A stretch of 64,000 bases of DNA from Polyangia bacterium. Lineage in GTDB: Bacteria > Myxococcota_A > Polyangia > Palsa-1104 > JAEUJZ01. The stretch covers positions 11,844 through 75,843 of the forward strand of contig JBGANQ010000012.1 of assembly GCA_044222245.1 (NCBI GenBank), given 5' to 3'. The notes under the pieces were generated by a model that saw only the letters and a list, made by a program, of their open reading frames with translations, ran no database searches and was not told the DNA's origin. Positions 1 to 64,000 of the stretch are shown here, one piece after another; within the stretch, counting starts at the first letter, position 1; each line of letters opens with the position of its first letter. Both the position numbers and the translations under genes were made by a program.

Positions 1-3000
1 GATGTCCGGGTGCCCGAGCAGATCGAGCAGATACCCCTCATCGCCGCTGCGCGCCGCTGTGGCAAGCCCGCGCGCGGCCTGCTCGCGGACCTCGGGCTGC
101 TCGTCCTTGACCAGCTCGGTGGCGAAGTAGCGCACCGTCGAGGGCGAGCCCAGCGAGGCGAGCGCCATCGCCGCGTGCAGCCGCAGCCCCTGCACGAAGT
201 CGCGCGGGTAGCGGAGTAGCAGCTCCTTGTCCTGCAGGATCGCCCGCATCGGCTCAATGAGCCGCTCGTCATGGCGGACCGCCAGAAGCTCGGCGGCGCG
301 CACCCGCAGGTCCAGGTGCGCCCCCTGCAGCGCCGCGTAGTGCGGCGAGGAGTCCTTGGGCAGCAGGCGGTCGAGCGTCTCCAGCGCCGCCTGGCGGACG
401 CTGGCCTCGGCATCGTCGAGCAGCTTCATCAGCGCGGCGCGCACGGCGGCCGGCTCGCTGACGCTGCCGGCGGCCCCGCGCGCCCCGGCCTCGCGCACGC
501 TGCGGTGCGTCGAGCCGGCGGCCAGAAGGTGCACCTCCGGGTCTTCCTTGCCGCACAGCTTGAGCAGCGCCTCGTACGCGGCCTGCGCGACCTCGGCGTC
601 GCGGTCGGCGATCACCAGCTTGAGCCGGCTCTGTGCCCACTCGCTGTGGCCAAGGCGCAGCAGCTCTTCGACGGCGCGCAGGCGCAGGTCGGGGAAGCGC
701 GCGGCGAGCGCTCGTCCCAGCACCTGCTCGACGCCGCCCTGGGCGTCGCGCTCGTGCCACGACCACAGGGTGCGCAGGGCCTCGGTGCGGACCTTGGGCG
801 CCTCATCTTCCAGGGCGTGGCCGAGCAGCGCCTCGACCTGCGCCGTGCGCTCGCCCGCGGCGCCGAGCTGGATCAGCCGATCCAGCCCGCGCACGCGGAT
901 GTCTTCGTGGCAGGACTGCAGCGCCGCTTCGGCGACCGCCAGAGCCTGGCCCCCGCACAGGTCGGCGTAGGCGTCGAGCGCCGCCCCCCGCACGCTGGCG
1001 TCGCCATCATCGAGCATCCAGATGAGGCGCTTGCGCGCCCGCGAGTCCTGCAGCGCCCGCAGCGCCAGCGCCGCCTCCCGCCGCAGGCTCGGCTCCGGCT
1101 CGCGCGAGAGCTGCAGCAGCGCGCCGAGCGCCCGCGTGTCCCCGAGCAGCGCCAGCCCGCGCGCCCCGCGCAGCGCCGTGCCCGGCGTCCGGCACGACAT
1201 GGCCGTCAGCAGCGGCTGCAGGTCCGGCTCGCCCAGTGCGGGCGGGCCGGGCGACTTCCCCGGCGCGGGGCCACTGGTGCTCGCGCGGGCCGGAGTCAGC
1301 CCTTCTGGCTGACCCAGGACGGCCAGGAGCTCGGTGCGGGCGGCGCTGAGCTCGGCGTCGGCCGGCTCCTTGGCCGCTTGCTTGCCCTCGGCGACCGGCG
1401 CGCCCTGGGCGGCCCGGCGGCGCAGCGCTTCGCGGCGCAGGATTTCCCGGGTGGTGCGGGCGAAGTCCTCATCCCGAAGCTCGAGCAGCGCCGCCAGCGG
1501 CGGCTGGAGCAGCACCGCCAGCGCGAACGCGATCCGCCGCACCTCTTCGTCCTCGTCATCGAGGGCGCGGGCGAGCAGCGGCGCCAGCTCGGGCGCGGTC
1601 AGCAGGCCGGTGAACCCGGCGCGCACCAGCGCCTCGCCGCGGATGTCGGCCGGACCGCGCTCGAAGGCCAGCCGCAGCGGCTCGGCAGTCCCCGGCGGAT
1701 AAAGTCCGAGCACCGCCTCCAGCGCCACCAGCCGGACGCCGCCGTCGGCATCGGTCAGCGCCGAGGTGATGAGTCCGGCGGCCAGCGGCGAGCTGTCGCG
1801 CAGCCCGAGCAGGCCGCGCAGCGCCGCCTGCCGGATGTCGGCATGGCGCCCGCGCAGAGCCGCCCGCAGCGGCGCCAGCGCCAGCTCTCCTTCCAGAAGC
1901 CGCAGCGCCCGCAGCGCCGCCTGCCGCACCCCGGCGTGCCCGTCATCCAGGGCCTGGCGCAGCCCCGCTCGCGCCGCGAGCCGGCGGTGGCTGCCCAGCT
2001 GCTCGGCGATGAGCACCCGCAGCTCGGGCTCTTTCTCAGCAGCGAGCTGGCCGAGAAGTAGCGTCAGGGCCTCGGGCTCATCGAGCGCCGCCAGGGTCCT
2101 GTAGGCCGCCTCGCGCGCCGGCTTGGCCAGCCCGACCGCCGCCGTCAGCGCGTCGAAGCCGTGGTCATAGGTGACGACCTTGTCGCCGGGCGTGCCATCG
2201 AGCTCCAGCGGGTAGCGGTACACGGTCCGGCTGTCGCCGCCAAGCGCCACCGCGCCGAGCGCGCTCTTGGCCGCCGAGCTCGTCGGCGGCAGGAAGCACA
2301 GGGCCTGCACCGGCCGGCTGCCGCAGTCCAGGGTCCGCGGCTTGCGCCGGTCCTCCAGGCGGAACACCCGCACCTTGCCATCGGCGCCGGCGGCGAAGAA
2401 GCGGTCTAGCGGCTCCTCGCCGCCCGACTCGCCGGCGGCGGGAGTCGGCGGAAACACCAGCGCCCGCACCGCGGCCGCCTGGCCTTCGGTGGTGCGGGTC
2501 TCGCTCTCGATCGCGCCGACCAGATACCAGATGCGCAGGGTGCCGTCGTCGCCCCCGGACACCAGGCGGCCGTCGCGCGGCGTGAACGCCAGCGCCTGCA
2601 CCGGTCCGTCGTGGCCCGGCATGTCGCGCTGCGGGGCCCGGCTGCCCGGAGTCAGCACATGCACCACGCCGGCATCACCGGCCGCAGCGACATACTCACC
2701 CGTCGGATCGATCGCCACGGCGCGCAGCGCCTGCGCCGACACCGACCACTCGCCGAGCGCCTTGCCGTGCACGTCCCAGCGCCGCACCCGGCCGTCGGTG
2801 CCCGCGGTGTAGACTTGCTCCGGACCGCCGGCGACCACCGCCACGCACGCCCCGCTGTGAGCCGCCACCTGGTGCAGCGCCTTGCCGCCCTCGGTCTCAT
2901 AGACGCGCAGCGTGCCATCGGCGCCGGCGGCGAGCAGGAGCTCGCCGTGCAGGCAGAGCCCGAGCACATGCGTCGGCACGTCCAGGGTGTGACGGACCTT

Positions 3001-3123
3001 GTTGGCGACGTGGTCGAAGATCACCACCTGGCTCGCCGCGCCGGCGCGGGTGCCGCCGGTGACGAGCAGGCGCGCGCTGCCGCACAAGGCGCGCAGCTTC
3101 TCAAAGTGCCCGATGGTGGCCAT
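1..3123 (-). CDS. WD40 beta-propeller + HEAT-repeat protein. The 3' end runs off the window (>=1041 codons). It is absent from the supplied ORF track because it has no in-window stop.
   Basis: My own translation of the minus frame from ATG 3123..3121 gives MATIGHFEKLRALCGSARLLVTGG... WD40 units are classic (2521-2580 = PRDGRLVSGGDDGTLRIWYL; also GHDGPVQALAFTP). Many HEAT-like units follow (1501-1560 = DDEDEEVRRIAFALAVLLQP; HADIRQAALRGL; DGHAGVRQAALRAL). The frame stays open to nt 1, and the track lists no ORF in this frame. The ATG overlaps the upstream TAA (TAATG at 3121-3125). Confidence 0.85.
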   Translation of the reverse strand, partial: MATIGHFEKLRALCGSARLLVTGGTRAGAASQVVIFDHVANKVRHTLDVPTHVLGLCLHGELLLAAGADGTLRVYETEGGKALHQVAAHSGACVAVVAGGPEQVYTAGTDGRVRRWDVHGKALGEWSVSAQALRAVAIDPTGEYVAAAGDAGVVHVLTPGSRAPQRDMPGHDGPVQALAFTPRDGRLVSGGDDGTLRIWYLVGAIESETRTTEGQAAAVRALVFPPTPAAGESGGEEPLDRFFAAGADGKVRVFRLEDRRKPRTLDCGSRPVQALCFLPPTSSAAKSALGAVALGGDSRTVYRYPLELDGTPGDKVVTYDHGFDALTAAVGLAKPAREAAYRTLAALDEPEALTLLLGQLAAEKEPELRVLIAEQLGSHRRLAARAGLRQALDDGHAGVRQAALRALRLLEGELALAPLRAALRGRHADIRQAALRGLLGLRDSSPLAAGLITSALTDADGGVRLVALEAVLGLYPPGTAEPLRLAFERGPADIRGEALVRAGFTGLLTAPELAPLLARALDDEDEEVRRIAFALAVLLQPPLAALLELRDEDFARTTREILRREALRRRAAQGAPVAEGKQAAKEPADAELSAARTELLAVLGQPEGLTPARASTSGPAPGKSPGPPALGEPDLQPLLTAMSCRTPGTALRGARGLALLGDTRALGALLQLSREPEPSLRREAALALRALQDSRARKRLIWMLDDGDASVRGAALDAYADLCGGQALAVAEAALQSCHEDIRVRGLDRLIQLGAAGERTAQVEALLGHALEDEAPKVRTEALRTLWSWHERDAQGGVEQVLGRALAARFPDLRLRAVEELLRLGHSEWAQSRLKLVIADRDAEVAQAAYEALLKLCGKEDPEVHLLAAGSTHRSVREAGARGAAGSVSEPAAVRAALMKLLDDAEASVRQAALETLDRLLPKDSSPHYAALQGAHLDLRVRAAELLAVRHDERLIEPMRAILQDKELLLRYPRDFVQGLRLHAAMALASLGSPSTVRYFATELVKDEQPEVREQAARGLATAARSGDEGYLLDLLGHPDI

Positions 3124-5876
3124 TAGCTCTGCGTGCCTCCAAGGATGCCGTCCAGGGACAGGGTCGGGTGGGCCTTCTGCAGCCGCAGCAGCGCCGCCAG
3201 GCAGGCCTGCCACTCGGTGCGCGCCAGCGAGCCGGTGAACTCGCCGAGCACCGGGGCGCACAGCCGGGCGAACGCTTCGTCTTGCTCGCCCAGGTCGCGC
3301 ACGATCTCGATGACGTGGCGCTTGGCGACGCTGGCCGGTAGGTGGCGGCGCGGCGCTCCCTCGTCGCGCGGCTCCATGCTGCGGCCGGGCGGCAGGCCGA
3401 ACAGGATGCGCCGCAGGAAGCCGCGCAGGCTGTCGAGATCAGCGAACCGCTCGCCTTCGGCCGGCTCGCTGCTCGGCGCCGGCGCGACCGCCTTGCCGCT
3501 CGGCTTCCAGCCGGGGGGCAGCTGGCGCGGCCGGTGGCGCTCCCACAAAAGGCGCACCGCAAACATGCGCACCTCACGATCGGGACTCTCCATCAGCCAC
3601 GGCAGGCGGGTGACGCCACCCAGGCGCACGTAGTGACGGCGGATAAGCTCCAGACCGATCTCCCGCGTGCTGCGCTTGCGGCTCTGGGTCATCGCGAACA
3701 CCTGAGCGGCGTCCAGCTCCTCGACCTTGAGGGTGTGGGCCGGCTCGGCATTGGCGTCCCCGGCCTTGAGCAGCGCGTCGCTGGCGATGTTGCGCACTTC
3801 CTTGGCGTCGCTGTCGGCGAGCTCGTAGACCCGGCCTTGGTAGCCCCAGCGCCGCAGCTCGGCCCGGGTGATGGCGACGGCGAAGCGGCGCACGTCGGGG
3901 CGCGCATCGAATAGCGCCGGCCAGATACGCTCGGCGGTGTAGCTTGCCCGCTTGAGCTGGGGCTTTAGGTGCAGCGACTTGACCTCGGGCTGTTCGGCGG
4001 AGATGCCGGGGTGGTGGCAGCGCAGGTAGGTCTGCGCGAACAGCCGCACCGGCTCCGGCTCCTTGTCCGCGGTGGCGAGCGCGAACAGCCGCGCCGTGCC
4101 CGCCTCGACGTCCCCGTCCTCGGCAAAGTCCGAAGGTCCCAGGTGCTGCAGCAGGTAGCGGTGGGCGAAGTTGTGCAGCGTCTCATCGGCGCGCCGGGCC
4201 AGGGCGAGCAGCCACGGCAGGCCGAGGTCGCGCGGCCTTACCAGCTTGCTGTTCTCGATCACCGGCAGCGCGTAGCGCCGGTACTTGGCGTGCAGCATCA
4301 GCCCCTTGAGGCGCTCGACATCCAGCCCCGGCAGCGCCGTGGCCCGCGTCAGCCACTCGCTCACCGCATCGTTTAGCTCCCCGCGCTGCAGCGCATCGAC
4401 CAGCCAGTCGGCGCCGATCTCCGCCACCGGGAACTTGCCCAGCGCCTCCAGCGCCAGCTCGACCACCTCGTCCGCGTCCTCGTGACGCTTGTCGTCAAGG
4501 ACCCGCTTCCAGAAGTCGACTCCGAGCTCGCTCGGTTGGTACTTGGTCTTGAGGTACTTCTCCGCCCACTCGCTCTGCTCGCTCTGGCCGTACAGCATGT
4601 CGATGAGGAAGCTCTGCGGCAGCTCGGGGCGCTCGAAGGTGCCGAGCGCTTTCTCGGCAAAAGCGTGCGTGGCGTCGTAGCCGAGCAGGCGGCCGAGGAA
4701 CGCGTACCCGAGCACCTTGGGATCGCGGGACTGCAACAGCGTCGCCGCGAAGGCCTGGGTGTCCTTGGCCCCTTCTTCCAGAAAGTGGGCCAGGCGCGCC
4801 TCGGAAAGATCGTGGCCATGGGCGCGCGCATACTCGATGGCATAGGTGCGGGCGCGCTGGCTGGGCGAGAGCAGCAGCTCGAGCACCGCCTCGTGCAGGC
4901 CGAGCGCGCGCAGCTTGCCCTGGTGAAACTCGGGGGAGCCCTGCAGGGTCTCGATCAGGAACTCGTGCGCGCTGGCAAGCGGCCGGCGGGCCAGGCGGGC
5001 CAGCCAGGTCGGGGTGACGCTGCGCAGCACCTCGGGGAAGTCGCGCCGCAGGCTGTGGATGGCGAAGAACGCCGCGGCGTCCCCTTCGCAGGTCTCCAGG
5101 AGCAGCATCAGCGGATCGGGCGACTGCTTCCACGCGTCATCAAAGAGCCGGCCCTTGAGCAGATCTTGCGGCTTCTTCTTCGAGCTGGCGTAGCTGTAGA
5201 TTCCGGGCCACAGGCGCGGCGCGATCCAGGTCGCGCCAAAGCTGGTGCGCGGCTCGTAGTGGCGCAGCACCTGCACCGCCAGCTGCGGAAAAAGGAGCGG
5301 CAGCTGCGACCCCACCCGCTTGAGCGCGCGCAGCGCCCGCCGCCGCAGATAAATAAGCGTCCCCACCCCCACCTCGCGCTTGCTGCGGCGCGCCATCTCG
5401 GTATCGACCCGCCACGAGAGGGCGCCAAACAGCTCGGCGTCAAGCCGCTCCTCGGCAAGCTTGTAGATGCGCTTGAGTCCCCCCCACAGCCCGAGTCGCA
5501 GCGGCGCCTGCCGGATCACCGCCAGCAGCGTCGCCCGTCCGGAAGGGGTGCCGCGCTCATAGAGCTCGCCTAGGAGCTCTGCCAGCTGCAAGCGCGGCGG
5601 CGGCGCGAGCTCGGGCTGGGTGAGCAGCTGCTGCAGCGCCTCGCGTGAGAGCTGGCGGCGCTCTTGCTTGGTCTTATAGCGCAGCGCGCTGCGATCGATC
5701 TGGCGCTTGTACCCCTGCAGCGTGAGCGCGCCGGTGGGTACATTTCTGGGGGTCGGATCGTCCTGGGCGACGAACGCCAGGATTGCCTCCGCCAGGTCCG
5801 GCGACTCGCTGCGGAGCAGCAGCTGGAGGTCCGAGAGGCCGATGGGTAGTGACGATGCGGGCTCACTCGCGTACAT
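3123..5876 (-). CDS. Hypothetical 917-aa helical-repeat (HEAT-like) protein
   Basis: Track ORF with protein-like composition. It has dispersed HEAT-type units (SPDREVRMFAVRLLWE, DARPDVRRFAVAIT, SDAKEVRNIASDALLKAG). The stop overlaps the start of the WD40/HEAT gene. I did not recognise a family. Confidence 0.8.
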   Translation of the reverse strand: MYASEPASSLPIGLSDLQLLLRSESPDLAEAILAFVAQDDPTPRNVPTGALTLQGYKRQIDRSALRYKTKQERRQLSREALQQLLTQPELAPPPRLQLAELLGELYERGTPSGRATLLAVIRQAPLRLGLWGGLKRIYKLAEERLDAELFGALSWRVDTEMARRSKREVGVGTLIYLRRRALRALKRVGSQLPLLFPQLAVQVLRHYEPRTSFGATWIAPRLWPGIYSYASSKKKPQDLLKGRLFDDAWKQSPDPLMLLLETCEGDAAAFFAIHSLRRDFPEVLRSVTPTWLARLARRPLASAHEFLIETLQGSPEFHQGKLRALGLHEAVLELLLSPSQRARTYAIEYARAHGHDLSEARLAHFLEEGAKDTQAFAATLLQSRDPKVLGYAFLGRLLGYDATHAFAEKALGTFERPELPQSFLIDMLYGQSEQSEWAEKYLKTKYQPSELGVDFWKRVLDDKRHEDADEVVELALEALGKFPVAEIGADWLVDALQRGELNDAVSEWLTRATALPGLDVERLKGLMLHAKYRRYALPVIENSKLVRPRDLGLPWLLALARRADETLHNFAHRYLLQHLGPSDFAEDGDVEAGTARLFALATADKEPEPVRLFAQTYLRCHHPGISAEQPEVKSLHLKPQLKRASYTAERIWPALFDARPDVRRFAVAITRAELRRWGYQGRVYELADSDAKEVRNIASDALLKAGDANAEPAHTLKVEELDAAQVFAMTQSRKRSTREIGLELIRRHYVRLGGVTRLPWLMESPDREVRMFAVRLLWERHRPRQLPPGWKPSGKAVAPAPSSEPAEGERFADLDSLRGFLRRILFGLPPGRSMEPRDEGAPRRHLPASVAKRHVIEIVRDLGEQDEAFARLCAPVLGEFTGSLARTEWQACLAALLRLQKAHPTLSLDGILGGTQS

Positions 5877-6109
5877 GAAGGGGCGCCCTTTTGTGAGTGG
5901 TGCAGCGGCAACAGGCAGTTTTCGCGCAGCTGAAATCCTAACATATCCGGGCGCTTGAACGTCTAGACTTCAGATGCCTTGGGGGGGCAGCAAGACTCTC
6001 CCACCTCTAGCTGAGACTTCGGCGGTGTCATAGCCCTCGACTCGCGCGGACTCGCCTCGGCAAGAGCTAGGCGTTCGCTGCGGCTGCGCTGACCGCCGCG
6101 GACGGGGGA

Positions 6110-8353
6110 CTACTGGACCAGCTGCATGCGCGTGGGCGGGGTCTCGTCTACCTGAAGATCGCTGAGGGTCTGGACCAGTCGCGCCTCCAGGGTCGCCTGG
6201 GCCTCGCTGCGCTCGATGAGCTGCTTCTGCACCGCGGCGCTGCGGCGCTCGTTGTCCGCGAGCTTGGCCAGCAGGTCGGCGCGCAGGGCGGCGGCGGTGG
6301 CGATCTTCTCGATGGCGTGCAGGTTGCTGCGCAGCTCGTCGGCGCGCTCGCGCAGGTCATCGAGCTGGCGGCGCAGCCGCGGCTCTTCGCCGTCGGCGTG
6401 CCCGGCCTGCTTCTGCAGCTCGCAGAGGTCGCGCAGCCGGCTCTGCAGCTCGGGCGGATGGCTGGCCGCGGTGAGATAGGGACAGATCGATGGGCCCTTA
6501 TTGCGCAGCTGCAGCACCTGGCGCTGCAGCCGCTTCTCGACCAGCGTGAGCTCGCTCTTGCGGTCGGCGATGAGCGGCTGCGGCACGAGGTAGGCCTCCG
6601 GCCCCTCTTCGGTATCCGGCGGCAGCTGGGTGACCGCGAAGCCGCCGCGGCGCCCGTGGCGGATGAAGATGCGCGCCGGCGGCTGCGCGCCGGGGCTTAT
6701 CTCATAGCGGGTGGTGCGGGTCTGCTCGTCCTCGACCACCGCCTCGCCGTTATGCAGCGACAAGAGCCGCAGCGGCAGGGTGGCTTCTTCGCTGTGCACC
6801 TCGACGCTGGCTGCCGAGTCCAGGGCGTAGGGGACAAGCGCCGTCTCGCCCGCGTGCATGCGATCGAGCGCCCCTTCGCCGACGAAGCTGCCGCGCGCAA
6901 AGACGCTCACCGGCCCGGGCTCTAGCGACAGGCCGATGTGCAGCCGGGCGGCGCGCAGCGGGGCCCGCTCGCTGCCGCGCACATGGGCATCCGGACGGAA
7001 CAGATAAACGTCCTCGGTGCCGCCGCGCAGGGTCAGCATCGAGACCATGGTCGAGGCGCCGCGCGGCAGGCTCACCGGGTCGCTCACCTTGTAGTAGCTG
7101 GCCCCGGCGATATCGCTTGGCGCCGCGCCCGAGCCGGCGCTGGCCGCCACGGTATCGGCGCTGATCCCCGGTGCCGTAGACCTGGCGGGCGCCGGGCTCC
7201 CCTGCCCTTCGCCCTGCTGCAGGACGACAAACTCGACGCGGCGGTTGCGGTCGCAGCTCTGCGCAGTGGGCGGGGTGGACAGCGGCCGGTCGCTGCCATA
7301 GCTGCGCGCGAGCAGGCGATGACCGGCGATGCCACGCCGGATAAGCTGGTCGCGCACGCTGACGGCGCGCCGCTCACCCAGCTCGCGCGCCCGGCTCTCC
7401 GGCGCGCAGGCGTGGCCCTGCAGCTCGACCTGGGTAATCTGCGGGTTGCCCTTGAGCGCCGCCGCCGTCGCGTCCAGGATCGGCAGGCTGGGCGCCTGGA
7501 TTTCACTGCTGTTGTGGCGAAAGAAGATCTTGTCCAGGATCTCCAGTCGGCTCTGGCTGACCACCACCCGCCCGCGGTCGGGGCAGCCGTCGTCATCGCT
7601 GATGCCGTTAAAGGTCTCCGGCTCATCGGGACACTTGTCGTATTGATCGAGAATCCCATCGCCGTCGCGATCGGTGCTGGCGCCCGCTAGCAGCGGGTCC
7701 GCTGTGCGGCCGCGCTCCGCCTCGACCAGGCCGGTCGCCACCGGCTGCACCAGGTGCCCGTTGCCGTCGGGCCGGGCGACAAAGTGCGGCGTCTGCAGAT
7801 CCACCGCAAACGACAGCGGGGCGCCGGTGGCCAGCACCAGCTCCACGTCCTTCCACGCCTCTCCCGAGGCGTTGTTGACGATCGCCCAGGCCTGCAAGAG
7901 CCCCGCGCCGCCGCTGGCCGCCGCCTTGCCAGCCCCGTCGGTCGCCCCCTCGGGCAGCACCACGCGGTAGGACGGCTTCCATACCGGCGTCGGCGCCGCA
8001 TACGAGATATCCATGCTGTGCGGCCCCTGCCCGCGCAGCAGCAGCTCGACCCGCGCCGCATCCTCATCGCCACCCGGTCGGGCCGACGGCGCCGGCAGCA
8101 CCGCCGAGACCGCGCGCTGACGACCCTCACTGCGGTCGATGACGACCATGCTCTTGAGGACATCGCCCACCTCGTGCCGGCGCAGCTGCAGCGAGTAGTG
8201 ATCGCTGCGCAGCTCCCCTCGGCGCTCGAAGTAGCCAACTCCGTTCTGGTAAAGCACAACCTTGCGCAGGGCGAGCGGCGGGCCCGCGCCGCCGCAGCCC
8301 GTCCCGGCAACGCCCATCGCGATCGCACACCAGCCCCAAAGCCGCATGGTCAT
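6110..8353 (-). CDS. Lipoprotein with DUF4139-like body, thrombospondin-type-3 Asp-rich motif, inserted OmpA-like peptidoglycan-binding domain and C-terminal coiled coil
   Basis: Signal peptide plus lipobox (AIAMGVAGTGC). N-terminus VVLYQNGVGYFERRGEL...WKPSYRVVL...AIVNNASGEAWKDVELVL is DUF4139/DUF4140-like. DRDGDGILDQYDKCPDEPETFNGISDDDGCPD is a TSP3 motif. ILDKIFFRHNSSEI...RAVSVRDQLIRRGI is OmpA_C-like. The C-terminal roughly 120 aa are heptad-like. Confidence 0.85.
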   Translation of the reverse strand: MTMRLWGWCAIAMGVAGTGCGGAGPPLALRKVVLYQNGVGYFERRGELRSDHYSLQLRRHEVGDVLKSMVVIDRSEGRQRAVSAVLPAPSARPGGDEDAARVELLLRGQGPHSMDISYAAPTPVWKPSYRVVLPEGATDGAGKAAASGGAGLLQAWAIVNNASGEAWKDVELVLATGAPLSFAVDLQTPHFVARPDGNGHLVQPVATGLVEAERGRTADPLLAGASTDRDGDGILDQYDKCPDEPETFNGISDDDGCPDRGRVVVSQSRLEILDKIFFRHNSSEIQAPSLPILDATAAALKGNPQITQVELQGHACAPESRARELGERRAVSVRDQLIRRGIAGHRLLARSYGSDRPLSTPPTAQSCDRNRRVEFVVLQQGEGQGSPAPARSTAPGISADTVAASAGSGAAPSDIAGASYYKVSDPVSLPRGASTMVSMLTLRGGTEDVYLFRPDAHVRGSERAPLRAARLHIGLSLEPGPVSVFARGSFVGEGALDRMHAGETALVPYALDSAASVEVHSEEATLPLRLLSLHNGEAVVEDEQTRTTRYEISPGAQPPARIFIRHGRRGGFAVTQLPPDTEEGPEAYLVPQPLIADRKSELTLVEKRLQRQVLQLRNKGPSICPYLTAASHPPELQSRLRDLCELQKQAGHADGEEPRLRRQLDDLRERADELRSNLHAIEKIATAAALRADLLAKLADNERRSAAVQKQLIERSEAQATLEARLVQTLSDLQVDETPPTRMQLVQ

Positions 8354-8400
8354 TCCCTCCGCTGATGCACTGCTACCGCACCCCAGCGCGGGCTGGCGAG

Positions 8401-8901
8401 CTAGCCGAGCGCCGCGAGCGCCGCAGCGTAGTTTGGCTCCTGGGCGATCTCGGGAACCAGCTCGGTGTAGATGACGCGGTTATTCTCATCGAGCACCACC
8501 ACCGCGCGGGCGCACAGACCGCTCAGCGGGCCGGAGGTCATGAGCACTCCGTAGTCGCGAGCGAAGCTCGAGCGGAACGAGGACAGCGACTCGACGTTCT
8601 GCAGTCCCTCGGCGGCGCAGAAGCGCTTGTGGGCGAACGGCAGATCGGCCGAGATATTGAGCACGGTCACCCCGGGGCGGCCGGAGGCCTGCTTGTTGAA
8701 CGTGCGCACCGACGTCGCGCACACCGGCGTGTCGATGCTCGGAAAGATGTTGAGGACCTTCTTGCCAGACACATCGCCGAGCTTCACTTCAGACAGATCG
8801 GCCTTGGCCAGCTGGAAGGAGGGAGCGGGGCTGCCGTGGGCCGGCAGCTCACCGCTGGTCTGGATGGGGTTGCCCTTCAAGGTAATAGACGCCATGGTCA
8901 T
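8401..8901 (-). CDS. tpx: Thiol peroxidase (Tpx, atypical 2-Cys peroxiredoxin)
   Basis: 166 aa. KVLNIFPSIDTPVCATSVRTFN (peroxidatic Cys context) and FCAAEGL (resolving Cys) are typical Tpx signatures along the full length. Confidence 0.95.
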   Translation of the reverse strand: MTMASITLKGNPIQTSGELPAHGSPAPSFQLAKADLSEVKLGDVSGKKVLNIFPSIDTPVCATSVRTFNKQASGRPGVTVLNISADLPFAHKRFCAAEGLQNVESLSSFRSSFARDYGVLMTSGPLSGLCARAVVVLDENNRVIYTELVPEIAQEPNYAAALAALG

Positions 8902-9024
8902 GCTCCTGGGGGTAGAGTACAGGGTTTCCGAGCCCGTAAAATCTCGCCCATCTGCGACGCTCTGTCGAGATCAAATGCGGCCCGAGCGGCCTGCCAGCGA
9001 CTGGCTTTCGGCCTCTTACTTTTC

Positions 9025-9396
9025 TTAAGGCGTCCGCGCCGCGCTCTGCTTGCGCGGCCGCGGCCCGAGCGCGTAGGCGATGCCCGCCTGCAAGGTGCCG
9101 CGAGTGACCAGGCCGCCCAGATCCAGGCCCAGGCCCACCAGCGTCTGCGCCACCTCGGCACGGATGCCGGTGAGAACCACCTCGGCGCCGAGCAGTCGCA
9201 CCGCCCGCGCGGCCCGCAGCAGCGCCCCGGCGACGTGCGAGTCGACCACCGTCAGTCCGTCGGCCGTCGCTTCCAGGGTCGCCTGCAGCAGCGACAGGAC
9301 CTGGCTGCGCGCGTCGGCCAGGCTCGTCTTTTCCTTGAGCGCATCCTCCAGGGCCGCAATGCGCGCCTTCAGCGCAGCGCGTTCGTCGTTATCCAT
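9025..9396 (-). CDS. Small coiled-coil + truncated STAS-like protein (RsbR C-terminal-like)
   Basis: I trimmed the track ORF 9025..9543 to ATG 9396, which is preceded by GGGGGAGG. The sequence is MDNDERAALKARIAALEDALKEK..., followed by LLRAARAVRLLGAEVVLTGIRAEVAQTLVGLGLDL, which matches only the C-terminal half of STAS domains. Confidence 0.6.
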   Translation of the reverse strand: MDNDERAALKARIAALEDALKEKTSLADARSQVLSLLQATLEATADGLTVVDSHVAGALLRAARAVRLLGAEVVLTGIRAEVAQTLVGLGLDLGGLVTRGTLQAGIAYALGPRPRKQSAARTP

Positions 9397-9578
9397 CTGC
9401 CTCCCCCTGAACCGGAGCGACCGCTGAGTCGGCTCGGCGCAGTGCCGCCATCGGTCGTCGAGCTCGCGCCTTGCCCGCGGCCCGGCAAACCATGTAAGCT
9501 TGCGCCCCCCTCCTTTGTTTAAAGTAGCACCTATTCGGCACACCTTCTAGCAGGTAACCTGCGCCCAAAGGAGTGGGC

Positions 9579-10706
9579 ATGGACAAAGTCGAGTTGCCGC
9601 CCGGCCGCAAGGTCGTGGTGGCGGAGTTCGCCGAAGATCCGGAAGCCGCAATCGAGCATCAGGTGGCCCTTGCCGCGCTTGCACCGCCCGATCCGGCGAC
9701 CCTTGGCCCGCGCGATGTGATCATCGAAGTCAAGAGCGCCTCGGTCGGCTGGGTCGATCTGCTCATGACCAGTGGCCAGTACCAGCACATGCCGTCCCCG
9801 CCCTATACACCCGGGCTTGAGTACGCGGGCGTTGTCGCCTGGGCCGGAGCCGAGGTGCCGCCGGCGACGCTGCCCCTTGGCAGCGCGGTGTATGTAGATG
9901 GGCTGCTCGCCGGGCCGCGCTCGCTCGGCGCCTACCAGGCGTACGGCGGCTGGGCGAGCTACGCGGTGGCGCCCCTTGAGGCCGTCCGGCCGCTGCCCGC
10001 GGGCCTGTCGTTCGATGAGGGCTGCAACCTGCTTGGCAGCTACGAGACCGCCTACCACTGCCTGGTCACCTGCGGCAAGCTGCAGCCCGGCGAGACCGTG
10101 CTCATTCACGGAGCCTCGGGCGCGACGGGCCTGGCGGCGGTGCACCTGGCCAAGCTGCTCGGCGCGACCGTCATCGCGACCGGGCGCCGACCCGAGAAGC
10201 TGGAGGTGGTGCGCGCGCAGGGGGCGGATCATGTGCTCCTCTGCCCGAGCCAGGACGGCGCCGCCGGCGGGCGCCGCTTGCGCGACGACGTCAAGGCCCT
10301 CACCGGCGGGACCGGCGTGGACGTGGTCTATGACGGGGTGGGCGGCGACATCACGGTCGAGAGCCTGCGCTGCCTGCGGTTCGGCGGCCGCCTGCTCATC
10401 GTCGGCTGGGCCGCCACTCCCAACGTCGCGCGCGGCAAGGGCCAGCGCGGCGCCCCCAACGCCAACCAGCTGCCGACCAACTTGCTCATGATGAAGGCGC
10501 TGACCGTGCAGGGCTGCCCCACCGTGCTTGCCACGCTGCACGACCCGAGCCTGCGCCCGCCGCGGCTTCAGCAGATCCTCGGCTGGGTCGCCGCGGGCAA
10601 GCTGCGCCCGTATGTCTCACAGGTGTTTCCGCTCGCTGAGTTCAAGCAGGCGATGCGGGCGAAGTGGCGCGGGGAGGTGATCGGGGGCTGCGTCCTGCGG
10701 CCCTGA
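9579..10706 (+). CDS. NADPH:quinone oxidoreductase / zinc-type alcohol dehydrogenase superfamily (MDR)
   Basis: ATG 9579 lies behind AAAGGAG. PYTPGLEYAGVV, the Rossmann motif VLIHGASGATGLAAVHLAKLLGA and ...RLLIVGWA are typical of the quinone oxidoreductase family. Confidence 0.9.
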   Translation: MDKVELPPGRKVVVAEFAEDPEAAIEHQVALAALAPPDPATLGPRDVIIEVKSASVGWVDLLMTSGQYQHMPSPPYTPGLEYAGVVAWAGAEVPPATLPLGSAVYVDGLLAGPRSLGAYQAYGGWASYAVAPLEAVRPLPAGLSFDEGCNLLGSYETAYHCLVTCGKLQPGETVLIHGASGATGLAAVHLAKLLGATVIATGRRPEKLEVVRAQGADHVLLCPSQDGAAGGRRLRDDVKALTGGTGVDVVYDGVGGDITVESLRCLRFGGRLLIVGWAATPNVARGKGQRGAPNANQLPTNLLMMKALTVQGCPTVLATLHDPSLRPPRLQQILGWVAAGKLRPYVSQVFPLAEFKQAMRAKWRGEVIGGCVLRP

Positions 10707-10733
10707 AGGAGTCTGGCGGCTCAGGCGCCGCGG

Positions 10734-13259
10734 CTAGCAGCTGCCGGCGTTGAGCGGGCAGGTGCAGCCGCCAGCATAGCCGGCCGGGACCGCCTGCTCG
10801 GTGGTGGTGCCGTCGATCGACAGGATGAAGTTGATGATGTCGGTGCGATCCTGGGCGGCGGTCGCGCCGGTGAGGAAGGTGGCGCTGCCGGCCTGCCAGT
10901 GGGCCTGCCACCTGGTATCGGTGAACAGCGCGTCGAGCGTCGCCGCCTGCCCGTGATGCAGGTAGGGAGCGCCGGCCTGCATGCCGTACAGAGACGGCAC
11001 ATTGAAGCCGCCCATGCCCTGCGCGCGGTTCGAGGTGCCGGCGCCGACCGCGAAGGCGGCGCTGCGCAGCTCGAGGGCGTTGGTGCGGTTGGTGTCGCCG
11101 GGGACGCCGAAGGTGCCGACCTGACGCAGCGCGCAGCTTACCTCCAGCGGCGGGATCGCCACGCTCACCGTGGGATCGGCAGTCATGTCCTGGAAGGAGA
11201 ACTGGTTGCCGTTGGGCGAAGCAGTCGCGCTGTAGGCCTGAATGTTGCCCATAAACATCGTGCCGCGCAGGCTGGTGACGCCGCTCGGCGCGTTGTTGGT
11301 GCCGCCGGCGGGGGTGTAGAAGCGGTTGGAGACCGTCCAGCCAGCGCCGCCGTGGCAGTTCACGCAGCCGGCGCTGGTAAACAGGGCGGCGCCGCGAGTC
11401 ACCGAGGCCTGATCGGCGAAGCGGCGGCCACGGGTCGGCCGCAGCTGCTGGATGTAGCTGGTGATGTCGTCGAAGTCCTTGACGCAGTTATTGGCGAACA
11501 TGTCCTGCACTTCCTTGTTCACCAGACTGACCATGGCGGCGCCGACCAGGGTGACGACGCTGTCCAGGCCAGTGGCGGCCACCACCGAGCGCAGCTCACC
11601 AGAGAGCGGCCCGACGGGCGAGCAGGTGGTGCCATTGGTGATGGCGCCGATGCCGCCCGAGACGTTGCGCACGTTGTTCTCGAAGTCGTGCACCTCGTCC
11701 ATGGTCGCGGACCAGTTGAACACCCGCTGCTTCTGCGCGCCGCCGCCCGGGCTGTGCGAGAACGAGCCATCCAGGGCGTTGGCCTGGCGCGGTCCGGCGG
11801 GGAAGATCCAGGTGATGTTATCGCTCAGGCCATCGGGGTGACAGGTGCCGCAGGAGGACCAGGCGGCGCCGTTCTCGGTGGGCACCGTGGTCGCATTGCC
11901 GTTGCCCGACCAGCGCCCGCGGCCGGTGTAGAAGAAGCGGCGACCGCGATCCACCGCCGTCGGAACGCCCGGCGAGCTGAGGGTATCGACCACCGAAACC
12001 ACCGCCTGCGTGGTCAGGTCGAGCACCGCCAGCTTGCGGTTTATCCAGCAGTTGACGTAGGCCCGGTTCAGCGTGCCGGCGATGACGATGCCGTTGGGGT
12101 TCTGGCATGAGCTTGCCCCAGCTCCCAGGACATCAATCTGCTTGTTCTGCAGCGAGCCGATGGCCGGCGGCGACTGGCTGAAATCGACGCGCTGGATGAC
12201 ATCGGCGCCGCGCGCGACCACGTAGGCGACATTGGTCGTCGGCAAGAAGGCCAGGTCGACCGTCTCGGAGAGGAAGAAGCGCGGCGCCGGCAGCTTGTTG
12301 ACCGCCTCGGCGAGGTTCAGCGTCCCGTTGCCGCCCACCACCTGCTTGCGGGTCGCCAGATCGCCGACGTAGAGCACCGGGTAGACGTTGCGGTTAAAGC
12401 CCACCGGGGCCGCCGGGGCCGCCGAGACCGAGGGAATGAAGACCCGTCCGTTGGCAATGCCCACCGCATACAGCTGGTTCGGTGCCGCCATCGGCTCCAG
12501 CGTCGCGTCGGTGTTGGCAAAGGGAGCGAGCATGAGGGGGCCCTGCTCGCTCTTGTCGCTCACCCGGTACAGGTGGACGATGCCCTGCCGGCCATCATTT
12601 TTCCCTTCGCCATCGGTCACCGGGTTGCCGTAGTACTCGGGCACTACCACGGTCTCATCGGTGTCGCTGGTATCGCCGTTGTTGGTGACGGTGATGGCCC
12701 GCGGGTTGCGCACGTTGGCGACAAAGGTCGTGCGGACCATGGTGCTGGTGTCGATGACGCCGACGCTGCTCTCACCAAACTCGGCGACGAACAGGCGGGC
12801 GCCGGTGGGCGACAGCGCCAGGCCGGTCGGCTCGGAGCCGACGGGGACCGGCGTGCCCACGGTGGGCGTCGCCGTGCGGATGCCCGAGATCTTGACCACG
12901 GTCGCATCGGCACGGTTGGCGACGTAGGCGGTGGTCCGGTCCGACGCGATGACCACCGAAGAAGGAGTACCGCCGGTCGTCACCGTGGAGAGCAGAGCGT
13001 TGTTCGCGGTGTTGAAAAAGGATACCGAGTTGTTGTCCTGATTGACGACTGCCACCGTCGCGTCATCATCGCTGATGGCGACGGTCCCTGACTTGGAGGG
13101 ACCCTTGGCGACCGGCCCGGTTACCGGCGGCGGATTCACCGCCATGTCCGGTCTGGTTCCCAGATCCGGACTGCTGGGGTTGGTGTTCGAGCAGGCGCCC
13201 AGGCCCAGGGCGACCCCCAGGAGCGAGCTTCCTAACCAGATTCGTGAATAGACCTTCAT
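10734..13259 (-). CDS. Lipoprotein: YVTN-type beta-propeller repeats fused to a C-terminal region with two CXXCH haem-c motifs
   Basis: ATG 13259 lies behind GAAGGAG. The lipobox is LGVALGLGAC. Repeated ...AYVANR../..LFVAEF.. strand motifs are present. The two haem-binding motifs are SSCGTCHPDG and SAGCVNCHGG. Confidence 0.85.
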   Translation of the reverse strand: MKVYSRIWLGSSLLGVALGLGACSNTNPSSPDLGTRPDMAVNPPPVTGPVAKGPSKSGTVAISDDDATVAVVNQDNNSVSFFNTANNALLSTVTTGGTPSSVVIASDRTTAYVANRADATVVKISGIRTATPTVGTPVPVGSEPTGLALSPTGARLFVAEFGESSVGVIDTSTMVRTTFVANVRNPRAITVTNNGDTSDTDETVVVPEYYGNPVTDGEGKNDGRQGIVHLYRVSDKSEQGPLMLAPFANTDATLEPMAAPNQLYAVGIANGRVFIPSVSAAPAAPVGFNRNVYPVLYVGDLATRKQVVGGNGTLNLAEAVNKLPAPRFFLSETVDLAFLPTTNVAYVVARGADVIQRVDFSQSPPAIGSLQNKQIDVLGAGASSCQNPNGIVIAGTLNRAYVNCWINRKLAVLDLTTQAVVSVVDTLSSPGVPTAVDRGRRFFYTGRGRWSGNGNATTVPTENGAAWSSCGTCHPDGLSDNITWIFPAGPRQANALDGSFSHSPGGGAQKQRVFNWSATMDEVHDFENNVRNVSGGIGAITNGTTCSPVGPLSGELRSVVAATGLDSVVTLVGAAMVSLVNKEVQDMFANNCVKDFDDITSYIQQLRPTRGRRFADQASVTRGAALFTSAGCVNCHGGAGWTVSNRFYTPAGGTNNAPSGVTSLRGTMFMGNIQAYSATASPNGNQFSFQDMTADPTVSVAIPPLEVSCALRQVGTFGVPGDTNRTNALELRSAAFAVGAGTSNRAQGMGGFNVPSLYGMQAGAPYLHHGQAATLDALFTDTRWQAHWQAGSATFLTGATAAQDRTDIINFILSIDGTTTEQAVPAGYAGGCTCPLNAGSC

Positions 13260-13407
13260 TCGCAAGTACTCCTTCTAATTGCAAGGATGGAGCTGTGGAC
13301 CCAGGACTTGCTGATACCCACTTTGGGATGCTGCCTGGAGGTCCCCTGTAGGGACGCAACCTTGGGCGTCCGAAAACCGCGCACTCATCGGCGCTGGTCT
13401 GCACGAA

Positions 13408-13815
13408 TCAGTCAGTGCTGCCGTCGGACTCTGGGGCTTCCTGGGCCCCTTGCAGCTCGACCGTAAGCTGCCGCAGCGATTGACCGAGCGCGCGCATCGA
13501 AGACGCGGTAGTCCGCTGCCAGCTCAGGTTGACGTTATAGACAAGATGAACCCAGATTCCCCGGCTGCAGGCGGCCTTGATGAACATCAGAATCGGCGAT
13601 ACAGAAGAAGAGTTCATGAAGGTGAGGCCGCGGAAGTCCAGCACCAGCCGGCGCTCGCGCAGCTCTGGCAGCACCCCTCTCAGCGTCGGTCCAAGCGTCT
13701 CTGAAGGGTTGCGAAAGTCACACTCGCCGCTCCAGTTCAGCGTGTAACGCTTGTCGGTGGAGACGCTGTGGATGGTCAGCCTGTCGCTTGCAAACAGTTC
13801 CACGCCGGCCTTCAT
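13408..13815 (-). CDS. SiaC-family (DUF1987) regulatory phosphoprotein-like
   Basis: 135 aa. WSGECDFRNPSETLGPT and LDFRGLTFMNSSSVSPILMFI resemble, from my memory of Pseudomonas SiaC, GDSYPENSYELFGQV and LRLLYLNTSSIKAMMDIL. The start overlaps the upstream stop by 4 nt (ATGA at 13812-13815). Confidence 0.7.
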   Translation of the reverse strand: MKAGVELFASDRLTIHSVSTDKRYTLNWSGECDFRNPSETLGPTLRGVLPELRERRLVLDFRGLTFMNSSSVSPILMFIKAACSRGIWVHLVYNVNLSWQRTTASSMRALGQSLRQLTVELQGAQEAPESDGSTD

Positions 13816-14279
13816 AGTATCCGCCTCCGCGCAGTCAGCTCGAGGATTTGCTCCCCGTAACTATAGTCCAAATCGAACTTCCCTTCGTGACTGATCCGGT
13901 ACAGCCCGAGCCGCGTTGACTGCGTGGGGTTGTTCATCAGCTCCTGCAGTCGCGCGACATATAGCTGCTCGCTCCTCCCTGCCGTCTTGGTCTGCTCGAT
14001 GATCTGCTGCACCGCCTCCAGGAGCCGCAGGTCGTTGAGTCCGTTAGATACCTGTATCTGAATGTGCTCCGCCGTAGTCTTAAAGCGGAACTGCGCCCAC
14101 TGCATCGCCGGGATCGAGGTGCCATACTTGATCGCGTTCTCGACCAGCTCCGAGGCGACCATGACCGCCGCCGAGCGTAGCTCCTCGGAGTACTCGGCCA
14201 GGGCCGCTGTCACCTGCTGACGGACCATGCGGACATACTCCCAGGCGATCGGGATGTTGATCTGGATGTTCTGGTTCAT
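13812..14279 (-). CDS. SiaB-like / anti-sigma-type (GHKL, HATPase_c_2-like) small Ser/Thr protein kinase
   Basis: I trimmed the track ORF to ATG 14279 (MNQNIQINIP...), preceded by GAGGAG. It has an N-box-like SELVENAIKYG and a G-box-like STRLGLYRISHEG. It sits between a PP2C domain and a DUF1987 gene. Confidence 0.65.
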   Translation of the reverse strand: MNQNIQINIPIAWEYVRMVRQQVTAALAEYSEELRSAAVMVASELVENAIKYGTSIPAMQWAQFRFKTTAEHIQIQVSNGLNDLRLLEAVQQIIEQTKTAGRSEQLYVARLQELMNNPTQSTRLGLYRISHEGKFDLDYSYGEQILELTARRRIL

Positions 14280-14337
14280 CAGGCCACTGGCTCCTCTTGT
14301 TGCATCGCGGCACCGAACACCTCTTGACCGCTCGGCG

Positions 14338-17300
14338 CTAGGCGTCCAGGTGCCGCAGCGCAACCACCGAGACATCGTCGCTGACTAGCCGGTCGGTGGT
14401 GAGCTGCAGGACGCGCTGGGTCAGCTCTTGGCTGCTCACCTGCTGCCGGCACGCCTGCGCGAAGACCTCGGCCACCGGCTCAAGCTCCAGCAAGGCCCGG
14501 TCGGTCCGGCGGCGCGACTCGGTGAGCCCGTCGGTGTAAAGGAGCAGGCAGTCACCAGGTCCGAACTCGACGCTGTCATCGGTGTTCAGGCCGGCGATTT
14601 CCTCCATGATTCCCAGCCAGCTCCCCTGGCTCTGTAGTTCCTGCACCGCTTGGCTCGCTCGGCGGAATAGTAGCACGCTTTGGTGCAGCCCGGCGTACAC
14701 CACCTTGCCGTCGCCGATGCACAGCGCGGCCATGGTCATGTACTGGTCCTTGCCGATAAGCTGGAGGTTACTCCACAGCGCCCGGTTCACCAGGGTCAGT
14801 AGCATCGCCGGGGTAAGGGGCGTCTTGCTGTCGGCGGTGGCAGCGACGTCGGCGAAGCTGTGCACCAGCGCCCGCACGGCCGTCTGCACCATCATCATGA
14901 TGAGCCCGGCGCTCACCCCGTGACCGGAGACATCGCCGATGAGCACCCACAGCTTCCCGCCCGCTTCCAGCGCGTCATAGTAGTCGCCGCCCACCTCATC
15001 GGCCGGCTTCATCTGGCCGGCGAACTCGTACCGGCCGGCGAAGGTCTGCGCCGGCGGCAGCAGCACGCACTGAATCTTGCGCGCCAGGTCCATCTCGGCC
15101 CACAGCTCGCGCAGGGCCTTGTGCAGGGCGTCGGTGCGCTCGGTGACCTTGGCCTCAAGGCCCGCGTTGGCGGCCTGCAGGTCAGCATACAGACGGGCGT
15201 TCTGCAGCGAGATCGCGCTCTGCGCAGCCAGCACGCCGAGCAGGGCGCCGCGCGTGGCGGGAAAAGCGTGCGCCGCCTCGTGCTCCAGGTACAGCACTCC
15301 GTCCAGCCGCCCCTGATGGACAAGGGGGATCGCCAGCACCGACCGCGCCGCGCCGGCGCCCAGGTGCGGGTCTTGCGCGAAACGGCTGTCGGCGGCGGCG
15401 TTGCTGAGCACCACCGACTCGCGCGTACGCACCACATACTGCACGACCGCGCCGGCGACCGGGTGGTCCGCCGCCAGGGGCTCGGCCAGGCCCGAGCGAA
15501 CCTGCTCACCGGACAGCAGCGCCACCACGCACAGCGAGTCAGGTCCGCCCAGTAGCAGCGCCGCGCGCTGGGCGCCGGCGTTCTCCATGACCAGGTGCAT
15601 CAGCTGCGCGACCACCCGCTCGGCGTTCAGCTCACCGGCCAGCGCCTGGGCGGCGCGCACGGTGGTGTTCAGATCGAGCGAGGCACTGGTGCCCGAGTCG
15701 GTAATCCGCGTCGTGCTGGTGGTGGTGGTGCGCGCCTCTTGAGTCAGCGCCGCCGCCCGCGGTGTCGGCAGCAGCGGCGGATACTTCTGTTCCAGGAAGG
15801 CGACCAGGGAGCTCGCCCCCCAGCGCAGGTAGGCCTCGCGGGCCTCGCCCAGGTACAGCAGCCCCAGGCGCTCGCGCCCGGCGTCCAGATGGAACTCGCC
15901 GCACAGCTGCGCCGCCAGCGCCTCAATCTGGAAGAAGCCGTGCTGGCGCGCCAGGCTGATGGCCTGCTCGTACTGCGCCATCGCCGCATCGGTCTGCCCG
16001 TGGAGGCGCGCCTGCTCGGCCTCTAGCAGGTGCAGCTTGTGCTGGAAGTTCTCGGCGCAGCCCTGGGCGAAGTAGCGAAAGCGCGCGAGCGCGTGCGCCA
16101 ACAGCTCGCGCAGCTCGCCCTGTTGCTCGCCGGTCATCGCTGGCCGCAGGCACCTGGCCGCGGCCAGCCCGCGCCACAGCGGGATGTCGGTCACCGGGAC
16201 GTTGGCCAAGAGCAGCGGTCGGAACTGCTCGGCCTCGCCCGCTCGCGACAGCGCTCGCTCATAGGCGCCCAGGGCGAGAAACAGGTGAGCTTCAAAGATC
16301 CGCGCCCCTTCGGCGGCGATGCCTGCCCCTTCGGCAGCCAGCGTGCGCGAGCCGCGGCTCAGCTGATCATCGCAGAGAAATCGCTGGCCGCCCCCCGCGG
16401 TGGTGAGCGTCTCATGATACGAGGCCACAAGCTCAAAGCCGTATCTGCCGATCGCATCGCCGGTGCGCCGGATAAGCGGCCAGTGCTGCTTCCAGAACGC
16501 GTGCACCGCAGCCAGGGACTGGCCACGCCACGCCAGGCAGTAGTTCAGGTGGGCGGCGAGCGCCCAGCTCATTCCCTGAAAAGACCCGCTCTTTAGCGCG
16601 ACCTGGAACGCCTGCTCGTAAAAGGGCGCCGCTTCGGGTGCCGGCCGGAAATAGAAGTGGATGGTGCCCTGGTAATATAGACACTCGGAGAGAAACGCTG
16701 GGGAGGTGCGCTCCAGGGCGCGCGCCGCCGGCGCCACCCAGGCAGCCGCGCGGCGGTACATCCCGGTCAGCAGCGACCACAGGCTGGTGCAGCTGCAGAT
16801 AAGCAGCGGCGCCACCTGCGTGAGCGCCCCCCGGCGCCGCAGCTCGGCCAGGGCGCGCACGGTGCTAAGGCCCATCAGCAGCGGCCGATTGCCAAAGCCG
16901 GCGCAGATGATCATCTGCATCTGCAGGGCGTCGAGGATGAGGTGCTCGGGCGCGGGGTCGGCGGGCAGGTGATCGAGCGCCGCGGGGTTACCGGCGAACC
17001 ACTCGTCCAGCTCGACGGCCTCGCTGGCGAGCCGCTCGCCGCAGGCGGCTTCGGTGGCCGGATACTGCCAGCCGACCTCGGCCAGCGCCCGCAGGCCCAG
17101 CTCTACGCCGCGCGCGAAGGCGCCGGCAGCCACGCAGCTGCGCACGCCCACCTCCTGCGCCGCCAGCCGCGGCAGCGCCGGCAGCGGCAGGTCGAGCAGC
17201 GCCTGCACACGCAGCTCGACATCGTCGAACTCGCGCAGCAGGTAGGCCGCCTCCAGCCGCTCCAGGGCCAGCTCTACCGCCAGCGCCGGCGCCTCGCGCC

Positions 17301-19266
17301 ACACCGCGGGCCCGAGCAGAACCTGCGCCGCCTCGACCAGGGTGGCCATAAGGACATGCGAGCTGGCCGCCTTGGCCCGCCGCGCCGCCTCCAGGTTGAG
17401 CCGCGCGAGCTCGCCGCGCTCGTCCCCCGCCGGCAGCTGTTCCGCCCCCAGGTTGAGGTGCCGCACCAGCGTCAAAAGCTGCTGGGTGGTTCCGCCCCCG
17501 GCGCGATACTGCGACAGCAGCCGGCGCCCGATCTCCAGGTGGGCGCCGACCCGCTGCTCGGCCGAGATCCGCTCATAGCTTGCCTGCTGCACCCGGTCGT
17601 GCAGGAACCGATACTCCGCATCCAGGCCCTCACTGCCCACCCCGAGCAGCGCCTGCGCCGGCCGGTAGGCGCCGTCCACCGGCACCACCAGCTCCTCATG
17701 CAGGGCTGGCCACAGCGCCGCGCTGACCTGCCCGCGGCTCCAGCCGCTCAGTCGCTCCAGCTCGCGCAGCGGAAACTGGTGACCGGCGCAGGCGGCCAGC
17801 CCCAGGATCTGCTGCGTCGCCTCGGGCAGCTCCTGCACCTTGGCGGTGAGCAGGGTGACGACGTTGTCGGTCACTTCCGCTCGCTCGATGGCCGCAAGGT
17901 CGAAGTCCCAGCGCCCGCTGGCGGTGTCGCGCACGACCTGGCGCTGCCGGTGCAGACTGAGCAGCAGCTGCTCCAGGAAGAAGGGATTGCCGCGCGTCTT
18001 GCGCCACAGCACCTGCGCCAGCGGCGCGACCTCTATAGGCTCGCGGGCAAGCGTCCGCGCCAGCCACAGCTGCACCTGCTCGACGCCCAGAGGACCCACT
18101 GCCAGCTGGGTCACGCGCGCGCCGCTGTGCGCGACCGTTTCGCTGAGCTTGCCCAGCGGATGCTCGGGCGTCACCTCGCTGTCGCGATACGCGGCGATGA
18201 GCAGCAGCGAGCTGCGCTCGACATCCGTAAGCAGCGTCTGCAAGATCACCAGCGTCGCGCTGTCGGCCCACTGCAGATCATCCAGGAACATCACCAGCGG
18301 CGCGCTCGGCGCGGTCACCGCGCGCACGAAGTTGAGCCAGGTCAGCTTCAGCCGGTTGAGGATCTGCTCGCCCGGCACCGCCGGCACCGCCGGCAGCGCG
18401 CCCATCACCAGGTCCAGCTCGGGCACCGCGTCGGCGATAAGGCGCGCGTTGTCGCCGACCTCGCTGCGAATGCGCTCCTGCCAGCGCTGCAGCACCGCGG
18501 GCGGGCTGGCCAGCCACTGCCGCAGCAGGCCCCCGAAGGCCTGCGCCAGCGCCGCGTAGGGCGTCGAGCGCGCCAGCTGGTCGTGCTTGCCGGCGACCAG
18601 CACGCCGCGTCCGGTGCGGGCGATGTCCAGATACACGGTGCGCACGAGCGCGGTCTTGCCGATTCCCGAAGGCCCGCCGACCAGCAGCAGCTCCACCGCG
18701 CCCTGCGCCGCCCGGCTGTACGCCGCGGTCACTTCGCGCAGCTCGCGGTCACGGCCGATGAGCAGCTGCGGCAGCCGCAGCCGCGGCGAGTGATCCTGCG
18801 TGCCCAGCGTGAACCCGTGGATCTGACCAGCTGCCCGCCACTGCGCCAGCGCTTGCTCCAGATCCCAGCCGACGCCCCGGGCGGTCTGGTATCTCTGCTC
18901 CGGCTCCTTGGCCAAAAGGCGGGTCAGGATCGCCGCCAGCACCTCGGGCACCTCCGGCCGCAGCGCCGTGATGGCGGGGATCGGGCGGGCCAGGTGGGCG
19001 TAGACCAGCGCCAGCGGGTCGCGCTCCTGAAACGGCCGCTGACCCGTGAGCATCTCGAACAGCGTGACGCCCAGGGAGTACAAATCTGTGCGCGCATCCA
19101 CCGCGCGCGCCGTGCGGCCGGTCTGCTCGGGCGAGATATAGGCCAGCGTGCCCTCCAGCGCCTCGGGGAGGCTGGCCGGAGTCGCTTCCTGGGTCAGCTC
19201 CGAGGCGATGCCGAAATCGACCAGGACCACCCGGCTGCAGGCTTCATCGACCAGGATGTTCTGCGG
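14338..19266 (-). CDS. 3' part (kinase subdomain VIb/VII onward) of an interrupted giant signalling protein: Ser/Thr kinase - AAA/P-loop - helical repeats - GAF - PP2C/SpoIIE phosphatase
   Basis: The frame opens right after a TAG at 19267-19269 with PQNILVDEACSRVVLVDFGIAS..LEGTLAYISPEQTGR..DLYSLGV. The P-loop is LLLVGGPSGIGKT (about 18660). The GAF domain lies at about 15195-15650. The PP2C domain at 14341-15087 has GGDYYD, GDVSGHG and YTDGLTE. The kinase N-lobe, catalytic Lys and HxD are missing here; they lie at 32741-33139. The first in-frame start is GTG 19230. Confidence 0.9.
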   Translation of the reverse strand, partial: PQNILVDEACSRVVLVDFGIASELTQEATPASLPEALEGTLAYISPEQTGRTARAVDARTDLYSLGVTLFEMLTGQRPFQERDPLALVYAHLARPIPAITALRPEVPEVLAAILTRLLAKEPEQRYQTARGVGWDLEQALAQWRAAGQIHGFTLGTQDHSPRLRLPQLLIGRDRELREVTAAYSRAAQGAVELLLVGGPSGIGKTALVRTVYLDIARTGRGVLVAGKHDQLARSTPYAALAQAFGGLLRQWLASPPAVLQRWQERIRSEVGDNARLIADAVPELDLVMGALPAVPAVPGEQILNRLKLTWLNFVRAVTAPSAPLVMFLDDLQWADSATLVILQTLLTDVERSSLLLIAAYRDSEVTPEHPLGKLSETVAHSGARVTQLAVGPLGVEQVQLWLARTLAREPIEVAPLAQVLWRKTRGNPFFLEQLLLSLHRQRQVVRDTASGRWDFDLAAIERAEVTDNVVTLLTAKVQELPEATQQILGLAACAGHQFPLRELERLSGWSRGQVSAALWPALHEELVVPVDGAYRPAQALLGVGSEGLDAEYRFLHDRVQQASYERISAEQRVGAHLEIGRRLLSQYRAGGGTTQQLLTLVRHLNLGAEQLPAGDERGELARLNLEAARRAKAASSHVLMATLVEAAQVLLGPAVWREAPALAVELALERLEAAYLLREFDDVELRVQALLDLPLPALPRLAAQEVGVRSCVAAGAFARGVELGLRALAEVGWQYPATEAACGERLASEAVELDEWFAGNPAALDHLPADPAPEHLILDALQMQMIICAGFGNRPLLMGLSTVRALAELRRRGALTQVAPLLICSCTSLWSLLTGMYRRAAAWVAPAARALERTSPAFLSECLYYQGTIHFYFRPAPEAAPFYEQAFQVALKSGSFQGMSWALAAHLNYCLAWRGQSLAAVHAFWKQHWPLIRRTGDAIGRYGFELVASYHETLTTAGGGQRFLCDDQLSRGSRTLAAEGAGIAAEGARIFEAHLFLALGAYERALSRAGEAEQFRPLLLANVPVTDIPLWRGLAAARCLRPAMTGEQQGELRELLAHALARFRYFAQGCAENFQHKLHLLEAEQARLHGQTDAAMAQYEQAISLARQHGFFQIEALAAQLCGEFHLDAGRERLGLLYLGEAREAYLRWGASSLVAFLEQKYPPLLPTPRAAALTQEARTTTTSTTRITDSGTSASLDLNTTVRAAQALAGELNAERVVAQLMHLVMENAGAQRAALLLGGPDSLCVVALLSGEQVRSGLAEPLAADHPVAGAVVQYVVRTRESVVLSNAAADSRFAQDPHLGAGAARSVLAIPLVHQGRLDGVLYLEHEAAHAFPATRGALLGVLAAQSAISLQNARLYADLQAANAGLEAKVTERTDALHKALRELWAEMDLARKIQCVLLPPAQTFAGRYEFAGQMKPADEVGGDYYDALEAGGKLWVLIGDVSGHGVSAGLIMMMVQTAVRALVHSFADVAATADSKTPLTPAMLLTLVNRALWSNLQLIGKDQYMTMAALCIGDGKVVYAGLHQSVLLFRRASQAVQELQSQGSWLGIMEEIAGLNTDDSVEFGPGDCLLLYTDGLTESRRRTDRALLELEPVAEVFAQACRQQVSSQELTQRVLQLTTDRLVSDDVSVVALRHLDA

Positions 19267-19268
19267 CT
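19262..19268. repeat. Left copy of the 7-bp direct repeat TGCGGCT at the kinase-gene breakpoint
   Basis: The context gttcTGCGGCTaaatg is confirmed by the track translation ..DQDVLRLNVTIERKP. Identical heptamers occur at 25782-25788 and 32739-32745. Confidence 0.8.
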
Positions 19269-19390
19269 AAATGTAACGATCGAGAGAAAACCCTGAGATC
19301 ACGTTCCGCGGCGGGGCAAAGTGCATGCAAATCACGGCGTAGGAACTTTGTTGCGAGCGGGCCGGCGGCCAGCGAAAAGGTCTGCGATGG

Positions 19391-19718
19391 CTAGCGTGAG
19401 GATCGCGCGACGAACGCGACCATCGCGACGTTGAGGAGCGGGTAGGCCAGCGCGGAGGCGAAGTCGGTGGTGTTGACGAGGTTGAGGGTCACGCGCAGCG
19501 GCTGCCCCTGCGGGCTGTTGGGGTCTCCGAGCAGGCTCGCGACCTCGGCCACCGAGCGCGCCAGCTCGAAGCGCAGGATCAATCTCTGCAGCGCCGCCAG
19601 AGGCAGGGCCTGGCTGCGCGCACCCTGGACGCCCATCAGCGCGCCGAGAATCAGGGCAGCAGCGCGGCGAGCAGGACGAGCCCGGCCGGGCTCCACAGCG
19701 GCGTGGATTGTCGGGGCA
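19391..19718 (-). pseudogene. Small membrane-protein gene with an apparent frame break
   Basis: ATG 19718 behind GGAG encodes MPRQSTPLWSPAGLVLLAALLP, then hits TGA. The track ORF 19391..19696 continues in another frame with ..LILGALMGVQG...LAYPLLNVAMVAFVARSSR. Together the two pieces read as one TM-containing protein. Confidence 0.35.
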
Positions 19719-19743
19719 TGGGGGCTCCGTGGGGTCGCAGACT

Positions 19744-20808
19744 TTAGGGCGACAGGACCTCGACCGCCGCTCCAGTGGCCACCACGAGCTGGGTGGCACT
19801 GACTGCCAGGCCGCGCGGCGTGCCGCTAAGGGCAGTCCGCCCAAGGACCCGGAACGTGTCGAGCTGCACCTTGACCAGCTGCGGCGAAGGGCTGCTGCCG
19901 ACTACGTAGGCGGTGGTCCCGGTGGCCGCGACGTGCACCGGTATCACGCCCAGGGCGGCGGCCGAGATGCTGCGCACGATGGGGCTGGTCGCCGGGTTGT
20001 TATCCAGGCGGGTCAAGTCAATGGCCGCCATGCCGTCGGGGTGAGCGGCGACGAGCAGGCTCTGCCCGGGGACGACGGCGCTCTGCACGGCGAAGTTTGC
20101 CGGGGCGGCGCTGCCAGGCGAGCTGAGCACGCGGCTGCTGCCGCTCACCAGCGAGACGCGGTCCAGCGTCGCCCCGGTCGCCATATTGAGCACTGTGATG
20201 CCGTAGGTGTTGCCATCGAAATCGGTCGCCACGTAGGCCCGGGTGCCGTCATCGCTCAGGGTCACATCGGGCTGGCCGGTGCCGAGGTCGCGGGTGAAGC
20301 TCCGGGTGAGCGTAGCGCCGGTGAGCGAGCCGGCGGTGAGCAGCCCCGTGCCACCGGAGACCACGAAACGGCCGCCGCCCGTTGCGATGCCCGAGAAGGG
20401 GCCGACCGGGACGCGCAGGGCGGTCGCGGCGAAGCTAGGGCTTGTCGGGGTGGCGAACGACAGGACATTCAGCGAGCCACTGCCGCCCTGGTTGGAGAAG
20501 TCGGGCCGCGCGCCCGGCGCTACCGCGTCCAGCACGTACACAGTGCTCCCCGCGACCGCGACATCGTGCGCGCGAATCGTATAGGAGACCGCGCTCCCGG
20601 TCTTGAGGTCCAGGACCCCAAGCGAGCTGCCGCGCGCGATATACGCCGTGGAGCCGCTGAGCGCCACGTTGGTGGCGCCCGGAAAGCTGTACGTGCTGGT
20701 AAGCGCCGAAGTGATGTCATCGACGTAGTCGGGCGCAGAGGGATCCGTGGCGGAGCCGCAGCCAAGAACCGGCAGCATGAGGAAACCGAGCCATTTCAAC
20801 GTTTGCAT
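19744..20808 (-). CDS. Lipoprotein, beta-propeller-like repeats (hypothetical)
   Basis: ATG 20808 lies behind TAGGAGG. The lipobox is LMLPVLGCGS. Repeated beta-strand units are present (TAYIARGSSLGVLDL; TVYVLDA; RAYVATDFDGN; TAYVVGS). Confidence 0.8.
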   Translation of the reverse strand: MQTLKWLGFLMLPVLGCGSATDPSAPDYVDDITSALTSTYSFPGATNVALSGSTAYIARGSSLGVLDLKTGSAVSYTIRAHDVAVAGSTVYVLDAVAPGARPDFSNQGGSGSLNVLSFATPTSPSFAATALRVPVGPFSGIATGGGRFVVSGGTGLLTAGSLTGATLTRSFTRDLGTGQPDVTLSDDGTRAYVATDFDGNTYGITVLNMATGATLDRVSLVSGSSRVLSSPGSAAPANFAVQSAVVPGQSLLVAAHPDGMAAIDLTRLDNNPATSPIVRSISAAALGVIPVHVAATGTTAYVVGSSPSPQLVKVQLDTFRVLGRTALSGTPRGLAVSATQLVVATGAAVEVLSP

Positions 20809-20962
20809 GAAGACCTCCTAAAGGAACTCGATGGGTAGGACTCGCGCCAAGGCGCGCGTGCCGCTTTATCACGACTGCGGTCACCCAAGGTGCTTGCAGC
20901 GCGCGCATTGGGGGAAAATTTCGCCTCAGCCGGCCGGCGCGATCGCCTATGCTGCCACTCCA

Positions 20963-21976
20963 ATGCTCACTTCAGCATCTACATTATCTGGCCTACTCGC
21001 TGCCGTCTGCGGGGAGCCGGCGGCCCATCGGCTGCTTGCTGTGGTGCGCGTAGACTCGCGGCTTCTCGAAAATAACTCAGCGGTGGTCAGCCGGGCCGAG
21101 CTCGCCCAGGCCATGAACTTGCTCCTCTTTGATGCGCTGCTCGGCGGCGTGCCCGAAGCCGAGCGCTACGTCCGCGAGGTGGCGGCGGCCGGTGGCCAGG
21201 TGGTGTTCGATCATGGAGCGCTGCGCACCGTCCTTGCGCCGAGCTGCGGCGCGCTCCCTCCGGGCGAGGCGGCGTTTACCCGCTTTCTCCGACCGCTCGG
21301 CTTTCGCTGCACCGGCACCTATCCTCTCACTCGGCTGCAGATGACCGGCCGCGCCTATACTCACGCCGACTTTCCCCAAGACATCGCCCAGTACTTTGTC
21401 AGCGAGCTCCATCCCGAGGCCTTCTCGCCGCCCTTCCAGGCCGCGGTCGCGCGGGTTGTGGCGAGCTCGATCGATCCGCTAGCGCCCGCCGATATCACCC
21501 GCATCGAGCGCCTGGGCCGTGATCACTTTCTGCCGCTCGCGCAGGCGGTCGAGCTCCTGCCCCGGCTCGTGCGCTGCTTCGGCCGTCACCACGAGCTCCC
21601 GGCCGCCGTCGACTATGAGACCCTGCTTGCCGAGTCGGCCGAGATGGCGTGGATCAGCACCGAAGGCAATGCCTTCAACCACGCGACCGACAGGGTGCCC
21701 GACGTCCAGGCGCTGGCCGAGGCGCTGCGGGCGCGCGGCTATCCGATTAAAGACTCGGTCGAGACTTCGAGCAGCGGGCGCGTCCGCCAGACCGCCCTGC
21801 GCGCCGCCATGGTGCGGCGGCCGCTAGAGGGGTCGCCGCCGCGGGAGGTGCCCGGCTCGTTTTATGAGTTCATCTCACGCGATAGCTATACCGATGAAAC
21901 GGGGCAGCGCCAGCTGGATCTGGCCTTCGACGCCGGCAACGCCACCGGCATCTTCAAGATGACCGTCGCGCCGTAA
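20963..21976 (+). CDS. DUF1338 family (HglS/YdcJ-like 2-oxoadipate dioxygenase/decarboxylase)
   Basis: I trimmed to ATG 20963. VFDHGALRTV, YFVSELHPEAF, NAFNHATDRV and FYEFISR match conserved DUF1338 motifs. Confidence 0.8.
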   Translation: MLTSASTLSGLLAAVCGEPAAHRLLAVVRVDSRLLENNSAVVSRAELAQAMNLLLFDALLGGVPEAERYVREVAAAGGQVVFDHGALRTVLAPSCGALPPGEAAFTRFLRPLGFRCTGTYPLTRLQMTGRAYTHADFPQDIAQYFVSELHPEAFSPPFQAAVARVVASSIDPLAPADITRIERLGRDHFLPLAQAVELLPRLVRCFGRHHELPAAVDYETLLAESAEMAWISTEGNAFNHATDRVPDVQALAEALRARGYPIKDSVETSSSGRVRQTALRAAMVRRPLEGSPPREVPGSFYEFISRDSYTDETGQRQLDLAFDAGNATGIFKMTVAP

Positions 21977-22038
21977 CCGGATCGGATGGCCGTCGCGCTG
22001 TAGCCGGGTCGCTGGCGCCGGCCAGGCGGCGACTGCGC

Positions 22039-23007
22039 TCAGGCGCCGGGCTCGGTCTCCGGTTGCGGCCCGCGCGGGCGCGCGCCCCGGCGGACGCCAA
22101 ACGAGAACAGGTCGGGGCGGTGGTAGTGCCCAGCGACATCCAGCGTCATGCTTTCCTCGCGCACACGGGTCAGATCAAGCTCGGCCACTATAAGCTCCGG
22201 GCGCTCCCACACCGGCTCGACAACATAACTCCCATCGGGCGCGATGACGGCGCTGCCGCCGCGCATCAACCAGGACTCGCGACTCTTGACCCGATCGGGA
22301 TGCGGCTCGAGCCCGGGGGGCAGCGCCGCGGCGCGCAGTAATGAGCCGACGGCGAGCACGTAGCAGCGGCTCTCGAAGGCGTAGTGCCGGCTGGCCAGCT
22401 GGTGTCGCTCGTGGACGGTGGGCCATACAGCAACGTGCACATCTTCCCCAGACTCATGCAGGGCGTGGCGAGCCAGCGGCATCCAGTGCTCCCAGCAGAT
22501 GAGGCCCCCCACCCGCACGCCGTCGGCCTCGACGACCCGCAGCCCGTCGGCATCACCGGGCCCCCAGACCAGTCGCTCGGTGTAGGTCGGCATCAGCTTG
22601 CGGTGGTGATTTATGAGCTCGCCGCTGCGGCCGATGGTCAAAAGTGAGTTGTACAGAGTGCCCCGGCCCGGTCCCGCGCCGACGCGCTCGACGACTCCGA
22701 TCACCAGCGTCGCCTGGACCGACCGCGCGACCTCGCGCAGCTCCAGGCCCGACTCGCCGTTTACCTCGATGCTGTTTGCCGCCATCTGCGCGTACGCTGC
22801 CTTGACCGGGGGGTGATCCCACAGCGCGGCGTCGCGACAACAGTCGAGCCATGCGGGGTAGCCGGGAATCCAGGTCTCGGGAAAAGCGATGAGGCGGGCG
22901 CCGCGCGCGGCGGCCTCGGAGGCGTACTTTTGCGTCTGCGCAAGCGCATCGCTGAGGGTGGACGCGACCTCGCCCTGCACCAGGGCAACGGTGATCCGGC
23001 TGCTCAT
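22039..23007 (-). CDS. Nitrilase / carbon-nitrogen hydrolase family
   Basis: I trimmed to ATG 23007 (MSSRITVALVQ). The catalytic triad context is AFPETWIPGYP (Glu), HHRKLMPT (Lys) and GGLICWEHWMP (Cys). Confidence 0.9.
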   Translation of the reverse strand: MSSRITVALVQGEVASTLSDALAQTQKYASEAAARGARLIAFPETWIPGYPAWLDCCRDAALWDHPPVKAAYAQMAANSIEVNGESGLELREVARSVQATLVIGVVERVGAGPGRGTLYNSLLTIGRSGELINHHRKLMPTYTERLVWGPGDADGLRVVEADGVRVGGLICWEHWMPLARHALHESGEDVHVAVWPTVHERHQLASRHYAFESRCYVLAVGSLLRAAALPPGLEPHPDRVKSRESWLMRGGSAVIAPDGSYVVEPVWERPELIVAELDLTRVREESMTLDVAGHYHRPDLFSFGVRRGARPRGPQPETEPGA

Positions 23008-23131
23008 TTCCGGACAATGCGCTTGCGAGCGGCCCAGTGTCAACGGCTCGCTGCCGCCGGCGCCGAGGCCCGGCCAGCCCGCGGCCCCGCGTGGAGCATT
23101 CAGCCAGCCGAGCGTGTAGGATTGCAGGGTC

Positions 23132-24415
23132 ATGACCACTGAGCGCAAGATTCCCGATGGGCGGCTTGGCCGACTGAGAAGACTGGCCGGGCTGGGGGCG
23201 CGGACCGGAGCGAGCCTGCTGCTCAACCGGGACGCTGGGGCAGCGGCGGCGCAGCAGGCGGCCGAGGTCCTGGGTACCCTGCGCGGGCTGGCCGCCAAGG
23301 TCGGCCAGATGGCCAGCTACATCGACGGCATGGTCCCCGACTCGCACCGCGAGGCGTATCAGACCGCCCTGCGCGGGCTGCGGGCCGCGGCGCCGACCTC
23401 GTCCCCGCAGCAGATCCGCCAGACCGTGGAAACAGAGCTGGCGGCGCCCCTGGACCAGCGGTTCTGCGAGTGGGATGACACACCGCTGGCCAGCGCCTCG
23501 ATCGGGCAGGTCCACCGGGCGCGCCTGCTCGACGGCCGCGAGGTGGCGGTCAAGGTCCAGCACCCCGGCATCGCCGCCGCGGTGGCAAGTGATCTGGAAA
23601 ACGCCGGGATGATCCAAGGTCTGGTCGGGATGCTCGGTCCGCGCCAGCTCAACTCCAAGGCCGTCTTCGCCGAGGTCAAGCAGCGCTTCGAGGAGGAGCT
23701 TGACTACACCCTGGAAGCAGAGCGGCAGATGTCCTTTCGCCGCCTGCACAGCGGCGACCCGCACATAGACATTCCCGAGGTGATCCCCGCCTGCTCTGCG
23801 CAGCGCGTCCTCACCACGCTGCTGGCGCGCGGGGCGAGCCTGGAAGAGGCCGCCGCGGCGCCGCGGGCCGAGCGCCGCCAGCACGCCGAGACGCTGTGGC
23901 GCTTCGTCTTCAAGGGGAACCTCGTAGGCGGCATGTTCAACGCCGACCCACATCCGGGAAACTACCTGTTCCAGCCGGCGGGGCGGATCGTCTTTCTCGA
24001 CTTCGGCTGCGTCCAGCCGATCGCCGGCGAACACCTGCAGCAGTCGCGCCGGGCTCACAAGGCGGCGCTGCGCGGCGACCAGGCGGCGTTTACCGCGGCG
24101 ATGACCCAGCTTTTGGGGACCAGCGGCGGCGCTTACGAGCGGGCCATGCTCGCCTACCTGCGCCGCTGCTTCGAGCCGCTGTTCAGCTCTCCCTACTGCA
24201 TAAATGCCGGCTACGTAAAGAGTCTGGTCGATGCCACGATGGACATGAAGCGCCTGGTCCTGACCAAGGACAGCGGCTTTGTCTCACCGCAAGAGGGCCT
24301 GCTGTTCATGAACCGCCTGCAGTTCGGGTTTTATTCCGTGCTCTCGCGCCTGGATGTCGAGGCGGACTATGCAGCCGTCGAGAACCGCTTCCTCGGCGAG
24401 GCCGGCCTGGCCTAG
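23132..24415 (+). CDS. ABC1/UbiB (AarF) atypical kinase family protein
   Basis: PLASASIGQVHRARLLDGREVAVKVQHPGI, EELDYTLEA and FNADPHPGNYLF..IVFLDFG are ABC1-family signatures. Confidence 0.9.
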   Translation: MTTERKIPDGRLGRLRRLAGLGARTGASLLLNRDAGAAAAQQAAEVLGTLRGLAAKVGQMASYIDGMVPDSHREAYQTALRGLRAAAPTSSPQQIRQTVETELAAPLDQRFCEWDDTPLASASIGQVHRARLLDGREVAVKVQHPGIAAAVASDLENAGMIQGLVGMLGPRQLNSKAVFAEVKQRFEEELDYTLEAERQMSFRRLHSGDPHIDIPEVIPACSAQRVLTTLLARGASLEEAAAAPRAERRQHAETLWRFVFKGNLVGGMFNADPHPGNYLFQPAGRIVFLDFGCVQPIAGEHLQQSRRAHKAALRGDQAAFTAAMTQLLGTSGGAYERAMLAYLRRCFEPLFSSPYCINAGYVKSLVDATMDMKRLVLTKDSGFVSPQEGLLFMNRLQFGFYSVLSRLDVEADYAAVENRFLGEAGLA

Positions 24416-24535
24416 CAGGCTGCGGCAAAGCGTAGCGAGCGGCCCGAGCTCGGGTTCGGGCGCGCGGAGCAGCCTGTTGGCTGTGAGCACGGCCGGGCCC
24501 GAAATCGGGTCGCGCAGTAGTTTTGCCTCAGCCTG

Positions 24536-25156
24536 CTAAGGGCGCGCGGTGGCCGCCGCGTACAGGGCGCGCAGGGCATCGCGCAGCTCGTCGTTTTCGA
24601 CCCGGGCGATGGTCGTCATCACCTCGAGGTCCGGCTTGGGCACCGGCCGCTTCTTGGTGGGAGCGCGGCGGGCCTTGGCGGTCCAGGCCTTGTAGTCCGG
24701 CAGATCTTTGATATTGCCGACGGCGAACTTGAAGCGCTTGATCTCTTTTATCGGGGAGGCCTTGGCGCGCTCGTAGGAGTCGCGATACTTTTCGGCGATG
24801 TGGCGCAGCTCCTCGTTGACCTGGGCGAGGACGATATCCTTGACATAGTGAAAGGTCGCCACCGTCGCTGAGCTGTCCATGCGCAGGTGCAGCGTGTCCT
24901 CCCACAGCTTCTCCGCGCGGACCATCGGCTCCAGGTGCGGCGCGCACTGGTGGCAGACCGCGGCGAAGACCTGCTGCGCCAGGCAGCCGCTCAGCTGCTC
25001 CCAGCTCTTGAGTCGCACCGCCGCCGCGACGATGAGCGCCCAGCCGCGAAACGGCCGGGCGAGCGGCCGCTTGTACGACCGCCGCCGGATCACCGTGGCC
25101 CCCGGCGGAATCAGCGGCTTCTCAGCTTGCGGAGCGGCAGGTGGCTTGGGCGGCAT
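24536..25156 (-). CDS. Hypothetical protein (possibly DUF721/DciA-like; tentative)
   Basis: 206-aa track ORF with coding-like composition, 17 nt downstream of the preceding same-strand gene. WEQLSG..LAQQ...LHLRMDSSATVATFHYVKDIVLAQVNEEL loosely resembles DUF721. Confidence 0.55.
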   Translation of the reverse strand: MPPKPPAAPQAEKPLIPPGATVIRRRSYKRPLARPFRGWALIVAAAVRLKSWEQLSGCLAQQVFAAVCHQCAPHLEPMVRAEKLWEDTLHLRMDSSATVATFHYVKDIVLAQVNEELRHIAEKYRDSYERAKASPIKEIKRFKFAVGNIKDLPDYKAWTAKARRAPTKKRPVPKPDLEVMTTIARVENDELRDALRALYAAATARP

Positions 25157-25173
25157 GGCGGTAGACCCGCATG

Positions 25174-25644
25174 CTAGGACAGCTCGGGTCGCGGAGCCAA
25201 CAAATGCGTCGCCATAAGGACCCCTACCCGCCCGACGACCTGCTGGAGCAGGCTGAGCTCGCGCCGGATAAACGGCAGGGCCGCATCAGCGATGTCCAGG
25301 TGCCGCCACGCCTGGGCGAGCTCGGCCGGCGCAAACGAACAGATAAGCGGATTGTACCAGTTGAGCGCCGTGACCACGCCCTGGGTCGCTGGGCTGGCGC
25401 TGACAATCGCCACCCGCATCGGCCGGCCGCAGAGGATCTTGTTGATCTCGGCGCGCTGGCTCAGGTTGGGCGAGCCACCATCGGTGAACACGATGCGACG
25501 GCCTTTGCTCGGATCGCTCGGGTAGCGCACGATGAGCGCCAGGAGCTGCTGCGAGTACTCGCGCCAGCCTTCCGCATCCGGCGGCTCGGCCGTGTGCAGC
25601 GAGATCAGCAGATCTTCCCACGCCCTGGTAGCCATCGTCCTCAT
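25174..25644 (-). CDS. Hypothetical protein (STAS/SpoIIAA-like fold suspected)
   Basis: 156-aa track ORF with good third-position GC bias. The motif ...RVAIVSASPATQGVVTALNWYNPLICSFAP... is typical of small myxobacterial STAS-like proteins. The call is low-specificity. Confidence 0.55.
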   Translation of the reverse strand: MRTMATRAWEDLLISLHTAEPPDAEGWREYSQQLLALIVRYPSDPSKGRRIVFTDGGSPNLSQRAEINKILCGRPMRVAIVSASPATQGVVTALNWYNPLICSFAPAELAQAWRHLDIADAALPFIRRELSLLQQVVGRVGVLMATHLLAPRPELS

Positions 25645-25663
25645 GTGCTGATCAAATCAGCAC
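25645..25663. promoter_or_regulatory. Perfect palindrome GTGCTGAT-caa-ATCAGCAC abutting the start codon of the 25174..25644 gene (candidate operator)
   Basis: The 8-bp arms are at 25645-25652 and 25656-25663, in a locally AT-richer stretch immediately 5' of the ATG (25644, minus strand). Confidence 0.25.
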
Positions 25664-25779
25664 TTATTGTACACCAAAACAACGACAGCACCGCCGCACT
25701 TGGCCCAGGCCAAGCAGCCCTTCCCGAACCTTCCCGCGCGCTGCCGGGTGCCCCGCCGCACAGAAGGGCCGGTCGGCCT

Positions 25780-25795
25780 CATGCGGCTTGAGGTC
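25780..25795. repeat. 16-nt exact copy (CATGCGGCTTGAGGTC) of the right kinase/insert junction, located mid-insert
   Basis: It is identical to 32737-32752. Both copies are confirmed by track translations (..GRPHAA* / MRSSAG.. here; ..GDRMRLEVLVHD.. at the junction). It contains the TGCGGCT heptamer at 25782-25788. Confidence 0.8.
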
Positions 25796-25989
25796 GAGCG
25801 CCGGGCGTCCCGATGCTGGCCGATACACCAGCTGCGGTGAAGAGCTGCTTGCGGAAGGATTACCCCAGGTGCCAGGGTCCGGCAGGACCCGGCGCTGCCT
25901 GCGCGAAAGGGGTGCCGGACGGCACAGGATCTTCTTGGATAAGTTGAGCCGAGCCGCCGAGAGCGGCTGGAGAGAGCGACCTGCGGCGC

Positions 25990-26121
25990 CTACTTGCCCT
26001 TCTTGCCCGACCCGGCCGCCGGGGCCGGAGTCGTCTTGGCCTTGTCGGCTTTCTTCTGATCCTTATTTGCCGTGTCTTGCTTCTTGGACTTGTCCTTGGC
26101 CTTTGGAGACTTGTCGCCCAT
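25990..26121 (-). CDS. Possible 43-aa lysine-rich micro-protein (below the track size cut-off)
   Basis: ATG 26121 to TAG 25990 encodes MGDKSPKAKDKSKKQDTANKDQKKADKAKTTPAPAAGSGKKGK. A weak AGGCGG precedes it. It lies in an otherwise empty 590-bp gap. Confidence 0.35.
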   Translation of the reverse strand: MGDKSPKAKDKSKKQDTANKDQKKADKAKTTPAPAAGSGKKGK

Positions 26122-26240
26122 GAGATCACCGCCTAAGGTTGAAGTGTCCAATCATCATCGGCTTCCCTTTGGGGAATGTCCAGTCGAAGCGCACCGCGCG
26201 CACCTTTTCCGGACCGGCCTGTCCCGCCGGCGGCGGCGCT

Positions 26241-28154
26241 TCAGCGGGTGCAGCTGCCCTTTTCGAAGTGCTGGAAATCCTTGAGGTTGCGAAACTCGCC
26301 GCCCCACTTCCAGCCGAGCTCCTTGAACTTGCGCGTCACCGGATGCTCCGCCGTCAGGGTCCCCGGTACGCTGCGGTCATAGACCGCTCCCGGCGGCAGG
26401 ACGACGCGCGCCGCCCCCTTCCCCCTGGCATAGGGATTCAGGCCGGGGTTTAAGTCGATGGCCAGGCCGCAGGCGTGCGCCGACAGCTTGCGGCTGCCGG
26501 TCTGGGCGCGGAAGTTGAACCCCGAGGTGTTGTTGGCCGCCATCGACTTGAGGTCGTCGGGGCGGCCATCGCGGACGAAGGCCTGGTGGGCGATCGGAAT
26601 CACCGACTCGACGGGGAAGCGGGTCTGGCGGATCACCGCAAACACGGCGCGGGCATCATCGGCCAGCGAGCTGTCGACCACCAGCTGTCCCTTGTGCAGT
26701 CGGCCGTCGCGGGCAAAGTAAGAGACCTCGACCAGCCGCTGCCGCCCGACGATGGCCGGCGGGCACTCTTTGGCCAGGTTGGCGCGCACCGCCTGCTCGA
26801 CCGTCATCTCGCTGTCCACGACCTCGACAGCGGTCGGCTCTGCCGGGGGCGGACCGCCGGGCGCCGGCTTGCCAGCAGCAGCGGCGCTCGCCAGAGCCGC
26901 GGCCAGAAAGCGGCGATCGGCGGCGCGCGCCTCGGCGCTGCGGTTCTGCGGCCGCAGCACCATCACCCCTTGGATGTGGGCGCCGACGAGATAGTCGTAG
27001 ACCGGCCGCAGCCGGTCGGGGCTGTAGCCATAGTAGGACTTGCCATCAATGCGGATGTGGCGCCCGCGCGGATCAGCGACCCAGCTGGTGGCGGCGGCGA
27101 CCCCCAGCTGCTCGCGCCGCGGGTCGGAAAGATAGTAGATCCCCGCCGCGATCGACGGCTCGCCCGGCTTGGCCTGCGGGCGAAAGACGTAGTCCCGCGT
27201 CGCGTGCACCATGTAGATCTCACCACCCCGGTTGATGGCGATGGCGGCGTGCCCGAACATCAGCTCGTCGCTCGGCACCGGGCCCGGCACCACGCGCGAG
27301 AACAGGAGGATGTCGCCAGTCTTGATCCGGCTGCGATCCATCTGGGTGAACGTGGCCCGGCTGAGCAGCTGCAGGGTCAGCACCGGACCGCGCTGCAGCT
27401 TGGGCACGATGACGTGGCGGCCGGGGTCCTCCTCGGGGTTGCGCCGGTGCGGGGTGAGCCGGCTGCGGAACTGGGTGCGCGGCGCGGCGCCGGCCACCTC
27501 GGCGGTCACGTCGGCGACATAGCCCTGCTTGAGCGCATTTTCGAGGAAGATGTCCTCGGTGAAATCGAGGATGTTGCCGCCCACCGGCTCGCTGGAAAGG
27601 CCGCGGGTCTCGCTCTGCGCGTAGCGGATCTTGCGCAGCGAGTGCACAAACTCCTCGAAGCTGCCGGCGCTGGTGAGGGCCAGCATGTAGATCGCAAGCC
27701 CCGTGCAGCCAAAGGTCTGCAGCCGCACCCGCAGCGTGCCGGGGGGAGGAATCGGCAGCTGCGACTCATAGGCAAACGGCGTCCGCTTGAAGCGCTCGAG
27801 CAGAAAAGCGAGTCGCTCGTTGGCATCGGGAAACTCCGCCTGGGCGCGCGCCAGCAGGGCGGTCAGCTGCTCGATGTTGAGCGCGCCGAGCTCTAGCTGC
27901 AGCTTGATGTCGCCAAAGGCCACCACGCCCTGGGTCGCGCGCGGATCGAGCCGCGATGCCGGCGCGCTCGGAGCCGGCGCCTCCGCGGGCGGGCGCAGTC
28001 CCGGTTCCGCGAGCTTGGCCGGGGCCGCAGCCACGGCGCCCAGCGTCAAGGGCAGCGCCGGCGCGGTCGCCATCGCCTCATCGGCGCGCGAGTCGGCGCA
28101 GCCTGCCAAGAGCAGCACCAGCAGCACCGCGCGCAGCGCCGCCGGCGCGGTCAC
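26241..28154 (-). CDS. Lipoprotein with DUF1460-like (amidase-like) N-domain and C-terminal LAS/M15 metallopeptidase domain (cell-wall hydrolase)
   Basis: The lipobox is LLVLLLAGC. FGCTGLAIYMLAL...IRY is DUF1460-like. The C-terminal SAHACGLAIDLNP ... DFQHFEKG matches the M15 SxHxxGxAxD and HFE motifs. The GTG start overlaps the upstream stop (GTGA, 28151-28154). Confidence 0.8.
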   Translation of the reverse strand: MTAPAALRAVLLVLLLAGCADSRADEAMATAPALPLTLGAVAAAPAKLAEPGLRPPAEAPAPSAPASRLDPRATQGVVAFGDIKLQLELGALNIEQLTALLARAQAEFPDANERLAFLLERFKRTPFAYESQLPIPPPGTLRVRLQTFGCTGLAIYMLALTSAGSFEEFVHSLRKIRYAQSETRGLSSEPVGGNILDFTEDIFLENALKQGYVADVTAEVAGAAPRTQFRSRLTPHRRNPEEDPGRHVIVPKLQRGPVLTLQLLSRATFTQMDRSRIKTGDILLFSRVVPGPVPSDELMFGHAAIAINRGGEIYMVHATRDYVFRPQAKPGEPSIAAGIYYLSDPRREQLGVAAATSWVADPRGRHIRIDGKSYYGYSPDRLRPVYDYLVGAHIQGVMVLRPQNRSAEARAADRRFLAAALASAAAAGKPAPGGPPPAEPTAVEVVDSEMTVEQAVRANLAKECPPAIVGRQRLVEVSYFARDGRLHKGQLVVDSSLADDARAVFAVIRQTRFPVESVIPIAHQAFVRDGRPDDLKSMAANNTSGFNFRAQTGSRKLSAHACGLAIDLNPGLNPYARGKGAARVVLPPGAVYDRSVPGTLTAEHPVTRKFKELGWKWGGEFRNLKDFQHFEKGSCTR

Positions 28155-29224
28155 GGCGCGCCCTCGCCGTCGTCAAGGTCCTGGGCCACTGCGTCATGGA
28201 ACGCCCGCCGCAGCGCGTGCATGTGGGCCCCGCGCCGGCGGCTTGGGTGGACGCGATTGGTCAGCAGCACCGCGAAGCGCTGCGCGCCCGGCTCGATCCA
28301 CAGGCTGGTGCCGGTAAAGCCGGTGTGACCAAAGCCGGCCGCCGTCGCCCGGGCACCAGCGAACGAGTCCTGGCCCTTGAGCAGCCAGCCGAGCCCGCGC
28401 CGCACCGCGCCGCTGTCGACGTGCTGCTCGGTCGTCGCGCGCAGCACCTCTTCCCGGCCGAGCCGCCGGTCCCAGCTCAGCCAGGCCTGGGCGTAGGTAG
28501 CAAGATCCCCGGCGGTCCCAAACAGCCCGGCGTGCCCGGCGACGCCGTCGAGGCGAAAGGCGTTCTCATCGTGCACCACGCCCTCCAGCAGCTGGTTGCG
28601 CCAGCCGCAGTCCTCGGTCGCCGCCACCGGCGGCGCGGCCCCGGGCTCGGCTGCGGGCAGTGGCCGATAGCCGGTCGCCTGCATCCCGAGCGGGCCGAAG
28701 ACATTCTGGGCGGCGAATGCGTCCAGGCGCTGCCGGGCGACTCGCTCGACAATCGCCCCAAGCACGATGAAGCCCAGGTCGCTGTAGACCACGGCGCCGC
28801 GCTGCCCGAGCGGGGTCTGCAGGGCGTTGGCCAGCGCGGTGAGCCGATCGCTGGTCCAGGCAAACAGCGGCCGCCAGCTCGGCAGGCCCGAGGTGTGGGT
28901 GAGGAGCTCACGAATCGGCACCTCGGCCAGGCTCGGACTCTGGAACCAGCCGGCATTCTCTATGTAGCGCCCGACCGGATCATCCAGCTGAAGCTCGCCA
29001 TCGCTTAAAAGCCGCAGCACGCAGGGCAGAGTGGCCACGACTTTGGTGAGCGAGGCCAGATCGTAGCGGGTGTCGGCGGTGGCGGCGGGTCCGTCGTACT
29101 TGCGCACCCCCACCACCAGGGGCTCGCAGCGGCGGCCGGAAGCTCCGGCGACGGCGACGGCGCCGGGGATCTCGCCGCTGCACACCGCCTCGTCGAGCAC
29201 GATCCTGGTGGCTGCCATCTTCAT
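28151..29224 (-). CDS. Serine hydrolase, class-C beta-lactamase/PBP4-like family
   Basis: SxxK motif in YDLASLTKVVATLP; LLTHTSGLP; the later HTGFTGTS corresponds to the KTG-like box. Confidence 0.9.
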   Translation of the reverse strand: MKMAATRIVLDEAVCSGEIPGAVAVAGASGRRCEPLVVGVRKYDGPAATADTRYDLASLTKVVATLPCVLRLLSDGELQLDDPVGRYIENAGWFQSPSLAEVPIRELLTHTSGLPSWRPLFAWTSDRLTALANALQTPLGQRGAVVYSDLGFIVLGAIVERVARQRLDAFAAQNVFGPLGMQATGYRPLPAAEPGAAPPVAATEDCGWRNQLLEGVVHDENAFRLDGVAGHAGLFGTAGDLATYAQAWLSWDRRLGREEVLRATTEQHVDSGAVRRGLGWLLKGQDSFAGARATAAGFGHTGFTGTSLWIEPGAQRFAVLLTNRVHPSRRRGAHMHALRRAFHDAVAQDLDDGEGAP

Positions 29225-29322
29225 GCGGTCTCTGCTCGCCCCTGGCTCCCCTTTTCAGGGTATCGCCTTGGGCGCAAAAGTGTCAATGTTCAGCCTAGAT
29301 CAGATTCCGGCTCGGCTCTGGC

Positions 29323-29727
29323 TCAGAATAGGAGTCCCTTTAGCATGAGCAGGAACAGGATCACCTGCACGCCCCAGCACAGGGCGCGGACCAGCACCAG
29401 CGGCTGGGTCGTTCCGATGAGGTGGGCGGTGCTCTGACCCAGGCGGGCATAAAGGACGAGCGGCGCCAGCGGCGCCACCACGGCGTCTTTGCCGAGCGCT
29501 GCGGCGGCCAGGACCAGCACGGCGAAGATCGGCAGGTTCTCCAGGCAGTTTGCATGGGCATCCGAGACCCGCTTGGCAAACGCCACATCGCCGGTGTCGG
29601 TCTTGCCGCGCGGCCAGTTGTTTATCGGCGCACCTTGGAGTATCCGGACCCCGCGATACCCGAGCACCAGGATCACCATCAGCAGAGTCCAAGCCGTAAA
29701 CCCAAGCAGCGCCGTCATCGAGGTCAT
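29323..29727 (-). CDS. MAPEG-family membrane protein
   Basis: 134 aa with four hydrophobic segments. RVSDAHANCLENLPIF matches the MAPEG R..AH.N..E..P motif. Confidence 0.85.
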   Translation of the reverse strand: MTSMTALLGFTAWTLLMVILVLGYRGVRILQGAPINNWPRGKTDTGDVAFAKRVSDAHANCLENLPIFAVLVLAAAALGKDAVVAPLAPLVLYARLGQSTAHLIGTTQPLVLVRALCWGVQVILFLLMLKGLLF

Positions 29728-29928
29728 CGCATCCTCCTTGCTTGATAGACCAAGGGTGGCCAGCTTTGGCCACAGGTTGGAAGGTCGCGCCTAGCCTACC
29801 TTAACAGCGGCCCCAGTGGCCCAGGCTTCTATGCAGTTTGTTGTTGAGCGCATGCGCGGCGCCGCTTGGTGGCCGCGGCGCGCCCCTTTGCGCAGCGGCT
29901 GCGGGCTGGCGGCGAGCCGGGTAGTCGG

Positions 29929-30837
29929 CTAGTAGTACTGCGGCACGTAGAACTGCTCGGAGCGCGGCGGTCGCACGTAGCTGCCCGCCGGCTTGCGCGG
30001 CGTCAGCTCGACCGCCTCCGGGGGCAGGTCTTCATAGGGGACCTTGACCAGGATGTGCCGCATGCAGTTTAGCCGGGCGCGCTCCTTATCATCGGCCTCC
30101 ACCGTGAACCAGGGCGCCTCCGGGATGTTGGTGTGAAGGAGCATCTTGTCCTTGGCCTTGGAGTACTCGACCCACTTGTCGCGGGACTGCAGGTCCATCG
30201 GACTTAGCTTCCAGCGCTTCATCGGGTCCTGCAGCCGGGCGCGGAAGCGCTTCTCCTGCTCTTCATCGCTCACCGAGAACCAGTACTTGAGCAGCACAAT
30301 TCCCGAGCGGACGAGCATGCCCTCAAACTCCGGACAAGCGCGCATGAACTCGGTGTACTCCGCCTCCGTACAGAAGCCCATCACATGCTCGACCCCGGCG
30401 CGGTTATACCAGCTGCGGTCGAAGATCACGATCTCTCCGGCCGATGGCAGGTGCTCGACGTAGCGCTGGAAATACCACTGGGTCTTTTCGCGATCCGAAG
30501 GAGTTCCCAGCGCCACCACGCGGCAGCCGCGCGGGTTGAGTCCCTCGGTGATCCGCTTGATCATCCCGCCCTTGCCGGCGGCGTCGCGGCCTTCGAAGAT
30601 GAGGACGACCTTGAGTCCCTTGTGCTTGACCCAGTACTGGAGCTTGACGAGCTCGGTCTGGAGGCGCTGCAGCTCCTTTTCATACTCGCGCTTGGGCATG
30701 GGCGGGCGCTGCTGGGCCGTGAGCTGTTCCCGCGCGCGTTTCTTTTCGCGCTTGAGCTCCTTCTTGCTGGGCTTCTTCTGCGCGTCGGCTGTATTCCCAC
30801 TCGGCGAAGGTGCCTCGCTCCGGTTTCCGTCTGCCAT
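29929..30837 (-). CDS. ppk2: Polyphosphate kinase 2 (PPK2, single-domain)
   Basis: I trimmed to ATG 30837 behind GGAGGAG. VVLIFEGRDAAGKGG (Walker A), FDRSWYNRAGVE and WKLSPMDL are PPK2 hallmarks. Confidence 0.92.
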   Translation of the reverse strand: MADGNRSEAPSPSGNTADAQKKPSKKELKREKKRAREQLTAQQRPPMPKREYEKELQRLQTELVKLQYWVKHKGLKVVLIFEGRDAAGKGGMIKRITEGLNPRGCRVVALGTPSDREKTQWYFQRYVEHLPSAGEIVIFDRSWYNRAGVEHVMGFCTEAEYTEFMRACPEFEGMLVRSGIVLLKYWFSVSDEEQEKRFRARLQDPMKRWKLSPMDLQSRDKWVEYSKAKDKMLLHTNIPEAPWFTVEADDKERARLNCMRHILVKVPYEDLPPEAVELTPRKPAGSYVRPPRSEQFYVPQYY

Positions 30838-31007
30838 CAGCTCCTCCAGTACCTGTTGGGCAGCCGGGTAGCTAAGGCTGCCGATGAGATATTTTATCCC
30901 AAGCAGGAGGGGGACCCATAGAAGAATCATCCAGCCGCCGAGCCCGCGGCAGCGGCCCAGCGGTCGCCGCCAAGCGCCGCCAGCGCCGCAAGCGCCGCGC
31001 CGGAGCG

Positions 31008-32648
31008 TCAGCCGGGAATTGGGTTGATGGTCTGCAGATTGAGGCCGCCGGGGTAGCAGTAGGAGATCGCGTAGCCATAGCCATAGCCGAGGAGACCAAA
31101 GGGCTTGTCGGCGCTGATGCGGTGATTGCCCGGCATGACGCGGAGGATGGCGCGACCGAGCACGCCGCTGCCCAGGGGGCGCAGCGGCTCGCTGACCGCC
31201 GTGCCATCCAGGGTCAGCGCGGCGTCTAGCGGCGCCGTCACGTTCACGTAGTTATAGGCGTAGGTCTGCGGCACATAGAAGATGTAGTCGCTGCGATACT
31301 GCTCGACCGGAGCCAGCGGCGACATGTTGGCGTCGCCCAGGCACTGAACGTTGTTGCCGGTGTACGGACAGCCGGCGGGCGCCCCTTGGGGAAAGTCACT
31401 GGTCTTGAAGGTGCCGCTGAGGTTGCCCCAGGCCGGCAGGTACTGCAGCGCCAGGATCGGCTGGTCGGCGGTGATCTCGAAGTCGCCATCGGTGTCAAAC
31501 TCGAAGAACTGGCCGCGCCGCAGCGTCTGCACCGCCGGCAGCCCAGCGCCGCCGGTGAAGGTCACCTGGGTGGAGTCCACGCTGGCCAGGACCCGGTAGT
31601 AGTCGCGGTCAGTCGAGTTGCGCTGCTTGAACTTGCTGGCCGCGTAGTGCTTGCCCCAGGTCTGCAGCGGGAACATCTGCACTCCCAGGTGGTCGCCGCC
31701 GAGCGCGCTCGACGGCACGGTCACAAGGCCGGCGCCGCCAAAGACCACGACGTTGGCGCTCGCCTTGACCACGGCGCCCGAGATGTCCTCCAGAGAGTTG
31801 GCCTGCGTGACCTCCAGCACCTCCATCCGGTTGAGCGTCCGCTGCAGCGTCCCGCCGGCGGCCAGCGCCGGGATGCCGGCCCCCGCCTGGGTCGCCACCG
31901 GCACCGTGAGCTGCACCTGGGTGTTGTCAGCGAGTGCGAGCACCGCGACAAACCCCTGCCCCTGCGGCACCGAGGTCATGATCTTGGCGTTATACGTATA
32001 GCCCATGACGAAGTAGTCCTTGGCCATCACCTGCTCGGGCAATAGCAGCGTCGCCGAGCCGGTGACCACCTGGGCGGCGTCGATGGGGTGGAACAGATAG
32101 GCGGCCACCGGCGCCGACGACTTCAGGTGGAAGCCCTTGCGCGCCTGCTCGGTGCGGGTGAGCTTGTTGCGGCCGTGATCGAGGCGGAACACCACCAGAC
32201 CGCCCGGCGGCGCGGTCTGGGTGCCGATGACGCCGCTCACATCCTCCAGCGTCACCACCGCCTCCATGGTGCTGGAGGTGTTGGAGGCGACGATGCCGAG
32301 CTCGCCGCTCGACGAGGTCGACCACAGGTTGACCGGGTAGAAGCTGCAGCCCGTGCTGCCGGCCGGCAGGTCGTCGCAGGGGCCGACACAGCGCCCGCCG
32401 CGACAGACCTGCCCATCGGTCCCCTGGCAGCGCTGCTGGTTGGTCCAGCGGCCGCCCTGGCAGGCCTGGACGGTGCTCTGATCCGCGCTGCAGCGCAGGC
32501 TGTCGGCAAAGCAGGCGGGCGCGCCAAGGTCGGGCAGCACGCTGCCGGGCGAGTCGATGTTTCCATCCCGCCCGGGGCTGCACGAGGACGGGGCAACAGC
32601 GCACAGGAAGCTGGCCAGGACAATCCATCGCGGTCGCGCGTTCAGCAT
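31008..32648 (-). CDS. Secreted Cys-rich protein with IgGFc-binding-protein-N-terminal-like beta domain
   Basis: I trimmed to ATG 32648 (MLNARPRWIVLASFLCAVAPSSC). The N-terminus is Cys-rich (CSADQSTVQACQGGRWTNQQRCQG..CRGGRCVGPC). The C-terminal ..FGLLGYGYGYAISYCYPGGLNL is typical of this domain. Confidence 0.8.
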   Translation of the reverse strand: MLNARPRWIVLASFLCAVAPSSCSPGRDGNIDSPGSVLPDLGAPACFADSLRCSADQSTVQACQGGRWTNQQRCQGTDGQVCRGGRCVGPCDDLPAGSTGCSFYPVNLWSTSSSGELGIVASNTSSTMEAVVTLEDVSGVIGTQTAPPGGLVVFRLDHGRNKLTRTEQARKGFHLKSSAPVAAYLFHPIDAAQVVTGSATLLLPEQVMAKDYFVMGYTYNAKIMTSVPQGQGFVAVLALADNTQVQLTVPVATQAGAGIPALAAGGTLQRTLNRMEVLEVTQANSLEDISGAVVKASANVVVFGGAGLVTVPSSALGGDHLGVQMFPLQTWGKHYAASKFKQRNSTDRDYYRVLASVDSTQVTFTGGAGLPAVQTLRRGQFFEFDTDGDFEITADQPILALQYLPAWGNLSGTFKTSDFPQGAPAGCPYTGNNVQCLGDANMSPLAPVEQYRSDYIFYVPQTYAYNYVNVTAPLDAALTLDGTAVSEPLRPLGSGVLGRAILRVMPGNHRISADKPFGLLGYGYGYAISYCYPGGLNLQTINPIPG

Positions 32649-33139
32649 GCGGCATCGTATGGCAAATTCGCCCCCGTTGAGCAAGCCCAAGCCCCGCTGC
32701 GGATCGAATGCGGCGGCGGCTCTCTCGGGGCGACCGCATGCGGCTTGAGGTCCTTGTGCATGACGCCGGCCGCGTGCACTCCCTCAAGGACGCGGCAGAG
32801 CGCGTGGGCCACTTGCAGCGCCGCGCCGAGGTCAAGCCGCCCGCGCTCGGCCAGCACCCGATCGAGCGAGCGGAGCCCGGGGTCCTCTAAGATGAGCGCC
32901 GCGCTGCCATCGGCCTGCACAAGACCCCGCGTCCGCACCACGCCGGGCAGCGGCGCCAGCTTCTCCAGGATCTGGTGCTCGTGAATGAGCCGCCCGACGA
33001 TGCGCAGGCTGGGCGCGGCGGCGACCGGCAGCTTGACGACCAGCGGCTCGGCGGCGCTCGGACAAGTGGCCCGCCGGATGCGGGTCTCGGGTCCCTCGTA
33101 GACCGTCTCCCCTAGCGTGTACCCTTCTAGCTGCCCCAT
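32642..33139 (-). pseudogene. 5' fragment of the interrupted Ser/Thr kinase gene (subdomains I-VIb), reading through into insert DNA
   Basis: MGQLEGYTLGETVYEGPETRIRRA...PLVVKL...LIHEHQILEKL...ALILEDPGLRSL...AHALCRVLEGVHAAGVMHKDLKP ends at codon 32741-32743. After that come 33 non-kinase residues and TGA. Confidence 0.85.
32737..32752. repeat. Right junction of the kinase interruption: CA + TGCGGCT (32739-32745) + TGAGGTC
   Basis: The heptamer is identical to 19262-19268. The full 16-mer is identical to 25780-25795. The junction sits in the centre of the 10-bp palindrome CCGCATGCGG (32734-32743). Confidence 0.8.
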
Positions 33140-33475
33140 ATCGCTGTCCGTTCCTTCAGGGAATTAGGAATTTAGACCATAACATGTGAGGGTCGGCAGC
33201 CAAACTGCGCTGCCAGGCGACCGCGCGCACCTACCTTGCCCCTACGTGTAGGAATCCGGCTGTCGCACACAGGCGCACAGGAGTCAGCAGGCCGCGATCC
33301 AGGCTGCCGTCGCCCAGGCAGGCGTCGTGACGCTGAAAAGCAGGCACGTACACACTCCCCTGCAAAATTACCTTGGTGGTATTCTAATGCTTCCAATTTG
33401 CGGCCGCGCCCTGGGTCCCCATCCCAGATCGCCGCCGCTTAGGCAAAGTTCCATCTGGACCTGGGAAGGAAACGC

Positions 33476-36028
33476 ATGGACCACAGCAAAGGCACCATCT
33501 CGCTCACCAACGCCAAGGCCGATGCCGGGCGCTTCAAACATGGCATGGACGCCGAGTCGCTCAAGAGCGGCATCCTCAATCACCTGGAGTTCACTCTGGG
33601 TGAGCTGCCCGAGCATGTGGACAGCAAGTGGGAGCCGTATGTCGGCCTGGCGCTGGCCGTCCGCGATCGCCTCATGGAGCGCTGGATCCACACCCACGAC
33701 GCCTATTACGACGCGGACGCCAAGCGCGTGTATTACATGTCGCTGGAATTTCTCATGGGCCGCACGCTCGGCAACAGCCTCATCAACCTCGACCTGATGG
33801 GCGCTGGCGAGAAGGCGATGGAAGACCTGGGCATGAAGCTTGAAGACATGCGCGACTCCGAGTGGGACGCCGGTCTTGGCAACGGCGGCCTCGGGCGCCT
33901 GGCTGCCTGCTTCCTCGACTCGCTGGCCACCCTCGAGCTGCCGGCCTACGGCTACGGCATCCGCTACGAGTACGGCATCTTCCACCAGCGCATCGTCAAC
34001 AACGCCCAGATCGAGACCCCCGATGCCTGGCTGCGCTACGGCAACCCGTGGGAGATTCCCCGCTTCAACGACTTCTTCCGCGTCCGCTTCTACGGCCACA
34101 CCCACCAGAAGGTAGACGAGCACGGCCGCCTGCACACCGAGTGGCTCGACACCCAGGACGTGCTCGCCGTGCCCTATGACACCCCGGTGCCCGGCTATCG
34201 CAACCGCACCGTCAACACCCTGCGCCTGTGGTCGGCGCGCGCCACCGAAGAGTTTGACCTCAGCTACTTCAACCGCGGCGACTACGAAGGCGCGGTCGAG
34301 GCCAAGTCGCTCTCCGAGAACATCACCCGCGTCCTTTATCCCAACGACAACATCTTTGAAGGCAAGGAGCTGCGCCTCAAGCAGGAGTACTTCTTTGTCA
34401 CGGCCACCCTGCAGGACATCGTCCGCCGCTACAAGAAGCGCTACCGGATGTATGACCAGCAGCACGGGCTGGGCGTCTTTGATCGCTTCGCCGAGAAGAA
34501 CGCCATCCAGCTCAACGACACCCACCCGGCGCTCGCCATCCCCGAGCTTATGCGCATCCTGCTTGATCTGGAAGGGATGACCTGGGAAGCGGCGTGGGAC
34601 ATCACCGTCAAGACCTGCGGCTACACCAACCACACCGTCATGCCCGAGGCGCTGGAGCGCTGGCCGGTGGCTCTGTTTGGCCGCGTCCTGCCGCGCCACC
34701 TGGAGATCGTCTTTGAGATCAACCGCCGCTTCCTCGACGAAGTGCGCGCCAAGTTCCCCGGCGACGACGCGCGCTGCCGGCGGATGTCGATCATCGAAGA
34801 GGGCAGCGAGAAGCGCGTGCGCATGGCCAACCTGGCGATCGTCGGCAGCCACGCGGTCAACGGCGTCGCCGCCCTCCACTCAGAGATCCTCAAGGCCGAG
34901 CTGTTCAAGGACTTCTACGAGCTGTGGCCCGAGAAGTTCAGCAACAAGACCAACGGCATCACCCAGCGCCGCTGGCTCAAGAAGTCCAATCCCCTGCTCT
35001 CGCAGGTCATCTCCGAGTCGATCGGCGACAGCTGGGTCACCGATCTGTTCGAGCTCAAGCGGCTCATCCCGCTGGCCGATGACGCCACCCTGCAGACCAA
35101 GTGGCAGATGGTCAAGCGCGCCAACAAGGAGCGCCTGGCCGGCATCATCGCCGATCAGTACAACCGCCGCGGCACCCCGCTGAAGGTCAATCCGGACTCG
35201 ATCTTCGACTGCCAGGTCAAGCGCATCCACGAGTACAAGCGGCAGCTGCTAAACGCCCTGCACTGCATCACCCTGTATAACCGCATCAAGGACAACCCCA
35301 ACGGCAGCTTCGTGCCGCGCACGGTCATCTTCGGCGGCAAGTCGGCCCCCGGCTACTACCTGGCCAAGCTCATCATCCGCCTCATCAACGAGGTCGGCCG
35401 CGTGGTCAATCACGACCCGGCGGTGCGCGATCTGCTCAAGGTCGTGTTCCTGTCCGACTACCGCGTGTCGCTGGCCGAGAAGATCTTCCCCGCCTCGGAT
35501 CTGTCCGAGCAGATCTCGACCGCGGGCACCGAGGCCTCGGGCACCGGCAACATGAAGTTCGCCCTCAACGGCGCCCTCACCATCGGCACCATGGACGGCG
35601 CCAACGTCGAGATCCGCGAGGAAGTGGGCGACGACAACATCTTCATCTTCGGCCTGCTCACCGAGGAAGTGAACGCCCTCAAGGGTCGCTACAACTCGTG
35701 GGACTACTACCACAAGGACCCCGAGCTGCGGCAGGTCCTCGATCAGATCGGCGGCGGCACCTTCAGCCCCGCGGGTCAGCCGGACCTGTTCCAGCCGATC
35801 TTCCGCTCGCTGCTTCACGATGGCGACAACTACATGCTCCTGGCAGACTATCGGGCATACATTGATGCCCAGTGCCGCGTCTCGGAGACCTACCGCGATC
35901 AGAAGGCGTGGACCCGCAAGTCGATCCTCAACGTCGCCAACATGGGCAAGTTCTCGACGGACCGGACGATCAAGGAGTACGCCGAGCAGATCTGGGGTCT
36001 CAAGCCGGTGCGTCCCCCAGGGGGCTGA
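33476..36028 (+). CDS. glgP: Glycogen/maltodextrin phosphorylase
   Basis: 850 aa. [16 protein letters not shown], and the PLP-Lys region [28 protein letters not shown]. Full-length GT35 pattern. Confidence 0.97.
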
Positions 36029-36035
36029 TCGCTGA

Positions 36036-37703
<1,668 letters not shown>

Positions 37704-37707
37704 GCGC

Positions 37708-37762
37708 CTGATAGCAGCTGAGAACCCGATAGCAGCCGAGAACCTGACAGCAGCTGACCCCC
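37708..37762. repeat. About 2.8 tandem copies of an 18-bp unit (GATAGCAGCTGAGAACCC / GATAGCAGCCGAGAACCT / GACAGCAGCTGACCCC) just after the pgm stop
   Basis: Read directly at 37710-37727, 37728-37745 and 37746-37762. Each unit carries a CAGC(T/C)G core. Confidence 0.7.
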
Positions 37763-37802
37763 GCGATCCGGCACTTGCCGGCCAGGTCGCGGGGGTTTTT
37801 TT
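37758..37802 (+). terminator. Rho-independent terminator of glgP-pgm
   Basis: The stem is CCCCCGCGA (37758-37766) paired with TCGCGGGGG (37787-37795), followed by T7 (37796-37802). The loop itself contains CCGGCA..TGCCGG. Confidence 0.8.
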
Positions 37803-37873
37803 ATGCCTGCGCCGCGACGCGTGCTAAACGGACAGCATTAGGGAGGGACGGCCTCTCCCCCCAAGGACTGCCC

Positions 37874-38653
37874 ATGGAACTGCCCATCTTCCAGATCGAT
37901 GCGTTCACCGGCCGCGTCTTTGGCGGCAACCCGGCTGCCGTGGTCCCCTTGACCAAGTGGCTGCCCGACCCCGTGCTGCAGGCGATCGCCGCCGAGAACA
38001 ACCTGGCCGAGACCGCCTTCTTCGTGCGTCAGAGCGACCACTACGCGCTGCGCTGGTTCACCCCCGCGGTCGAGGTCGATCTGTGCGGCCACGCCACCCT
38101 GGCCACCGCGCACCTGCTGTTCACCCGCTTTGAGCCCGAGGCCGAGCGCCTGCGCTTCACTACCCAGAGCGGCTGGCTCGAGGTAAGCCGCGACGGCGAC
38201 CGCCTGGCGCTCGACTTCCCGGCGCGGCCGCCGCTGCCCTGCGCGGTGCCCGAGTCGCTGGCCGCTGCCCTTGGGACCCAGCCGGTCGAGGTGCTGGGCG
38301 CGCGCGACTACTTTGTCGTGCTGCGCAGCGCCGAGGCAGTGCGGGCGATAAAGCCCGACTTCGCGCGCCTTGCGACCCTGGACCGCGCCGCCGTCATCGT
38401 CACCGCGCCCGGGGAGGACTGCGACTTCGTGTCGCGCTTCTTCGCCCCCGCCATGGGAATCCCCGAGGACCCGGTCACCGGCTCGGCGCACTGCACCCTC
38501 ATCCCCTACTGGTCGCGGCGCCTGGGCAAGATCAGCCTGCTCGCCCGCCAGCTGTCGGCGCGCGGCGGTGAGCTGTTCTGCGAGGATCGCGGCGAGCGGG
38601 TCGCCATCGCCGGCCACTCGGTGCTCTACCTGGAAGGCACTATCTATATCTAA
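37874..38653 (+). CDS. PhzF-family (phenazine biosynthesis-like) isomerase
   Basis: I trimmed to ATG 37874: MELPIFQIDAFTGRVFGGNPAAVV, NLAETAFF, EVDLCGHATLA, SGSAHCTL. Confidence 0.9.
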   Translation: MELPIFQIDAFTGRVFGGNPAAVVPLTKWLPDPVLQAIAAENNLAETAFFVRQSDHYALRWFTPAVEVDLCGHATLATAHLLFTRFEPEAERLRFTTQSGWLEVSRDGDRLALDFPARPPLPCAVPESLAAALGTQPVEVLGARDYFVVLRSAEAVRAIKPDFARLATLDRAAVIVTAPGEDCDFVSRFFAPAMGIPEDPVTGSAHCTLIPYWSRRLGKISLLARQLSARGGELFCEDRGERVAIAGHSVLYLEGTIYI

Positions 38654-38671
38654 AGGACTGTCGCGAACTCC

Positions 38672-41600
38672 CTAGTTGGGAGTATAGGCCTTGCTCGAGG
38701 TGCGCGCCCAGACGCCGCGCCCTTCCTGCCACAGGCGCATCGCCCGGCGCGCCAGCTCGATGCGCTTCTGGGCGCTCAGCTCGTCGTGGAAGACGGTGCT
38801 GACGATGGCGCGGCTCACCTTGTAGCTGCGGCGCAGGCGGTCGCGGTCCTGCGGTCGCAGGACTCCCGGGGAGCTCGGGCTAGCGGTGCCGCTGCCGTGA
38901 CCGAGGTTGAGAGTACCGGGCGAGTTGGCCGACGCGGCGAGCGCCGGGACGAGGAACCCGGGCGAGCTATAGCTCGGACGGCCCTCGGTGGTCAGGTACT
39001 CGGCCTCATCGCTTGTGAGGTAGAAGGTGTTGGTCAGGTCGCGGACGATGCGGCGGACCACCTCGGCCGAGAAAGCGGCGAAGTAGTCCTCGTCGCGGCG
39101 GGCGATCTTCTGGCGGTCCTTGGGGTCGAGCGTCTGGTAAAAGACGTGCAGGTAGTCGACGGCGCTGTCGATGGTGAACCACGGCTCGTCGACCAGGCTC
39201 AGAAGGACGAAGCTGCACTCGGGGCCGAGCATATAAAGGCCGTTCTCGCTCTGCAGGGCGGCGCGCTCCTCGGCGTGGACCTTCTCCAGGGCGAGCACTA
39301 CGTCGCGCTCGGTGATCTTCTGCTCCTCGCGGCGCGAGCTGCGCAGGCGCTCGTCGATGCTCTGGATGATGAGGGCGCCGCAGTGCTGGATCCACGCCGG
39401 GACGCGGAAGGTCTTCTCCAGCAGCACCTGCTCGACCGCCGCCGACTCGAAACGCAGGCCCAGGCGCGTGAACGGCTCGCGCACCATGCGCTCGGCGCTG
39501 GTCTCGTCCAGGGGGCCGAGCATGCGCAGCTTGGCGAAGTTGAGCAGCGGTCCGAACAGATCCCAGCGCGCCTCGACGAGCTCCGCGTGACCGGCGAGGA
39601 TGACCCGGCACACGGCGCCGCCGGCGAGCACCAGCGCCGAGGCCGAGCGCAGCTCCTCGAGCAGCGGCGACTGCCGGCGCTGATCCGGCGGCGTCTGCAG
39701 CCCCTCCAGCACGCCCTCGATGACATCGCGCGGGAAGCCGGTCTGGTGCAGGGCGCTGCGCAGCGCCGCCACCTGCGCCTTGGTGACCGCCGGGCTGCCC
39801 GGCCCGAGCAGGGTCGCCAGCGACTGACCGAGCGCCGAGGCCTCGCGCCACTCGCCCAGCAGGTAGGCCCGCCGCTCGGTGCGCAGGATGGTGTCGATCT
39901 CGTCAAGGACGATGGCCACGCTGTGGTCGGGGTGGCGGCGCGTCCACTGGTCGATGACCGAGCGCAGCGGCGGCAGCACCTCGCCCAGGGCGAAGCCCTG
40001 CTGGGCCTTCTGCGGCTCGATGTCCTCGTACAGCTCGGTGATCATCGCCTTGAGCAGCTCGCGGCTCGTCGGCGCGGTGGTGTAGTCCATGCCGCGCGGG
40101 ATGACGCGGTAGCCCTGCTGCTCCAGCTCGAAGCGCACGCGCTGCAAGAGCGAGGTCTTGCCGATCTTGCGCGGCCCGACGATAAGGAAGTTCTCCTGCC
40201 GCTGGCCGCGGATCTCCTCCAAGAGCGAGCGCCGGCCGTAGAACATCTCCTCGATGAGCTCCTGGTTGGCCAGGCCCATCTTGCTGCGGAACGGCGACAG
40301 CGCGGCGTAGCTGGCGGCGGCGGCCAGGCGGCGGATGAGCTCTTCGACGGGGTTGTCGTGCAGCGCGGCGTGCTGCAGGTCGGCGATGTCGATCGCGGCG
40401 ACGTGGAACAGGTTGCGGCTCCAGTGCAGGACCTCGGCCAAGAGCTCGGGCACCACGACGATCGCCGACAGCGAGGTGTCGCTGATCGTCCCCTCGGTGC
40501 CGGCAAACCCCGCGTCCGGGCGCGGCAGGATCTGCGGCCCCGAGCCGCCGGCGACCATCATCGGCAGCCGACCGCGCAGATCGATCTGCACCTGCTCCAG
40601 CGTCGGCCGATCCGGCTGCCCCGCCGGCAGGTACAGCACCACCCGCTTGAGCCACGGCAGCTGGCGCTTCTCGCGGAAGCGCACCTGCACGCTGCGCATC
40701 GGGATCTGGCCGCCGGCGCGCGCGAGCAGCTCGTCGCGGCCGGTGCCGTCGACCAGATCGAGGCGGAAGTACTTGGCGATCGCCTCGATGAAGCGGTGCT
40801 CGTCCTGGCCGTCCATCCACTTGCGACAGGCGCGCGACAGATCCAAAAACTCCTGCCAGCGCCCCTGCGGCGCCTGCATGCCCGGCCGGTTCCACCCGAG
40901 CACGGTGCGCAGCGGCGCCGAGCTGCCGCCGAGCGCCCGATCAACGGCGGCGGCGTCCCACAGCGGCAGCTGGCGGACCAGGTTGCGGCCGTCGATGGTG
41001 TTGGGCAGCCCGGCCTCGCCCTCGGCGACCCCGAGCAGCGTGCGCAGCCACTCGCGCACAGCCGAGCTGGTGAAGGCGCAGAACAGGCGGTCGCCGCTGA
41101 GGCGCATGGTGCGCAGGATGCCCAGCCGCTTGAGATCGGCCGCCGCCTGGTCGAGCCAGCGCTCGCCGCTGCGCGTCCCCTCGCGGGCCGGGGTCTCCTC
41201 GGCGGTGGGGCGGCCGCGCAGCCGCGGGCGGGTCTGCTTGAGGTAGGTCCAAAGCACGGTGCGGCTGTCCTGCAGGCTGCCGCGGATGCGCACCTTCTTG
41301 AGCCACATGACCTTGGTCAGATCGTCGATGGTGCGCTGGTCCAGGCGCACCCCGGCCGAGGCCACCACCTTGCTCGTCGGCAGGCGGTCCTTGCCCGAGA
41401 TCGAGTACACCGGGGCGTCGACCACCATGCCGGGCCGGACGTCGGCGACATCCAGATCCACCGAGTCGCTGCACAGCGCCGCCAGGTACAGCCGGTGCTG
41501 CAGCGGCAGGGCGCTCCACACCACGGACAGATAGGTGCCCACGCGCGACTCGAAGGCGCTCGCTGACAGCGGCGCCCGGGTGCGCTCGCGCAGCGCCTGC

Positions 41601-44600
41601 TCGACGATCGGCATGCACTCGGCGACCAGCCGCAGGTCGGTGCCGGTCACGTCCATGAGCGCCCGCAGCGCGGTCTGGGTCCCCGAGTGGGTGGTCGCCA
41701 CCGCGGGCGGCGCCCCCTGCGCCGCCGCCCCCGAGCCCTCGCGCAGCAGCAGCAGGCTGGTCAGCGCCTGCTCCAGCTCGTTGCGCATCCGCTCGTCGGT
41801 GCGGTGCACGCTGTAGGGGTCGGCGACGTGGTCCAGGTCGATGAGCTCCAGCGATCGCGCCGCCGCCTCCGAAGCGGCCTGGCTGCTCGACGGGGTGACG
41901 ATGGCCGGCAGGATCAGCGACAGCGCCGCCGCCTGCGGCGACAGGAGCAGCAGCGAGCGGCCGCGGTAGGCCAGGCTCACCCGGGCGCCGAGGATAAGGA
42001 GCTGCCGCTGCTCGTTTTCCTCCAGGCGCGCCTTCTCGCACAGCTCGGGCAGGCCGAGGATGATAAGGCCGCGCGCCTGCGCCCCCGAGGTGGGCAGCGG
42101 CGCCTCACTGACCGCGCGCACCAGGGCGTCGACGGTGTCCAGCCGCTCGGCGTTGGGCAGCCCGAGCACGCCGCCGATGCGCGCCCCGACCTGCTGCACC
42201 AGATCGCGCAGGGTCGGGTTGAGCGCCCGCTGGCTGCCCTGCAGCGGCGCCGAGCTCGCCGGGGCCGAGCGCGCCGCGACGTTGACCATGCGCCAGCCTT
42301 CCAGGGTGTCGATCGGCCGCTCCGGCCAGTCCAGGTTCACCGCGTCGGCGAGCAGCTCGTAGGCGTGGGCGGGGAAGGCAGTGACGATGGCGACCGAGGC
42401 GTGGGCCGACCGCAGAAGGTCCATCAGCTGCTCTTTGCGCTGCTGGAACAGCGTCGGCAAGCGCTCGGCGAAGCTGTCAAACAGGGCGCGCGCCAGCTGG
42501 CGCGACTCGCGGCGGAACTGGCCTTCGATGACCCGCTCGGTGCGCTTGTCGCCGTCGTGGGACAGCTCGATCTCGATGCGGTAGCGCAGGCCGTCGGCGG
42601 CCATCAGCGCCGGGCACTCGACCGCCAGCCCGAGCTCGTGGCCGGGCTCCAGATCCACCGGGTCGGGGTCGAGCGCCCGCGCCCGCACCTCCTTGGGCTC
42701 GACCGAGCGCACGCTCAAAACGACCCCGTGGGCGGTGCGGGCGGCGTCGGCGGCCAGCATCACCGCGTAGCGCAGCACGCGCCGCCCCTCGCTGATGCCG
42801 AGGTCGGAGATGAGGCGCACCTCGAAGTCAGGCTCGGTGCGCAGCCGCGTCGCCTCCTCGACCAGGACCTGCCACCAGACGGTGAGCAGGGCGACCACGG
42901 TGGCCACCGGGCGCACCACCAGCATGCGCGACACGAACGCGCCGGCGTGGCCGAGCGGGGTGGCGCCGCTCAGGCGATCGAGCAGGCGCAGCCGCAGGGC
43001 GTTGCGCCGCTGATCGAGCTGCGCCGCCAGCTCGTCCAGGCTGTGGGCGACCTGCGCCTTGTTGGTCTTGCGATCGAGCTCCTGCAGCGCCTGCGACAGG
43101 AACTGCTGCTCGGCGAGGTAGGTCGCCTCGTCGATAAAGGCCCAGGCCTCGTCGCGGTAGCGGTAGGACAGGTGCTGCTCGCTGAGGCTCCTGTGGGCGC
43201 GCAGGGCCGCCAGGGCCTTGTCGACCATCGCCGGCTGCAGCGAGGCCTGCAGCTCGGCGAGGTTGGTCATGTCAAACAGCCGCAGCACGCCCTGGACCAT
43301 CTCCAGGAGCGCCCACGAGTCGGGGGTGATGCCGTCCGAGCTGACCGGCAGGGCGCAGCGCGCCAGCTCGTCGGCCAGGCGCTCGTAGTAGATCTGGTCA
43401 AAGCCGTTCTCGATGGCGACCTCGAACAGCCAGTCGATCTCGCCTTCGAGGGTGTTGGAGACGCCGCTCAAGGTGTCGTCGTTGTCCTCGGCGCCGATCG
43501 TCGGCAGGCGCGGCCCCCAGCGCCGCGACACGCCGGTAAGGAACGAGCGCGCCTCGGTGTCGGGCAGGATCTCGGGCTGGCACATGGTCTCGATGACCGC
43601 GTGCGGCATATGCAGGCGCACCCGCCCGAGGTCGCCGGCGAGGAAGGCGCGCTCCCACGACAGCGCCGAGCGCAAAAGCAGCGCCATGTTGGTGAGCAAG
43701 AATCGGCTCGGCTGCGTCGGCGACACCGCCTCGAGCACCGCGACCACGCTGCGGAAGAACACCGGCTCGGCCTGATCGAAAAGCTTGGCCCGGTCCAGGC
43801 GCTGCAGGTGGCGCAGGAACAGGGCGGCGACGCTGTCGATGGCGAACGGCCACTCGGCCGAGCGGGTGTCGTGCAGGATGATCGCCGGCAGCCAGGTGGG
43901 CAGCTCCTCGATGTGCTCGGGCCGGACGTGGTTCTCGACGCACTGCAGCAGCTCGCCGCGGATGCTCAGCGGCTCGTCGCAGACGTGCACCAGGCGCGAG
44001 AGCAGCTCGCGCCCGAGCTTGGCCTGCTGGGCGTCGGCGCCGCTGCCCGCGCCGCCCAGGGCAATGGGCACCAGGGCCTCGAACAGCGGCAGCAGCAGGA
44101 TGCGCGCCCGCGGCGGTCGCGGCAGCGGCCAGGCGGCGACGTCGAACAGGTCCGAGCGCGACGGCGAGCGGGCGCTGGCGTCGAGCCCCACCTGGGCGTC
44201 GGTCTGAAGCAGCAGCTTGGTCAGGTGAAGCACGCTGGCCACCGCCGGGGTGCCGCGCTCGCCGGTCGGGCGCGGCGTGCCCACCGGAGTGTTGGTGCGC
44301 GCCGGCGGCGGGCGCGACGAGGCGCCCGGCTTGACCTCGGCCGAGGTCATGCCCGGGGTGACGATTGAGCCGGCGATGCGGCCCTCGCGCGCCGAGCGCA
44401 AGAGCTCGCGCAGGGCGACGGCGCGGATGTGCGGGCCCTGGCCGCGCATCGCCGCCCGCAGCACGTTGGCGCGCGAGCCGGCGGCGCGGCTGCCAAGCTC
44501 CAGCAGCCGCTCGATGCTCTGCAGGTGCTCGTCCTGCGGGTGGGCCTCCCAGCTGGTCAGCACGCCCCCCTGGAGCAGGATGAGCAGCCGGTAGCCGCCC

Positions 44601-46060
44601 TCGACCAGCGGCCGGCACATCATGCGCTGCGGGGTGCCGCCGGCGGCCAGCCGCACCAGCTCCTGGCCATCGCGGCGGAAGTCGACGGCGAGGATGTGCA
44701 CCTGCTCATCCTCGGTGCCGAGCGCCAGGCACGGCACGCCGAAGACCCCCTCGGGGATGAAGCACAGCGCCGAGATGCCCTTGGGGAACAGGTGCTGCGA
44801 CATCAGGCGCAGCGACTCACCCTCGATGCCGAACACCTGGACCTGGCCGGTGCTGGTGCCCACCGCGGCCAGGGTGGCGCCATCGGCGAGCGCGGCGCAG
44901 CTGGTCGCCGCCGGCGCCGGCACCGACAGCGACTTGTAGCCCGGCCGGCGCAGCGAGACTCGCGCCGAGGTGATGTGCAGCGAGCCGGCGCTGTTGGAGA
45001 TGACCGCCAAAAGCTCGGCCGGCAGGACGTGCGCGCGCACGCGCAGGTGGCCGCCCTGGGTGTCCACGGCGAGCACGCTCGGCCGGCCGCGCTCGCCGGT
45101 GCCCGGCACGCGCAGGATCAGCGTCTCGCGGGTCGGTGCTGAGCGGCGGGCCGACTCGGCGGACTCGGCAATTCCCGGCGAGCTGGGCGGGATGGCGCTC
45201 ACCGCGTCGTCGCTGGGGCTTAAGTGCAGGTCGTAGCCGATCGGCTCGGCGCCGCTGCCGCCGCAGCGCGCCTCGCCGCGCAGCACCGTCTGGCCGCTGC
45301 CGAGCAGGCTGTAGACGAGCAGCTTGGTATCGCCCGCCTCGTCGATGCCGACGATGACGGCCGGCAGGAAGCTGTCGCCCTCCTGCCACAGCCGGCGGAC
45401 TTCGATAAAGCGCACGGTGCCGGGGACCTGAACCTCCGGCCCGGCGGAGGTCGGCTGCCACGGCCAGTCGAGCGGCGGCGGGCCGGTATCGATCTCGCGG
45501 CCCGAGCGCAGAGGTCCGTGCTGGGCGGGCTCGATGGGCTCGACGCGCAAGGCGCCGCGGCGGCCGATGCCGACGATCCAGCTGCGGCTTGGCCACTCCA
45601 GCGTCGCGGTGGTGATGCCGTCGCCGGTGGGCACCAGCGGATCGATCGCCGTGGCGACCAGATCCAGGCGCTCCAGCTCCATCGAGAAGCGGTCCAGGCG
45701 CAGCTCTTCGATAAGGCCGATGGCGCGCAGGACCCGCATCACCACTTCGTTGTTCTCGTCGAGCTTGGGCCGGTCGCTCTCGGGCACTCCCTCGATGTGG
45801 GCCAGGCGCGCCGCCGCTTCGGTGGTCAGCGAGGTGGCGTAGTCGCGCGCCCGCAGGCTGCGGACGTTGAGCAAGCGCTTGAGCTCGGGCGGCGGCTGGT
45901 CGATCGTCGGATCGCTGCTCGGCAGGCTGCCGTCGACGGCGTTGGCCGGCGAGTGCTGCCAGTACTGCTCGAACAGCCGGCGCGAGATGCGGTCGATCTG
46001 GTGGCGGACCAGGCGCGGCGCGCCCAGGTACACCTCGACTAGCTCCGCCAGGACGGTGCG
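38672..46060 (-). CDS. Giant protein, distal ~2,460 codons: WD-like beta region, ~1,400-aa helical region, C-terminal P-loop ATPase (archaeal-ATPase/ORC-like type) + C-terminal tail
   Basis: This is track ORF 38672..46033, and the same frame stays open and protein-like upstream (..RTVLAELVEVYLGAPRLV). The Walker A is FYGRRSLLEEIRGQRQENFLIVGPRKIGKTSLL (P-loop 40154-40177). The Walker B is HSVAIVLDEID (about 39890-39925). WD-like strands are present (TSTGQVQVFGIEG; EDEQVHILAV). I recognise no effector domain. Confidence 0.8.
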   Translation of the reverse strand, partial: RTVLAELVEVYLGAPRLVRHQIDRISRRLFEQYWQHSPANAVDGSLPSSDPTIDQPPPELKRLLNVRSLRARDYATSLTTEAAARLAHIEGVPESDRPKLDENNEVVMRVLRAIGLIEELRLDRFSMELERLDLVATAIDPLVPTGDGITTATLEWPSRSWIVGIGRRGALRVEPIEPAQHGPLRSGREIDTGPPPLDWPWQPTSAGPEVQVPGTVRFIEVRRLWQEGDSFLPAVIVGIDEAGDTKLLVYSLLGSGQTVLRGEARCGGSGAEPIGYDLHLSPSDDAVSAIPPSSPGIAESAESARRSAPTRETLILRVPGTGERGRPSVLAVDTQGGHLRVRAHVLPAELLAVISNSAGSLHITSARVSLRRPGYKSLSVPAPAATSCAALADGATLAAVGTSTGQVQVFGIEGESLRLMSQHLFPKGISALCFIPEGVFGVPCLALGTEDEQVHILAVDFRRDGQELVRLAAGGTPQRMMCRPLVEGGYRLLILLQGGVLTSWEAHPQDEHLQSIERLLELGSRAAGSRANVLRAAMRGQGPHIRAVALRELLRSAREGRIAGSIVTPGMTSAEVKPGASSRPPPARTNTPVGTPRPTGERGTPAVASVLHLTKLLLQTDAQVGLDASARSPSRSDLFDVAAWPLPRPPRARILLLPLFEALVPIALGGAGSGADAQQAKLGRELLSRLVHVCDEPLSIRGELLQCVENHVRPEHIEELPTWLPAIILHDTRSAEWPFAIDSVAALFLRHLQRLDRAKLFDQAEPVFFRSVVAVLEAVSPTQPSRFLLTNMALLLRSALSWERAFLAGDLGRVRLHMPHAVIETMCQPEILPDTEARSFLTGVSRRWGPRLPTIGAEDNDDTLSGVSNTLEGEIDWLFEVAIENGFDQIYYERLADELARCALPVSSDGITPDSWALLEMVQGVLRLFDMTNLAELQASLQPAMVDKALAALRAHRSLSEQHLSYRYRDEAWAFIDEATYLAEQQFLSQALQELDRKTNKAQVAHSLDELAAQLDQRRNALRLRLLDRLSGATPLGHAGAFVSRMLVVRPVATVVALLTVWWQVLVEEATRLRTEPDFEVRLISDLGISEGRRVLRYAVMLAADAARTAHGVVLSVRSVEPKEVRARALDPDPVDLEPGHELGLAVECPALMAADGLRYRIEIELSHDGDKRTERVIEGQFRRESRQLARALFDSFAERLPTLFQQRKEQLMDLLRSAHASVAIVTAFPAHAYELLADAVNLDWPERPIDTLEGWRMVNVAARSAPASSAPLQGSQRALNPTLRDLVQQVGARIGGVLGLPNAERLDTVDALVRAVSEAPLPTSGAQARGLIILGLPELCEKARLEENEQRQLLILGARVSLAYRGRSLLLLSPQAAALSLILPAIVTPSSSQAASEAAARSLELIDLDHVADPYSVHRTDERMRNELEQALTSLLLLREGSGAAAQGAPPAVATTHSGTQTALRALMDVTGTDLRLVAECMPIVEQALRERTRAPLSASAFESRVGTYLSVVWSALPLQHRLYLAALCSDSVDLDVADVRPGMVVDAPVYSISGKDRLPTSKVVASAGVRLDQRTIDDLTKVMWLKKVRIRGSLQDSRTVLWTYLKQTRPRLRGRPTAEETPAREGTRSGERWLDQAAADLKRLGILRTMRLSGDRLFCAFTSSAVREWLRTLLGVAEGEAGLPNTIDGRNLVRQLPLWDAAAVDRALGGSSAPLRTVLGWNRPGMQAPQGRWQEFLDLSRACRKWMDGQDEHRFIEAIAKYFRLDLVDGTGRDELLARAGGQIPMRSVQVRFREKRQLPWLKRVVLYLPAGQPDRPTLEQVQIDLRGRLPMMVAGGSGPQILPRPDAGFAGTEGTISDTSLSAIVVVPELLAEVLHWSRNLFHVAAIDIADLQHAALHDNPVEELIRRLAAAASYAALSPFRSKMGLANQELIEEMFYGRRSLLEEIRGQRQENFLIVGPRKIGKTSLLQRVRFELEQQGYRVIPRGMDYTTAPTSRELLKAMITELYEDIEPQKAQQGFALGEVLPPLRSVIDQWTRRHPDHSVAIVLDEIDTILRTERRAYLLGEWREASALGQSLATLLGPGSPAVTKAQVAALRSALHQTGFPRDVIEGVLEGLQTPPDQRRQSPLLEELRSASALVLAGGAVCRVILAGHAELVEARWDLFGPLLNFAKLRMLGPLDETSAERMVREPFTRLGLRFESAAVEQVLLEKTFRVPAWIQHCGALIIQSIDERLRSSRREEQKITERDVVLALEKVHAEERAALQSENGLYMLGPECSFVLLSLVDEPWFTIDSAVDYLHVFYQTLDPKDRQKIARRDEDYFAAFSAEVVRRIVRDLTNTFYLTSDEAEYLTTEGRPSYSSPGFLVPALAASANSPGTLNLGHGSGTASPSSPGVLRPQDRDRLRRSYKVSRAIVSTVFHDELSAQKRIELARRAMRLWQEGRGVWARTSSKAYTPN

Positions 46061-46061
46061 C

Positions 46062-47525
46062 GCCCTGCATCTGCTTGACGGTGAGCAGCGGCAGCGGTCC
46101 GGTAGGGGTGGCGCGCGGCTCGTCGCGGGCGAGCTGCGGCAGGTGCAGCAGCAGGAAGTGCTCGAAGATCACCACCGCCTCGCGCTGCGAGCGCTCGGGC
46201 AGCATGTGCCAGCCCGGCTGCCCGGAGGTAAACCAGCGCACCAGATCCACGACCGCCTGCGAGGCGGGACCGGGGCTCTCCAGCACGCGGCTTAGCAGGT
46301 ACAGCTGCACCGCCGCATAGGCGTCGTGGCGCGGCGGGGCCAGGGCGAGCAGCCGCTCGGTCGGCGACGGCCCCGGCGGCGGCCCGGCGGCCGCCTGCGC
46401 CTGACCCAGGGACTGATACAGCTTGCGGCAGCGCTGGTCGAGCAGCGCGGTGTCGGTCAGCTCATAGATGCGCATGCCGCCGTCGATGCCGCCGAGCACC
46501 AGGTCGATGCGGCCGCTGTTCTCGATGTCGGCCAGGGTCATCGCCGAGAACAGGAACCCGGCGTCCATCCGCCACATCACCCCGGTCTGCGCGGTGTCCA
46601 TCGCGAACACGTAGCCAAACGAGGTGCCGCCGACGAGCAGGCCGGCGCTGGGCGACGGCGCCTGCATGCCCAGCTTGCGCGCCGGGGCGTAGGCCAGGCA
46701 GACAAAGCGCCACTGCGGAAACAGCAGCGAGCGCAGGCGGCCGTCGCGGCCGATGCGCTGCAGGCCGCCGCGGGCGTAGGCGACGACCAGCTCGTCCTCG
46801 CACAGGACCAGGTCGGTCACCTCGCCGGGCAGGAACGACACCTTGGAGAAGTCGCTGCTGGCGTCCGGCCGCCGGCCGAGGCGGTCGTCGAGGATCTCGA
46901 CCCACAGCCGCGAGTCCTCGAAGCGGCCGCGCAGCACCGGCACCCGGCCGGGCTCGCTGCTGTCGCCGATAAGGCGGATCTCGCCAAAGCCCGGCGTGCC
47001 GGTGCGGCGGTGCTCGAGCTCGGAGACGTCCCACTGCGTGCCGTCGCAGGTCAGCTTGAGCTCGCGATACACGGCGCCGCCCTCGCTCTCCTCGACCGAG
47101 GTGACGATCGCCTCCTGGCGGCTGAACACGCCGAAGCTGGAGAACGACACCCCGAGGAGCTTGCCGCGGTAGCGATGGGTGCCGATCGTCCAGCTGGCCA
47201 CCGGGCCGCCCTCGGCCTCGCGCAGGGCGAGGCGCGGGGTGTGCACGATGTGATCGCTGTCGATGACCAGCATCTCGTTTTTGCCGTCGCCGTCCAGATC
47301 GGTGACGCGGATGAGCAGGAGGCCCCGGCCAAAGCGCAGGTTGGTGCGCAACAGCGCCGGGCGCGTCCGCAGCCGACACAGGCGGACGAGCTCGCGGGCC
47401 GCCTCGTCGGGGTCCGCCGGCAGCGGAGACTGCGCGAGCTTCACGAGTTCCCGATACTCCTGGACCTCGGGGGAAGCCGGTCGAGCATCGATTCGCCGAA
47501 CGCGGGGCTCAGACATAGGGTTCAT
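46062..47525 (-). CDS. Giant protein, proximal ~488 codons (FG-GAP/beta-propeller-like), separated from the rest by a +1 frame break near 46055-46067
   Basis: This is the first part of track ORF 44817..47525: VTDLDGDGKNEMLVIDSD and LADIENSGRIDLVLGGIDGGMRIYEL (FG-GAP-like). Composition is protein-like up to ..PLLTVKQMQGA. Beyond that the frame is Arg/Pro/Ala/Gly filler lying over the other frame. Confidence 0.75.
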
Positions 47526-47659
47526 TCTACCAGCGGGTCTGAGAGCCGCGGCGCCCGCACTGCGCGCAAGGTCAAATCTGTCGCGGGTTTGGCTCGCGCG
47601 CCATTCGCTGCGCGGCCGGGAAGTGACAGGGAAGGCCCGCTCCTGTAGGCTGCCGCTTG

Positions 47660-47920
47660 ATGAGTGACCATCCTTCTCGCTATACGGGTTCTGATCTGCC
47701 GGGCCATGTGCGCGGCATCATCGAGGCGGCCATCCCCGGCGCGCAGGCCGAAGTGGCCGGCGGCGGCGGTCACTACACGATCAAGGTGACGGCGGCGGCG
47801 TTTGCCGGCAAGTCGCTGATCGAGCAGCAGCGGATGGTCTACAGCGCCATCACCGAGCTCATGCGCGGCGATGACGCGCCGATCCACGCGGTGGACAAGC
47901 TCACCACCCGGTCGGCCTGA
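47660..47920 (+). CDS. BolA-family protein
   Basis: 86 aa. GGGHYTIKVTAAAFAGKSLIEQQRMVYSAI..APIHAVDKLTT matches the BolA H(F/Y)..V.S..F.G...(Q/H)R.VY...IHA pattern. Confidence 0.85.
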   Translation: MSDHPSRYTGSDLPGHVRGIIEAAIPGAQAEVAGGGGHYTIKVTAAAFAGKSLIEQQRMVYSAITELMRGDDAPIHAVDKLTTRSA

Positions 47921-47933
47921 GGCGGTGGTGGGT

Positions 47934-48488
47934 ATGGGCGACTGGCGATGGCGGCTGGTCCTGGGCCTTGGGCTGGCGCTGGCCGCCTGTCGGCGCGAGC
48001 CGACGCTGCTCATCGACGCCCGCGTCCAGCCCGACCTGAGCCCGGCGGCCATCGCGCCGGCCGCCCAGCCTGCCGCGCCCGCCGCGGCGCCGCCGCCGAC
48101 CCCGGTGGCGGCCGAGCCAGGTGCCGACTCCACCGACGCCGCCGTCGAGATCTCGGGCGAGCTTGAGCTGCCCCCCGGCGCTCCGCCCAAAGAGCGGCTG
48201 ATGGTCTACGTCACCCTGCGCGACTGCTTAAACGACGCCTCGCCGCTGCTGCGCCGCCTGCCGGCCAGCGATAACCGCAGCTACTTCGTCGCCGTCATCG
48301 CCCCGCGCGGCAGCTCCCTGTCGGTCTGCGCCGCCGCCGAGCCGGGACCGGGCAAGCCCGCCCACCTGTACGGCCGCGCCACCAAGACCCTGCAGCTCCA
48401 GCAGACCGCCGACCAGGCCTTCAGCGCCGTCGATATCACCCTGGCGGAGGGGCCACCGCGCCGCTTTGCCAGCCAGCTCGCCCGCTGA
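47934..48488 (+). CDS. Hypothetical lipoprotein
   Basis: I trimmed to ATG 47934: MGDWRWRLVLGLGLALAAC (lipobox), then an Ala/Pro linker and a globular C-terminal part. Confidence 0.65.
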   Translation: MGDWRWRLVLGLGLALAACRREPTLLIDARVQPDLSPAAIAPAAQPAAPAAAPPPTPVAAEPGADSTDAAVEISGELELPPGAPPKERLMVYVTLRDCLNDASPLLRRLPASDNRSYFVAVIAPRGSSLSVCAAAEPGPGKPAHLYGRATKTLQLQQTADQAFSAVDITLAEGPPRRFASQLAR

Positions 48489-48601
48489 TCGCGAGCCTGC
48501 CGGCTGGCAGTAGCAAGCCTAGTCCGCGGCCCGACTTGGGGTCCGGCCGTGCTGGCAGCCCGCGCGCCCGAGCTCGGCCGCAAGCTACGTCTTGCCGCAA
48601 G

Positions 48602-49585
48602 CTAGGGCTTGCGCGGCGCCTTCTCGCCCGGCTCGGGCTTGCGCGGCACCTTCTCGCCAAGCTCTGACTTAAGCACGGTGAACTCGACGTCGACCGGCCG
48701 CAGCTCGTAGGCGATGCCCGGCGGCAGCTTGACGACCTGGGGCCGCTTGACGTACTTGGTCCCCGGCGGCTTGCGCTCCTCGGCCGAGGTGTCGAGCATC
48801 AGCTCGGGCACGTCGGCCAGCTTGTCCAGGCCCTGCCCGCGCAGGACGATGGTCGCGGTCTCGGGGTGGAGCTTGACGTTCTGCGGCGAGCCGCTGGTTC
48901 GGATCGGCACGTTGGCGAAGGTCTTCTCGACCAGCTCGACCACCACCGCGGCGTCGATCTTGGGCGGCGGGTCATCGACGAACGAGGCGAACTTGGGCAG
49001 CGCCGCCAGCTCCACCGGCACGGTGACGGTGTCGCGAATTTCGCTGACTTTCAGCGGCTTGGACAGCACGTTGTGCATGTTCTCGACGACGTTCTGGGCG
49101 CCGCGCACGCGCACGCTGCGCGGCGTCGCCGTCGCCTGGCGGAAGCGATAGCCCTCGGGCGGCTCGCCCTCCATGGTCAGCTGCACCGGGATGAGGGCGG
49201 TCACCTCGGGCTCGTAGTGCAGGTAGACGCTGGGCGGCACGTAGCTCTCGATGCGCAGCCCGGGGGGGACCTTGACCATCTCGGGGGTGAAGCGCAGATC
49301 GCCCTCGCGCAGGGTCGACAGGTCCAGGTGGATCGGCTCTAGCGGCGTCTCGCCGGCGCGGTTGATGCGGCCCCACGGCCCGCGCACCACCACCTTGACC
49401 TGGTCGACGCGCGGCTGCGAGACCATCAGGCGGTCGCGCGGCTCGGTGTAGGTGACCTTCACAAACAGCGTGGTGTTGGCCTCGAGCTCGGTGCGGACGA
49501 CGAACACCAGGGTCAGCGCGACCACCAGGGAGATCGCCTTGAGAAACAGGTCCTCGACGAAGATCTTGTAGATGAACTCGCGCAT
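48602..49585 (-). CDS. cdaR: YbbR-domain protein (CdaR-like regulator of diadenylate cyclase)
   Basis: N-terminal TM helix and repeated YbbR-like beta units (VKVVVRGP.., VRVRGAQNVV.., ATIVLRGQG..). It sits immediately downstream of cdaA. The C-terminal codons contain a 30-bp tandem duplication (GEKVPRKPEPGEKAPRKP). Confidence 0.85.
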   Translation of the reverse strand: MREFIYKIFVEDLFLKAISLVVALTLVFVVRTELEANTTLFVKVTYTEPRDRLMVSQPRVDQVKVVVRGPWGRINRAGETPLEPIHLDLSTLREGDLRFTPEMVKVPPGLRIESYVPPSVYLHYEPEVTALIPVQLTMEGEPPEGYRFRQATATPRSVRVRGAQNVVENMHNVLSKPLKVSEIRDTVTVPVELAALPKFASFVDDPPPKIDAAVVVELVEKTFANVPIRTSGSPQNVKLHPETATIVLRGQGLDKLADVPELMLDTSAEERKPPGTKYVKRPQVVKLPPGIAYELRPVDVEFTVLKSELGEKVPRKPEPGEKAPRKP

Positions 49586-49593
49586 GCGGCCCC

Positions 49594-50874
49594 CTACTCT
49601 ACCTTGAGGGTCGGGCGCGCGTCGGTGGGAGCTGGCGGGGCGGCGTGCGGTGCCCCGGCGCCCGGGCTGGTCACCGGATCGTAGCCAGCCCCCGAGTTCA
49701 GCGCGGCCGGATCGGGGCGCTGCGTCTCGGCCGAAGACAGCGGCACGCTCGCCGCGGCCAGCTGCCCGATATTGAGGCGAGCAGTGGGCTCGCTCTTTGG
49801 CTCCACCGGGCTGGCCACCGCCCCTGCCTGCACCGCGGCGCTGTCGACGGGCACAAAGAACGGCTGCGTCTGCATCATGGCTAGCAGCTCGGGCGGCATC
49901 GACAGCGGGACCGGGCGCCGCTGCGGCGTAACCACGGGCGTGCCGGCCGGGGTCGGTGGCGGCGCGGTCGCCGCGGTGCCCGCGCCAAGCGGCACGCCCC
50001 CCAGCGAGATATCACCCGACTTGTTCTCGGGCTTGGCGCTGCGGCTCTGCGGCGGCGCCTTGCCCTTGTTGTTCTTCTTCTTCTGAAACAGCCCGAGCAG
50101 CGCCTTGCGCAGGGTCGCCGCGTCGAGGTCGCGGGCGATGTTGCCGTTAAAGCACAGCGACACGGTGCCGCGCTCCTCGCTGACCACGACGACCACGGCG
50201 TCCGTCTCCTCGGTGACGCCGATCGCCGCGCGGTGCCGGGTGCCGAGCTGCTTGTCGAGCTTGGTGTTGGCCGACAGCGGCAGCACGGCGCCGGCCTGGT
50301 GCACGCGCAGGTTGCGGATGATCACCGCGCCGTCGTGCATGTGGTTGGCGGCCTCGGGGATAAACAGGGTGATGAGCAGCTCCTTGGTCACCTTGGCGTC
50401 CAGCTCGACCCCGACCTCGCCCAGGTGATCGGACAGGTCGGCGTCGCGCTCGATGACGACCAGGGCGCCGATGCGCTGCTTGGCGAGCTCGCCTGCCGCC
50501 TGCACCACCTCTTCGATGACGTAGGTCTCTTCATACTGCCGGCGCATGAACAGGTTCTGGCCGACCTGCATGAGCGCCCGCCGGATGTCCTGCTGGAAGA
50601 TGACGACGAAGAAGATGATGAAGTAGTCGATCAGCTTCTCGAACAGCCACGAGACGGTAATAAGGTCCAGGCGCTTGGCGCAGAAGAACAGCCCGATGAT
50701 AAGGGCCATGCCGGTCATCGTCTGGGCGGCGCGGGTGCCGCGGACCAGCTTGAGGGCCCGGTAGATGATGTAAAAGACGATGAGCACGTCCGCGGCGGTG
50801 GTCACCGCGTCGCGGAAGGTGAAGCTGGTGCCGTTGAGGAACGAGAACACCGGCGTGCCGCTGTCGGGAGTCAT
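49594..50874 (-). CDS. cdaA: Diadenylate cyclase CdaA (3 TM + DAC domain) with ~160-aa Pro/Ala-rich C-terminal extension
   Basis: GALVVIERD, HMHDGAVIIR, LGTRHRAAIGVTEETDAVVVVVSEERGTVSL are DisA_N/DAC signatures. The start overlaps the folP stop (ATGA). Confidence 0.92.
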   Translation of the reverse strand: MTPDSGTPVFSFLNGTSFTFRDAVTTAADVLIVFYIIYRALKLVRGTRAAQTMTGMALIIGLFFCAKRLDLITVSWLFEKLIDYFIIFFVVIFQQDIRRALMQVGQNLFMRRQYEETYVIEEVVQAAGELAKQRIGALVVIERDADLSDHLGEVGVELDAKVTKELLITLFIPEAANHMHDGAVIIRNLRVHQAGAVLPLSANTKLDKQLGTRHRAAIGVTEETDAVVVVVSEERGTVSLCFNGNIARDLDAATLRKALLGLFQKKKNNKGKAPPQSRSAKPENKSGDISLGGVPLGAGTAATAPPPTPAGTPVVTPQRRPVPLSMPPELLAMMQTQPFFVPVDSAAVQAGAVASPVEPKSEPTARLNIGQLAAASVPLSSAETQRPDPAALNSGAGYDPVTSPGAGAPHAAPPAPTDARPTLKVE

Positions 50875-51887
50875 GGCTGCCCCCCAGCGGCGGGCGGGGC
50901 GACCGCGGCCAGCAGCTGCAGCGCCGCGCGGGTCGCCGCGACGTCGTGCACGCGGACGATCGCGGCCCCCTGCTGCGCCGCCAGCACGGCAGCAACCACC
51001 GACGGCAGCAGGCGATCTTCCACTGGCAGCCCGGTGGCTGCCCCGAGCAGCGACTTGCGCGAGGCGCCGATCAGCAGCGGACCGCCCAGGCCGGCGCGCA
51101 GGCGCCCAACCTGCCCCAGCAGTTGCAGGCTCTGGGCCGCCGTCTTGGCAAACCCCAGGCCCGGATCGTAGATGACCCGCGCCCGCAGCCTGGGGTCGGT
51201 GAGCGCACTCACGATGTCAGCCAGCTCCCTGATCAAAGTGTTGCACAGATCCGGGCCATAATCGGTGAGCTGTCGCATCGTCGCCGGAGTGCCGCGGGCA
51301 TGCATCATCACCAGCCCATCAAAGGCCTGCAGCACCTCGGCGATCGCCTGCCGGCTCACCGCGGGGGCGCCGGCCGCGGCCACCGCCGGCTGCAGCAGGT
51401 GCTGCGGGAAGGTGAGGTTGAGCAGTCGGAACCCGGCCTGAGCGGCGCGGCGGGCGGTGAGCAGGTGGCGGGTATCGATCGACAGCACGGCGGCCACCGG
51501 GCGGCGGCTGAGCGCGGCTACGAGCTCGCGCAGCCGCTCCCACTCGGCCTCGGCGGTGAGCAGCTCGGCGCCCGGGCGCGTCGACTCGGCGCCGAGGTCG
51601 ATAAGCTCGGCGCCGGCGGCGATGAGCTCGTCGATCCGCGACAGGGCGCGCGCGCAGTCGCTGTAGCGACCGCCATCGGCAAACGAGTCCGGGGTCAGGT
51701 TGACGATTCCCATGATGGCGCACCGCGCGGCGCTTATGGTCAGCACCTGGCCGTCGCTGCGGCGCAGCTCGATGCGATGCTCGCACGCCGGCCCCCCCCC
51801 CGCCCCAGGTCGGGCACCGGGGGTTGTGACGCCAGCACGAGCATGATCGGCCAGACCCTGCATCGGAGACACCCATAAGCTGTGCAA
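50871..51887 (-). CDS. folP: Dihydropteroate synthase
   Basis: IMGIVNLTPDSFADGGRY, IDLGAESTRPG, SIDT, GFAKT, LIGASRKS. The exact start (51887 or 51863) is uncertain. Confidence 0.92.
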   Translation of the reverse strand: MHSLWVSPMQGLADHARAGVTTPGARPGAGGGPACEHRIELRRSDGQVLTISAARCAIMGIVNLTPDSFADGGRYSDCARALSRIDELIAAGAELIDLGAESTRPGAELLTAEAEWERLRELVAALSRRPVAAVLSIDTRHLLTARRAAQAGFRLLNLTFPQHLLQPAVAAAGAPAVSRQAIAEVLQAFDGLVMMHARGTPATMRQLTDYGPDLCNTLIRELADIVSALTDPRLRARVIYDPGLGFAKTAAQSLQLLGQVGRLRAGLGGPLLIGASRKSLLGAATGLPVEDRLLPSVVAAVLAAQQGAAIVRVHDVAATRAALQLLAAVAPPAAGGQP

Positions 51888-52011
51888 TCTAAGACGAGAT
51901 CGGTACGAAAGAACTTTACCGCACCGCTTGCGGAAAAATCGCGACGATTCTCAGCAGATCGACAGCGCCAGCGCCGACTCCGGCGGGCCGCCCAGGCGAG
52001 CTGGCCGCTGC

Positions 52012-53952
<1,941 letters not shown>

Positions 53953-54316
53953 ATACCTCGTTGGGTAAAAAGTAACCGACCCGACGCCGCTCCCGCCGCC
54001 GCCAGCCCACACCGACCCGTGCCTGCCGTTGCCTGAGTTTGTCTCGCGTCCGATTCTTACTAATGCCTGGCGATGCCTGCCGTTACCAGAATCTAAGCCG
54101 CTTGGACCGAGGTAATATAACGCAAGAGTTTCTGTGGGCGAGTGGGGCGTTGCCATTATTGCATACGGCGACGGAGCGTCAACCCGCCGTCAGCCTCGCA
54201 CGCGCAGGCTGCCGAATCACTTCATGACGCGGCGAAATCTTTATTGTTGGCGCTTTTTGCGTATGGGCGCGCGCAAGCGGGCCGCGGGCCCAGCCGAGGA
54301 TCGGACAGGCAAGCTC

Positions 54317-55825
54317 CTAGATGGCCACAAAGCGGGCGCTTAGCACGCGCACGGGGGCCGAGGCGGTGGGCAGCTCGGGCGGGGCGGCGAGCCGGTGGCC
54401 GACGACCCACAGGATCTGCTCCCCCCAGCACAAGAGCCGGACCGCCGGCCGCGCCGCGCGCGGGACTTTCAGATCGATCAGCAGATCGCTCAGCTTGCGC
54501 CGCCCCCCGCGGTCGGCCAGGCGGATGCGATCCCCCGGGCGGGGGCCGCGCAGGGTCAGCGGAAACCCGTCGGCAGGCAGCACCAGCCGCGCCTCCTGCG
54601 CCCCCGCGGCGCGGCCTGAGGTAGGGCTCGCGGTCGTGGGGTCGCTCGCGGAGTTCAGCGACGAGGCGGACGGCTCCCACTGCAGTGAGAGGGTGCCCCC
54701 CGCCACGGGGTAGTCGCCGCAGCCCGGCAGCAGCTGCGGCGCCGGACCAGCAGCCGCTGCAGGCGGGGTATTGCGGGGGAAAAAATGGAGCTCAGCATAG
54801 CGGCGCTCGACCCTCCTCCCGCCTGGTAGATCCAGGTAGGCGGTGCCGTGAGCGCCGGCACAGAGGGCCGCCAGCGCCGCGATGTGGCTCTGTTCCAGGC
54901 CGCCTCCGCTGGCGCGCATCATGACCCGGGCGAACAGAGCCGGCGGCAGGGCGGCGGTCGCGGTCAGCGGCAGCATCACCGGCTCGGTGGCCGGCCGCTC
55001 GGGGCCGACCAGCGCCGCGTAGGCCGCGGCGGCCTGCTGCTCGAGATAGTCAGCGTCCTGGCGCAGCTGGGCCGCGAGCCGGGCCAGGCGGGCATCGAGC
55101 TGCGGCTGCTCGCGGCGCAGCTGCGGCAGCAGCTCGTGACGCAGGCGCGAGCGCTGGTAGTGAAGATCGAGGTTTGAGGGATCTTGCACCGGCAGCGGCG
55201 CCACCAGCGCCGCCGCCCGCTGCAGCAGGGCCTCCACCTCGGCGCGCGAGGTCGAAAGCAGCGGCCGCAGCAGCGTCACGGCGCCGGCGGGCTGTCCTGC
55301 GACCGGCAGCTCCCGCCGGGCCTCCATGCCGCAGAGGCCCCAGAGCCCCGACCCCGCCAGCCAGCGCATGAGCATCGTCTCGGTCTGGTCCTGCTGGGTG
55401 TGGGCGACGAGCACCGCCGCTGCCCCCTGGCGCTGCGCCGCCGCCGCGAGCGCCGCATAGCGAGCGGCTCGAGCCGCCGCCATCTTCGACGGTCCGGGCG
55501 GGCAGACGACGGGCACTTGCTCCGCCGACAGGCCCAGGCGAGCGGCCACCGCGCACACCTGCGCCGCCTCGGCGGCCGACTCGGCTCGGAGCTGGTGATC
55601 GACGCAGACCACATGCACCGTGAGCTGCAGCGGCTCGCGCAGCGCCCACAGCACCAGCAGCAGCGCCGTCGAGTCGGGCCCCCCCGAGCAGGCAGCGATC
55701 AGCCGTCGGTGCGCCGCGCCGCCGGAAGTCCAGTCCGTCAGCAGCGCGCGCACCTCGCGATAAGGCCGGCTGCGCCGGAGCGAGCGGCAGATGGAGGCAG
55801 CGGCGGCTGGATCGACGGGTGACAT
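54317..55825 (-). CDS. tilS: tRNA(Ile)-lysidine synthase
   Basis: PP-loop motif in LIAACSGGPDSTALLLVL. I trimmed to ATG 55825 (MSPVDP..), because the first 150 codons of the track ORF overlap the divergent gene and are Ala/Pro filler. Confidence 0.88.
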   Translation of the reverse strand: MSPVDPAAAASICRSLRRSRPYREVRALLTDWTSGGAAHRRLIAACSGGPDSTALLLVLWALREPLQLTVHVVCVDHQLRAESAAEAAQVCAVAARLGLSAEQVPVVCPPGPSKMAAARAARYAALAAAAQRQGAAAVLVAHTQQDQTETMLMRWLAGSGLWGLCGMEARRELPVAGQPAGAVTLLRPLLSTSRAEVEALLQRAAALVAPLPVQDPSNLDLHYQRSRLRHELLPQLRREQPQLDARLARLAAQLRQDADYLEQQAAAAYAALVGPERPATEPVMLPLTATAALPPALFARVMMRASGGGLEQSHIAALAALCAGAHGTAYLDLPGGRRVERRYAELHFFPRNTPPAAAAGPAPQLLPGCGDYPVAGGTLSLQWEPSASSLNSASDPTTASPTSGRAAGAQEARLVLPADGFPLTLRGPRPGDRIRLADRGGRRKLSDLLIDLKVPRAARPAVRLLCWGEQILWVVGHRLAAPPELPTASAPVRVLSARFVAI

Positions 55826-55871
55826 AAAGCCCTTGCAGGCGCCGAAACCAGCGCGACGCAGGTGGTCGGGC

Positions 55872-57239
55872 ATGGAGGCAGCGCAGGCGGATGGTACACT
55901 GGCGGCGATGAAGATCACGGGCGACGTTGCACTGGCTGCGGGGACCCCCCCGGCCAACTCAGGGTCGGCCGCGCCAGCGTCCGGCGGTGCCGCCGCGGCA
56001 GTCAGCAAGTCGGGCGGGCGCTGGGCGGCAGCAGTAGCGCTCGCGCTGCTGGGCGGCAGCGCGCCGTCCCTGCTCGCAGGGGGTGGGCCGGCGCTGATCG
56101 CGGCGACGGGCGGGCTGCTGGCCAGCGGTGCCCCGGCGTGGGCCGCGGGAGCTGCACGTCCGGCGACGCCAGCTCCGGCGGCTCGCAGCGCCGCGCCGGC
56201 CGCGGTCGAGGATCTGGCCACCTGGCAGGCGCGGGCTGACAAGGCGCACAAGGCGCTGGTCCTGGCGTTTGGCGCCAAGTGGTGCGGCCCCTGTCAGGTC
56301 TTCGATCGCCAGGTGCTGCCGCTGCCCGCGGTGCAGCGCGCGCTGGCGAGCGTCGTGTTTGTCCACTACGACGCCGACAATCCCACCGGGCTCACCGCGG
56401 CGCGCACCCTGGGCGTCCTGGGCTATCCGACCTTTGTCGCCCTGGCTCAAGACGGCCGCGAGATCGGCCGCCTGCAGGGCTACCGCGAAGCCGAGGAGTT
56501 TTCCCGCTGGGTCGCCGGCGCCGCCGCCGATGCCGAGCCGACCGCCGTCCTGCAGGCGCGCGCCGAGTCGGACAAGGCCCCGGCGCAGGCGCTGCTGCAG
56601 CTCGGGCGGCGGCAGCTCAAGAGCGGGGATGTCGCCGGCGCCGAGGCGCTGCTCGGCCGGGCCCAGAAGACCGCCGCCGGTCCCATCGCCGCCGAGGTCG
56701 ACTGGGAGCTGCGGCTCATCAAGCTGCGCCGGCTGCTCCGCGAGGAGCCGCGGCGCTCGATGGTCGAGCACCTGGAGCGCTTCTCAAGCGGTCCGAGCGC
56801 CGATGCCGCCTTCGCCGCCCTCACCCGCCTGGGAGCGGCCGACGCGCCGACCCGGCAGGCCCTGGGGCGCTACATCGATGCCCACGCCGACGCCAGCCAG
56901 CAGGACCTGCTGAATAACGCCGTCTACAGCTGCCTGCGCGTCGGGGCCCTCGCCGAGGCGGAGCGCGGCGCCCGGCGGCTGCTGGCGCTCGATGGCAAAA
57001 ACCCCGGCTACCTCGACACGCTGGCCGAGGTCATGCACCTGCGCGGCGACCGCGACAGCGCGCTGCGCTACTCGCGCGAGGCGCTGGCGGCCCTTGAGCG
57101 TGCGGGCATGACCGCCAAGGAGCAGCAGCAGACCCGCGCCGCGCTCGTGCGCAACCAGGCGCGCTTCGAGCGGGGGCAGCGCGAGCTGCCGCCCGAGCTC
57201 CAGGCCGAGGAAGAGGTCCTGCAGCCCTGGGAGAAGTAG
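55872..57239 (+). CDS. Membrane-anchored thioredoxin-like (WCGPC) + TPR-like protein
   Basis: ATG 55872 lies behind AGGTGG. TM segment RWAAAVALALLGG; LVLAFGAKWCGPCQVFD and LGYPTFV (thioredoxin fold); helical TPR-like C-terminus. Confidence 0.8.
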   Translation: MEAAQADGTLAAMKITGDVALAAGTPPANSGSAAPASGGAAAAVSKSGGRWAAAVALALLGGSAPSLLAGGGPALIAATGGLLASGAPAWAAGAARPATPAPAARSAAPAAVEDLATWQARADKAHKALVLAFGAKWCGPCQVFDRQVLPLPAVQRALASVVFVHYDADNPTGLTAARTLGVLGYPTFVALAQDGREIGRLQGYREAEEFSRWVAGAAADAEPTAVLQARAESDKAPAQALLQLGRRQLKSGDVAGAEALLGRAQKTAAGPIAAEVDWELRLIKLRRLLREEPRRSMVEHLERFSSGPSADAAFAALTRLGAADAPTRQALGRYIDAHADASQQDLLNNAVYSCLRVGALAEAERGARRLLALDGKNPGYLDTLAEVMHLRGDRDSALRYSREALAALERAGMTAKEQQQTRAALVRNQARFERGQRELPPELQAEEEVLQPWEK

Positions 57240-57249
57240 GCGCGGCCGG

Positions 57250-57519
57250 CTAACAGGCGGCGGCCAGGGGCACCGCGGCGTGGAACGTCAGGCGATAGAC
57301 GCTGTTCTCGGTCTCGACATAGACCGAGTCGCTGTCGGGATCGGTCAGGACCCGCCGCACCGGGGTGGTCACCATGCGGTGGCCGTTCGGATCGCGGAAG
57401 ATCACCATGCCCCGCCCTACCACCGGATAGCTGACCAGCAGGCCCTGATAGACTCGTCCGGAGCTCGGCGCACGATCGCGTCCTTGGTTACGGATCTTGC
57501 GTGCCGTGACATTGACCAT
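57250..57519 (-). CDS. Hypothetical small protein (89 aa)
   Basis: Track ORF with coding-like codon bias and beta-rich sequence. No convincing SD and no family recognised. Confidence 0.45.
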   Translation of the reverse strand: MVNVTARKIRNQGRDRAPSSGRVYQGLLVSYPVVGRGMVIFRDPNGHRMVTTPVRRVLTDPDSDSVYVETENSVYRLTFHAAVPLAAAC

Positions 57520-57628
57520 GGTCGACGGAGAGTGCCTCTCTGCTATCTTATCTTAGTCGCACGGGCCCAGGGATCTACTGCTTTGTTCCATCTGCTAGGA
57601 TAGCCCGCAGAAATGCAGACCGCGCCTT

Positions 57629-58468
57629 TTGGGGCCGCGCCCCGATGAGCCGACCCTGCCACCGGCAACCCACACCAACGCCTACCTGGTCGGGGAAGAG
57701 GACCTGCTGGTCGTCGATCCCGGCACCCCGGACGAGGGCGAGCTCGGGCGGCTGCTGACGCTGGTGGCGGCGCTGCGGGCGCGCGGCCGGCGGCTCGTCG
57801 GCATCTTTTTGACCCACCACCACGTCGATCACGCCTCGGGGGCGAGGTTCCTACAAGCCGCGCTGGGGGTGCCGATCCTCGCCCACGCGATCACGGCCGA
57901 GCGCGTCGCCGCGCAGCTTGGCATCAAGGTGAACCAGGCGGTAGCCGCGGACGAGCTGCTCCCGTTCGGGCCGGCCGGCCTGCGGGCGCTGCACACGCCC
58001 GGCCACGCGCCCGGGCACCTGTGCCTGCACGATGAGCACAGCGGTGAGCTCATCGCCGGGGACATGGTCGCCTCGGTGGGCACGATCCTGGTTCACCCCG
58101 ACGACGGCGGCGACATGCAGCTGTACCTGGCGTCGCTGCGGCGGCTGCTGGCGACCCGGCCGCGGCGCCTCTGGCCGGCGCACGGGGCGGCGGTGCAGGA
58201 CCCGGCGGGACTGTTGCAGTTCTACATTGCCCATCGCCTGCAGCGCGAACAGAAGGTGCTGGCGGCGCTGCGCCAGTCGGCGGGCACGGTCCACGAGCTG
58301 GTGCGCCTAGTGTACGCTGACACGAGCCCCGAGGTGCACTGGCTGGCCGCCGGCTCGCTGCTGGCGCACCTGCGCAAGCTGCAAGCCGAAGCGCGCGCCA
58401 CCCTCGATGAAAAGGGGCAGTGGCGGCTGCCCGAGGGAGCGCCTGACCCAAGCGGCGCCGGCGACTAG
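57629..58468 (+). CDS. MBL-fold metallo-hydrolase
   Basis: THTNAYLVG..LLVVDPG, FLTHHHVDHASGA (HxHxDH), HTPGHAPGH. The TTG start is doubtful (see findings). Confidence 0.88.
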   Translation: MGPRPDEPTLPPATHTNAYLVGEEDLLVVDPGTPDEGELGRLLTLVAALRARGRRLVGIFLTHHHVDHASGARFLQAALGVPILAHAITAERVAAQLGIKVNQAVAADELLPFGPAGLRALHTPGHAPGHLCLHDEHSGELIAGDMVASVGTILVHPDDGGDMQLYLASLRRLLATRPRRLWPAHGAAVQDPAGLLQFYIAHRLQREQKVLAALRQSAGTVHELVRLVYADTSPEVHWLAAGSLLAHLRKLQAEARATLDEKGQWRLPEGAPDPSGAGD

Positions 58469-58498
58469 ACTACCGCAGCGGGACCGCGTCGGGGGTAG

Positions 58499-59374
58499 CT
58501 ACGGGCGCCGGCGCAAAAGAGCCAGCCCACCGGCCGCCGCGACGAGCGCGAGCAGCGCCCCGAGCAGCCACTTCCCGTACAGCTTGAGCCAAGAGGGCCG
58601 CAGCCGCACGGCAGTGGCGTCCTGGCCGGCCGCCCCATAGCGAATGGTGACCGAGCGATCAGAGATCGACGAGCGCGGCGGGCCAGACCACTGAAACAAG
58701 AGCGTCGGTCCCGTCGCGACGCCCGCGGCGGGGGCCGCCGTCGCGACGCTGCTCTGCGTCGCGAGCACGCGCATCCCCGGACCTTCCTCGACCCGCAGCT
58801 CGATCTCGCCAACCGGGGGCAGGTCTACCCGATCGTCGTAGCGCAGCTCACCGGCGGCGCCGCTCGCCGTCGCCGGGAGCGTGCCGGCGACCTCGCAGGC
58901 AAAGGCGGTGGCGGCGACCGCCGGGCTGTCCAGGTGCAGCGGCGTCGCCTCCCAGGGCAGCGCGACCTCCGCAGCACCGCTGTATAGGTGGACTCCTTGC
59001 GCGACGCGCGCGCGCAGCAGCGCCGCCAGACCCGCCTGCTCGCCGTCGTCCAGGACGCCGTCGCCGTTGCGGTCGGCCTGCTGCCGCAGCGGCAGCGCCG
59101 GCACATCCCCGACCATCAAGGTATAAAAGAGGCGGATCTGCCGCGGCCCCTGCAGGACCACCTTGCCGTAGCGATTCACCGTCGACAGCGCGAACTGGGG
59201 ATGGGCGCCCAGGTCACCGGCCAGGCCCAGCGAGAGCGCGAGCGGGAAAAGGAGAAGGAGAAGAAGGAACGGCCAGCCGCGCGCCCCTGGCCGCAGCCAG
59301 AACGCCGGCGCCGGTCCGCGTGCGGTCGGTCGCCAAGATTGCCGCAGCTCAGCGCCTCGGTCGCGGGGTCGCAT
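58499..59374 (-). CDS. Hypothetical secreted/membrane-anchored protein
   Basis: I trimmed to ATG 59374. N-terminal hydrophobic WPFLLLLLLFPLALSLGLAG, an EF-hand-like DRNGDGVLDDGE, and a C-terminal TM helix WLLGALLALVAAAGGLALL. Confidence 0.6.
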   Translation of the reverse strand: MRPRDRGAELRQSWRPTARGPAPAFWLRPGARGWPFLLLLLLFPLALSLGLAGDLGAHPQFALSTVNRYGKVVLQGPRQIRLFYTLMVGDVPALPLRQQADRNGDGVLDDGEQAGLAALLRARVAQGVHLYSGAAEVALPWEATPLHLDSPAVAATAFACEVAGTLPATASGAAGELRYDDRVDLPPVGEIELRVEEGPGMRVLATQSSVATAAPAAGVATGPTLLFQWSGPPRSSISDRSVTIRYGAAGQDATAVRLRPSWLKLYGKWLLGALLALVAAAGGLALLRRRP

Positions 59375-59587
59375 ATTCGCGAAGTAACACGGCCGCGGCG
59401 GCCGGCGCAACCTCTGGCCGGGCTTTCGCCTGGCAAACTGCGGCCTTGACGGCTTCGTCGACGGATTGTAACGATTGCCGCGCTCGCAGCGCGCCGGCGT
59501 GGCAGTTCAGCGGCAGTCCGTCGGACACAAGCTAAGGCCTCGCCGCCGAGTGTGCGCCGTCCCCTCAAGATCAAGGAGCTCCCCCGC

Positions 59588-61405
59588 ATGTCCAGAGCGA
59601 AGCAGCGACTCCGTGTTGTGTCTCCGGCATTCTACCTATCCGGCCTCTTGTCGCTCGGCGGGGTCGCCGGCTGCGGCGACGACGGCATGGACATGATGAT
59701 GATGATGATGCCGCCGCCACCGCCGCCGCCCAAGGTGAACCCGTTCACCCCGGTGCCCGAGTGCAGCGGCGCGACGGTGGATTTCCGCAAGGGGCAGAAG
59801 ACGCTGGTCATCGCCAGCCTGGAGATCGCGCCGCAGAACCAGGGCTTTGACCTCGACAAGGATGGCAAGATCGACAACAAGCTGGGGGCGGTGTCGTCGC
59901 TCGCCAACTCCGAGCTGGAGGCGACGTTTACCGAGCGCCACGACATCGTCATCCCGATCGAGTTCTTCGGGCCGACCGCCGGCGACTCCAGCTGCACCAA
60001 GTTCGCGCTGTACCTGGGCCAGTTCAACCAGGATCGCGACAAGGACACCACCGACACCAACTGGGAGTCCGACAGCAACGCCGCCAAGGGCGACTGCAAC
60101 GACCAGGACAAGAGCGTCCACCCCGGGGCGGCCGAGGACGTAAACAACCGCATGGACGACGACTGCGACGGCCTCGCCGACAACCCGACCAAGAAGAAGC
60201 CGGCGACCGGCATGTCGGCGATGATGGACATGGACGGGGACGGCGTCTCGGTCGCTGACGGCGACTGCGACGATCGCGCCGTCTCGCCGATGGTGCCCAC
60301 CGACACCGGCATGGTGCCGCTGGCGACCCTCCGCCATCCAGCCAAGATGGGCACCCCGATCGCCGCCGGCACCGAGCGCTGCGACGGCATCGACTACAAC
60401 TGCGACGGCATCCCCGACAACTCGCCGAGCTGCGATCCGTTCCGCGACAACAACGTCAAGTTCGACGTCCAGAAGCTGTCGCTGGACGCGCAGCAGCAGC
60501 CGCTTCTGACGTTCAAGAACGGCGCGGTGAAGGCCAATAAGCTGTCCGCCGGTCCGGCGCTGTTCCGGGTCCAGCTGCCGCTGCTCAAGGACGCGCCGCT
60601 GGATCTCGAGCTGTCGGGCGCGCGGGTCGAAGGCACCTTCCGCCAGGTCAGCGACAAGGTCTACCTGGACAACGCCGTGCTCGGTGGCGTTCTAGAGGCG
60701 GTGAGCCTGGCGCGCCTGGACAAGATCACGGTCAAGGGCTTCCTGACGCCGCCGCAGTCGCTGTTTGACGCGGTGTGGGCCAACGGCGCGCTCGCCACGG
60801 TGCTGGGCCTCAAGCGCGACGGCGATGGCCACGCGCTGCCCGACATGGATGTCGACGGCGATGGCATCGAGACGTTCTGGGCCTCGGACCCGAACAAAAT
60901 GCCGGCGCTGGTCGACACCTGCAAGGACGGGGACGGTACAATCATCAAAAACGGCGATGCCAAGTACCCCAACGACGACCCCATGAAGCGCTGCGTCTTC
61001 GCCAAAGACGACAAGGGGAACTACCGATTTGTCGACGGGGTCTCGGCCGCCCTGAAGTTCAAGGCGGTGCCGGCGCAGCTCGGCGCGCTGATCGACTCGC
61101 CCGCGCAAGCTGCTGCGCTGCCGCGGCCTCGGTCGCGGCGGCGCAGACGGCCGCACACCACTCATCTGGAGCGGAGCGCGTCGCACCAACGCAAGCACTG
61201 CTGCCGCACCGATCGCCGGCACCATCTGGAAGATCACCACCACCGTCGGCAGCGAGGTCGCGGAAGAGGACACCGTCATCATCATGGAGTCGATGAAGAT
61301 GGAGATGCCCGTCGAGGCCGGCTGCGCCGGGAGCATCGTCGAGATCCGCACCGCGATGGGCGATCCGGTCCAGGAAGGCAACGTCCTTCTGGTGATCGCG
61401 CCTAA
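59588..61405 (+). CDS. Lipoprotein with myxobacterial 'putative metal-binding motif' Cys/Asp repeats. The 3' end is unreliable beyond ~61100.
   Basis: ATG 59588 lies behind AAGGAG. The lipobox is LSLGGVAGC. A Met6-Pro7 linker follows. Motifs include GDCNDQDKSVHPGAAEDVNNRMDDDCDG, GDCDD, ERCDGIDYNCDG. After ..AQLGALIDS the frame turns into Arg/His filler. Confidence 0.72.
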   Translation: MSRAKQRLRVVSPAFYLSGLLSLGGVAGCGDDGMDMMMMMMPPPPPPPKVNPFTPVPECSGATVDFRKGQKTLVIASLEIAPQNQGFDLDKDGKIDNKLGAVSSLANSELEATFTERHDIVIPIEFFGPTAGDSSCTKFALYLGQFNQDRDKDTTDTNWESDSNAAKGDCNDQDKSVHPGAAEDVNNRMDDDCDGLADNPTKKKPATGMSAMMDMDGDGVSVADGDCDDRAVSPMVPTDTGMVPLATLRHPAKMGTPIAAGTERCDGIDYNCDGIPDNSPSCDPFRDNNVKFDVQKLSLDAQQQPLLTFKNGAVKANKLSAGPALFRVQLPLLKDAPLDLELSGARVEGTFRQVSDKVYLDNAVLGGVLEAVSLARLDKITVKGFLTPPQSLFDAVWANGALATVLGLKRDGDGHALPDMDVDGDGIETFWASDPNKMPALVDTCKDGDGTIIKNGDAKYPNDDPMKRCVFAKDDKGNYRFVDGVSAALKFKAVPAQLGALIDSPAQAAALPRPRSRRRRRPHTTHLERSASHQRKHCCRTDRRHHLEDHHHRRQRGRGRGHRHHHGVDEDGDARRGRLRREHRRDPHRDGRSGPGRQRPSGDRA

Positions 61406-61409
61406 ATAG
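61092..61409 (+). pseudogene. Biotinyl/lipoyl-carrier domain coding segment with no usable start codon (frame 0, open from 61092)
   Basis: My own translation gives ..STAAAPIAGTIWKITTTVGSEVAEEDTVIIMESMKMEMPVEAGCAGSIVEIRTAMGDPVQEGNVLLVIAPK*. This is a classic biotinyl-domain pattern (AP.aG.i..i.v..G..V......vv.lE(A/S)MKME..v). The first ATG/GTG/TTG in frame is the M of MESMKM (61284), so the domain lacks a start. Confidence 0.5.
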
Positions 61410-62316
61410 CCGAGCACGGAGCGCATCCGGCGCTCCGTGTCTTGTAGACCGAGAGTCGGTGGGGGACGGACGGGCTACGGCGCCGGATCGGAGGCCGTAG
61501 CGTTACAGGCGCGGCCCTGGGGCTGGCGCCTTCGGGACGGGCGGGCTTGTCGCTCGCTTTGTCCGCGGCCTTGTCGGGGGACTTGTCGGCGGGCTTGCTC
61601 CCCGACTGCGGCAGCGCCTTGGTCTCGGTCGCCGCGGCCGGCAGCAGCCCCATCTTGGCCTTGAGCTCGGCCAGCGCCATGTCGGCCGGGGTCTTTTTGG
61701 CCTCCAGCGCCTTGAAGCGCTGGCTCAGCGAGTCGCCCTGCAGCTCGCCCGCCAGCTCGTTGTTGGCCTCGGCCTCGGCCTCGATCGCCTCGATCTTTTC
61801 GGCCATGCGATCAAAGGTGTCAAACGCCGAGGTGTCCGACAGGCCCGCCATCGTCGTCTGGATGGTCTTCTGCGCCTCGGCCCGCTTCTGCCGCGCGATG
61901 AGGATGTTGCGCTTGCGCTTGGCCTCCTCAATCTTGTTGTTGAGCACGCGCAGCTGGCTCTTGAGCTTGTCGACGGCGTCCTTCTGATTGACCCACTGGC
62001 CCTCGAACTGCGCCGACAGCTCCTCGTGCTCCTTGGCCCGGGTGAGCGCTTCCTTGGCCAGCTCGTCGTCGCTGGCCTGCACTGCCAGCATCGCCTTGCG
62101 CTCCCATTCCTTGGCCTGGATGAGCTGCTCGTCCCACTGCTTCTTCAGGCGTTTCTCATCCCCGATGGCGACAGCGACCTGCTTCTTGGCCTCGACCAGC
62201 TGCGTCTTCATGTCGACGAGGACCTGGTTGAGCATCTTCTCGGGATCTTCGGCCTTGGAGATCAGGTCGTTGAGGTTCGACTTGATCAGTGCCCCTAGAC
62301 GAGAAAAAAGCCCCAT
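61402..62316 (-). CDS. pspA: PspA/IM30 family protein. The C-terminal ~45 codons are doubtful.
   Basis: MGLFSRLGALIKSNLNDLISKAEDPEKMLNQVLVDM... is a canonical PspA N-terminus with coiled coil throughout. The Lys/Asp/Pro tail then reads through the 61415-61439 hairpin. Confidence 0.88.
   Translation of the reverse strand: MGLFSRLGALIKSNLNDLISKAEDPEKMLNQVLVDMKTQLVEAKKQVAVAIGDEKRLKKQWDEQLIQAKEWERKAMLAVQASDDELAKEALTRAKEHEELSAQFEGQWVNQKDAVDKLKSQLRVLNNKIEEAKRKRNILIARQKRAEAQKTIQTTMAGLSDTSAFDTFDRMAEKIEAIEAEAEANNELAGELQGDSLSQRFKALEAKKTPADMALAELKAKMGLLPAAATETKALPQSGSKPADKSPDKAADKASDKPARPEGASPRAAPVTLRPPIRRRSPSVPHRLSVYKTRSAGCAPCSAI
61415..61439. terminator. Perfect 10-bp-stem hairpin (CACGGAGCGC-atccg-GCGCTCCGTG) between convergent genes
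   Basis: The arms are at 61415-61424 and 61430-61439, 6 nt after the TAG of the biotinyl frame. Only weak U tracts are present (tcttgt on plus; tattt on minus). Confidence 0.4.
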
Positions 62317-62368
62317 TGCGAGTCCTTGATGTTGGAGTTTTGGAGTTAAAAGCGTGTCTTGCGAAAGA

Positions 62369-62767
62369 TTACCGGCCGGTCACATGGTCGTGATACTTCG
62401 CCAGCCGACTGTGATGGGAAGCGACCGCCAACGTGATGTCGTCGATGGTAGCAGCGAATTCGTTGTAGTCGAGGTTCTCCAGCTGCAGCGCGTCGCAGAT
62501 GACGATCGACTCACCCTCGATTCCGTACGCCCCGTGCATCATCTCGGTGGCGTTTAGCTCCAGCAGGGTGCGAAACAGATCCTCGCGGTTGTGCCGCGGG
62601 ATGTCCATGATCTTGACCCGGAAGACGACCACCGGCCCGGCGAGGGTGATGATGATCTTGTCGATGCCATCCAGCCCGCTGAGCAGCCAGGTACCTTCGC
62701 GCGGCTCCTCGTAGCGGAGGTCCATCTTGAGCAGGTAAGATTGGATGTCCTCGGTAGTTTTGGGCAT
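62369..62767 (-). CDS. YbjN-like (T3SS-chaperone-like fold) small acidic protein; tentative
   Basis: I trimmed to ATG 62767 behind GGAGG (MPKTTEDIQSYLLKMDLRYEE..WLL....II..L.GPVVVFRVKI..). Size, acidity and position next to pspA fit the YbjN family. Confidence 0.6.
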   Translation of the reverse strand: MPKTTEDIQSYLLKMDLRYEEPREGTWLLSGLDGIDKIIITLAGPVVVFRVKIMDIPRHNREDLFRTLLELNATEMMHGAYGIEGESIVICDALQLENLDYNEFAATIDDITLAVASHHSRLAKYHDHVTGR

Positions 62768-62860
62768 GCTGCCTCCGACGGCAACGGTCAAGGTTAGTGC
62801 ACGAGTTCGGCCATTGCAAGCCAAGTCGTGCGTTTCGCGCGCGGTCCTTAACAGGAGGTT

Positions 62861-63673
62861 TTAAGGGTGTCCTGGGGGCTTGCCGCCCATGGGCGGATGA
62901 CCGGCGGGCAGCGGGGGCGCCGCGGACGTGCCGGTCGCCGGGGCGCTTGGGGTGCCCGCGGGGCCCGGGTTAATCGATGGGTGCCCGGCGGGCAGCGCCG
63001 GGGCGCCGCTCGGCTCGCCGACCGCTGGGTGGCCTGCCGGCATCGCGCCGCCCATGCCGCCCATGCCCGGCGGCGATGGCGCGCCAGCAGCCTCGGTGCG
63101 CAGCTTGTCCAAAAGGACCACGACGCCGCTGGCGGGGACCTCGACCGGGGTCGAGATGCCTTCGACATCGCCGGCCTGCTTGGTCATCGCGTCTCCATCC
63201 TGATCGACGCGCGCGCCGAGCACCACCTTGCCGCTGAGCGCCATGCCGCTGATCATCACGTCGCTCGCCGACATCTCAAACGGCTGCGGCCAGGCGCCGA
63301 CGGTCAGGCGCTTGGCGGCGAGCACCGGGCCGGGGCCGCCGGCGGGCAGCAGGGCGCGGGCGATGAGGAAGATGGTCCCGCCGGCCGGCACCTTGGCCTT
63401 GACGTTGTCAGCCAGGTTCAGGCTGCCGCGGATGATCGGGGTGGGCTCGGGCCCCTCGGAGCGACCGCGCAGCGCCTGGGCGTGATCGGCCGGCATGGCG
63501 GCGGTGGGCGGGTGGACGCGGTCGGCACTGCCGGCGCTGCCGGCGGAGCTCGGCGGCAGTCCTGGGGGGCCGGGCGGGACGCTGCGATCCTTCTTGCTGC
63601 AGCCAGTCAGCGGTCCCGCCAGCAGCAGCACCAGCGCAGTGGCCCCACACAACTCTCGACGACTGTTCATCAT
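62861..63673 (-). CDS. Lipoprotein with CcmI-C-terminal-like beta domain and C-terminal (M/L)PAGHP repeats
   Basis: The lipobox is LLLAGPLTGC. GGTIFLIARAL..GPGPVLAAKRL..WPQPFEMSASDVMISG..LSGKVVLGARVDQDGDAMTKQAGDVEG is present. The tail is MPAGHPAV..LPAGHPSI..LPAGHPPMGGKPPGHP. Confidence 0.7.
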   Translation of the reverse strand: MMNSRRELCGATALVLLLAGPLTGCSKKDRSVPPGPPGLPPSSAGSAGSADRVHPPTAAMPADHAQALRGRSEGPEPTPIIRGSLNLADNVKAKVPAGGTIFLIARALLPAGGPGPVLAAKRLTVGAWPQPFEMSASDVMISGMALSGKVVLGARVDQDGDAMTKQAGDVEGISTPVEVPASGVVVLLDKLRTEAAGAPSPPGMGGMGGAMPAGHPAVGEPSGAPALPAGHPSINPGPAGTPSAPATGTSAAPPLPAGHPPMGGKPPGHP

Positions 63674-63691
63674 GGAGCTACCTTACCACCC

Positions 63692-64000
63692 GTGCCGAGC
63701 AGAATCCATCACGCGCAGCTTATAACCCGCCGCCGCCTCGCCAGCGAGACGCACGAGTTCAGCTTCGCTGTCGTCTCGGGCGCCGTCCCGACCGTCGTCC
63801 CGGGCGCGGGCCCGACCGTCGTCCCGGGCGCGGGCCCGGCCGTCGTCCCCGCAATATTGCCCCTCGAGTCGCCACCGGGCGGCTCAGCGCCCGCCGAGTC
63901 AGCGCCCGGCGAGCTGCGGTTTCGTCCCGGTCAGTTCATCTCGGTCCAGGTCGGCGTAGACGACAACCAGAATCCGATTCTGCGCAGCTACTCAATCGCC
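63692..64000 (+). CDS. Ferredoxin-NADP reductase-like FAD-binding oxidoreductase, 5' part (runs off the window; not in the track)
   Basis: My own translation from GTG 63692 gives (M)PSRIHHAQLITRRRLASETHEFSFAVVSG..., then a PTVVPGAG repeat, then ..LRFRPGQFISVQVGVDDNQNPILRSYSIA (R-x-Y-S FAD-binding signature). Confidence 0.65.
   Translation, partial: MPSRIHHAQLITRRRLASETHEFSFAVVSGAVPTVVPGAGPTVVPGAGPAVVPAILPLESPPGGSAPAESAPGELRFRPGQFISVQVGVDDNQNPILRSYSIA
63787..63849 (+). repeat. In-frame 24-bp tandem repeat (CCCGACCGTCGTCCCGGGCGCGGG x2 exact + 15-nt partial) inside the FNR-like gene
   Basis: Copies at 63787-63810 and 63811-63834 are identical. The copy at 63835-63849 matches 14 of 15. The repeat encodes PTVVPGAG-PTVVPGAG-PAVVP. 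Confidence 0.8.

What the first reader, a model, noticed from the sequence alone, without database searches (positions are those of the whole stretch)
13408..19266. SiaABC-type partner-switching module hard-wired to a giant kinase/AAA/GAF protein, with no diguanylate cyclase output
What the sequence shows:
- The giant protein ends in a PP2C/SpoIIE phosphatase domain (14341-15087: GGDYYD, GDVSGHG, YTDGLTE).
- 58 nt downstream lies a small GHKL-type kinase resembling SiaB (ELVENAIKYG; STRLGLYRISHEG).
- That gene overlaps by ATGA a DUF1987/SiaC-like gene (GECDFRNPSETLGP; LTFMNSSSVSPILMF).

Comparison with the known system:
- In the Pseudomonas SiaABCD system, the PP2C SiaA and the kinase SiaB toggle phosphorylation of SiaC. 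SiaC then activates the DGC SiaD.
- Here the phosphatase is the C-terminal domain of a Ser/Thr kinase-P-loop-GAF scaffold.
- The predicted acceptor position is Ser-rich (N68-S69-S70-S71; codon 13609-13611) rather than Thr.
- No GGDEF gene follows. The next same-strand gene is a di-haem beta-propeller lipoprotein.

The target of the SiaC-like protein is therefore unknown. Because the kinase N-lobe is severed (see the split-gene finding), the surviving ORF would be a kinase-dead AAA-GAF-PP2C protein.
Basis: partly seen in the sequence, partly recalled or inferred. Interest (0 to 1): 0.7.

Follow-up and report, generated by a model that had tools for sequence, protein, structure and literature searches.

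The report
Partner-switch trio on giant sensor phosphatase
A myxobacterial (Polyangia-like) locus encodes a giant sensor protein ending in a PP2C phosphatase, followed by a small kinase-like protein and a small phospho-acceptor protein; this is a recognisable bacterial partner-switching module from an uncharacterised branch that sits between RsbW/RsbV and SiaB/SiaC, and its target is still unknown.

Summary

**What the two small proteins are**
- They are not SiaB/SiaC orthologues. Neither matches the SiaB or SiaC (DUF1987) models, even at E<=10.
- Their best matches are NCBIfam slr1658 and slr1659 superfamily regulators, then HATPase_c_2 and STAS/anti-sigma antagonist.
- AlphaFold models match SpoIIAB/RsbW and SpoIIAA/RsbV best by E-value. 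SiaB and SiaC are about equally close by TM-score.
- More distant members of the same families do reach the SiaB and SiaC models. The pair is therefore a sister branch of both systems.

**How conserved the trio is**
- The trio of giant Pkinase-AAA_16-GAF-PP2C protein, GHKL protein and STAS protein is conserved in Polyangia genomes.
- The di-haem propeller gene downstream is a lineage-specific insertion.
- No diguanylate cyclase lies in the window. GGDEF genes do flank distant family members.

**The truncated kinase**
- The missing N-lobe is real. It is shared with a lineage 10-14% divergent at the protein level.
- The truncated gene is under purifying selection (dN/dS 0.20).

**Verdict:** a partner-switching module of a catalogued but unstudied family, with unknown output.

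**More surprising side observation:** paralogous giant kinases have been split independently at the same catalytic-loop codon (K-P|Q-N).

The parts
14338..19230 (-). Giant sensor protein, 1630 aa as an ORF. Domain order: Hanks-kinase C-lobe remnant, AAA_16 (STAND-type P-loop), about 800 aa helical middle region, GAF, PP2C/SpoIIE.
   Evidence: Pfam and NCBIfam. An identical 1630-aa gene occurs in independent metagenome contigs L002 and L006. dN/dS against L007/L008 is 0.20.
18883..19266 (-). Kinase C-lobe remnant. It starts at P-Q-N-I-L-V-D of the catalytic loop. The HRD Asp, the Gly-loop and the VAIK Lys are absent.
   Evidence: Pkinase profile positions 139-254 only. PADLOC kinase profiles cover positions 149-276/292. 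dN/dS is 0.13, the lowest of all segments.
19267..19269 (-). In-frame TAG at the position of the catalytic-loop Lys codon. Relatives L007-L009 have AAG here.
18196..18762 (-). AAA_16 P-loop NTPase domain, with Walker A GPSGIGKT and Walker B LVMFLDD.
   Evidence: Pfam PF13191, E 3.9e-36. Sequence read.
15205..15624 (-). GAF domain, a putative small-ligand sensor.
   Evidence: Pfam PF01590/PF13185/PF13492.
14350..14961 (-). PP2C/SpoIIE phosphatase domain with all metal-binding Asp motifs. The GGDYYD motif lies just upstream of the Pfam match, at about 14974-14991.
   Evidence: Pfam PF07228, E 6e-30. Motif conservation across 32 homologues.
14280..14337 (-). 58-nt spacer with a GAGGAG ribosome-binding site. 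No terminator-like site on the minus strand.
13812..14279 (-). Protein A, 155 aa. GHKL (Bergerat-fold) anti-sigma-kinase-like protein of the slr1658 superfamily. The N-box S43-E44-L-V-E-N48-A-I-K-Y-G is intact. In the G1 box the Asp is replaced by N79. The G2 remnant is L124-G125-L126.
   Evidence: NCBIfam NF047703, E 1.5e-10. AF2 pLDDT 92. Foldseek: SpoIIAB 2e-6, RsbW 5e-6, SiaB TM 0.72. Family invariants.
13408..13815 (-). Protein B, 135 aa. STAS-fold phospho-acceptor protein of the slr1659 superfamily. Its start overlaps A's stop (ATGA).
   Evidence: NCBIfam NF047705 3.9e-6, ant_ant_sig 7.8e-5, Pfam STAS 5e-4. Profile against PDB: TM1442 3.5e-7 and SpoIIAA 3e-5. AF2 pLDDT 85. Foldseek: SpoIIAA 5.5e-6, SiaC 3e-3.
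13609..13611 (-). Codon of Ser69, the predicted phospho-acceptor. N68-S69 is invariant in all family members.
   Evidence: It aligns with D57-S58 of SpoIIAA and with N67-T68 of SiaC (PMC7647112). It lies at the N-terminus of helix 2 in the model. Invariance shown.
32642..33139 (-). Detached kinase N-lobe ORF, 165 aa. It ends ...GVMHKDLKP and then continues into unrelated sequence.
   Evidence: tblastn gives 40% identity to the N-lobes of full-length homologues. Pfam Pkinase. PADLOC kinase profile positions 9-140/292. Identical ORF in 8 metagenome contigs.
19275..32744 (.). 13,470-nt segment separating the two kinase halves; the coordinates given are approximate. It carries ordinary-looking genes and is bounded by copies of (A)AGCCGCA and by subterminal inverted repeats.

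Best explanation
**What it is.** The locus encodes a three-part partner-switching module of the RsbU/RsbW/RsbV kind. It is built from an uncharacterised branch, the slr1658/slr1659 superfamily, which is a sister branch of SiaB/SiaC.

**Proposed mechanism**
1. The giant protein is the input. Its GAF domain (ligand) and its AAA_16/STAND region (nucleotide-dependent oligomerisation) control the C-terminal PP2C domain.
2. Protein A is a small GHKL serine kinase. It phosphorylates protein B on Ser69.
3. The PP2C domain removes that phosphate.
4. The phosphorylation state of B decides whether B is bound to A or is free. One of the two proteins then binds and controls a target that is not encoded next to the module.

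**This lineage.** The Hanks-kinase N-lobe was separated from the gene by an old 13.5-kb insertion. The protein therefore works as a kinase-inactive AAA-GAF-PP2C sensor phosphatase that keeps its C-lobe.

**Shown here**
- Domain content and intact catalytic motifs of the PP2C domain.
- Folds of A and B.
- Conservation of the acceptor Ser and of the N-box of A.
- Conserved gene linkage.
- Purifying selection on all three genes.

**Inferred, not shown**
- Phosphotransfer itself.
- The direction of partner binding.
- The identity of the target.
For: - **Domains and motifs:**
- **Translational coupling:** 58-nt spacer and ATGA overlap.
- **Fold of A:** AF2 pLDDT 92. Foldseek probability 1.0 to SpoIIAB, RsbW, UsfX and SiaB. 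E44 and N48 of the N-box are invariant. By profile offset, E44 corresponds to SiaB E61, the predicted catalytic Glu (PMC7647112).
- **Fold of B:** the B-family profile aligns FMNSS to FMDSS of SpoIIAA and to TM1442. N68-S69 is invariant in 25 sequences sharing 17-34% identity with B. S69 caps helix 2, as S58 does in SpoIIAA-type antagonists and T68 does in SiaC (PMC7647112).
- **Linkage:** a giant Pkinase-AAA_16-GAF-PP2C gene lies immediately upstream of A-B in L017, L018, L020, L023, L024, L026, L038 and in a JGI contig. A PP2C gene lies within 10 kb in at least 34 of 54 loci.
- **Selection:** dN/dS is 0.20 for the giant gene, 0.12 for A and 0.24 for B against a lineage with dS about 0.4.
- **Family size:** 1572 cluster representatives at 50% identity for A.
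Against: - The window proteins score far below the NCBIfam cut-offs for slr1658 and slr1659 (41 and 27 bits against 100), so family placement rests on best-hit logic.
- A lacks the G1-box Asp, which is invariant in classical GHKL ATPases. It has N79, and more distant members have Ser or Asn. ATP binding is therefore not assured.
- No target is identified. No sigma factor or GGDEF gene lies within 10 kb.
- Translation of the truncated giant gene has to start at or after the TAG at 19267-19269. The first candidate start is GTG at 19230, which has no clear ribosome-binding site.
- Some genomes keep A-B without an adjacent PP2C gene (L011, L013).
Confidence: 0.7

Rival explanations
1. It is a true SiaABCD-type system. 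B, like SiaC, binds and activates a diguanylate cyclase that happens to be encoded elsewhere in the genome.
For: - N68-S69-S70 of B matches N67-T68-S69 of SiaC, which is the SiaD-contact and phosphorylation motif (PMC8457831, PMC7647112).
- 16 of 25 family members hit Pfam SiaC and 6 of 25 hit SiaB_fam_kinase.
- GGDEF genes lie within 10 kb in 11 of 54 family loci. They are directly adjacent in L027, L028, L047, L050, L058 and L060.
- In L046 a kinase-AAA-GAF-GGDEF giant gene follows the module.
Against: - The window A and B give no hit to the SiaB or SiaC models, even at E<=10.
- No GGDEF or EAL domain lies in the 64-kb window, nor next to the module in any close relative.
- The acceptor is Ser, not Thr.
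- The phosphatase has no SiaA-like membrane/HAMP region; NF038263 scores 42 bits against a cut-off of 700.
Confidence: 0.1
2. It is a classical anti-sigma / anti-anti-sigma pair. A sequesters an alternative sigma factor encoded elsewhere, and B releases it when dephosphorylated.
For: - By E-value, the best structural and profile matches of A and B are SpoIIAB/RsbW and SpoIIAA/RsbV/TM1442.
- JGI annotators named homologues anti-sigma regulatory factor and anti-anti-sigma factor.
Against: - No sigma-factor gene was seen among the Pfam-annotated neighbours of any of about 20 annotated loci.
- Classical RsbW/SpoIIAB sequences align only to the N-terminal half of A (profile positions up to 83), whereas SiaB aligns along the whole length.
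- Many partner switches in Gram-negative bacteria have non-sigma outputs (discussion in PMC7647112).
Confidence: 0.15
3. A is a non-catalytic GHKL pseudokinase that only binds. B is phosphorylated by a Hanks kinase, ancestrally the giant protein's own kinase domain. The giant protein would then have been a combined kinase and phosphatase for B, and the split lineage would keep B permanently dephosphorylated.
For: - The G1-box Asp is missing throughout the A family.
- Hanks kinase domains are repeatedly linked to the module: giant fusions, and Pkinase-STAS fusion genes directly upstream of A in L031, L033, L039 and L042.
Against: - The N-box Glu and Asn and the LGL remnant of the G2 box are invariant. 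Such conservation is not expected in a pure scaffold.
- SiaB, the closest full-length structural match, is an experimentally active kinase described as unusual (PMC7278518, PMC7647112).
- Most family loci, for example those from Spirochaetota, have no Hanks kinase nearby.
Confidence: 0.1
4. The locus is a decaying remnant. The giant gene was inactivated by the insertion, and the module is no longer functional.
For: - The N-lobe is missing and there is an in-frame TAG at the junction.
- A frameshifted small ORF lies just upstream at 19332-19740.
Against: - A 4.9-kb ORF is intact in two lineages that share the truncation and differ by dS about 0.4. dN/dS is 0.20 overall and 0.13 in the C-lobe remnant.
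- Identical genes occur in many independent metagenomes.
- The PP2C catalytic motifs are intact.
Confidence: 0.03
5. It is an anti-phage defence system built on a STAND NTPase.
For: - An AAA_16/STAND-like NTPase sits in a very large multidomain protein.
- PADLOC kinase families (PD-T4-6, mad6, MkoA) hit the kinase halves.
Against: - The PADLOC hits cover only the generic kinase domain.
- A and B hit nothing in PADLOC.
- The giant family is a large chromosomal paralogue family of Polyangia. Its output domains are interchangeable with histidine-kinase/receiver modules, which is typical of signal transduction.
Confidence: 0.02

Closest known systems
slr1658 / slr1659 superfamily regulators (NCBIfam NF047703 / NF047705; Synechocystis slr1658-slr1659; partly Pfam DUF6272)
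   Same: - They are the best profile matches for A (1.5e-10) and for B (3.9e-6).
- All 25 diverse homologues of each protein hit these models (best 9e-18 and 7e-16).
- Both are small paired genes: a GHKL-like protein plus a STAS-like protein.
   Different: - The window proteins score far below the curated cut-offs (41 and 27 bits against 100).
- In the papers held here, slr1658 and slr1659 appear only in gene lists; neither is named in a title or abstract, and I did not open the papers. Membership therefore supplies no known mechanism.
SiaABCD of Pseudomonas aeruginosa (PP2C SiaA, kinase SiaB, DUF1987 SiaC, DGC SiaD)
   Same: - The logic is the same: a PP2C phosphatase, a small atypical GHKL kinase, and a STAS-like phosphoprotein with an N-[ST]-S-S acceptor motif at the start of helix 2.
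- SiaB is the best full-length structural match to A (TM 0.72). SiaC matches B at TM 0.60.
- More distant family members reach the SiaB and SiaC HMMs.
   Different: - The window proteins themselves give no HMM hit.
- The acceptor is Ser, not Thr.
- The phosphatase is the C-terminal domain of a cytoplasmic 1630-aa STAND-like scaffold, not of a membrane HAMP protein.
- There is no adjacent diguanylate cyclase.
RsbU/RsbP-RsbW-RsbV and SpoIIE-SpoIIAB-SpoIIAA partner switches of Bacillus; the Rv1364c fusion protein of M. tuberculosis
   Same: - Both folds match: Foldseek E is 2e-6 to 5e-6 with probability 1.0.
- The B profile aligns FMNSS to FMDSS, including the phosphorylated Ser.
- The A profile matches the RsbW-like domain of Rv1364c at 7.7e-6.
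- The sensor-domain-plus-PP2C input logic is the same.
   Different: - The G1-box Asp of the kinase is replaced.
- The region between G1 and G2 is longer and contains two helices.
- The motif has N instead of D before the acceptor Ser.
- No sigma factor is linked to the module.
Polyangia giant Pkinase-AAA_16-GAF-output sensor proteins (annotated as AAA family ATPase or histidine kinase in Sorangium and Polyangium)
   Same: - The scaffold is the same, with 58-62% identity over the first ~84% of the protein.
- 6702 homologues were found at E<=1e-20.
   Different: - The cultured-strain versions among the 120 best hits end in HisKA-HATPase-REC. The PP2C-ending version came mainly from metagenome assemblies.
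- The window copy lacks the kinase N-lobe.

Membership tests
SiaABCD system | STAS-like protein is a member of Pfam PF09345 (SiaC/DUF1987) | tested here: not met
   The window B protein gives no PF09345 hit at E<=10. 16 of 25 distant homologues do hit it, best 1.9e-6.
SiaABCD system | Kinase is a member of NCBIfam NF038262 (SiaB family protein kinase) | tested here: not met
   The window A protein gives no hit at E<=10. 6 of 25 distant homologues hit it, best 1.6e-10. Foldseek to SiaB chain 6kko_A gives TM 0.72 and E 1.6e-4.
SiaABCD system | Threonine acceptor (T68) in an N-T-S-S motif | tested here: not met
   B has N68-S69-S70-S71. Ser is invariant at this position across the family. The position itself is equivalent (PMC7647112).
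SiaABCD system | Adjacent GGDEF diguanylate cyclase (SiaD) as the target | tested here: not met
   phmmer with GGDEF and EAL queries finds nothing in the window. None is present next to the module in close relatives.
SiaABCD system | Membrane-anchored HAMP-PP2C phosphatase (SiaA, NF038263) | tested here: not met
   NF038263 scores 42 bits against a cut-off of 700, and only the PP2C part aligns.
Generic PP2C / GHKL-kinase / STAS partner-switching system | PP2C (SpoIIE/RsbU-type) domain with metal-binding Asp motifs | tested here: met
   PF07228, E 6e-30. D1416, D1419, D1433, D1567 and D1618/1619 are conserved.
Generic PP2C / GHKL-kinase / STAS partner-switching system | Small GHKL (Bergerat-fold) anti-sigma-type kinase with N-box Glu and Asn | tested here: met
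   AF2 pLDDT 92. Foldseek probability 1.0 to SpoIIAB, RsbW and SiaB. E44 and N48 are invariant.
Generic PP2C / GHKL-kinase / STAS partner-switching system | G1-box DxGxG (adenine-binding Asp) in the kinase | tested here: not met
   N79 aligns with the SpoIIAB G1 Asp. No Asp occurs at this position anywhere in the family.
Generic PP2C / GHKL-kinase / STAS partner-switching system | STAS-fold antagonist with a conserved Ser/Thr at the N-terminus of helix 2 | tested here: met
Generic PP2C / GHKL-kinase / STAS partner-switching system | Genes for the three activities are linked and co-oriented | tested here: met
   58-nt spacer and ATGA overlap. The linkage is conserved in other genomes.
Generic PP2C / GHKL-kinase / STAS partner-switching system | Reversible phosphorylation of the STAS protein and phosphorylation-dependent partner exchange | not testable with these tools
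   This requires biochemistry.
slr1658 / slr1659 superfamily | Scores above the curated cut-offs of NF047703 and NF047705 | tested here: inconclusive
   These are the best hits, but at 40.8 and 27.1 bits against a cut-off of 100. All 25 homologues of each protein also hit them.
Polyangia giant Pkinase-AAA_16-GAF-output sensors | Complete Hanks kinase domain at the N-terminus | tested here: not met
   Only Pkinase profile positions 139-254 are present. The N-lobe is a separate ORF 13.5 kb upstream.
Polyangia giant Pkinase-AAA_16-GAF-output sensors | AAA_16, long helical region and GAF scaffold in the same order, with high identity | tested here: met
   58-62% identity to Sorangium and Polyangium proteins over 84% of the length.

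The most novel reading that the evidence does not exclude
The missing N-lobe is not an accident of this genome. Giant kinase genes of this family have been interrupted repeatedly and independently at exactly the same catalytic-loop position (HKD-L-K-P | Q-N), each time by kilobases of unrelated DNA.

**Features of the interruptions**
- Each is flanked by a copy of AAGCCGCA.
- In the window, and partly in L078, they carry inverted repeats near both ends.
- Both halves survive as ORFs, and the C-terminal product is under purifying selection.

**Most novel reading not excluded**
A site-specific element or recombination system targets the conserved kinase motif. It converts kinase-plus-phosphatase sensors into phosphatase-only sensors. 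This may be reversible by excision, as with the nifD and skin elements of differentiating bacteria, or the two halves may reassemble in trans. Either way it would reset the partner switch.
Probability: 0.2. Interest if true: 0.8.

Novelty: new variant of a known kind. Interest (0 to 1): 0.42.

Why it matters
**Partner-switching modules**
- These modules are a general way for bacteria to turn a signal into a protein-protein interaction.
- Outside Firmicutes their outputs are diverse, and most are unknown.
- This locus places the uncharacterised slr1658/slr1659 branch between the RsbW/RsbV and SiaB/SiaC systems. The A family alone has about 1,500 clusters at 50% identity.
- In Polyangia, the input phosphatase of this branch is fused to the same giant kinase-STAND-GAF scaffold that elsewhere carries histidine-kinase or GGDEF outputs.
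- That gives a concrete, testable entry point into what these very large myxobacterial sensor proteins do.

**Split kinases**
- The repeated splitting of these kinases at one codon would be of wider interest if it reflects a site-specific process. It would be a new way of remodelling signalling proteins.

Tried and rejected
- **Direct HMM assignment to SiaB or SiaC.** No hit for the window proteins, even at E<=10.
- **Single-sequence PDB searches with A and B.** Only noise (DARPins) or marginal hits. Profiles were needed.
- **Recovering SiaB/SiaC alignments** by searching the PDB with the most SiaC-like family members (from L065). This failed.
- **The EMBO J SiaABCD paper** is not held, so SiaB's nucleotide-binding residues could not be compared directly.
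- **The di-haem propeller gene as the output.** Rejected: it is absent between B and the convergent ADH gene in L007-L010.
- **The truncation as an assembly artefact.** Rejected: an identical junction occurs in independent metagenome contigs, and the junction is shared with a divergent lineage.
- **Pseudogene decay.** Rejected by dN/dS.
- **Defence-system reading.** Only generic kinase hits in PADLOC.
- **Recombinase or transposase inside the 13.5-kb segment.** None found. There is only a weak DciA-like hit.
- **Metagenome scan for the conserved right-end sequence of the L078/L079 interruptions.** 0 matches.
- **Single-linkage clustering of neighbouring ORFs** to find a conserved target. It was too noisy in high-GC DNA to give more than the 468-aa methyltransferase-like gene of the distant clade.

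Full report
**1. Observation**

The region is about 70% G+C, and all relevant genes are on the minus strand.

The ORF at 14338-19230 encodes 1630 aa. Pfam gives four domains:
- Pkinase, aa 3-116, covering only profile positions 139-254.
- AAA_16, aa 157-345, E 4e-36.
- GAF, aa 1203-1342.
- SpoIIE/PP2C, aa 1424-1627, E 6e-30.

The four PP2C metal-binding motifs are GGD1416YYD1419, GD1433VSGHG, YTD1567G and SD1618D1619VS. All are present and conserved in 32 PP2C-type homologues.

- The giant gene ends with TAG at 14338-14340.
- After a 58-nt spacer with a GAGGAG ribosome-binding site, gene A starts at 14279 and ends at 13812 (155 aa).
- A's stop overlaps the start of gene B in ATGA. B runs from 13815 to 13408 (135 aa).

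The next same-strand gene (10734-13265) is a lipoprotein with propeller repeats and two CxxCH motifs.

**2. What the two small proteins are**

Neither protein hits the SiaB model (NF038262) or the SiaC/DUF1987 model (PF09345), even at E<=10.

| Protein | Best NCBIfam hit | Other hits |
|---|---|---|
| A | slr1658_superfam, 1.5e-10 | Pfam HATPase_c_2, 1e-3 |
| B | slr1659_superfam, 3.9e-6 | anti-sigma-factor antagonist 7.8e-5; Pfam STAS 5e-4 |

Both NCBIfam hits are far below the curated cut-offs.

Profiles built from close homologues (alignments A1 and A2) sharpen this:
- The B profile matches TM1442 (3.5e-7) and SpoIIAA (3e-5). FMNSS of B aligns to FMDSS of SpoIIAA.
- The A profile matches the RsbW-like domain of Rv1364c.

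AlphaFold models built from these alignments are confident, with pLDDT 92 for A and 85 for B.
- For A, Foldseek ranks SpoIIAB, RsbW and UsfX first by E-value (2e-6 to 2e-5). SiaB (6kko_A) has the highest TM-score, 0.72, over the full length.
- For B, SpoIIAA, TM1442 and RsbV come first (5e-6 to 1e-4, TM about 0.6). SiaC follows at 3e-3 with TM 0.60.

I then collected 54 genome loci that encode relatives of A and built diverse alignments (A4 and A5). In these, sequences share 22-41% (A4) and 17-34% (A5) identity with the window proteins.

| Model | Members hitting (of 25) | Best E-value |
|---|---|---|
| slr1658 (A4) / slr1659 (A5) superfamily | 25 of 25 each | 9e-18 / 7e-16 |
| Pfam SiaC (A5) | 16 | 1.9e-6 |
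| STAS (A5) | 11 | 1.1e-4 |
| SiaB_fam_kinase (A4) | 6 | 1.6e-10 |
| DUF6272 (A4) | 11 | 1.9e-11 |

The diverse B profile reaches RsbV (4.5e-5) and SiaC (7e-5) with similar strength. The diverse A profile aligns to classical RsbW/SpoIIAB only over its N-terminal half, but to SiaB over its whole length.

The pair therefore belongs to a branch of the GHKL-kinase/STAS superfamily that NCBI has catalogued (slr1658/slr1659). In the papers held here, those two names appear only in gene lists; neither is in a title or abstract. The branch sits between the classical anti-sigma pairs and SiaB/SiaC. It is not small: 1572 cluster representatives at 50% identity match the A profile at E<=1e-3.

**3. Functional residues**

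*Protein B.* N68 and S69 are invariant across the diverse family.
- S69 aligns with the phosphorylated Ser58 of SpoIIAA.
- By motif, it also aligns with T68 of SiaC, whose phospho-peptide is LLYLNTSSIK (PMC7647112).
- S69 caps helix 2 in the model. The SiaC paper gives this as the location shared by T68 and by S58 of an anti-sigma antagonist.

*Protein A.*
- The N-box S-E44-L-V-E-N48-A-I-K-Y-G is invariant.
- By profile offset, E44 corresponds to SiaB E61, the predicted catalytic Glu (PMC7647112).
- The G1-box Asp is replaced by N79. More distant members have Ser or Asn at this position.
- Only L-G125-L of the G2 box remains.

SiaB is an experimentally active kinase that its authors call unusual (PMC7278518). 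I therefore consider kinase activity of A likely but unproven.

**4. Conserved context**

*Same strain.* A protein identical to A occurs on contigs from many metagenomes in the same arrangement, including the same 1630-aa giant gene (L002, L006).

*Second lineage.* In a lineage where A is 90% identical (L007-L010), the order is giant gene, A, B. B is then followed directly by a convergent alcohol dehydrogenase gene, with no propeller gene. The di-haem gene is therefore a lineage-specific insertion and not a partner.

*More distant Polyangia.* Full-length Pkinase-AAA_16-GAF-PP2C proteins of about 1770 aa sit immediately upstream of A-B where A is about 40% identical. These are L020, L023, L024, L026 and a JGI contig; contig-truncated copies occur in L017, L018 and L038. 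The fusion of the phosphatase to the giant scaffold, and its linkage to A-B, are therefore old.

*Other arrangements seen:*
- A Pkinase-STAS fusion gene upstream of A, with a separate PP2C gene downstream (L031, L033, L039, L042).
- KaiC-like, KaiB and a hybrid histidine kinase upstream (L013).
- In Spirochaetota, Desulfobacterota and related groups, an operon of A, B, a 468-aa methyltransferase-like gene and a 465-aa PP2C gene (15 loci). In L050 and L060 a PAS-GGDEF-EAL gene follows. In L046 a kinase-AAA_16-GAF-GGDEF giant gene follows.

GGDEF genes lie within 10 kb in 11 of 54 loci. In the window's own clade there is none, and the window contains no GGDEF, EAL or second PP2C gene. No sigma-factor gene appears among the annotated neighbours.

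**5. The giant protein**

It belongs to a very large paralogue family of Polyangia, with 6702 hits at E<=1e-20. The shared scaffold ends either in HisKA-HATPase-REC or in PP2C. The cultured-strain hits (Sorangium, Polyangium) are of the first kind; the PP2C kind came mainly from metagenome assemblies.

Over the shared scaffold, the window protein is closer to a histidine-kinase-type Sorangium protein (62% identity) than to any other PP2C-type protein (54% or less). Output domains have therefore been exchanged on a common sensor.

**6. The missing N-lobe**

Kinase homology starts at P-Q-N-I-L-V-D (19266), directly after an in-frame TAG. The N-lobe is a separate 165-aa ORF at 32642-33139 that ends ...GVMHKDLKP. 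It is 40% identical to the N-lobes of full-length homologues. The two halves cover complementary parts of the kinase profiles: positions 9-140 and 149-276 of 292.

Between them lie 13,470 nt of ordinary-looking genes.

The junction is shared with the L007-L009 lineage. There the Lys codon is still AAG, and the ORF reads through 49 unrelated upstream codons.

Against that lineage (dS about 0.4), dN/dS values are as follows:

| Gene or segment | dN/dS |
|---|---|
| Truncated giant gene, whole | 0.20 |
| C-lobe remnant | 0.13 |
| A | 0.12 |
| B | 0.24 |

The surviving protein is therefore functional. It cannot be a kinase on its own. It is best described as a sensor phosphatase that keeps the C-lobe for some structural or docking role.

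**7. Mechanism proposed**

- *Input.* The giant protein senses through its GAF and STAND/AAA_16 parts and controls its PP2C domain.
- *Switch.* A phosphorylates B on Ser69, and the PP2C domain dephosphorylates it.
- *Output.* The phosphorylation state of B sets the A-B association. This frees A or B to act on a target that is not linked to the module.

A second genome supports a convergent-input picture. The MAG GCA_964460115.1 carries at least three PP2C-type giant paralogues with no adjacent A-B (L077-L079). I found one A-B pair from it, next to the KaiC-like genes (L013). Several sensor phosphatases may therefore feed one switch, as RsbU and RsbP both feed RsbV in Bacillus. That analogy rests on established knowledge of Bacillus; applying it here is inference.

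The target, the direction of binding and the phosphotransfer itself are not shown. Rivals are listed separately: an unlinked diguanylate cyclase, an unlinked sigma factor, and a pseudokinase A with a Hanks kinase as the real kinase.

**8. Side observation that may matter more than the module**

Several other PP2C-type giant proteins also begin at exactly the same point:
- P0079 starts MGNNSLHIQPQNILVDE.
- P0128 reads ...SSANSQPQNILFEE.
- P0154, P0066 and P0088 start a few residues later.

Their closest relatives are full-length:
- P0079 is 67% identical to the full-length P0069.
- P0128 is 59% identical to the full-length P0135.
- The window protein is 62% identical to the full-length P0067.

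The different truncated proteins share only 44-54% identity with one another. In a neighbour-joining tree without support values they are scattered among full-length proteins.

In L077 and L078 a short N-lobe ORF ends ...HKD[IV]KP followed by H (AAG CCG CAT), as in the window. It lies 3-5 kb upstream of a C-piece that begins ...AG CCG CAA AAC, with unrelated genes in between.

Repeats near the ends:
- In the window, the segment has inverted repeats in register near both ends: CGAGAGA at 12-18 nt from each end, and TCCGC[A/G]GCGGGGC at 36-48 nt. The second block is conserved in L007-L009.
- L078 shows ATCCCGTCTGA on one side and TCAGACGGGAAAT on the other (read).

I found no recombinase inside the window segment. 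L007 has a phage-type integrase 3.5 kb upstream.

This looks like repeated site-specific interruption at a conserved kinase motif. I could not establish its mechanism.

**9. Novelty and score**

The module is a new variant of a known kind: a partner switch whose phosphatase sits on a giant STAND-like scaffold, built from a catalogued but unstudied family. It is not a SiaABC system and it is not categorically new. Interest is moderate, at 0.42. The recurrent kinase split deserves its own follow-up.

Noticed in passing
window 32642-33139 (-) and 19266-19275; segment about 19275-32744: The Hanks kinase is split at HKDLKP|QNILVD. The N-lobe survives as a 165-aa ORF 13,470 nt upstream of the C-lobe. 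Both junctions carry (A)AGCCGCA (CTCAAGCCGCA in relatives). The segment has in-register subterminal inverted repeats: CGAGAGA at 12-18 nt and TCCGC[A/G]GCGGGGC at 36-48 nt from each end.
   Followed up: partly
L077 4309-4722 and 10001-15097; L078 6533-6898 and 10001-14926; L079 5334-10247 (all from MAG GCA_964460115.1); proteins P0079, P0128, P0154, P0066, P0088: Other paralogous giant PP2C proteins are interrupted at exactly the same catalytic-loop codon. N-lobe ORFs end AAG CCG CAT and C-pieces start AG CCG CAA AAC, with 3-5 kb of unrelated genes between. The truncated forms are scattered among full-length relatives in an NJ tree and in pairwise identities, which suggests independent site-specific events. 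L078 and L079 share about 150-190 nt (77-81% identity) just upstream of the C-piece junction.
   Followed up: partly
window 19267-19269: The catalytic-loop Lys codon at the junction is TAG in the window and in L002, but AAG in L007-L009. In those relatives the ORF reads 49 codons further upstream. The two lineages must therefore start translation of the truncated protein differently.
   Followed up: yes
window 10734-13265 (-): The di-haem propeller lipoprotein gene is a lineage-specific insertion between gene B and the convergent alcohol dehydrogenase gene. It is absent in L007-L010.
   Followed up: yes
window 9025-9543 (-): A small protein (123 aa as called in L001) has a coiled-coil-like N-terminus and only the C-terminal half of a STAS domain (Pfam STAS 1.3e-6, profile positions 48-94). 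It is present in the window lineage and absent in L007. Any relation to the module is unknown.
   Followed up: partly
window 19332-19740 (-): Between the 354-aa lipoprotein gene and the giant gene lies a short membrane-protein-like reading frame that appears frameshifted (MPRQSTPLWSPAGLVLLAALLP* and then another frame). JGI called it as 76-aa and 33-aa genes in L002.
   Followed up: no
L007 180-4898; window 24539-25222 (-): In L007 the truncated giant gene is preceded by a phage-type integrase and a tandem duplication of a 246-aa plus 237-aa gene pair. The 246-aa protein (weak DciA-like hit) has an 85% identical orthologue inside the window's 13.5-kb segment.
   Followed up: partly
L046-L060, L068 (e.g. 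L050 10001-16972): Distant family members form an operon of the GHKL protein, the STAS protein, a 468-aa methyltransferase-like protein and a 465-aa PP2C protein (15 loci). In L050 and L060 a PAS-GGDEF-EAL protein follows. In L046 a kinase-AAA_16-GAF-GGDEF giant protein follows.
   Followed up: partly
L031 8637-9947, L033 8621-9928, L039, L042: In these Myxococcaceae and Polyangiales loci, a ~437-aa protein with a Hanks kinase domain fused to a STAS-like domain lies directly upstream of the A homologue. A separate PP2C protein lies downstream of B.
   Followed up: partly
L013 2880-8166: In MAG GCA_964460115.1 the A-B pair follows a KaiC-like ATPase, KaiB and a PAS hybrid histidine kinase, with no adjacent PP2C gene.
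   Followed up: no
(P0067 and related proteins): The window's scaffold is closer to histidine-kinase-ending Sorangium proteins (62% identity) than to other PP2C-ending proteins (54% or less). This implies exchange of the C-terminal output module on a shared giant sensor scaffold.
   Followed up: partly

Follow-up and report, generated by a model that had tools for sequence, protein, structure and literature searches.

A repeated junction inside a split kinase gene of a Polyangia bacterium probably marks an internal att site between two tandem integrative islands

Introduction

Integrative elements can accumulate in tandem at a single attB, as ICESt1/ICESt3 do together with CIMEs in Streptococcus thermophilus and as tandem tRNA-gene islands do (Islander/TIGER); in the streptococcal ICE/CIME accretions the internal att site is called attI. 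Other elements interrupt protein-coding genes, which are restored when the element leaves, including skin in sigK, SPbeta in spsM, the Anabaena nifD, fdxN and hupL elements, and phi10403S in comK ("active lysogeny"). These gene-interrupting elements have their own active recombinase, their excision has been shown experimentally, and the hupL direct repeats are 16 bp long. In the core sites of tyrosine recombinases, both lambda-type and Xer-type, a spacer of 7 bp is enclosed by two 7-bp half-sites in inverted orientation.

Here we describe a locus in a Polyangia bacterium, analyzed within a stretch of 64,000 nt (the window), in which a PknK-like Ser/Thr kinase gene is split by an insert that probably consists of two such elements. 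The locus resembles the tandem accretions in its three direct copies of a putative att site (corresponding to attL, attI, and attR), in modules that vary independently, and in modules that are bounded by att sites, lack an integrase, and would be movable with help alone. It differs from them in that the target lies inside a protein-coding gene and is not repaired, and in that both modules of the window are without an integrase and without conjugation or phage genes. With the gene-interrupting elements it shares a location within an ORF, an ORF that is restored by precise removal, short direct repeats, and junctions of the kind made by a recombinase; in contrast to those elements, the recombinase is absent from the window or dead in a relative (L204), and the locus is known from sequence alone.

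Results

The split kinase gene and its insert

The kinase gene is interrupted by 13,477 nt, corresponding to a 13,470-nt insert plus one copy of the heptamer TGCGGCT, and its two parts are as follows.

14338–19268, minus strand: kinase C-terminal fragment (Ser/Thr kinase-AAA-GAF-PP2C), an open ORF of 1630 aa
32746–33139, minus strand: kinase N-terminal fragment, residues 1–131, ending ...GVMHKDL, which joins the C-terminal fragment in frame

The left heptamer occupies 19262–19268, and the insert begins at 19269. Deleting 19269–32745 in silico, and thereby joining 14338–19268 to 32746–33139 on the minus strand, restored a perfect, uninterrupted kinase ORF of 1774 aa that contains ...GVMHKDLKPQNILVDE... 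and reads ...GVMHKDLKPQNILVDEACSRVVLVDFGIAS... across the joint. The K-P codons of the kinase sit within the duplicated heptamer. The C-terminal fragment spans (K)PQNILVDE to the stop codon, with its first in-frame start, a GTG, at 19230, and the N-terminal fragment at present runs on into the insert to give a 165-aa ORF. The insert is flanked by core genes (glycogen phosphorylase, phosphoglucomutase, FtsH, FolP, and CdaA).

TGCGGCT occurs on the same strand at the left junction (L, 19262–19268), within the insert (M, 25782–25788), and at the right junction (R, 32739–32745), and these copies delimit two segments.

19269–25781, minus strand: segment A, a putative 6.5-kb island without integrase (Pfam)
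19744–20808: secreted 354-aa protein (Pfam scan)
20831–21976, plus strand: HglS-like protein (Pfam)
22039–23298: nitrilase (Pfam)
23132–24415, plus strand: ABC1 kinase (Pfam)
24536–25156: conserved 206-aa protein without an assigned family, kept next to M in the relatives L002 and L204
25174–25644: 156-aa protein without an assigned family
25789–32738, minus strand: segment B, a putative 6.95-kb island without integrase (Pfam)
25990–26122: 43-aa Lys-rich ORF
26241–28154: M15 peptidase/AmiA-like protein (Pfam)
28151–29224: beta-lactamase-family hydrolase (Pfam)
29323–29727: MAPEG protein (from annotation)
29929–30930: PPK2 (Pfam)
31008–32690: IgGFc-binding-like secreted protein (Pfam)

Both segments carry ordinary-looking metabolic and envelope genes, and their GC content is uniform and host-like. 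A Pfam search of ∼30 genes detected no recombinase or transposase domain, including PF00589, in the insert or elsewhere in the window; the unassigned proteins of A had no match in PHROGs or NCBIfam, and tblastn of the integrase fragment of L204 (described below) against the window gave no match. There was no Rfam match in 19000–33300, no tRNA in the window, and no terminator predicted on M.

When genomes were scanned with the rebuilt kinase, no orthologous empty site was found. Besides one close relative, the MAG contig L002 (85.5% nt identity to the window), the scan returned mostly cyanobacterial PknK-like genes of ∼32% identity. Among intact kinases the closest were L078 and L080, which are paralogue-like and not syntenic, with 55–68% aa identity to the kinase domain, and they read GACGTCAAGCC(G/C)CAAAAC at the target site.

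Anatomy of the three junctions

The sequence CATGCGGCTTGAGGTC is present exactly at 25780–25795 (M) and 32737–32752 (R), two copies in total, and a search of the window on either strand, allowing up to 2 mismatches, found no further ones. This confirms the 16-nt identity that had been noticed in a sequence-only reading of the locus. That reading had also described the sequence left of both copies as loosely similar, which was borne out by 22 identical nucleotides of 25 (25772–25796 versus 32729–32753); the likeness would be that between two P' half-sites of related sequence, TGCGGTCGCC and TGAGGCCGAC. Its statement that no kinase remnant surrounds M likewise held, in that local DNA alignment and three-frame translation revealed none in any frame, the 25-nt similarity standing alone. 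Independent assemblies cover both junctions: L202 (99.7% identical) spans M (window 26858→24477), L201 extends ∼70 nt beyond M, and L001 (99.95%) spans R and confirms 28736–32789 of segment B (window 32789→28736, with R at L001 38–58). Therefore, the M and R junctions are not assembly artefacts.

Read in the orientation of the kinase, the three sites and their putative accessory motifs are as follows.

19255–19275, minus strand: L junction, ACATTTA-AGCCGCA-GAACATC, consisting of the P side of element A, the 7-bp overlap, and kinase sequence
25775–25795, minus strand: M, the putative internal att site, GACCTCA-AGCCGCA-TGAGGCC, a dyad-symmetric 7-7-7 arrangement of the P-side half-site of B, the overlap, and the P'-side half-site of A
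32732–32752, minus strand: R junction, GACCTCA-AGCCGCA-TGCGGTC, consisting of the kinase D-L-K codons, the overlap, and the P' half-site of B, with arms inverted at 6 of 7 positions
19302–19310, plus strand: CGTTCCGCG motif, a possible accessory or arm-type site within the insert, 34 nt from its left end
32698–32706, minus strand: CGATCCGCA motif, within the insert, 33 nt from its right end
25845–25861, minus strand: AATCCTTCCGCAAGCAG, a likely remnant of a P-arm repeat 68 nt upstream of the M core

The rebuilt target (attB) is GACCTCA-AGCCGCA-GAACATC, in which GAC CTC AAG CCG CAG AAC (D-L-K-P-Q-N) are the catalytic-loop codons (HKDLKPQN) of the kinase. The CCTCA-N7-TGAGG dyad is perfect at M and carries a single mismatch at R, and M matches R over 16 nt because the two share the overlap, the GACCTCA half-site, and the first bases (TG) of the P' half-sites. 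L of the window shares just 7 nt with M and R, and its element-side half-site, ACATTTA, appears to have decayed when compared with TCCTCA in the relatives. The predicted attP of B is GACCTCA-AGCCGCA-TGCGGTC, and that of A, taken from the relatives, is TCCTCA-AGCCGCA-TGAGGA; both would be dyad-symmetric with a 7-bp spacer. For A this symmetry is read from the relatives because the half-site at L of the window is ACATTTA and not CCTCA.

The idea that GACCTCA at M is captured kinase coding sequence is not supported by the comparison with the relatives, in which M has ACCTCA or TCCTCA but not the full GACCTCA, and GACCTCA at M is probably better read as the core half-site of B itself, mimicking the target. 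The same heptanucleotide would thus have come from the target in R and from the attP of B in M.

The 9-mer CGWTCCGCR, of which CGTTCCGCG and CGATCCGCA are the two copies 33–34 nt inside L and R, is in mirror orientation at the two ends, and CGATCCGCA matches ATCGATCCGCA, a repeat unit found beside integrases of the clade described below. CGWTCCGCR is not enriched in the window (6 found versus 8.4 expected), and its placement near L and R is alone suggestive. At M, the distance of 68 nt from arm to core equals the spacing in integrase-bearing relatives (anchored comparison). The first 13 nt of AATCCTTCCGCAAGCAG match AATCGATCCGCAA of L204 at 11 of 13 positions, and the rest of the M arm of the window is weakly similar to L204 (∼46%; both gapless counts).

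A relative has a decayed integrase gene beside M

All relatives that we compared are short metagenomic contigs. In L002, the kinase starts at the same joint, homology to the window continues ∼46 nt into the insert, and the L site reads TCCTCA-AGCCGCA-GAATATC, retaining the half-site that the window lost. L204, which is 90% identical to L002 and ∼85% identical to the window at the nucleotide level, reaches further past M and terminates exactly on the L core (...CTCAAGCCGCA). The L junction is (T)CCTCAAGCCGCA in both (L002 4141–4157 and L204 4609–4619). M is ACCTCAAGCCGCATGAGGA at 42–60 of L002, whose contig begins 41 nt ahead of M, and TCCTCAAGCCGCATGAGGA at 797–815 of L204 (TCCTCA-AGCCGCA-TGAGGA). 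Thus 17–18 nt of M are conserved in the two relatives within non-coding DNA that is no longer alignable, and L and M of the relatives have 12 nt in common. A homologue of the 206-aa gene follows M in L002, and the cargo between the 206-aa homologue and L in L002 and L204 (AtuA-like and lactonase-like genes) differs from that of the window.

Upstream of M in L204 we found a tyrosine recombinase gene that is frameshifted and internally deleted (HSLRGLWATLAV...LGHH...RKHY). This pseudogene reads ...VCTHSLRGLWATLAVGSGVASHAVAASLGHHLFAVTRKHY..., scores 30.1 bits against PF00589 (cut-off 27.1), and lacks the region of the first catalytic Arg. It is followed by a tandem repeat, AATCGATCCGCAATCGATCCG, at 730–750, with exactly 68 nt from the start of the repeat to the core. 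Because the pseudogene, the arm repeat, and the core stand in that order, M has the structure of an element end with its adjoining integrase.

The 206-aa gene has a dS of 0.46 and a dN/dS of 0.15. Over 702 codons of the kinase C-terminal fragment, aligned between the window and L002 without a gap or stop, dS was 0.40, dN 0.081, and dN/dS 0.20. Because the two dS values are close, integration seems to have taken place before the lineages of the window and L002 diverged.

We considered whether the insert could be a single element of 13.47 kb, with M as a secondary att site, a pseudo-att site, or a relic resembling attP, and with A and B never separately mobile. The absence of an integrase from both halves of the insert would fit such an element, as would an L that has 7 nt and no more in common with M and R; in addition, no integrase or arm repeat was recognizable beside L, the other end of A, in the window, L002, or L204. 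Neither A nor B was seen wholly alone among the contigs compared. The relatives nevertheless speak against it, since the integrase pseudogene and P arm of L204 stop exactly at M, the normal position for the end of an element; the B side of M differs (an integrase in L204 and the M15 peptidase in the window) while the 206-aa gene on the A side is common to both; and the two ends of A in the relatives (TGAGGA... ...TCCTCA), when joined, form a perfect symmetric core. We regard a single element as unlikely.

A clade of integrases associated with kinase active-site codons

The L204 fragment has homologues in assemblies of Haliangium, Myxococcales, and Polyangia, which are small tyrosine recombinases (∼235–315 aa); the tblastn matches in L207 and L209 are of almost full length (231 aa). 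Alignment of the clade revealed invariant R119, K144, H210, R213, H236, and Y246 (R-K-HxxR-H-Y). The order in the clade is integrase, arm repeat, core ∼68 nt on, and cut target gene, in the same orientation throughout, as the following loci illustrate.

L207/L208: intact-looking integrase, AATCGTTCCGCAATCGTTCC, then cagTCAACCCGCCAACATCATGCTG = (K)PANIMLERRVDGNLHAV, and a kinase starting just after the catalytic loop (the L207 fragment begins (K)PANIML)
L216 (Polyangia MAG): kinase N-terminal fragment ending ...VHRDIKPSN, 8.3 kb of cargo (a trypsin-AAA protein and another with matches to AAA_35 and WD40 beta-propeller), decayed integrase, and arm repeat, with the 10-nt AGCCCAGCAA at both ends (2203–2212 and 10496–10505)
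L079 (metagenome of L001): paralogous kinase (∼65% aa identity) cut at CTCAAGCCCCAGAAC (LKPQN), with arm repeats AACCGTTCCGCAAGCGTTCC 67 nt upstream of CTCAAGCCCCAGAAC and without integrase
L209/L210: integrase of 71–78% identity, the closest with a usable contig, arm AATCGATCCGCAATCGATCCG, 68 nt on CCTCATGAGCCATGAGATTCGCACGCCG, and CCTCATGAGCCATGAGA, a histidine kinase interrupted at the H-box and beginning MSHEIRTPMN

At least 4 independent cases involve a Hanks-type kinase cut in its HRDxKPxN catalytic loop, and one involves a histidine kinase cut in its H-box. The clade thus appears to place islands in the codons of signaling kinases that are most conserved. One further candidate, the contig around P0139 (L206), was rejected, having a decayed integrase and no recognizable core or kinase adjoining it.

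The clade is distant from Xer proteins and phage integrases and fits no curated family. Its relatives in IMG/VR are also distant (36–43% identity in five contigs), as are those in phage genomes (23–35%), and the nearest solved structures are XerA and XerH. Like Xer-like recombinases, the clade proteins are ∼300 aa long, have the R-K-HxxR-H-Y residues, and are associated with two inverted half-sites around a 6–8-bp spacer. Unlike Xer-like recombinases, they score far below the cut-offs of curated Xer and integron-integrase models, and their genes stand at island ends beside att sites and not at a chromosomal housekeeping locus; the att core sites are also, we presume, not dif-like. Compared with lambda attP, the sites have the same 7-bp overlap, 7-bp inverted core sites, and arm motifs ∼68 nt away next to int, whereas no arm-binding N-terminal domain is evident in the ∼300-aa clade proteins.

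Probable tandem islands in one attB

Taken together, the position of M on a junction, its dyad symmetry, and its conservation in relatives make the case for M, and we think it likely that M is an internal att site and that the insert represents two tandem integrative islands, arranged head to tail in one attB. Most likely the islands are old, lack integrases, and were inserted successively by a tyrosine recombinase. An Xer-sized tyrosine recombinase of the myxobacterial clade would recognize the CCTCA and TGAGG half-sites, with strand exchange inside the 7-bp overlap AGCCGCA (TGCGGCT on the plus strand). A first island would have inserted into the D-L-K-P-Q-N codons of the kinase, leaving a hybrid site, and a second, related island would have inserted into that hybrid site, so that R (kinase|B), M (B|A), and L (A|kinase) resulted; these three sites would be the same whether A or B arrived first. 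We infer that both islands were mobilized by an integrase of this clade and that the integrase genes were subsequently lost from the lineage of the window; in L204 the gene would instead have degraded, and the half-site at L of the window would have decayed. This scheme predicts the joints ...CGGCGCTCGACCTCAAGCCGCATGCGGTCGCCCCGAG... for a circle of B, ...CACAAGGACCTCAAGCCGCATGAGGCCGACCGG... for deletion of B, ...CACAAGGACCTCAAGCCGCAGAACATCCTGGTC... for full excision, and ...CGTTACATTTAGCCGCATGCGGTCGCC... for a circle of A and B together.

Much of this had been anticipated by the sequence-only reading. Its division of the insert into two adjacent TGCGGCT-bounded segments, 19269–25781 and 25789–32738, is supported by the common overlap, the inverted half-sites, and the integrase at M in L204. 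Its proposal that a site-specific mechanism operated more than once at a single site is favored, with gene content varying independently on either side of M, and its alternative of a ∼7-kb unit with 16-bp att-like flanks is compatible with tandem islands, being the same picture viewed from segment B. The template-switch mechanism that it also offered is unsupported, as detailed below.

Alternative explanations

The open C-terminal fragment raises the question of a programmed or reversible rearrangement, in which an integrase encoded in trans still excises B, or A and B together, in the manner of regulated gene integrity. The fragment has remained open and under purifying selection, without an indel over the 702 codons, from a time that precedes the divergence of the window and L002; the cores of both M and R are intact; and a tally of contig coordinates showed several independent contigs terminating no more than ∼80 nt from an att core, all of which would fit continued excision. 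Selection is equally explained if the AAA-GAF-PP2C part works alone, expressed from the internal GTG at 19230; we infer this to be the simplest reason for the selection, reversible excision being the more exotic of the two. Kinase and arm sequences that occur in many copies would be expected to break contigs as well, the integrase is missing from the window, and the L204 copy is dead. Precise L × R excision is moreover doubtful because the half-site at L of the window is decayed. We consider an ongoing rearrangement of this kind improbable. A broader form of the idea, in which the split kinase is a living switch operated by trans-encoded integrases and the clade uses kinase active-site codons as a multicopy landing pad, may be an outside chance.

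The repeat could instead have arisen by chance in a GC-rich window, with the heptamer an ordinary target-site duplication or a microhomology. The sequence-only reading had put the probability of the 16-mer at ∼4e-5, which is correct for a word fixed in advance; repeats of any 16-mer are common here, with ∼30 distinct exact direct repeats of at least 16 nt in the window versus 1–9 in shuffles. By itself the 16-mer repeat is therefore unremarkable, and by our rough estimate one such repeat would land on a junction by luck in a few percent of cases. Similarly, an exact scan of metagenomes found the 15-mer ACCTCAAGCCGCATG in at least 120 unrelated contigs, which are chance matches, none with a kinase-linked or M-like context. 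Coincidence would nonetheless have to account for a repeat that lies exactly on the junction and contains the duplicated heptamer, that is kept in two diverged relatives within unalignable non-coding DNA, and that is adjoined by an integrase with a homologous arm, and we hold it to be very improbable.

We give as little weight to template switching or microhomology-mediated repair, in which DNA was copied at TGCGGCT and M is a quasi-palindromic by-product. Short palindromes do occur at the junctions (CCGCATGCGG at R and CCTCA...TGAGG at M), but no donor copy of A or B was present elsewhere in the window, and random switching predicts neither that the same codons are cut in at least 4 kinases in one orientation nor that an integrase or its arm lies at a fixed distance.

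The least credible explanation is the insertion of a DDE-type transposon, or of a composite element, that duplicated 7 bp of its target: a 7-bp direct duplication does flank the insert, but terminal inverted repeats are absent from its ends (repeat scan and reading of both ends), the window has no transposase, a third copy of the supposed duplication lies inside the insert, the L/M repeats of the relatives are 12 nt and not 7, and transposition does not predict the shared kinase codons, the orientation, or the fixed arm distance. An array of integron cassettes was also rejected, the overlap being AGCCGCA and not GTTRRRY and the integron-integrase model scoring 18–19 bits against a cut-off of 265.

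Discussion

If M is an internal att site, the puzzling third junction within the insert is explained in ordinary terms and the true ends of the islands are defined. The mechanism would be ordinary and the target unusual. Our search of the literature found no description of att sites in kinase genes of myxobacteria, and this clade of integrases would be new in its details, as would the preference that it seems to have for the active-site codons of kinases. Myxobacteria carry many Hanks-type and histidine kinases. Because these kinases are so numerous, one integrase could have many possible landing sites per genome, with each insertion knocking out or truncating a signaling protein. Were the split kinase a living switch after all, some cells would excise B, or A and B, and rebuild or remodel the kinase, and the clade, with kinase active-site codons as its landing pad, would rewire the signaling networks of Myxococcota. 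The tandem islands described here may thus be relevant to the plasticity of myxobacterial genomes, and the clade may be a source of new integrase/att pairs.

Selection on the split kinase and its intact relatives

The kinase is split in the genomes of both the window and L002, a relative ~85% identical to it, and we compared the two C-terminal fragments (window 14338-19268; L002 4149-6254). Over 702 gap-free codons dN/dS was 0.20; the C-fragment is clearly under purifying selection despite the split, and its AAA-GAF-PP2C part is probably still functional. Two intact, non-syntenic related kinases (L078 and L080) read GACGTCAAGCC(G/C)CAAAAC at about 10380-10400, encoding D-V-K-P-Q-N. Neither has the CCTCA half-site of the split kinase in the window, and both may be poor targets for that reason.

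Genes inside the insert

Three coding features of the insert concerned us:
22039-23298, minus strand: nitrilase, longest ORF
23132-24415, plus strand: ABC1 kinase, longest ORF
25990-26122, minus strand: 43-aa lysine-rich ORF (MGDKSPKAKDKSKKQDTANKDQKKADKAKTTPAPAAGSGKKGK), between the middle att core (M) and the M15 peptidase gene

The first two overlap head-to-head by ~170 nt. Because the nitrilase domain begins only at residue 103 of its longest ORF, the true start probably lies further downstream. The 43-aa ORF is annotated as a gene in the assembly of L202, a near-identical independent contig, and has a promoter-like site nearby (26182-26154).

Elsewhere in the window, a very large ORF (38672-46033, minus strand; 2453 aa) with a C-terminal STAND/AAA_16-type NTPase region has an extreme GC3 of 0.96 and is unrelated to M and the att finding. 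A perfect tandem duplication with a 24-nt period (CCCGACCGTCGTCCCGGGCGCGGG...) lies near the right end (63787-63823).

Contig ends at att cores

Five independent short-read contigs terminate within ~80 nt of an att core, with the L204 terminus falling exactly on the left core (L):
L204, position 4619
L002, position 1
L203, position 1
L201, position 1
L001, position 1

These ends fit multicopy or alternative sequence at the cores in the communities, but repeats of kinase or arm sequence could explain them just as well. Contig L205 (3672-4334) matches L002 at 98.6% identity along the 3' portion of its homologue of the 206-aa gene that adjoins M. The upstream DNA is quite unlike L002, carries MerR, GGDEF and UPF0114 genes, and cuts the gene down to 114 aa. 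L205 represents either a rearrangement or a low-coverage (2.8x) chimeric assembly.

The same integrase clade at other kinase genes

Related arrangements were seen at other kinase loci:
L079 3374-3455: PknK-like paralogous kinase cut at LKPQN (same metagenome as L001)
L216 1632-10505 (Polyangia MAG): kinase N-fragment, cargo and decayed integrase
L209 1044-1128 and L210 739-823: sister integrase, arm repeat, core and histidine kinase

At L079, arm repeats lie 67 nt upstream of the cut kinase, with no integrase beside them and ExbD as the next upstream gene; the kinase frame runs for 331 aa, is followed by a separate GAF ORF and looks decayed. The L216 N-fragment ends in HRDIKPSN and precedes 8.3 kb of cargo and then the integrase. 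This cargo gives a defence-like impression: it encodes a trypsin-AAA protein as well as one of 1326 aa that matches AAA_35 and has many WD40 beta-propeller hits. The 10-nt repeat AGCCCAGCAA is present at both ends of this insert, after which there is no recognisable kinase C-fragment.

The L209/L210 integrase shares 71-78% identity with both the query and P0124, an integrase of the same clade, and has the same arm repeat and 68-nt spacing. Its core, CCTCATGAGCCATGAGA, continues directly into a histidine kinase that begins at its H-box (MSHEIRTPMNAVIGM). Since the cut falls there, this integrase clade would seem to target active-site codons in two different kinase superfamilies.

Follow-up and report, generated by a model that had tools for sequence, protein, structure and literature searches.

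The minus-strand locus at 38672-47525 of the window (the 64,000-nucleotide stretch of Polyangia bacterium DNA analysed here) is, on balance, best explained as a gene for a soluble ATP-switched assembly scaffold of ~2,950 residues, from an apparently single-copy Polyangia family with a core rather than an immune role. The N-terminal two-thirds are a predicted protein-interaction scaffold composed of two propellers, a helical insert, a ~430-aa solenoid and an ear-like sandwich, while the C-terminal module is a P-loop NTPase of the archaeal-ATPase/nSTAND1 type, related to ORC/Cdc6 and predicted from its motifs to be catalytically intact.

The window copy is interrupted by a single deletion

The earlier note described the locus as a single gene of ~2,950 codons. 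The motifs that it quoted are all present in the minus-strand translations; the single reading frame is not. The span of 8,854 nt is not divisible by 3, and the ORF listing of the window resolves it into a pair of minus-strand ORFs that overlap but differ in frame, one of 902 codons (47525..44817) and one of 2,453 codons (46033..38672), with the coding frame switching at ~46,060. Third-position GC computed by frame (GC3) is 0.9-0.99 across the whole span, marking real coding throughout, and the native part of ORF1 ends at residue ~489. For the following 413 codons GC3 in the ORF1 frame falls from 0.9 to 0.47 and the translation becomes Arg/Pro/Ala-rich. Translation likely begins at the second Met (47516, MSEPRVRR), where most of the orthologues also start.

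The frame jump arises because the window lacks 62 nt carried by its two closest orthologues, which are 96% and 91% identical to the window copy. In the DNA alignment (A1) the deficit amounts to 62 nt against L001 and 59 nt against L002; the missing 62 nt encode LAPLDSPPCALHEPDTRLQL in L001, a peptide absent from the window. The deletion has a GGC microhomology at its edges (~46062-46064) and falls within a low-confidence loop of the AF2 model (residues 445-486 of P0001).

This frameshifting lesion is unique to the window copy and the ORF1 product would bear a nonsense tail of 413 residues, so the locus in this genome could well be a dead gene, a pseudogene without consequential product, though we lean slightly the other way. 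It is the only lesion, codon structure and GC3 are undisturbed to either side of it, and the loop that it strikes is disordered and tolerant of indels. Translation of the second frame could restart at a GTG (46033) that has a GGAG 9 nt upstream, and the lesion itself may have arisen in assembly or consensus calling. The allele did not turn up elsewhere, in searches that were uninformative on this point. Lineage-specific substitutions in the window copy are 89% synonymous, as in the intact sister lineage (185 synonymous vs 22 non-synonymous in the window lineage, 162 vs 27 in the sister), and give no signal of relaxed selection; the 62-nt deletion is therefore a mutation of very recent date or else an artefact of assembly. 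Nor does the decaying pseudogene that the earlier note had allowed for fit a family in which all 15 full-length orthologous loci consist of one uninterrupted ORF of 2,814-3,031 codons.

Table 1. Features of the locus, in window coordinates
Feature	Merged residues	Position	Strand	Basis
Whole locus, frame-broken orthologue of the ~2,950-aa Polyangia family		38672..47516	-	Stop codon 38672-38674
Native part of ORF1	4-489	46059..47516	-	GC3 by frame, translation
ORF1 frame beyond 46059, out of phase for 413 codons, stop at 44817			-	
Deletion junction CAG/GGC/GCGCACC, reading frame shifted		46055..46067	-	DNA alignment A1
Second reading frame	490-2950	38672..46057	-	ORF listing, GC3
Beta-propeller 1, FG-GAP-like, invariant DLDGDG motif	60-357	46455..47348	-	Pfam, AF2
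Helical insert between propellers, with the variable disordered deletion loop	359-610	45695..46451	-	AF2, variable columns
Beta-propeller 2, 7-bladed WD40-like type	622-994	44543..45661	-	AF2, Foldseek, Pfam
Variable Pro-rich linker	1060-1125	44150..44347	-	Gap fraction 0.6-0.8, low identity
Alpha-solenoid, ~20 helices	1139-1563	42836..44110	-	AF2, mostly pLDDT 70-90
Beta-sandwich like gamma-adaptin/GGA ear (GAE)	1567-1669	42518..42826	-	pLDDT 80-89
Alpha/beta Rossmann-like domain, invariant TAFPAH, without Walker A	1710-1896	41837..42397	-	AF2
Helical, winged-helix-like and mixed alpha/beta regions	1904-2324	40553..41815	-	AF2, low-moderate confidence
NTPase module	2370-2850	38975..40417	-	Pfam AAA_22, clade alignment A9, PDB profiles
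Ser/Pro/Gly-rich linker and conserved basic C-terminal helix	2857-2900 (linker), 2903-2950 (helix)	38675..38956	-	Family alignment

A slowly evolving family in core-gene surroundings

The family comprises 17 proteins at 54-96% identity and 24 loci, all in MAGs of uncultured Polyangia/Myxococcota representing about 20 species, and it appears to be single-copy, since MAGs with unfragmented contigs have one locus each. Values of dN/dS within the family (0.09-0.14) indicate purifying selection. The window protein is 91-92% identical to P0002, against 53-93% for the flanking core proteins; the family evolves as slowly as the housekeeping genes beside it, and in the family alignment the putative sensor regions show conservation, not hypervariability.

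The flanking genes are PhzF, which is convergent and has its stop codon 19 nt from that of the locus, and the divergent BolA, so that the housekeeping neighbours read from the sequence earlier are verified, as is the lack of an operon partner, no neighbour being common to more than 4 of the 15 loci. Core genes surround the loci, and no mobile elements or defence islands accompany them. At L017, the most divergent orthologue, an overlapping downstream gene encodes a calcineurin-like phosphoesterase (Metallophos) that could be an effector. Slow evolution together with the housekeeping context favours a core cellular role over immunity and, judged from evolutionary rate and genomic context alone, the role looks more like housekeeping.

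The C-terminal module belongs to the archaeal-ATPase/nSTAND1 type

The Walker A motif GPRKIGKT lies at exactly 40154-40177, 500 residues before the C-terminus as first reported, and the Walker B motif VLDEID at 39893-39910; they fit the patterns GxxxxGK[ST] and hhhhDE, and both are invariant in the family and in the wider clade, across which other motifs are invariant as well. From its N-terminal side the module consists of a conserved SPF/FYGR lead-in, Walker A, Walker B, a family-specific insert of ~65 aa (39689-39883), a CRVILAGH strand, an invariant Asn (LLNF), LGPL, a predicted lid and a predicted winged helix, and the family alignment shows its core to be near-invariant. The window sequence exceeds the Pfam cut-off for AAA_22 (PF13401, 31.7 vs 27 bits) and falls below those for nSTAND1 (PF20703, 22.8 vs 27.1 bits) and ATPase_2 (PF01637, 14.1 vs 33.2 bits), while three distant relatives (P0029, P0058 and P0101) exceed the nSTAND1 cut-off on the homologous module, at 33-40 bits. 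Scores for ORC/Cdc6 models lie far lower than required (TIGR02928 orc1/cdc6, 23.7 vs 181.3 bits, E=1.9e-5; PRK00411, 12.5 vs 501 bits).

A diverse profile of the clade matched 2fna at E=5.8e-16, ORC4/Cdc6 at 2.8e-8 and 2qen at 2.6e-7 among PDB profiles, with Orc1 and TnsC also recovered, bearing out the placement in an archaeal-ATPase/ORC-Cdc6-like branch that the earlier note had proposed. The chains 2fna and 2qen, labelled in the profile matches 'Conserved hypothetical protein' and 'WALKER-TYPE ATPASE' respectively, are ones that we take to be the solved representatives of the archaeal ATPase family (PF01637, ATPase_2). The relationship to this family holds at the superfamily level because of the strength of the 2fna match, which extends over ~210 positions. 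Common motifs are FFGRE, an unusual Walker A (G.RR.GK[ST]S), a DE.D Walker B, SPL(Y/F) and an L.P(L/F) lid. The solved chains are stand-alone proteins of ~350 aa, whereas the module of this family forms the C-terminal part of a multidomain protein of 2,950 aa and has the additional insert after Walker B. The core is likewise alignable with the ORC/Cdc6 AAA+ initiators, which also continue into a lid and winged helix, but the N-terminal architecture here is wholly unlike theirs.

With nSTAND1 and other STAND proteins the module shares a P-loop NTPase led in by FxGR and a tie to superstructure-forming repeats (WD40-like, solenoid). It probably also shares the GxP-type motif of a helical lid and the winged helix that follows, as suggested by the LGPL and P.(l/w)iQ motifs and by an alignment to 2fna that continues through the lid. 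It differs in that the repeats are N-terminal, only ~100-140 aa follow the NTPase, there is no effector, and the gene is slow-evolving in a housekeeping context.

The NTPase-last order typifies an undescribed clade

STAND NTPases are said to have been treated by Leipe et al. in 2004. The published STAND/nSTAND1 layout places an effector or adaptor at the N-terminus, the NTPase in the centre and the sensor at the C-terminus (Kaur et al., 2021; PMC8195603). The window protein departs from this classical order, with N-terminal repeats, a C-terminal NTPase and no effector in Pfam, NCBIfam or PADLOC. The reversal that had been singled out as unusual is thus real, but it is not peculiar to this protein, being common among its distant relatives. 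Of these relatives, 73 reach 900 aa or more; in 86% of the 73 the centre of the module lies past 60% of the length, only ~134 aa follow the module, and many begin with arrays of the WD40, Reg_prop, Kelch or GAF type. The same module is C-terminal in ~1,000 uncharacterised distant relatives, behind other sensor-like arrays, often WD40 or Reg_prop propellers or GAF arrays. The NTPase-last order is typical of an undescribed clade and not unique to this gene. Within Myxococcota, the ~2,500-aa proteins annotated 'AAA family ATPase' (P0032/P0167, MFM7199679.1; P0034; P0064; P0077; P0085) are homologous from merged residue 2007 onward (hhalign A2 vs P0032, probability 98%, 2007-2780), sharing a C-terminal supermodule of ~800 aa and the C-terminal position of the ATPase, but their N-terminal ~1,700 aa have no detectable similarity to the family and no Pfam domains. 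Two distant relatives lie near toxin or toxin-antitoxin genes, including Ntox16.

Searches of Pfam, NCBIfam and PADLOC and prediction of TM segments and signal peptides returned no nuclease, protease, TIR, kinase or TM module, in agreement with the first reading, and neither a signal peptide nor a TM segment is predicted in the protein. No PADLOC-DB defence model matched significantly (best, mad8 with E=0.0025 over 50 aa; PDC-S01 with E=0.05). If the C-terminal module works as its counterparts in STAND and ORC/Cdc6 proteins do, it would bind and hydrolyse nucleotide and so toggle the protein between a closed and an open or oligomeric state. Ligands or partner proteins would dock on the propellers and solenoid. 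Since no enzymatic effector domain was found, the output would be assembly itself or the recruitment of a partner in trans.

The same components could form an inverted-order STAND-type immune or conflict sensor resembling the Avs, bNACHT and nSTAND1 systems, in which the propellers and solenoid sense an invader and the NTPase oligomerises to activate an effector in trans or nearby. The nSTAND1-like NTPase, with relatives above the nSTAND1 cut-off, would suit such a role, nSTAND1 being a reported component of conflict systems in multicellular bacteria (PMC8195603), and so would the Metallophos gene overlapping L017 and the Ntox16 or toxin-antitoxin genes adjoining distant relatives. We nevertheless consider it unlikely: PADLOC gave no significant match, the NCBIfam anti-phage match reaches only E=0.07, Pfam finds no effector domain in the protein, and the one locus per MAG sits among core genes. 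Moreover a dN/dS of ~0.1, identity at or above that of the housekeeping neighbours and conserved putative sensor regions are at odds with it. A nucleotide-switched scaffold with a core function remains our preferred account.

Predicted propellers, solenoid and sandwich of the N-terminal scaffold

The structure models were built from 13 closely related sequences and are of no more than moderate confidence, with mean pLDDT of 58-62 and pTM of 0.33-0.44. Both N-terminal beta-propeller modules recognised earlier are upheld, by sub-threshold Pfam matches in 13-15 of the 15 members and by a confident model of the second. Propeller 1 is modelled as all-beta with low confidence; FG-GAP_3, Itfg2, BBS2_Mid and BBS7 match it below the Pfam cut-off, yet in 13-15 of the 15 members. 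The FG-GAP match (PF13517/PF01839) stays under its gathering cut-off in the window (20.1 vs 26.9 bits) and recurs in all 15 members (best E 7.5e-5). Propeller 2 is a confident all-beta toroid (AF2 pLDDT 80-91) with the 7-bladed WD40-like fold. Its 951 Foldseek matches at E<=1e-3 are all propellers, with TM up to 0.6, and include BBS9 (TM 0.60), ITFG2, G-beta and DDB1, with BBS1 and BBS7 also among the top matches; among the sub-threshold Pfam matches EML_2 occurs in 15/15 members and RSE1_2nd reaches 2.5e-7.

The helical region of more than 1,000 aa described previously proved to be helical in part, as AF2 models ~430 aa of it as a solenoid and the remainder as beta-sandwich, alpha/beta and mixed domains. 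The best Foldseek match of the solenoid is INTS7 (E=7.6e-4), itself a solenoid plus sandwich. The sandwich resembles the GAE structures 1gyv, 1gyu and 1iu1 (TM ~0.55, E ~5e-3), and a Pfam search gave no sequence-level support for a GAE assignment. The alpha/beta domain was considered as a copy of the ATPase, a relationship that is not detectable (hhalign probability 0.4%).

This order of propellers, helices, solenoid and GAE-like sandwich, with weak matches that recur, is reminiscent of eukaryotic scaffolds (DDB1/SF3B3/CPSF160; BBS1/2/7/9; ITFG2; adaptin/INTS7-type), but significant homology at the sequence level is lacking, the matches are unspecific among propellers, and none of those scaffolds has an NTPase module. 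In an ambitious form of the scaffold model, which we regard as decidedly unlikely, the protein would be a core, vertically inherited Polyangia mega-scaffold whose C-terminal ORC/STAND-type switch drives a ring- or cage-like oligomer displaying the propellers, the solenoid and an adaptin-ear-like appendage. If true, it would be a bacterial counterpart, gated by nucleotide and with a non-immune cellular role, to the coat, adaptor or BBSome-type assemblies of eukaryotes. The protein would also be the founding characterised member of a clade of "sensor-first, NTPase-last" STAND-like proteins that numbers at least 1,000 clusters.

A coat-, cage- or adaptor-like protein proper, with a protocoatomer/BBSome/DDB1-like layout and an ATP switch controlling polymerisation on membrane or cargo, is very doubtful. 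Membrane-coat architecture, an N-terminal propeller followed by a solenoid, is reported only from eukaryotes and PVC bacteria, and its authors regard such combinations as readily convergent (PMC2799638). The predicted folds fit this order, the propellers being followed by a solenoid and then by a sandwich closest to the gamma-adaptin/GGA ear, and the weak BBS and Itfg2 matches recur, but ~1,400 more residues and the NTPase follow, and the solenoid is modelled with moderate confidence. The similarities are generic ones of fold, hundreds of unrelated propellers scoring equally and the ear match falling on a common sandwich fold, and no TM, amphipathic or other membrane-binding element is seen in the protein.

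The protein might instead be a DNA-associated factor, either an ORC/Cdc6- or TnsC-like ATPase with winged helix that would load on or mark DNA, or a large MalT/LAL-like ATP-dependent transcription regulator, with the N-terminal scaffold recruiting other factors. The ORC4, Cdc6, Orc1, TnsC and TIGR02928 matches, several winged-helix-like segments and the conserved basic C-terminal helix hint at it, but it is very unlikely given scores far under the family cut-offs, no recognised HTH or DNA-binding Pfam domain, and a best match that is the stand-alone chain 2fna and not ORC. A winged helix is not in itself a sign of DNA binding, because it is integral to all STAND and ORC modules.

A C-terminal NTPase module in an inverted clade

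The giant protein, about 2,950 residues after frame repair, is an effector-less NTPase of STAND/ORC type, giant in size and inverted in its domain order. Its domain order was accurately described in the earlier note; all of the motifs quoted there are present, the Walker A sequence GPRKIGKT lying exactly where it had been placed, and the feature is real at the family level. By sequence the C-terminal domain is an NTPase of STAND/ORC type with intact Walker A and Walker B motifs. In Pfam searches the window protein matches AAA_22 at 31.7 bits, above the cut-off of 27, while AAA_16, nSTAND1 and ATPase_2 all fall below cut-off.

The C-terminal 611 residues, searched exhaustively against 1.84 billion representatives, matched 1,010 proteins at E≤1e-3, 107 of them at E≤1e-10. 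With the module aligned across 17 diverse relatives and the window, conserved elements appear in the order ISP[YF], FFGR, Walker A (G.R[RK][IV]GK[ST]SLL), Walker B (LLDE.D) and a C.FILAG strand, and further on an invariant Asn in SPLYNF, LGPL, a P.liQ helix and a winged-helix-like segment. An insert of ~65 residues after Walker B is private to the Polyangia giant family. Among the PDB profile searches only the clade-module profile, widened with distant relatives, gave significant matches: 2fna (E=5.8e-16, labelled "Conserved hypothetical protein"), 2qen (2.6e-7, "Walker-type ATPase"), ORC4 and Cdc6 (2.8e-8) and TnsC (~4e-4). We take 2fna and 2qen to be the archetypal PF01637 archaeal-ATPase structures, and these matches bear out the original placement in the archaeal-ATPase/ORC-Cdc6-like branch. 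Family-only profiles (whole protein; tiles 1-1062, 1126-1700, 1690-2180 and 2340-2950) had no significant PDB match because of the low diversity of their alignments (Neff 1.4-1.7).

Published nSTAND1/STAND proteins, DGR-targeted examples among them, run from effector or adaptor through NTPase to sensor (PMC8195603), whereas the giant protein inverts this order and lacks an effector. The reversal noted earlier thus holds against the published layout but is not unique, the inverted order being a property of the whole uncharacterised clade: among the matches listed, the 73 relatives of at least 900 residues have their module centred, at the median, 0.81 of the way along the protein, with a median of only 134 residues after it. 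Their N-terminal regions carry double WD40 propellers (P0027, P0037, P0039), Reg_prop, Kelch or SGL propellers (P0029, P0044, P0058), a second NTPase module (P0025, P0057) or nothing recognisable (P0032 and P0034, ~2,500 residues). The variety of front ends is illustrated by P0101 (2,144 residues, on a 1.4-Mb contig), in which a starch-synthase-like glycosyltransferase and four GAF domains occupy this position. The locus points to a large clade with its switch at the C-terminus, behind sensor or scaffold domains. Judged by sequence, nSTAND1 and ATPase_2 are its nearest named Pfam relatives; all named members are annotated "hypothetical", "AAA family ATPase" or "ATP-binding protein". We met no published description of this C-terminal-NTPase clade in literature not searched specifically for the inverted layout, and its ~1,000 representative clusters are apparently undescribed.

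A second family, of ~2,500-residue Myxococcota proteins (P0032/P0167 (MFM7199679.1), P0034, P0064, P0077, P0085), shares with the giant family a C-terminal supermodule of ~800 residues comprising the winged-helix-like region and the ATPase, homology with P0032 reaching upstream to family position 2007, whereas its N-terminal ~1,700 residues are unrelated and without Pfam domains. When the N-terminal and middle tiles of the giant family were run as HMMs against ~150 distant ATPase relatives, one WD-like stretch was the only shared region.

Predicted folds of the N-terminal and middle regions

The conservation map of the giant family combines a near-invariant ATPase core with a variable Pro-rich linker at ~1060-1125. 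In the N-terminal part the Pfam matches are all sub-threshold yet recurrent (FG-GAP_3, Itfg2 and EML_2 in 15 of 15 members, BBS2_Mid in 14 and the BBS7 propeller in 13). The AF2 model of residues 1-1065 of the full-length orthologue P0001 has a mean pLDDT of 58, and Foldseek searches with it gave 951 propeller matches at E≤1e-3, the top ones including BBS9 (TM 0.60), BBS1, BBS7, ITFG2, G-beta, MEP50 and DDB1/SF3B3. As modelled, the second all-beta domain is a generic 7-bladed propeller fold without a discriminating match.

The model of residues 1126-2325 has a mean pLDDT of 62. Of the more than 1,000 residues described earlier as unassigned helical sequence, only ~430 form an alpha-solenoid in this model; the remainder is a mosaic of several domains including a beta-sandwich and an alpha/beta domain. 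In Foldseek the sandwich is nearest to gamma-adaptin/GGA ear domains (TM ~0.55, E ~5e-3), and INTS7 is the best match to the solenoid-plus-sandwich stretch (E=7.6e-4). Region 1690-2180 does model as an alpha/beta domain; that it is a degenerate tandem copy of the ATPase and winged-helix module is ruled out at the sequence level (hhalign probability 0.4%).

Membrane-coat architecture is defined by a propeller at the N-terminus with a solenoid behind it, and only eukaryotes and PVC bacteria were reported to have it (PMC2799638). The predicted folds in the front half of the giant protein fit this order, with no sequence homology and no sign of a membrane link, and convergence is easy. Neither a TM segment nor a signal peptide is predicted. 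At the fold level only, a putative propeller/solenoid/ear-like front end in a myxobacterium would bear on the debate over bacterial precursors, or convergent analogues, of the coat and adaptor architectures of eukaryotes.

Locations of features in the window, the giant protein and orthologous loci
Feature	Location	Strand or orientation	Remarks
Giant gene	window 38672-47525	minus	
ORF1	window 47525..44817	minus	902 codons
ORF2	window 46033..38672	minus	2,453 codons
Walker A	window 40154-40177	minus	
PhzF	adjoins giant gene	convergent	stop codons 19 nt apart
BolA	adjoins giant gene	divergent	
222-codon ORF	window 47522-48190	minus	4-nt overlap with giant gene's ATG; antisense to BolA and a plus-strand 205-aa gene
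ybbR-cdaA-folP-ftsH cluster	window 48602-54156	minus	farther out, just past BolA
Glycogen phosphorylase and PGM	farther out, other side of giant gene		
First all-beta region	N-terminal element 1		AF2 model of P0001, low confidence
Helical insert, ~250 aa	N-terminal element 2		AF2 model of P0001
Second all-beta domain	N-terminal element 3		AF2 model of P0001, pLDDT 80-91
Three helices	N-terminal element 4		AF2 model of P0001
Alpha-solenoid	residues 1139-1563		structure model
Beta-sandwich	residues 1567-1669		structure model, confident
Long helix	after beta-sandwich		structure model of 1126-2325
Alpha/beta domain	residues 1710-1896		structure model; invariant TAFPAH motif, without Walker A
Helical and winged-helix-like segments	end of 1126-2325 model		structure model, lower confidence
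Insertion, ~3.5 kb	L002:14454-17920		between giant gene and PhzF
TIG/FG-GAP_3 gene	L003:7058-8173		two genes from giant gene
Phosphoesterase gene, 760 aa	L017:18375-20657	plus	same strand as giant gene; C-terminal calcineurin-like domain

A slowly evolving family with a disrupted copy in the window

With the frame-repaired protein of 2,950 residues as database query, full-length orthologues were recovered at 54-96% identity, each a single ORF coding for 2,802-3,037 residues. A scan of species-representative genomes gave 24 loci, all in MAGs whose labels are Polyangia, Myxococcales or Myxococcota, or no more specific than Deltaproteobacteria or Pseudomonadota, with one locus per MAG wherever contigs are unfragmented; the family is restricted to one lineage. 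Activated sludge is the source of most of the MAGs. Between the window and L002, the second-closest orthologous locus, the giant protein is 91-92% identical and the flanking core proteins 53%-93%, so that its evolution is no faster than that of housekeeping genes. Pairwise dN/dS is 0.09-0.14; the family behaves in its rate like a housekeeping gene and is under strong purifying selection.

The window copy is not the single intact gene of ~2,950 codons first described. The interval spans 8,854 nt, which is not divisible by three, and holds two overlapping ORFs in different frames. The ORF1 translation is ordinary protein to about residue 489 and then Arg/Pro/Ala-rich nonsense, and ORF2 is native-looking from residue one. 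GC3 in the frame of ORF1 is 0.89-0.98 down to ~46,300 and then ~0.47, while in that of ORF2 it climbs to 0.92-0.99 past the break and holds to the gene end. Together these place a switch of coding frame, without a stop codon, at ~46,060. Orthologues read KQMQG-LAPLDSPPCALHEPDTRLQL-ARTVLAEL across the junction, where the window joins KQMQG directly to ARTVLAEL, and in the DNA alignment the window is short of 62 nt relative to L001, the closest orthologous locus, and 59 nt relative to L002. A slip of 1 nt at 46058, whether a true frameshift or a sequencing error, is thereby rejected. The gap is flanked by GGC microhomology and falls in a loop that is variable in the conservation map and disordered in the structure model.

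The earlier note had also raised a decaying pseudogene. All 15 full-length orthologous loci fetched have an uninterrupted single ORF, and the lesion is thus unique to the window. In a three-taxon comparison with L002 as outgroup the window lineage has 185 synonymous and 22 non-synonymous codon changes, against 162 and 27 in the intact L001 lineage; with the dN/dS this indicates no relaxation of selection. The 62-nt deletion would accordingly be either a very recent mutation or an assembly artefact. Neither the deletion-junction allele nor the flanking strain-specific 30-mer is matched in JGI metagenomes, from which the strain itself is absent, and the ORF1 product has no record in an exact look-up; neither result bears on this choice. 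For annotation of the source genome the two ORFs are one disrupted gene.

Genomic context and putative function

The housekeeping flanks reported earlier, PhzF and BolA, are present, and the suggestion that the gene lacks obvious operon partners agrees with the wider sample, in which no neighbour is common to more than 4 of 15 loci. Neighbours recur only within sub-clades and are mutually unrelated (an FG-GAP protein, ApbE, methylmalonyl-CoA mutase, DAG kinase, Hsp70 and a GT2 glycosyltransferase). Most likely the 222-codon ORF that overlaps the start is spurious, a high-GC antisense ORF and no upstream operon partner.

Apoptosomes, inflammasomes, bacterial Avs/NACHT immunity and replication initiation all use STAND or ORC-type NTPases as their switch modules. 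By analogy with STAND and ORC/Cdc6 behaviour, the giant protein may undergo nucleotide-dependent conformational switching and oligomerisation, gated by whatever its N-terminal scaffold binds. The models endow it with large predicted propeller and solenoid surfaces; it contains no enzymatic effector and has no operon partner, and its output could be assembly or recruitment. Evolutionary rate and genomic context speak for a core role in the cell and against immunity. An immune function is unlikely: two distant relatives do lie in toxin or toxin-antitoxin surroundings, and in L017 (Myxococcota MAG SKYG55), which at 54% identity is the orthologous locus that diverges most, and there only, the gene for a calcineurin-like phosphoesterase, a possible effector or partner, begins ~25-35 nt ahead of the giant gene's stop; however, defence-system libraries were negative for the giant protein, and its slow evolution and context also count against this role. 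A core, possibly non-immune, use would widen STAND-like switching in bacteria past immunity and transcription.

Scanning for promoter and terminator consensus sequences at the 3' end gave no match, and an Rfam scan of the whole 64-kb window gave no family at gathering score and no tRNA, rRNA or riboswitch matches. The ftsH-folP-cdaA(DAC)-ybbR housekeeping cluster is conserved in L001 and L002 and serves as a syntenic anchor. Relative to the window and L001, L002 has PhzF inverted and carries an insertion coding for a PEP-utilising/Rph-like enzyme and a TetR regulator. In one sub-clade (L008, L009, L019, L025) a multi-FG-GAP protein of ~733 residues, its N-terminus signal-peptide-like by eye, is encoded divergently ~130 nt upstream of the giant gene, and L003 has a TIG/FG-GAP_3 gene nearby; FG-GAP proteins are common in these genomes, and such neighbours may be coincidence.
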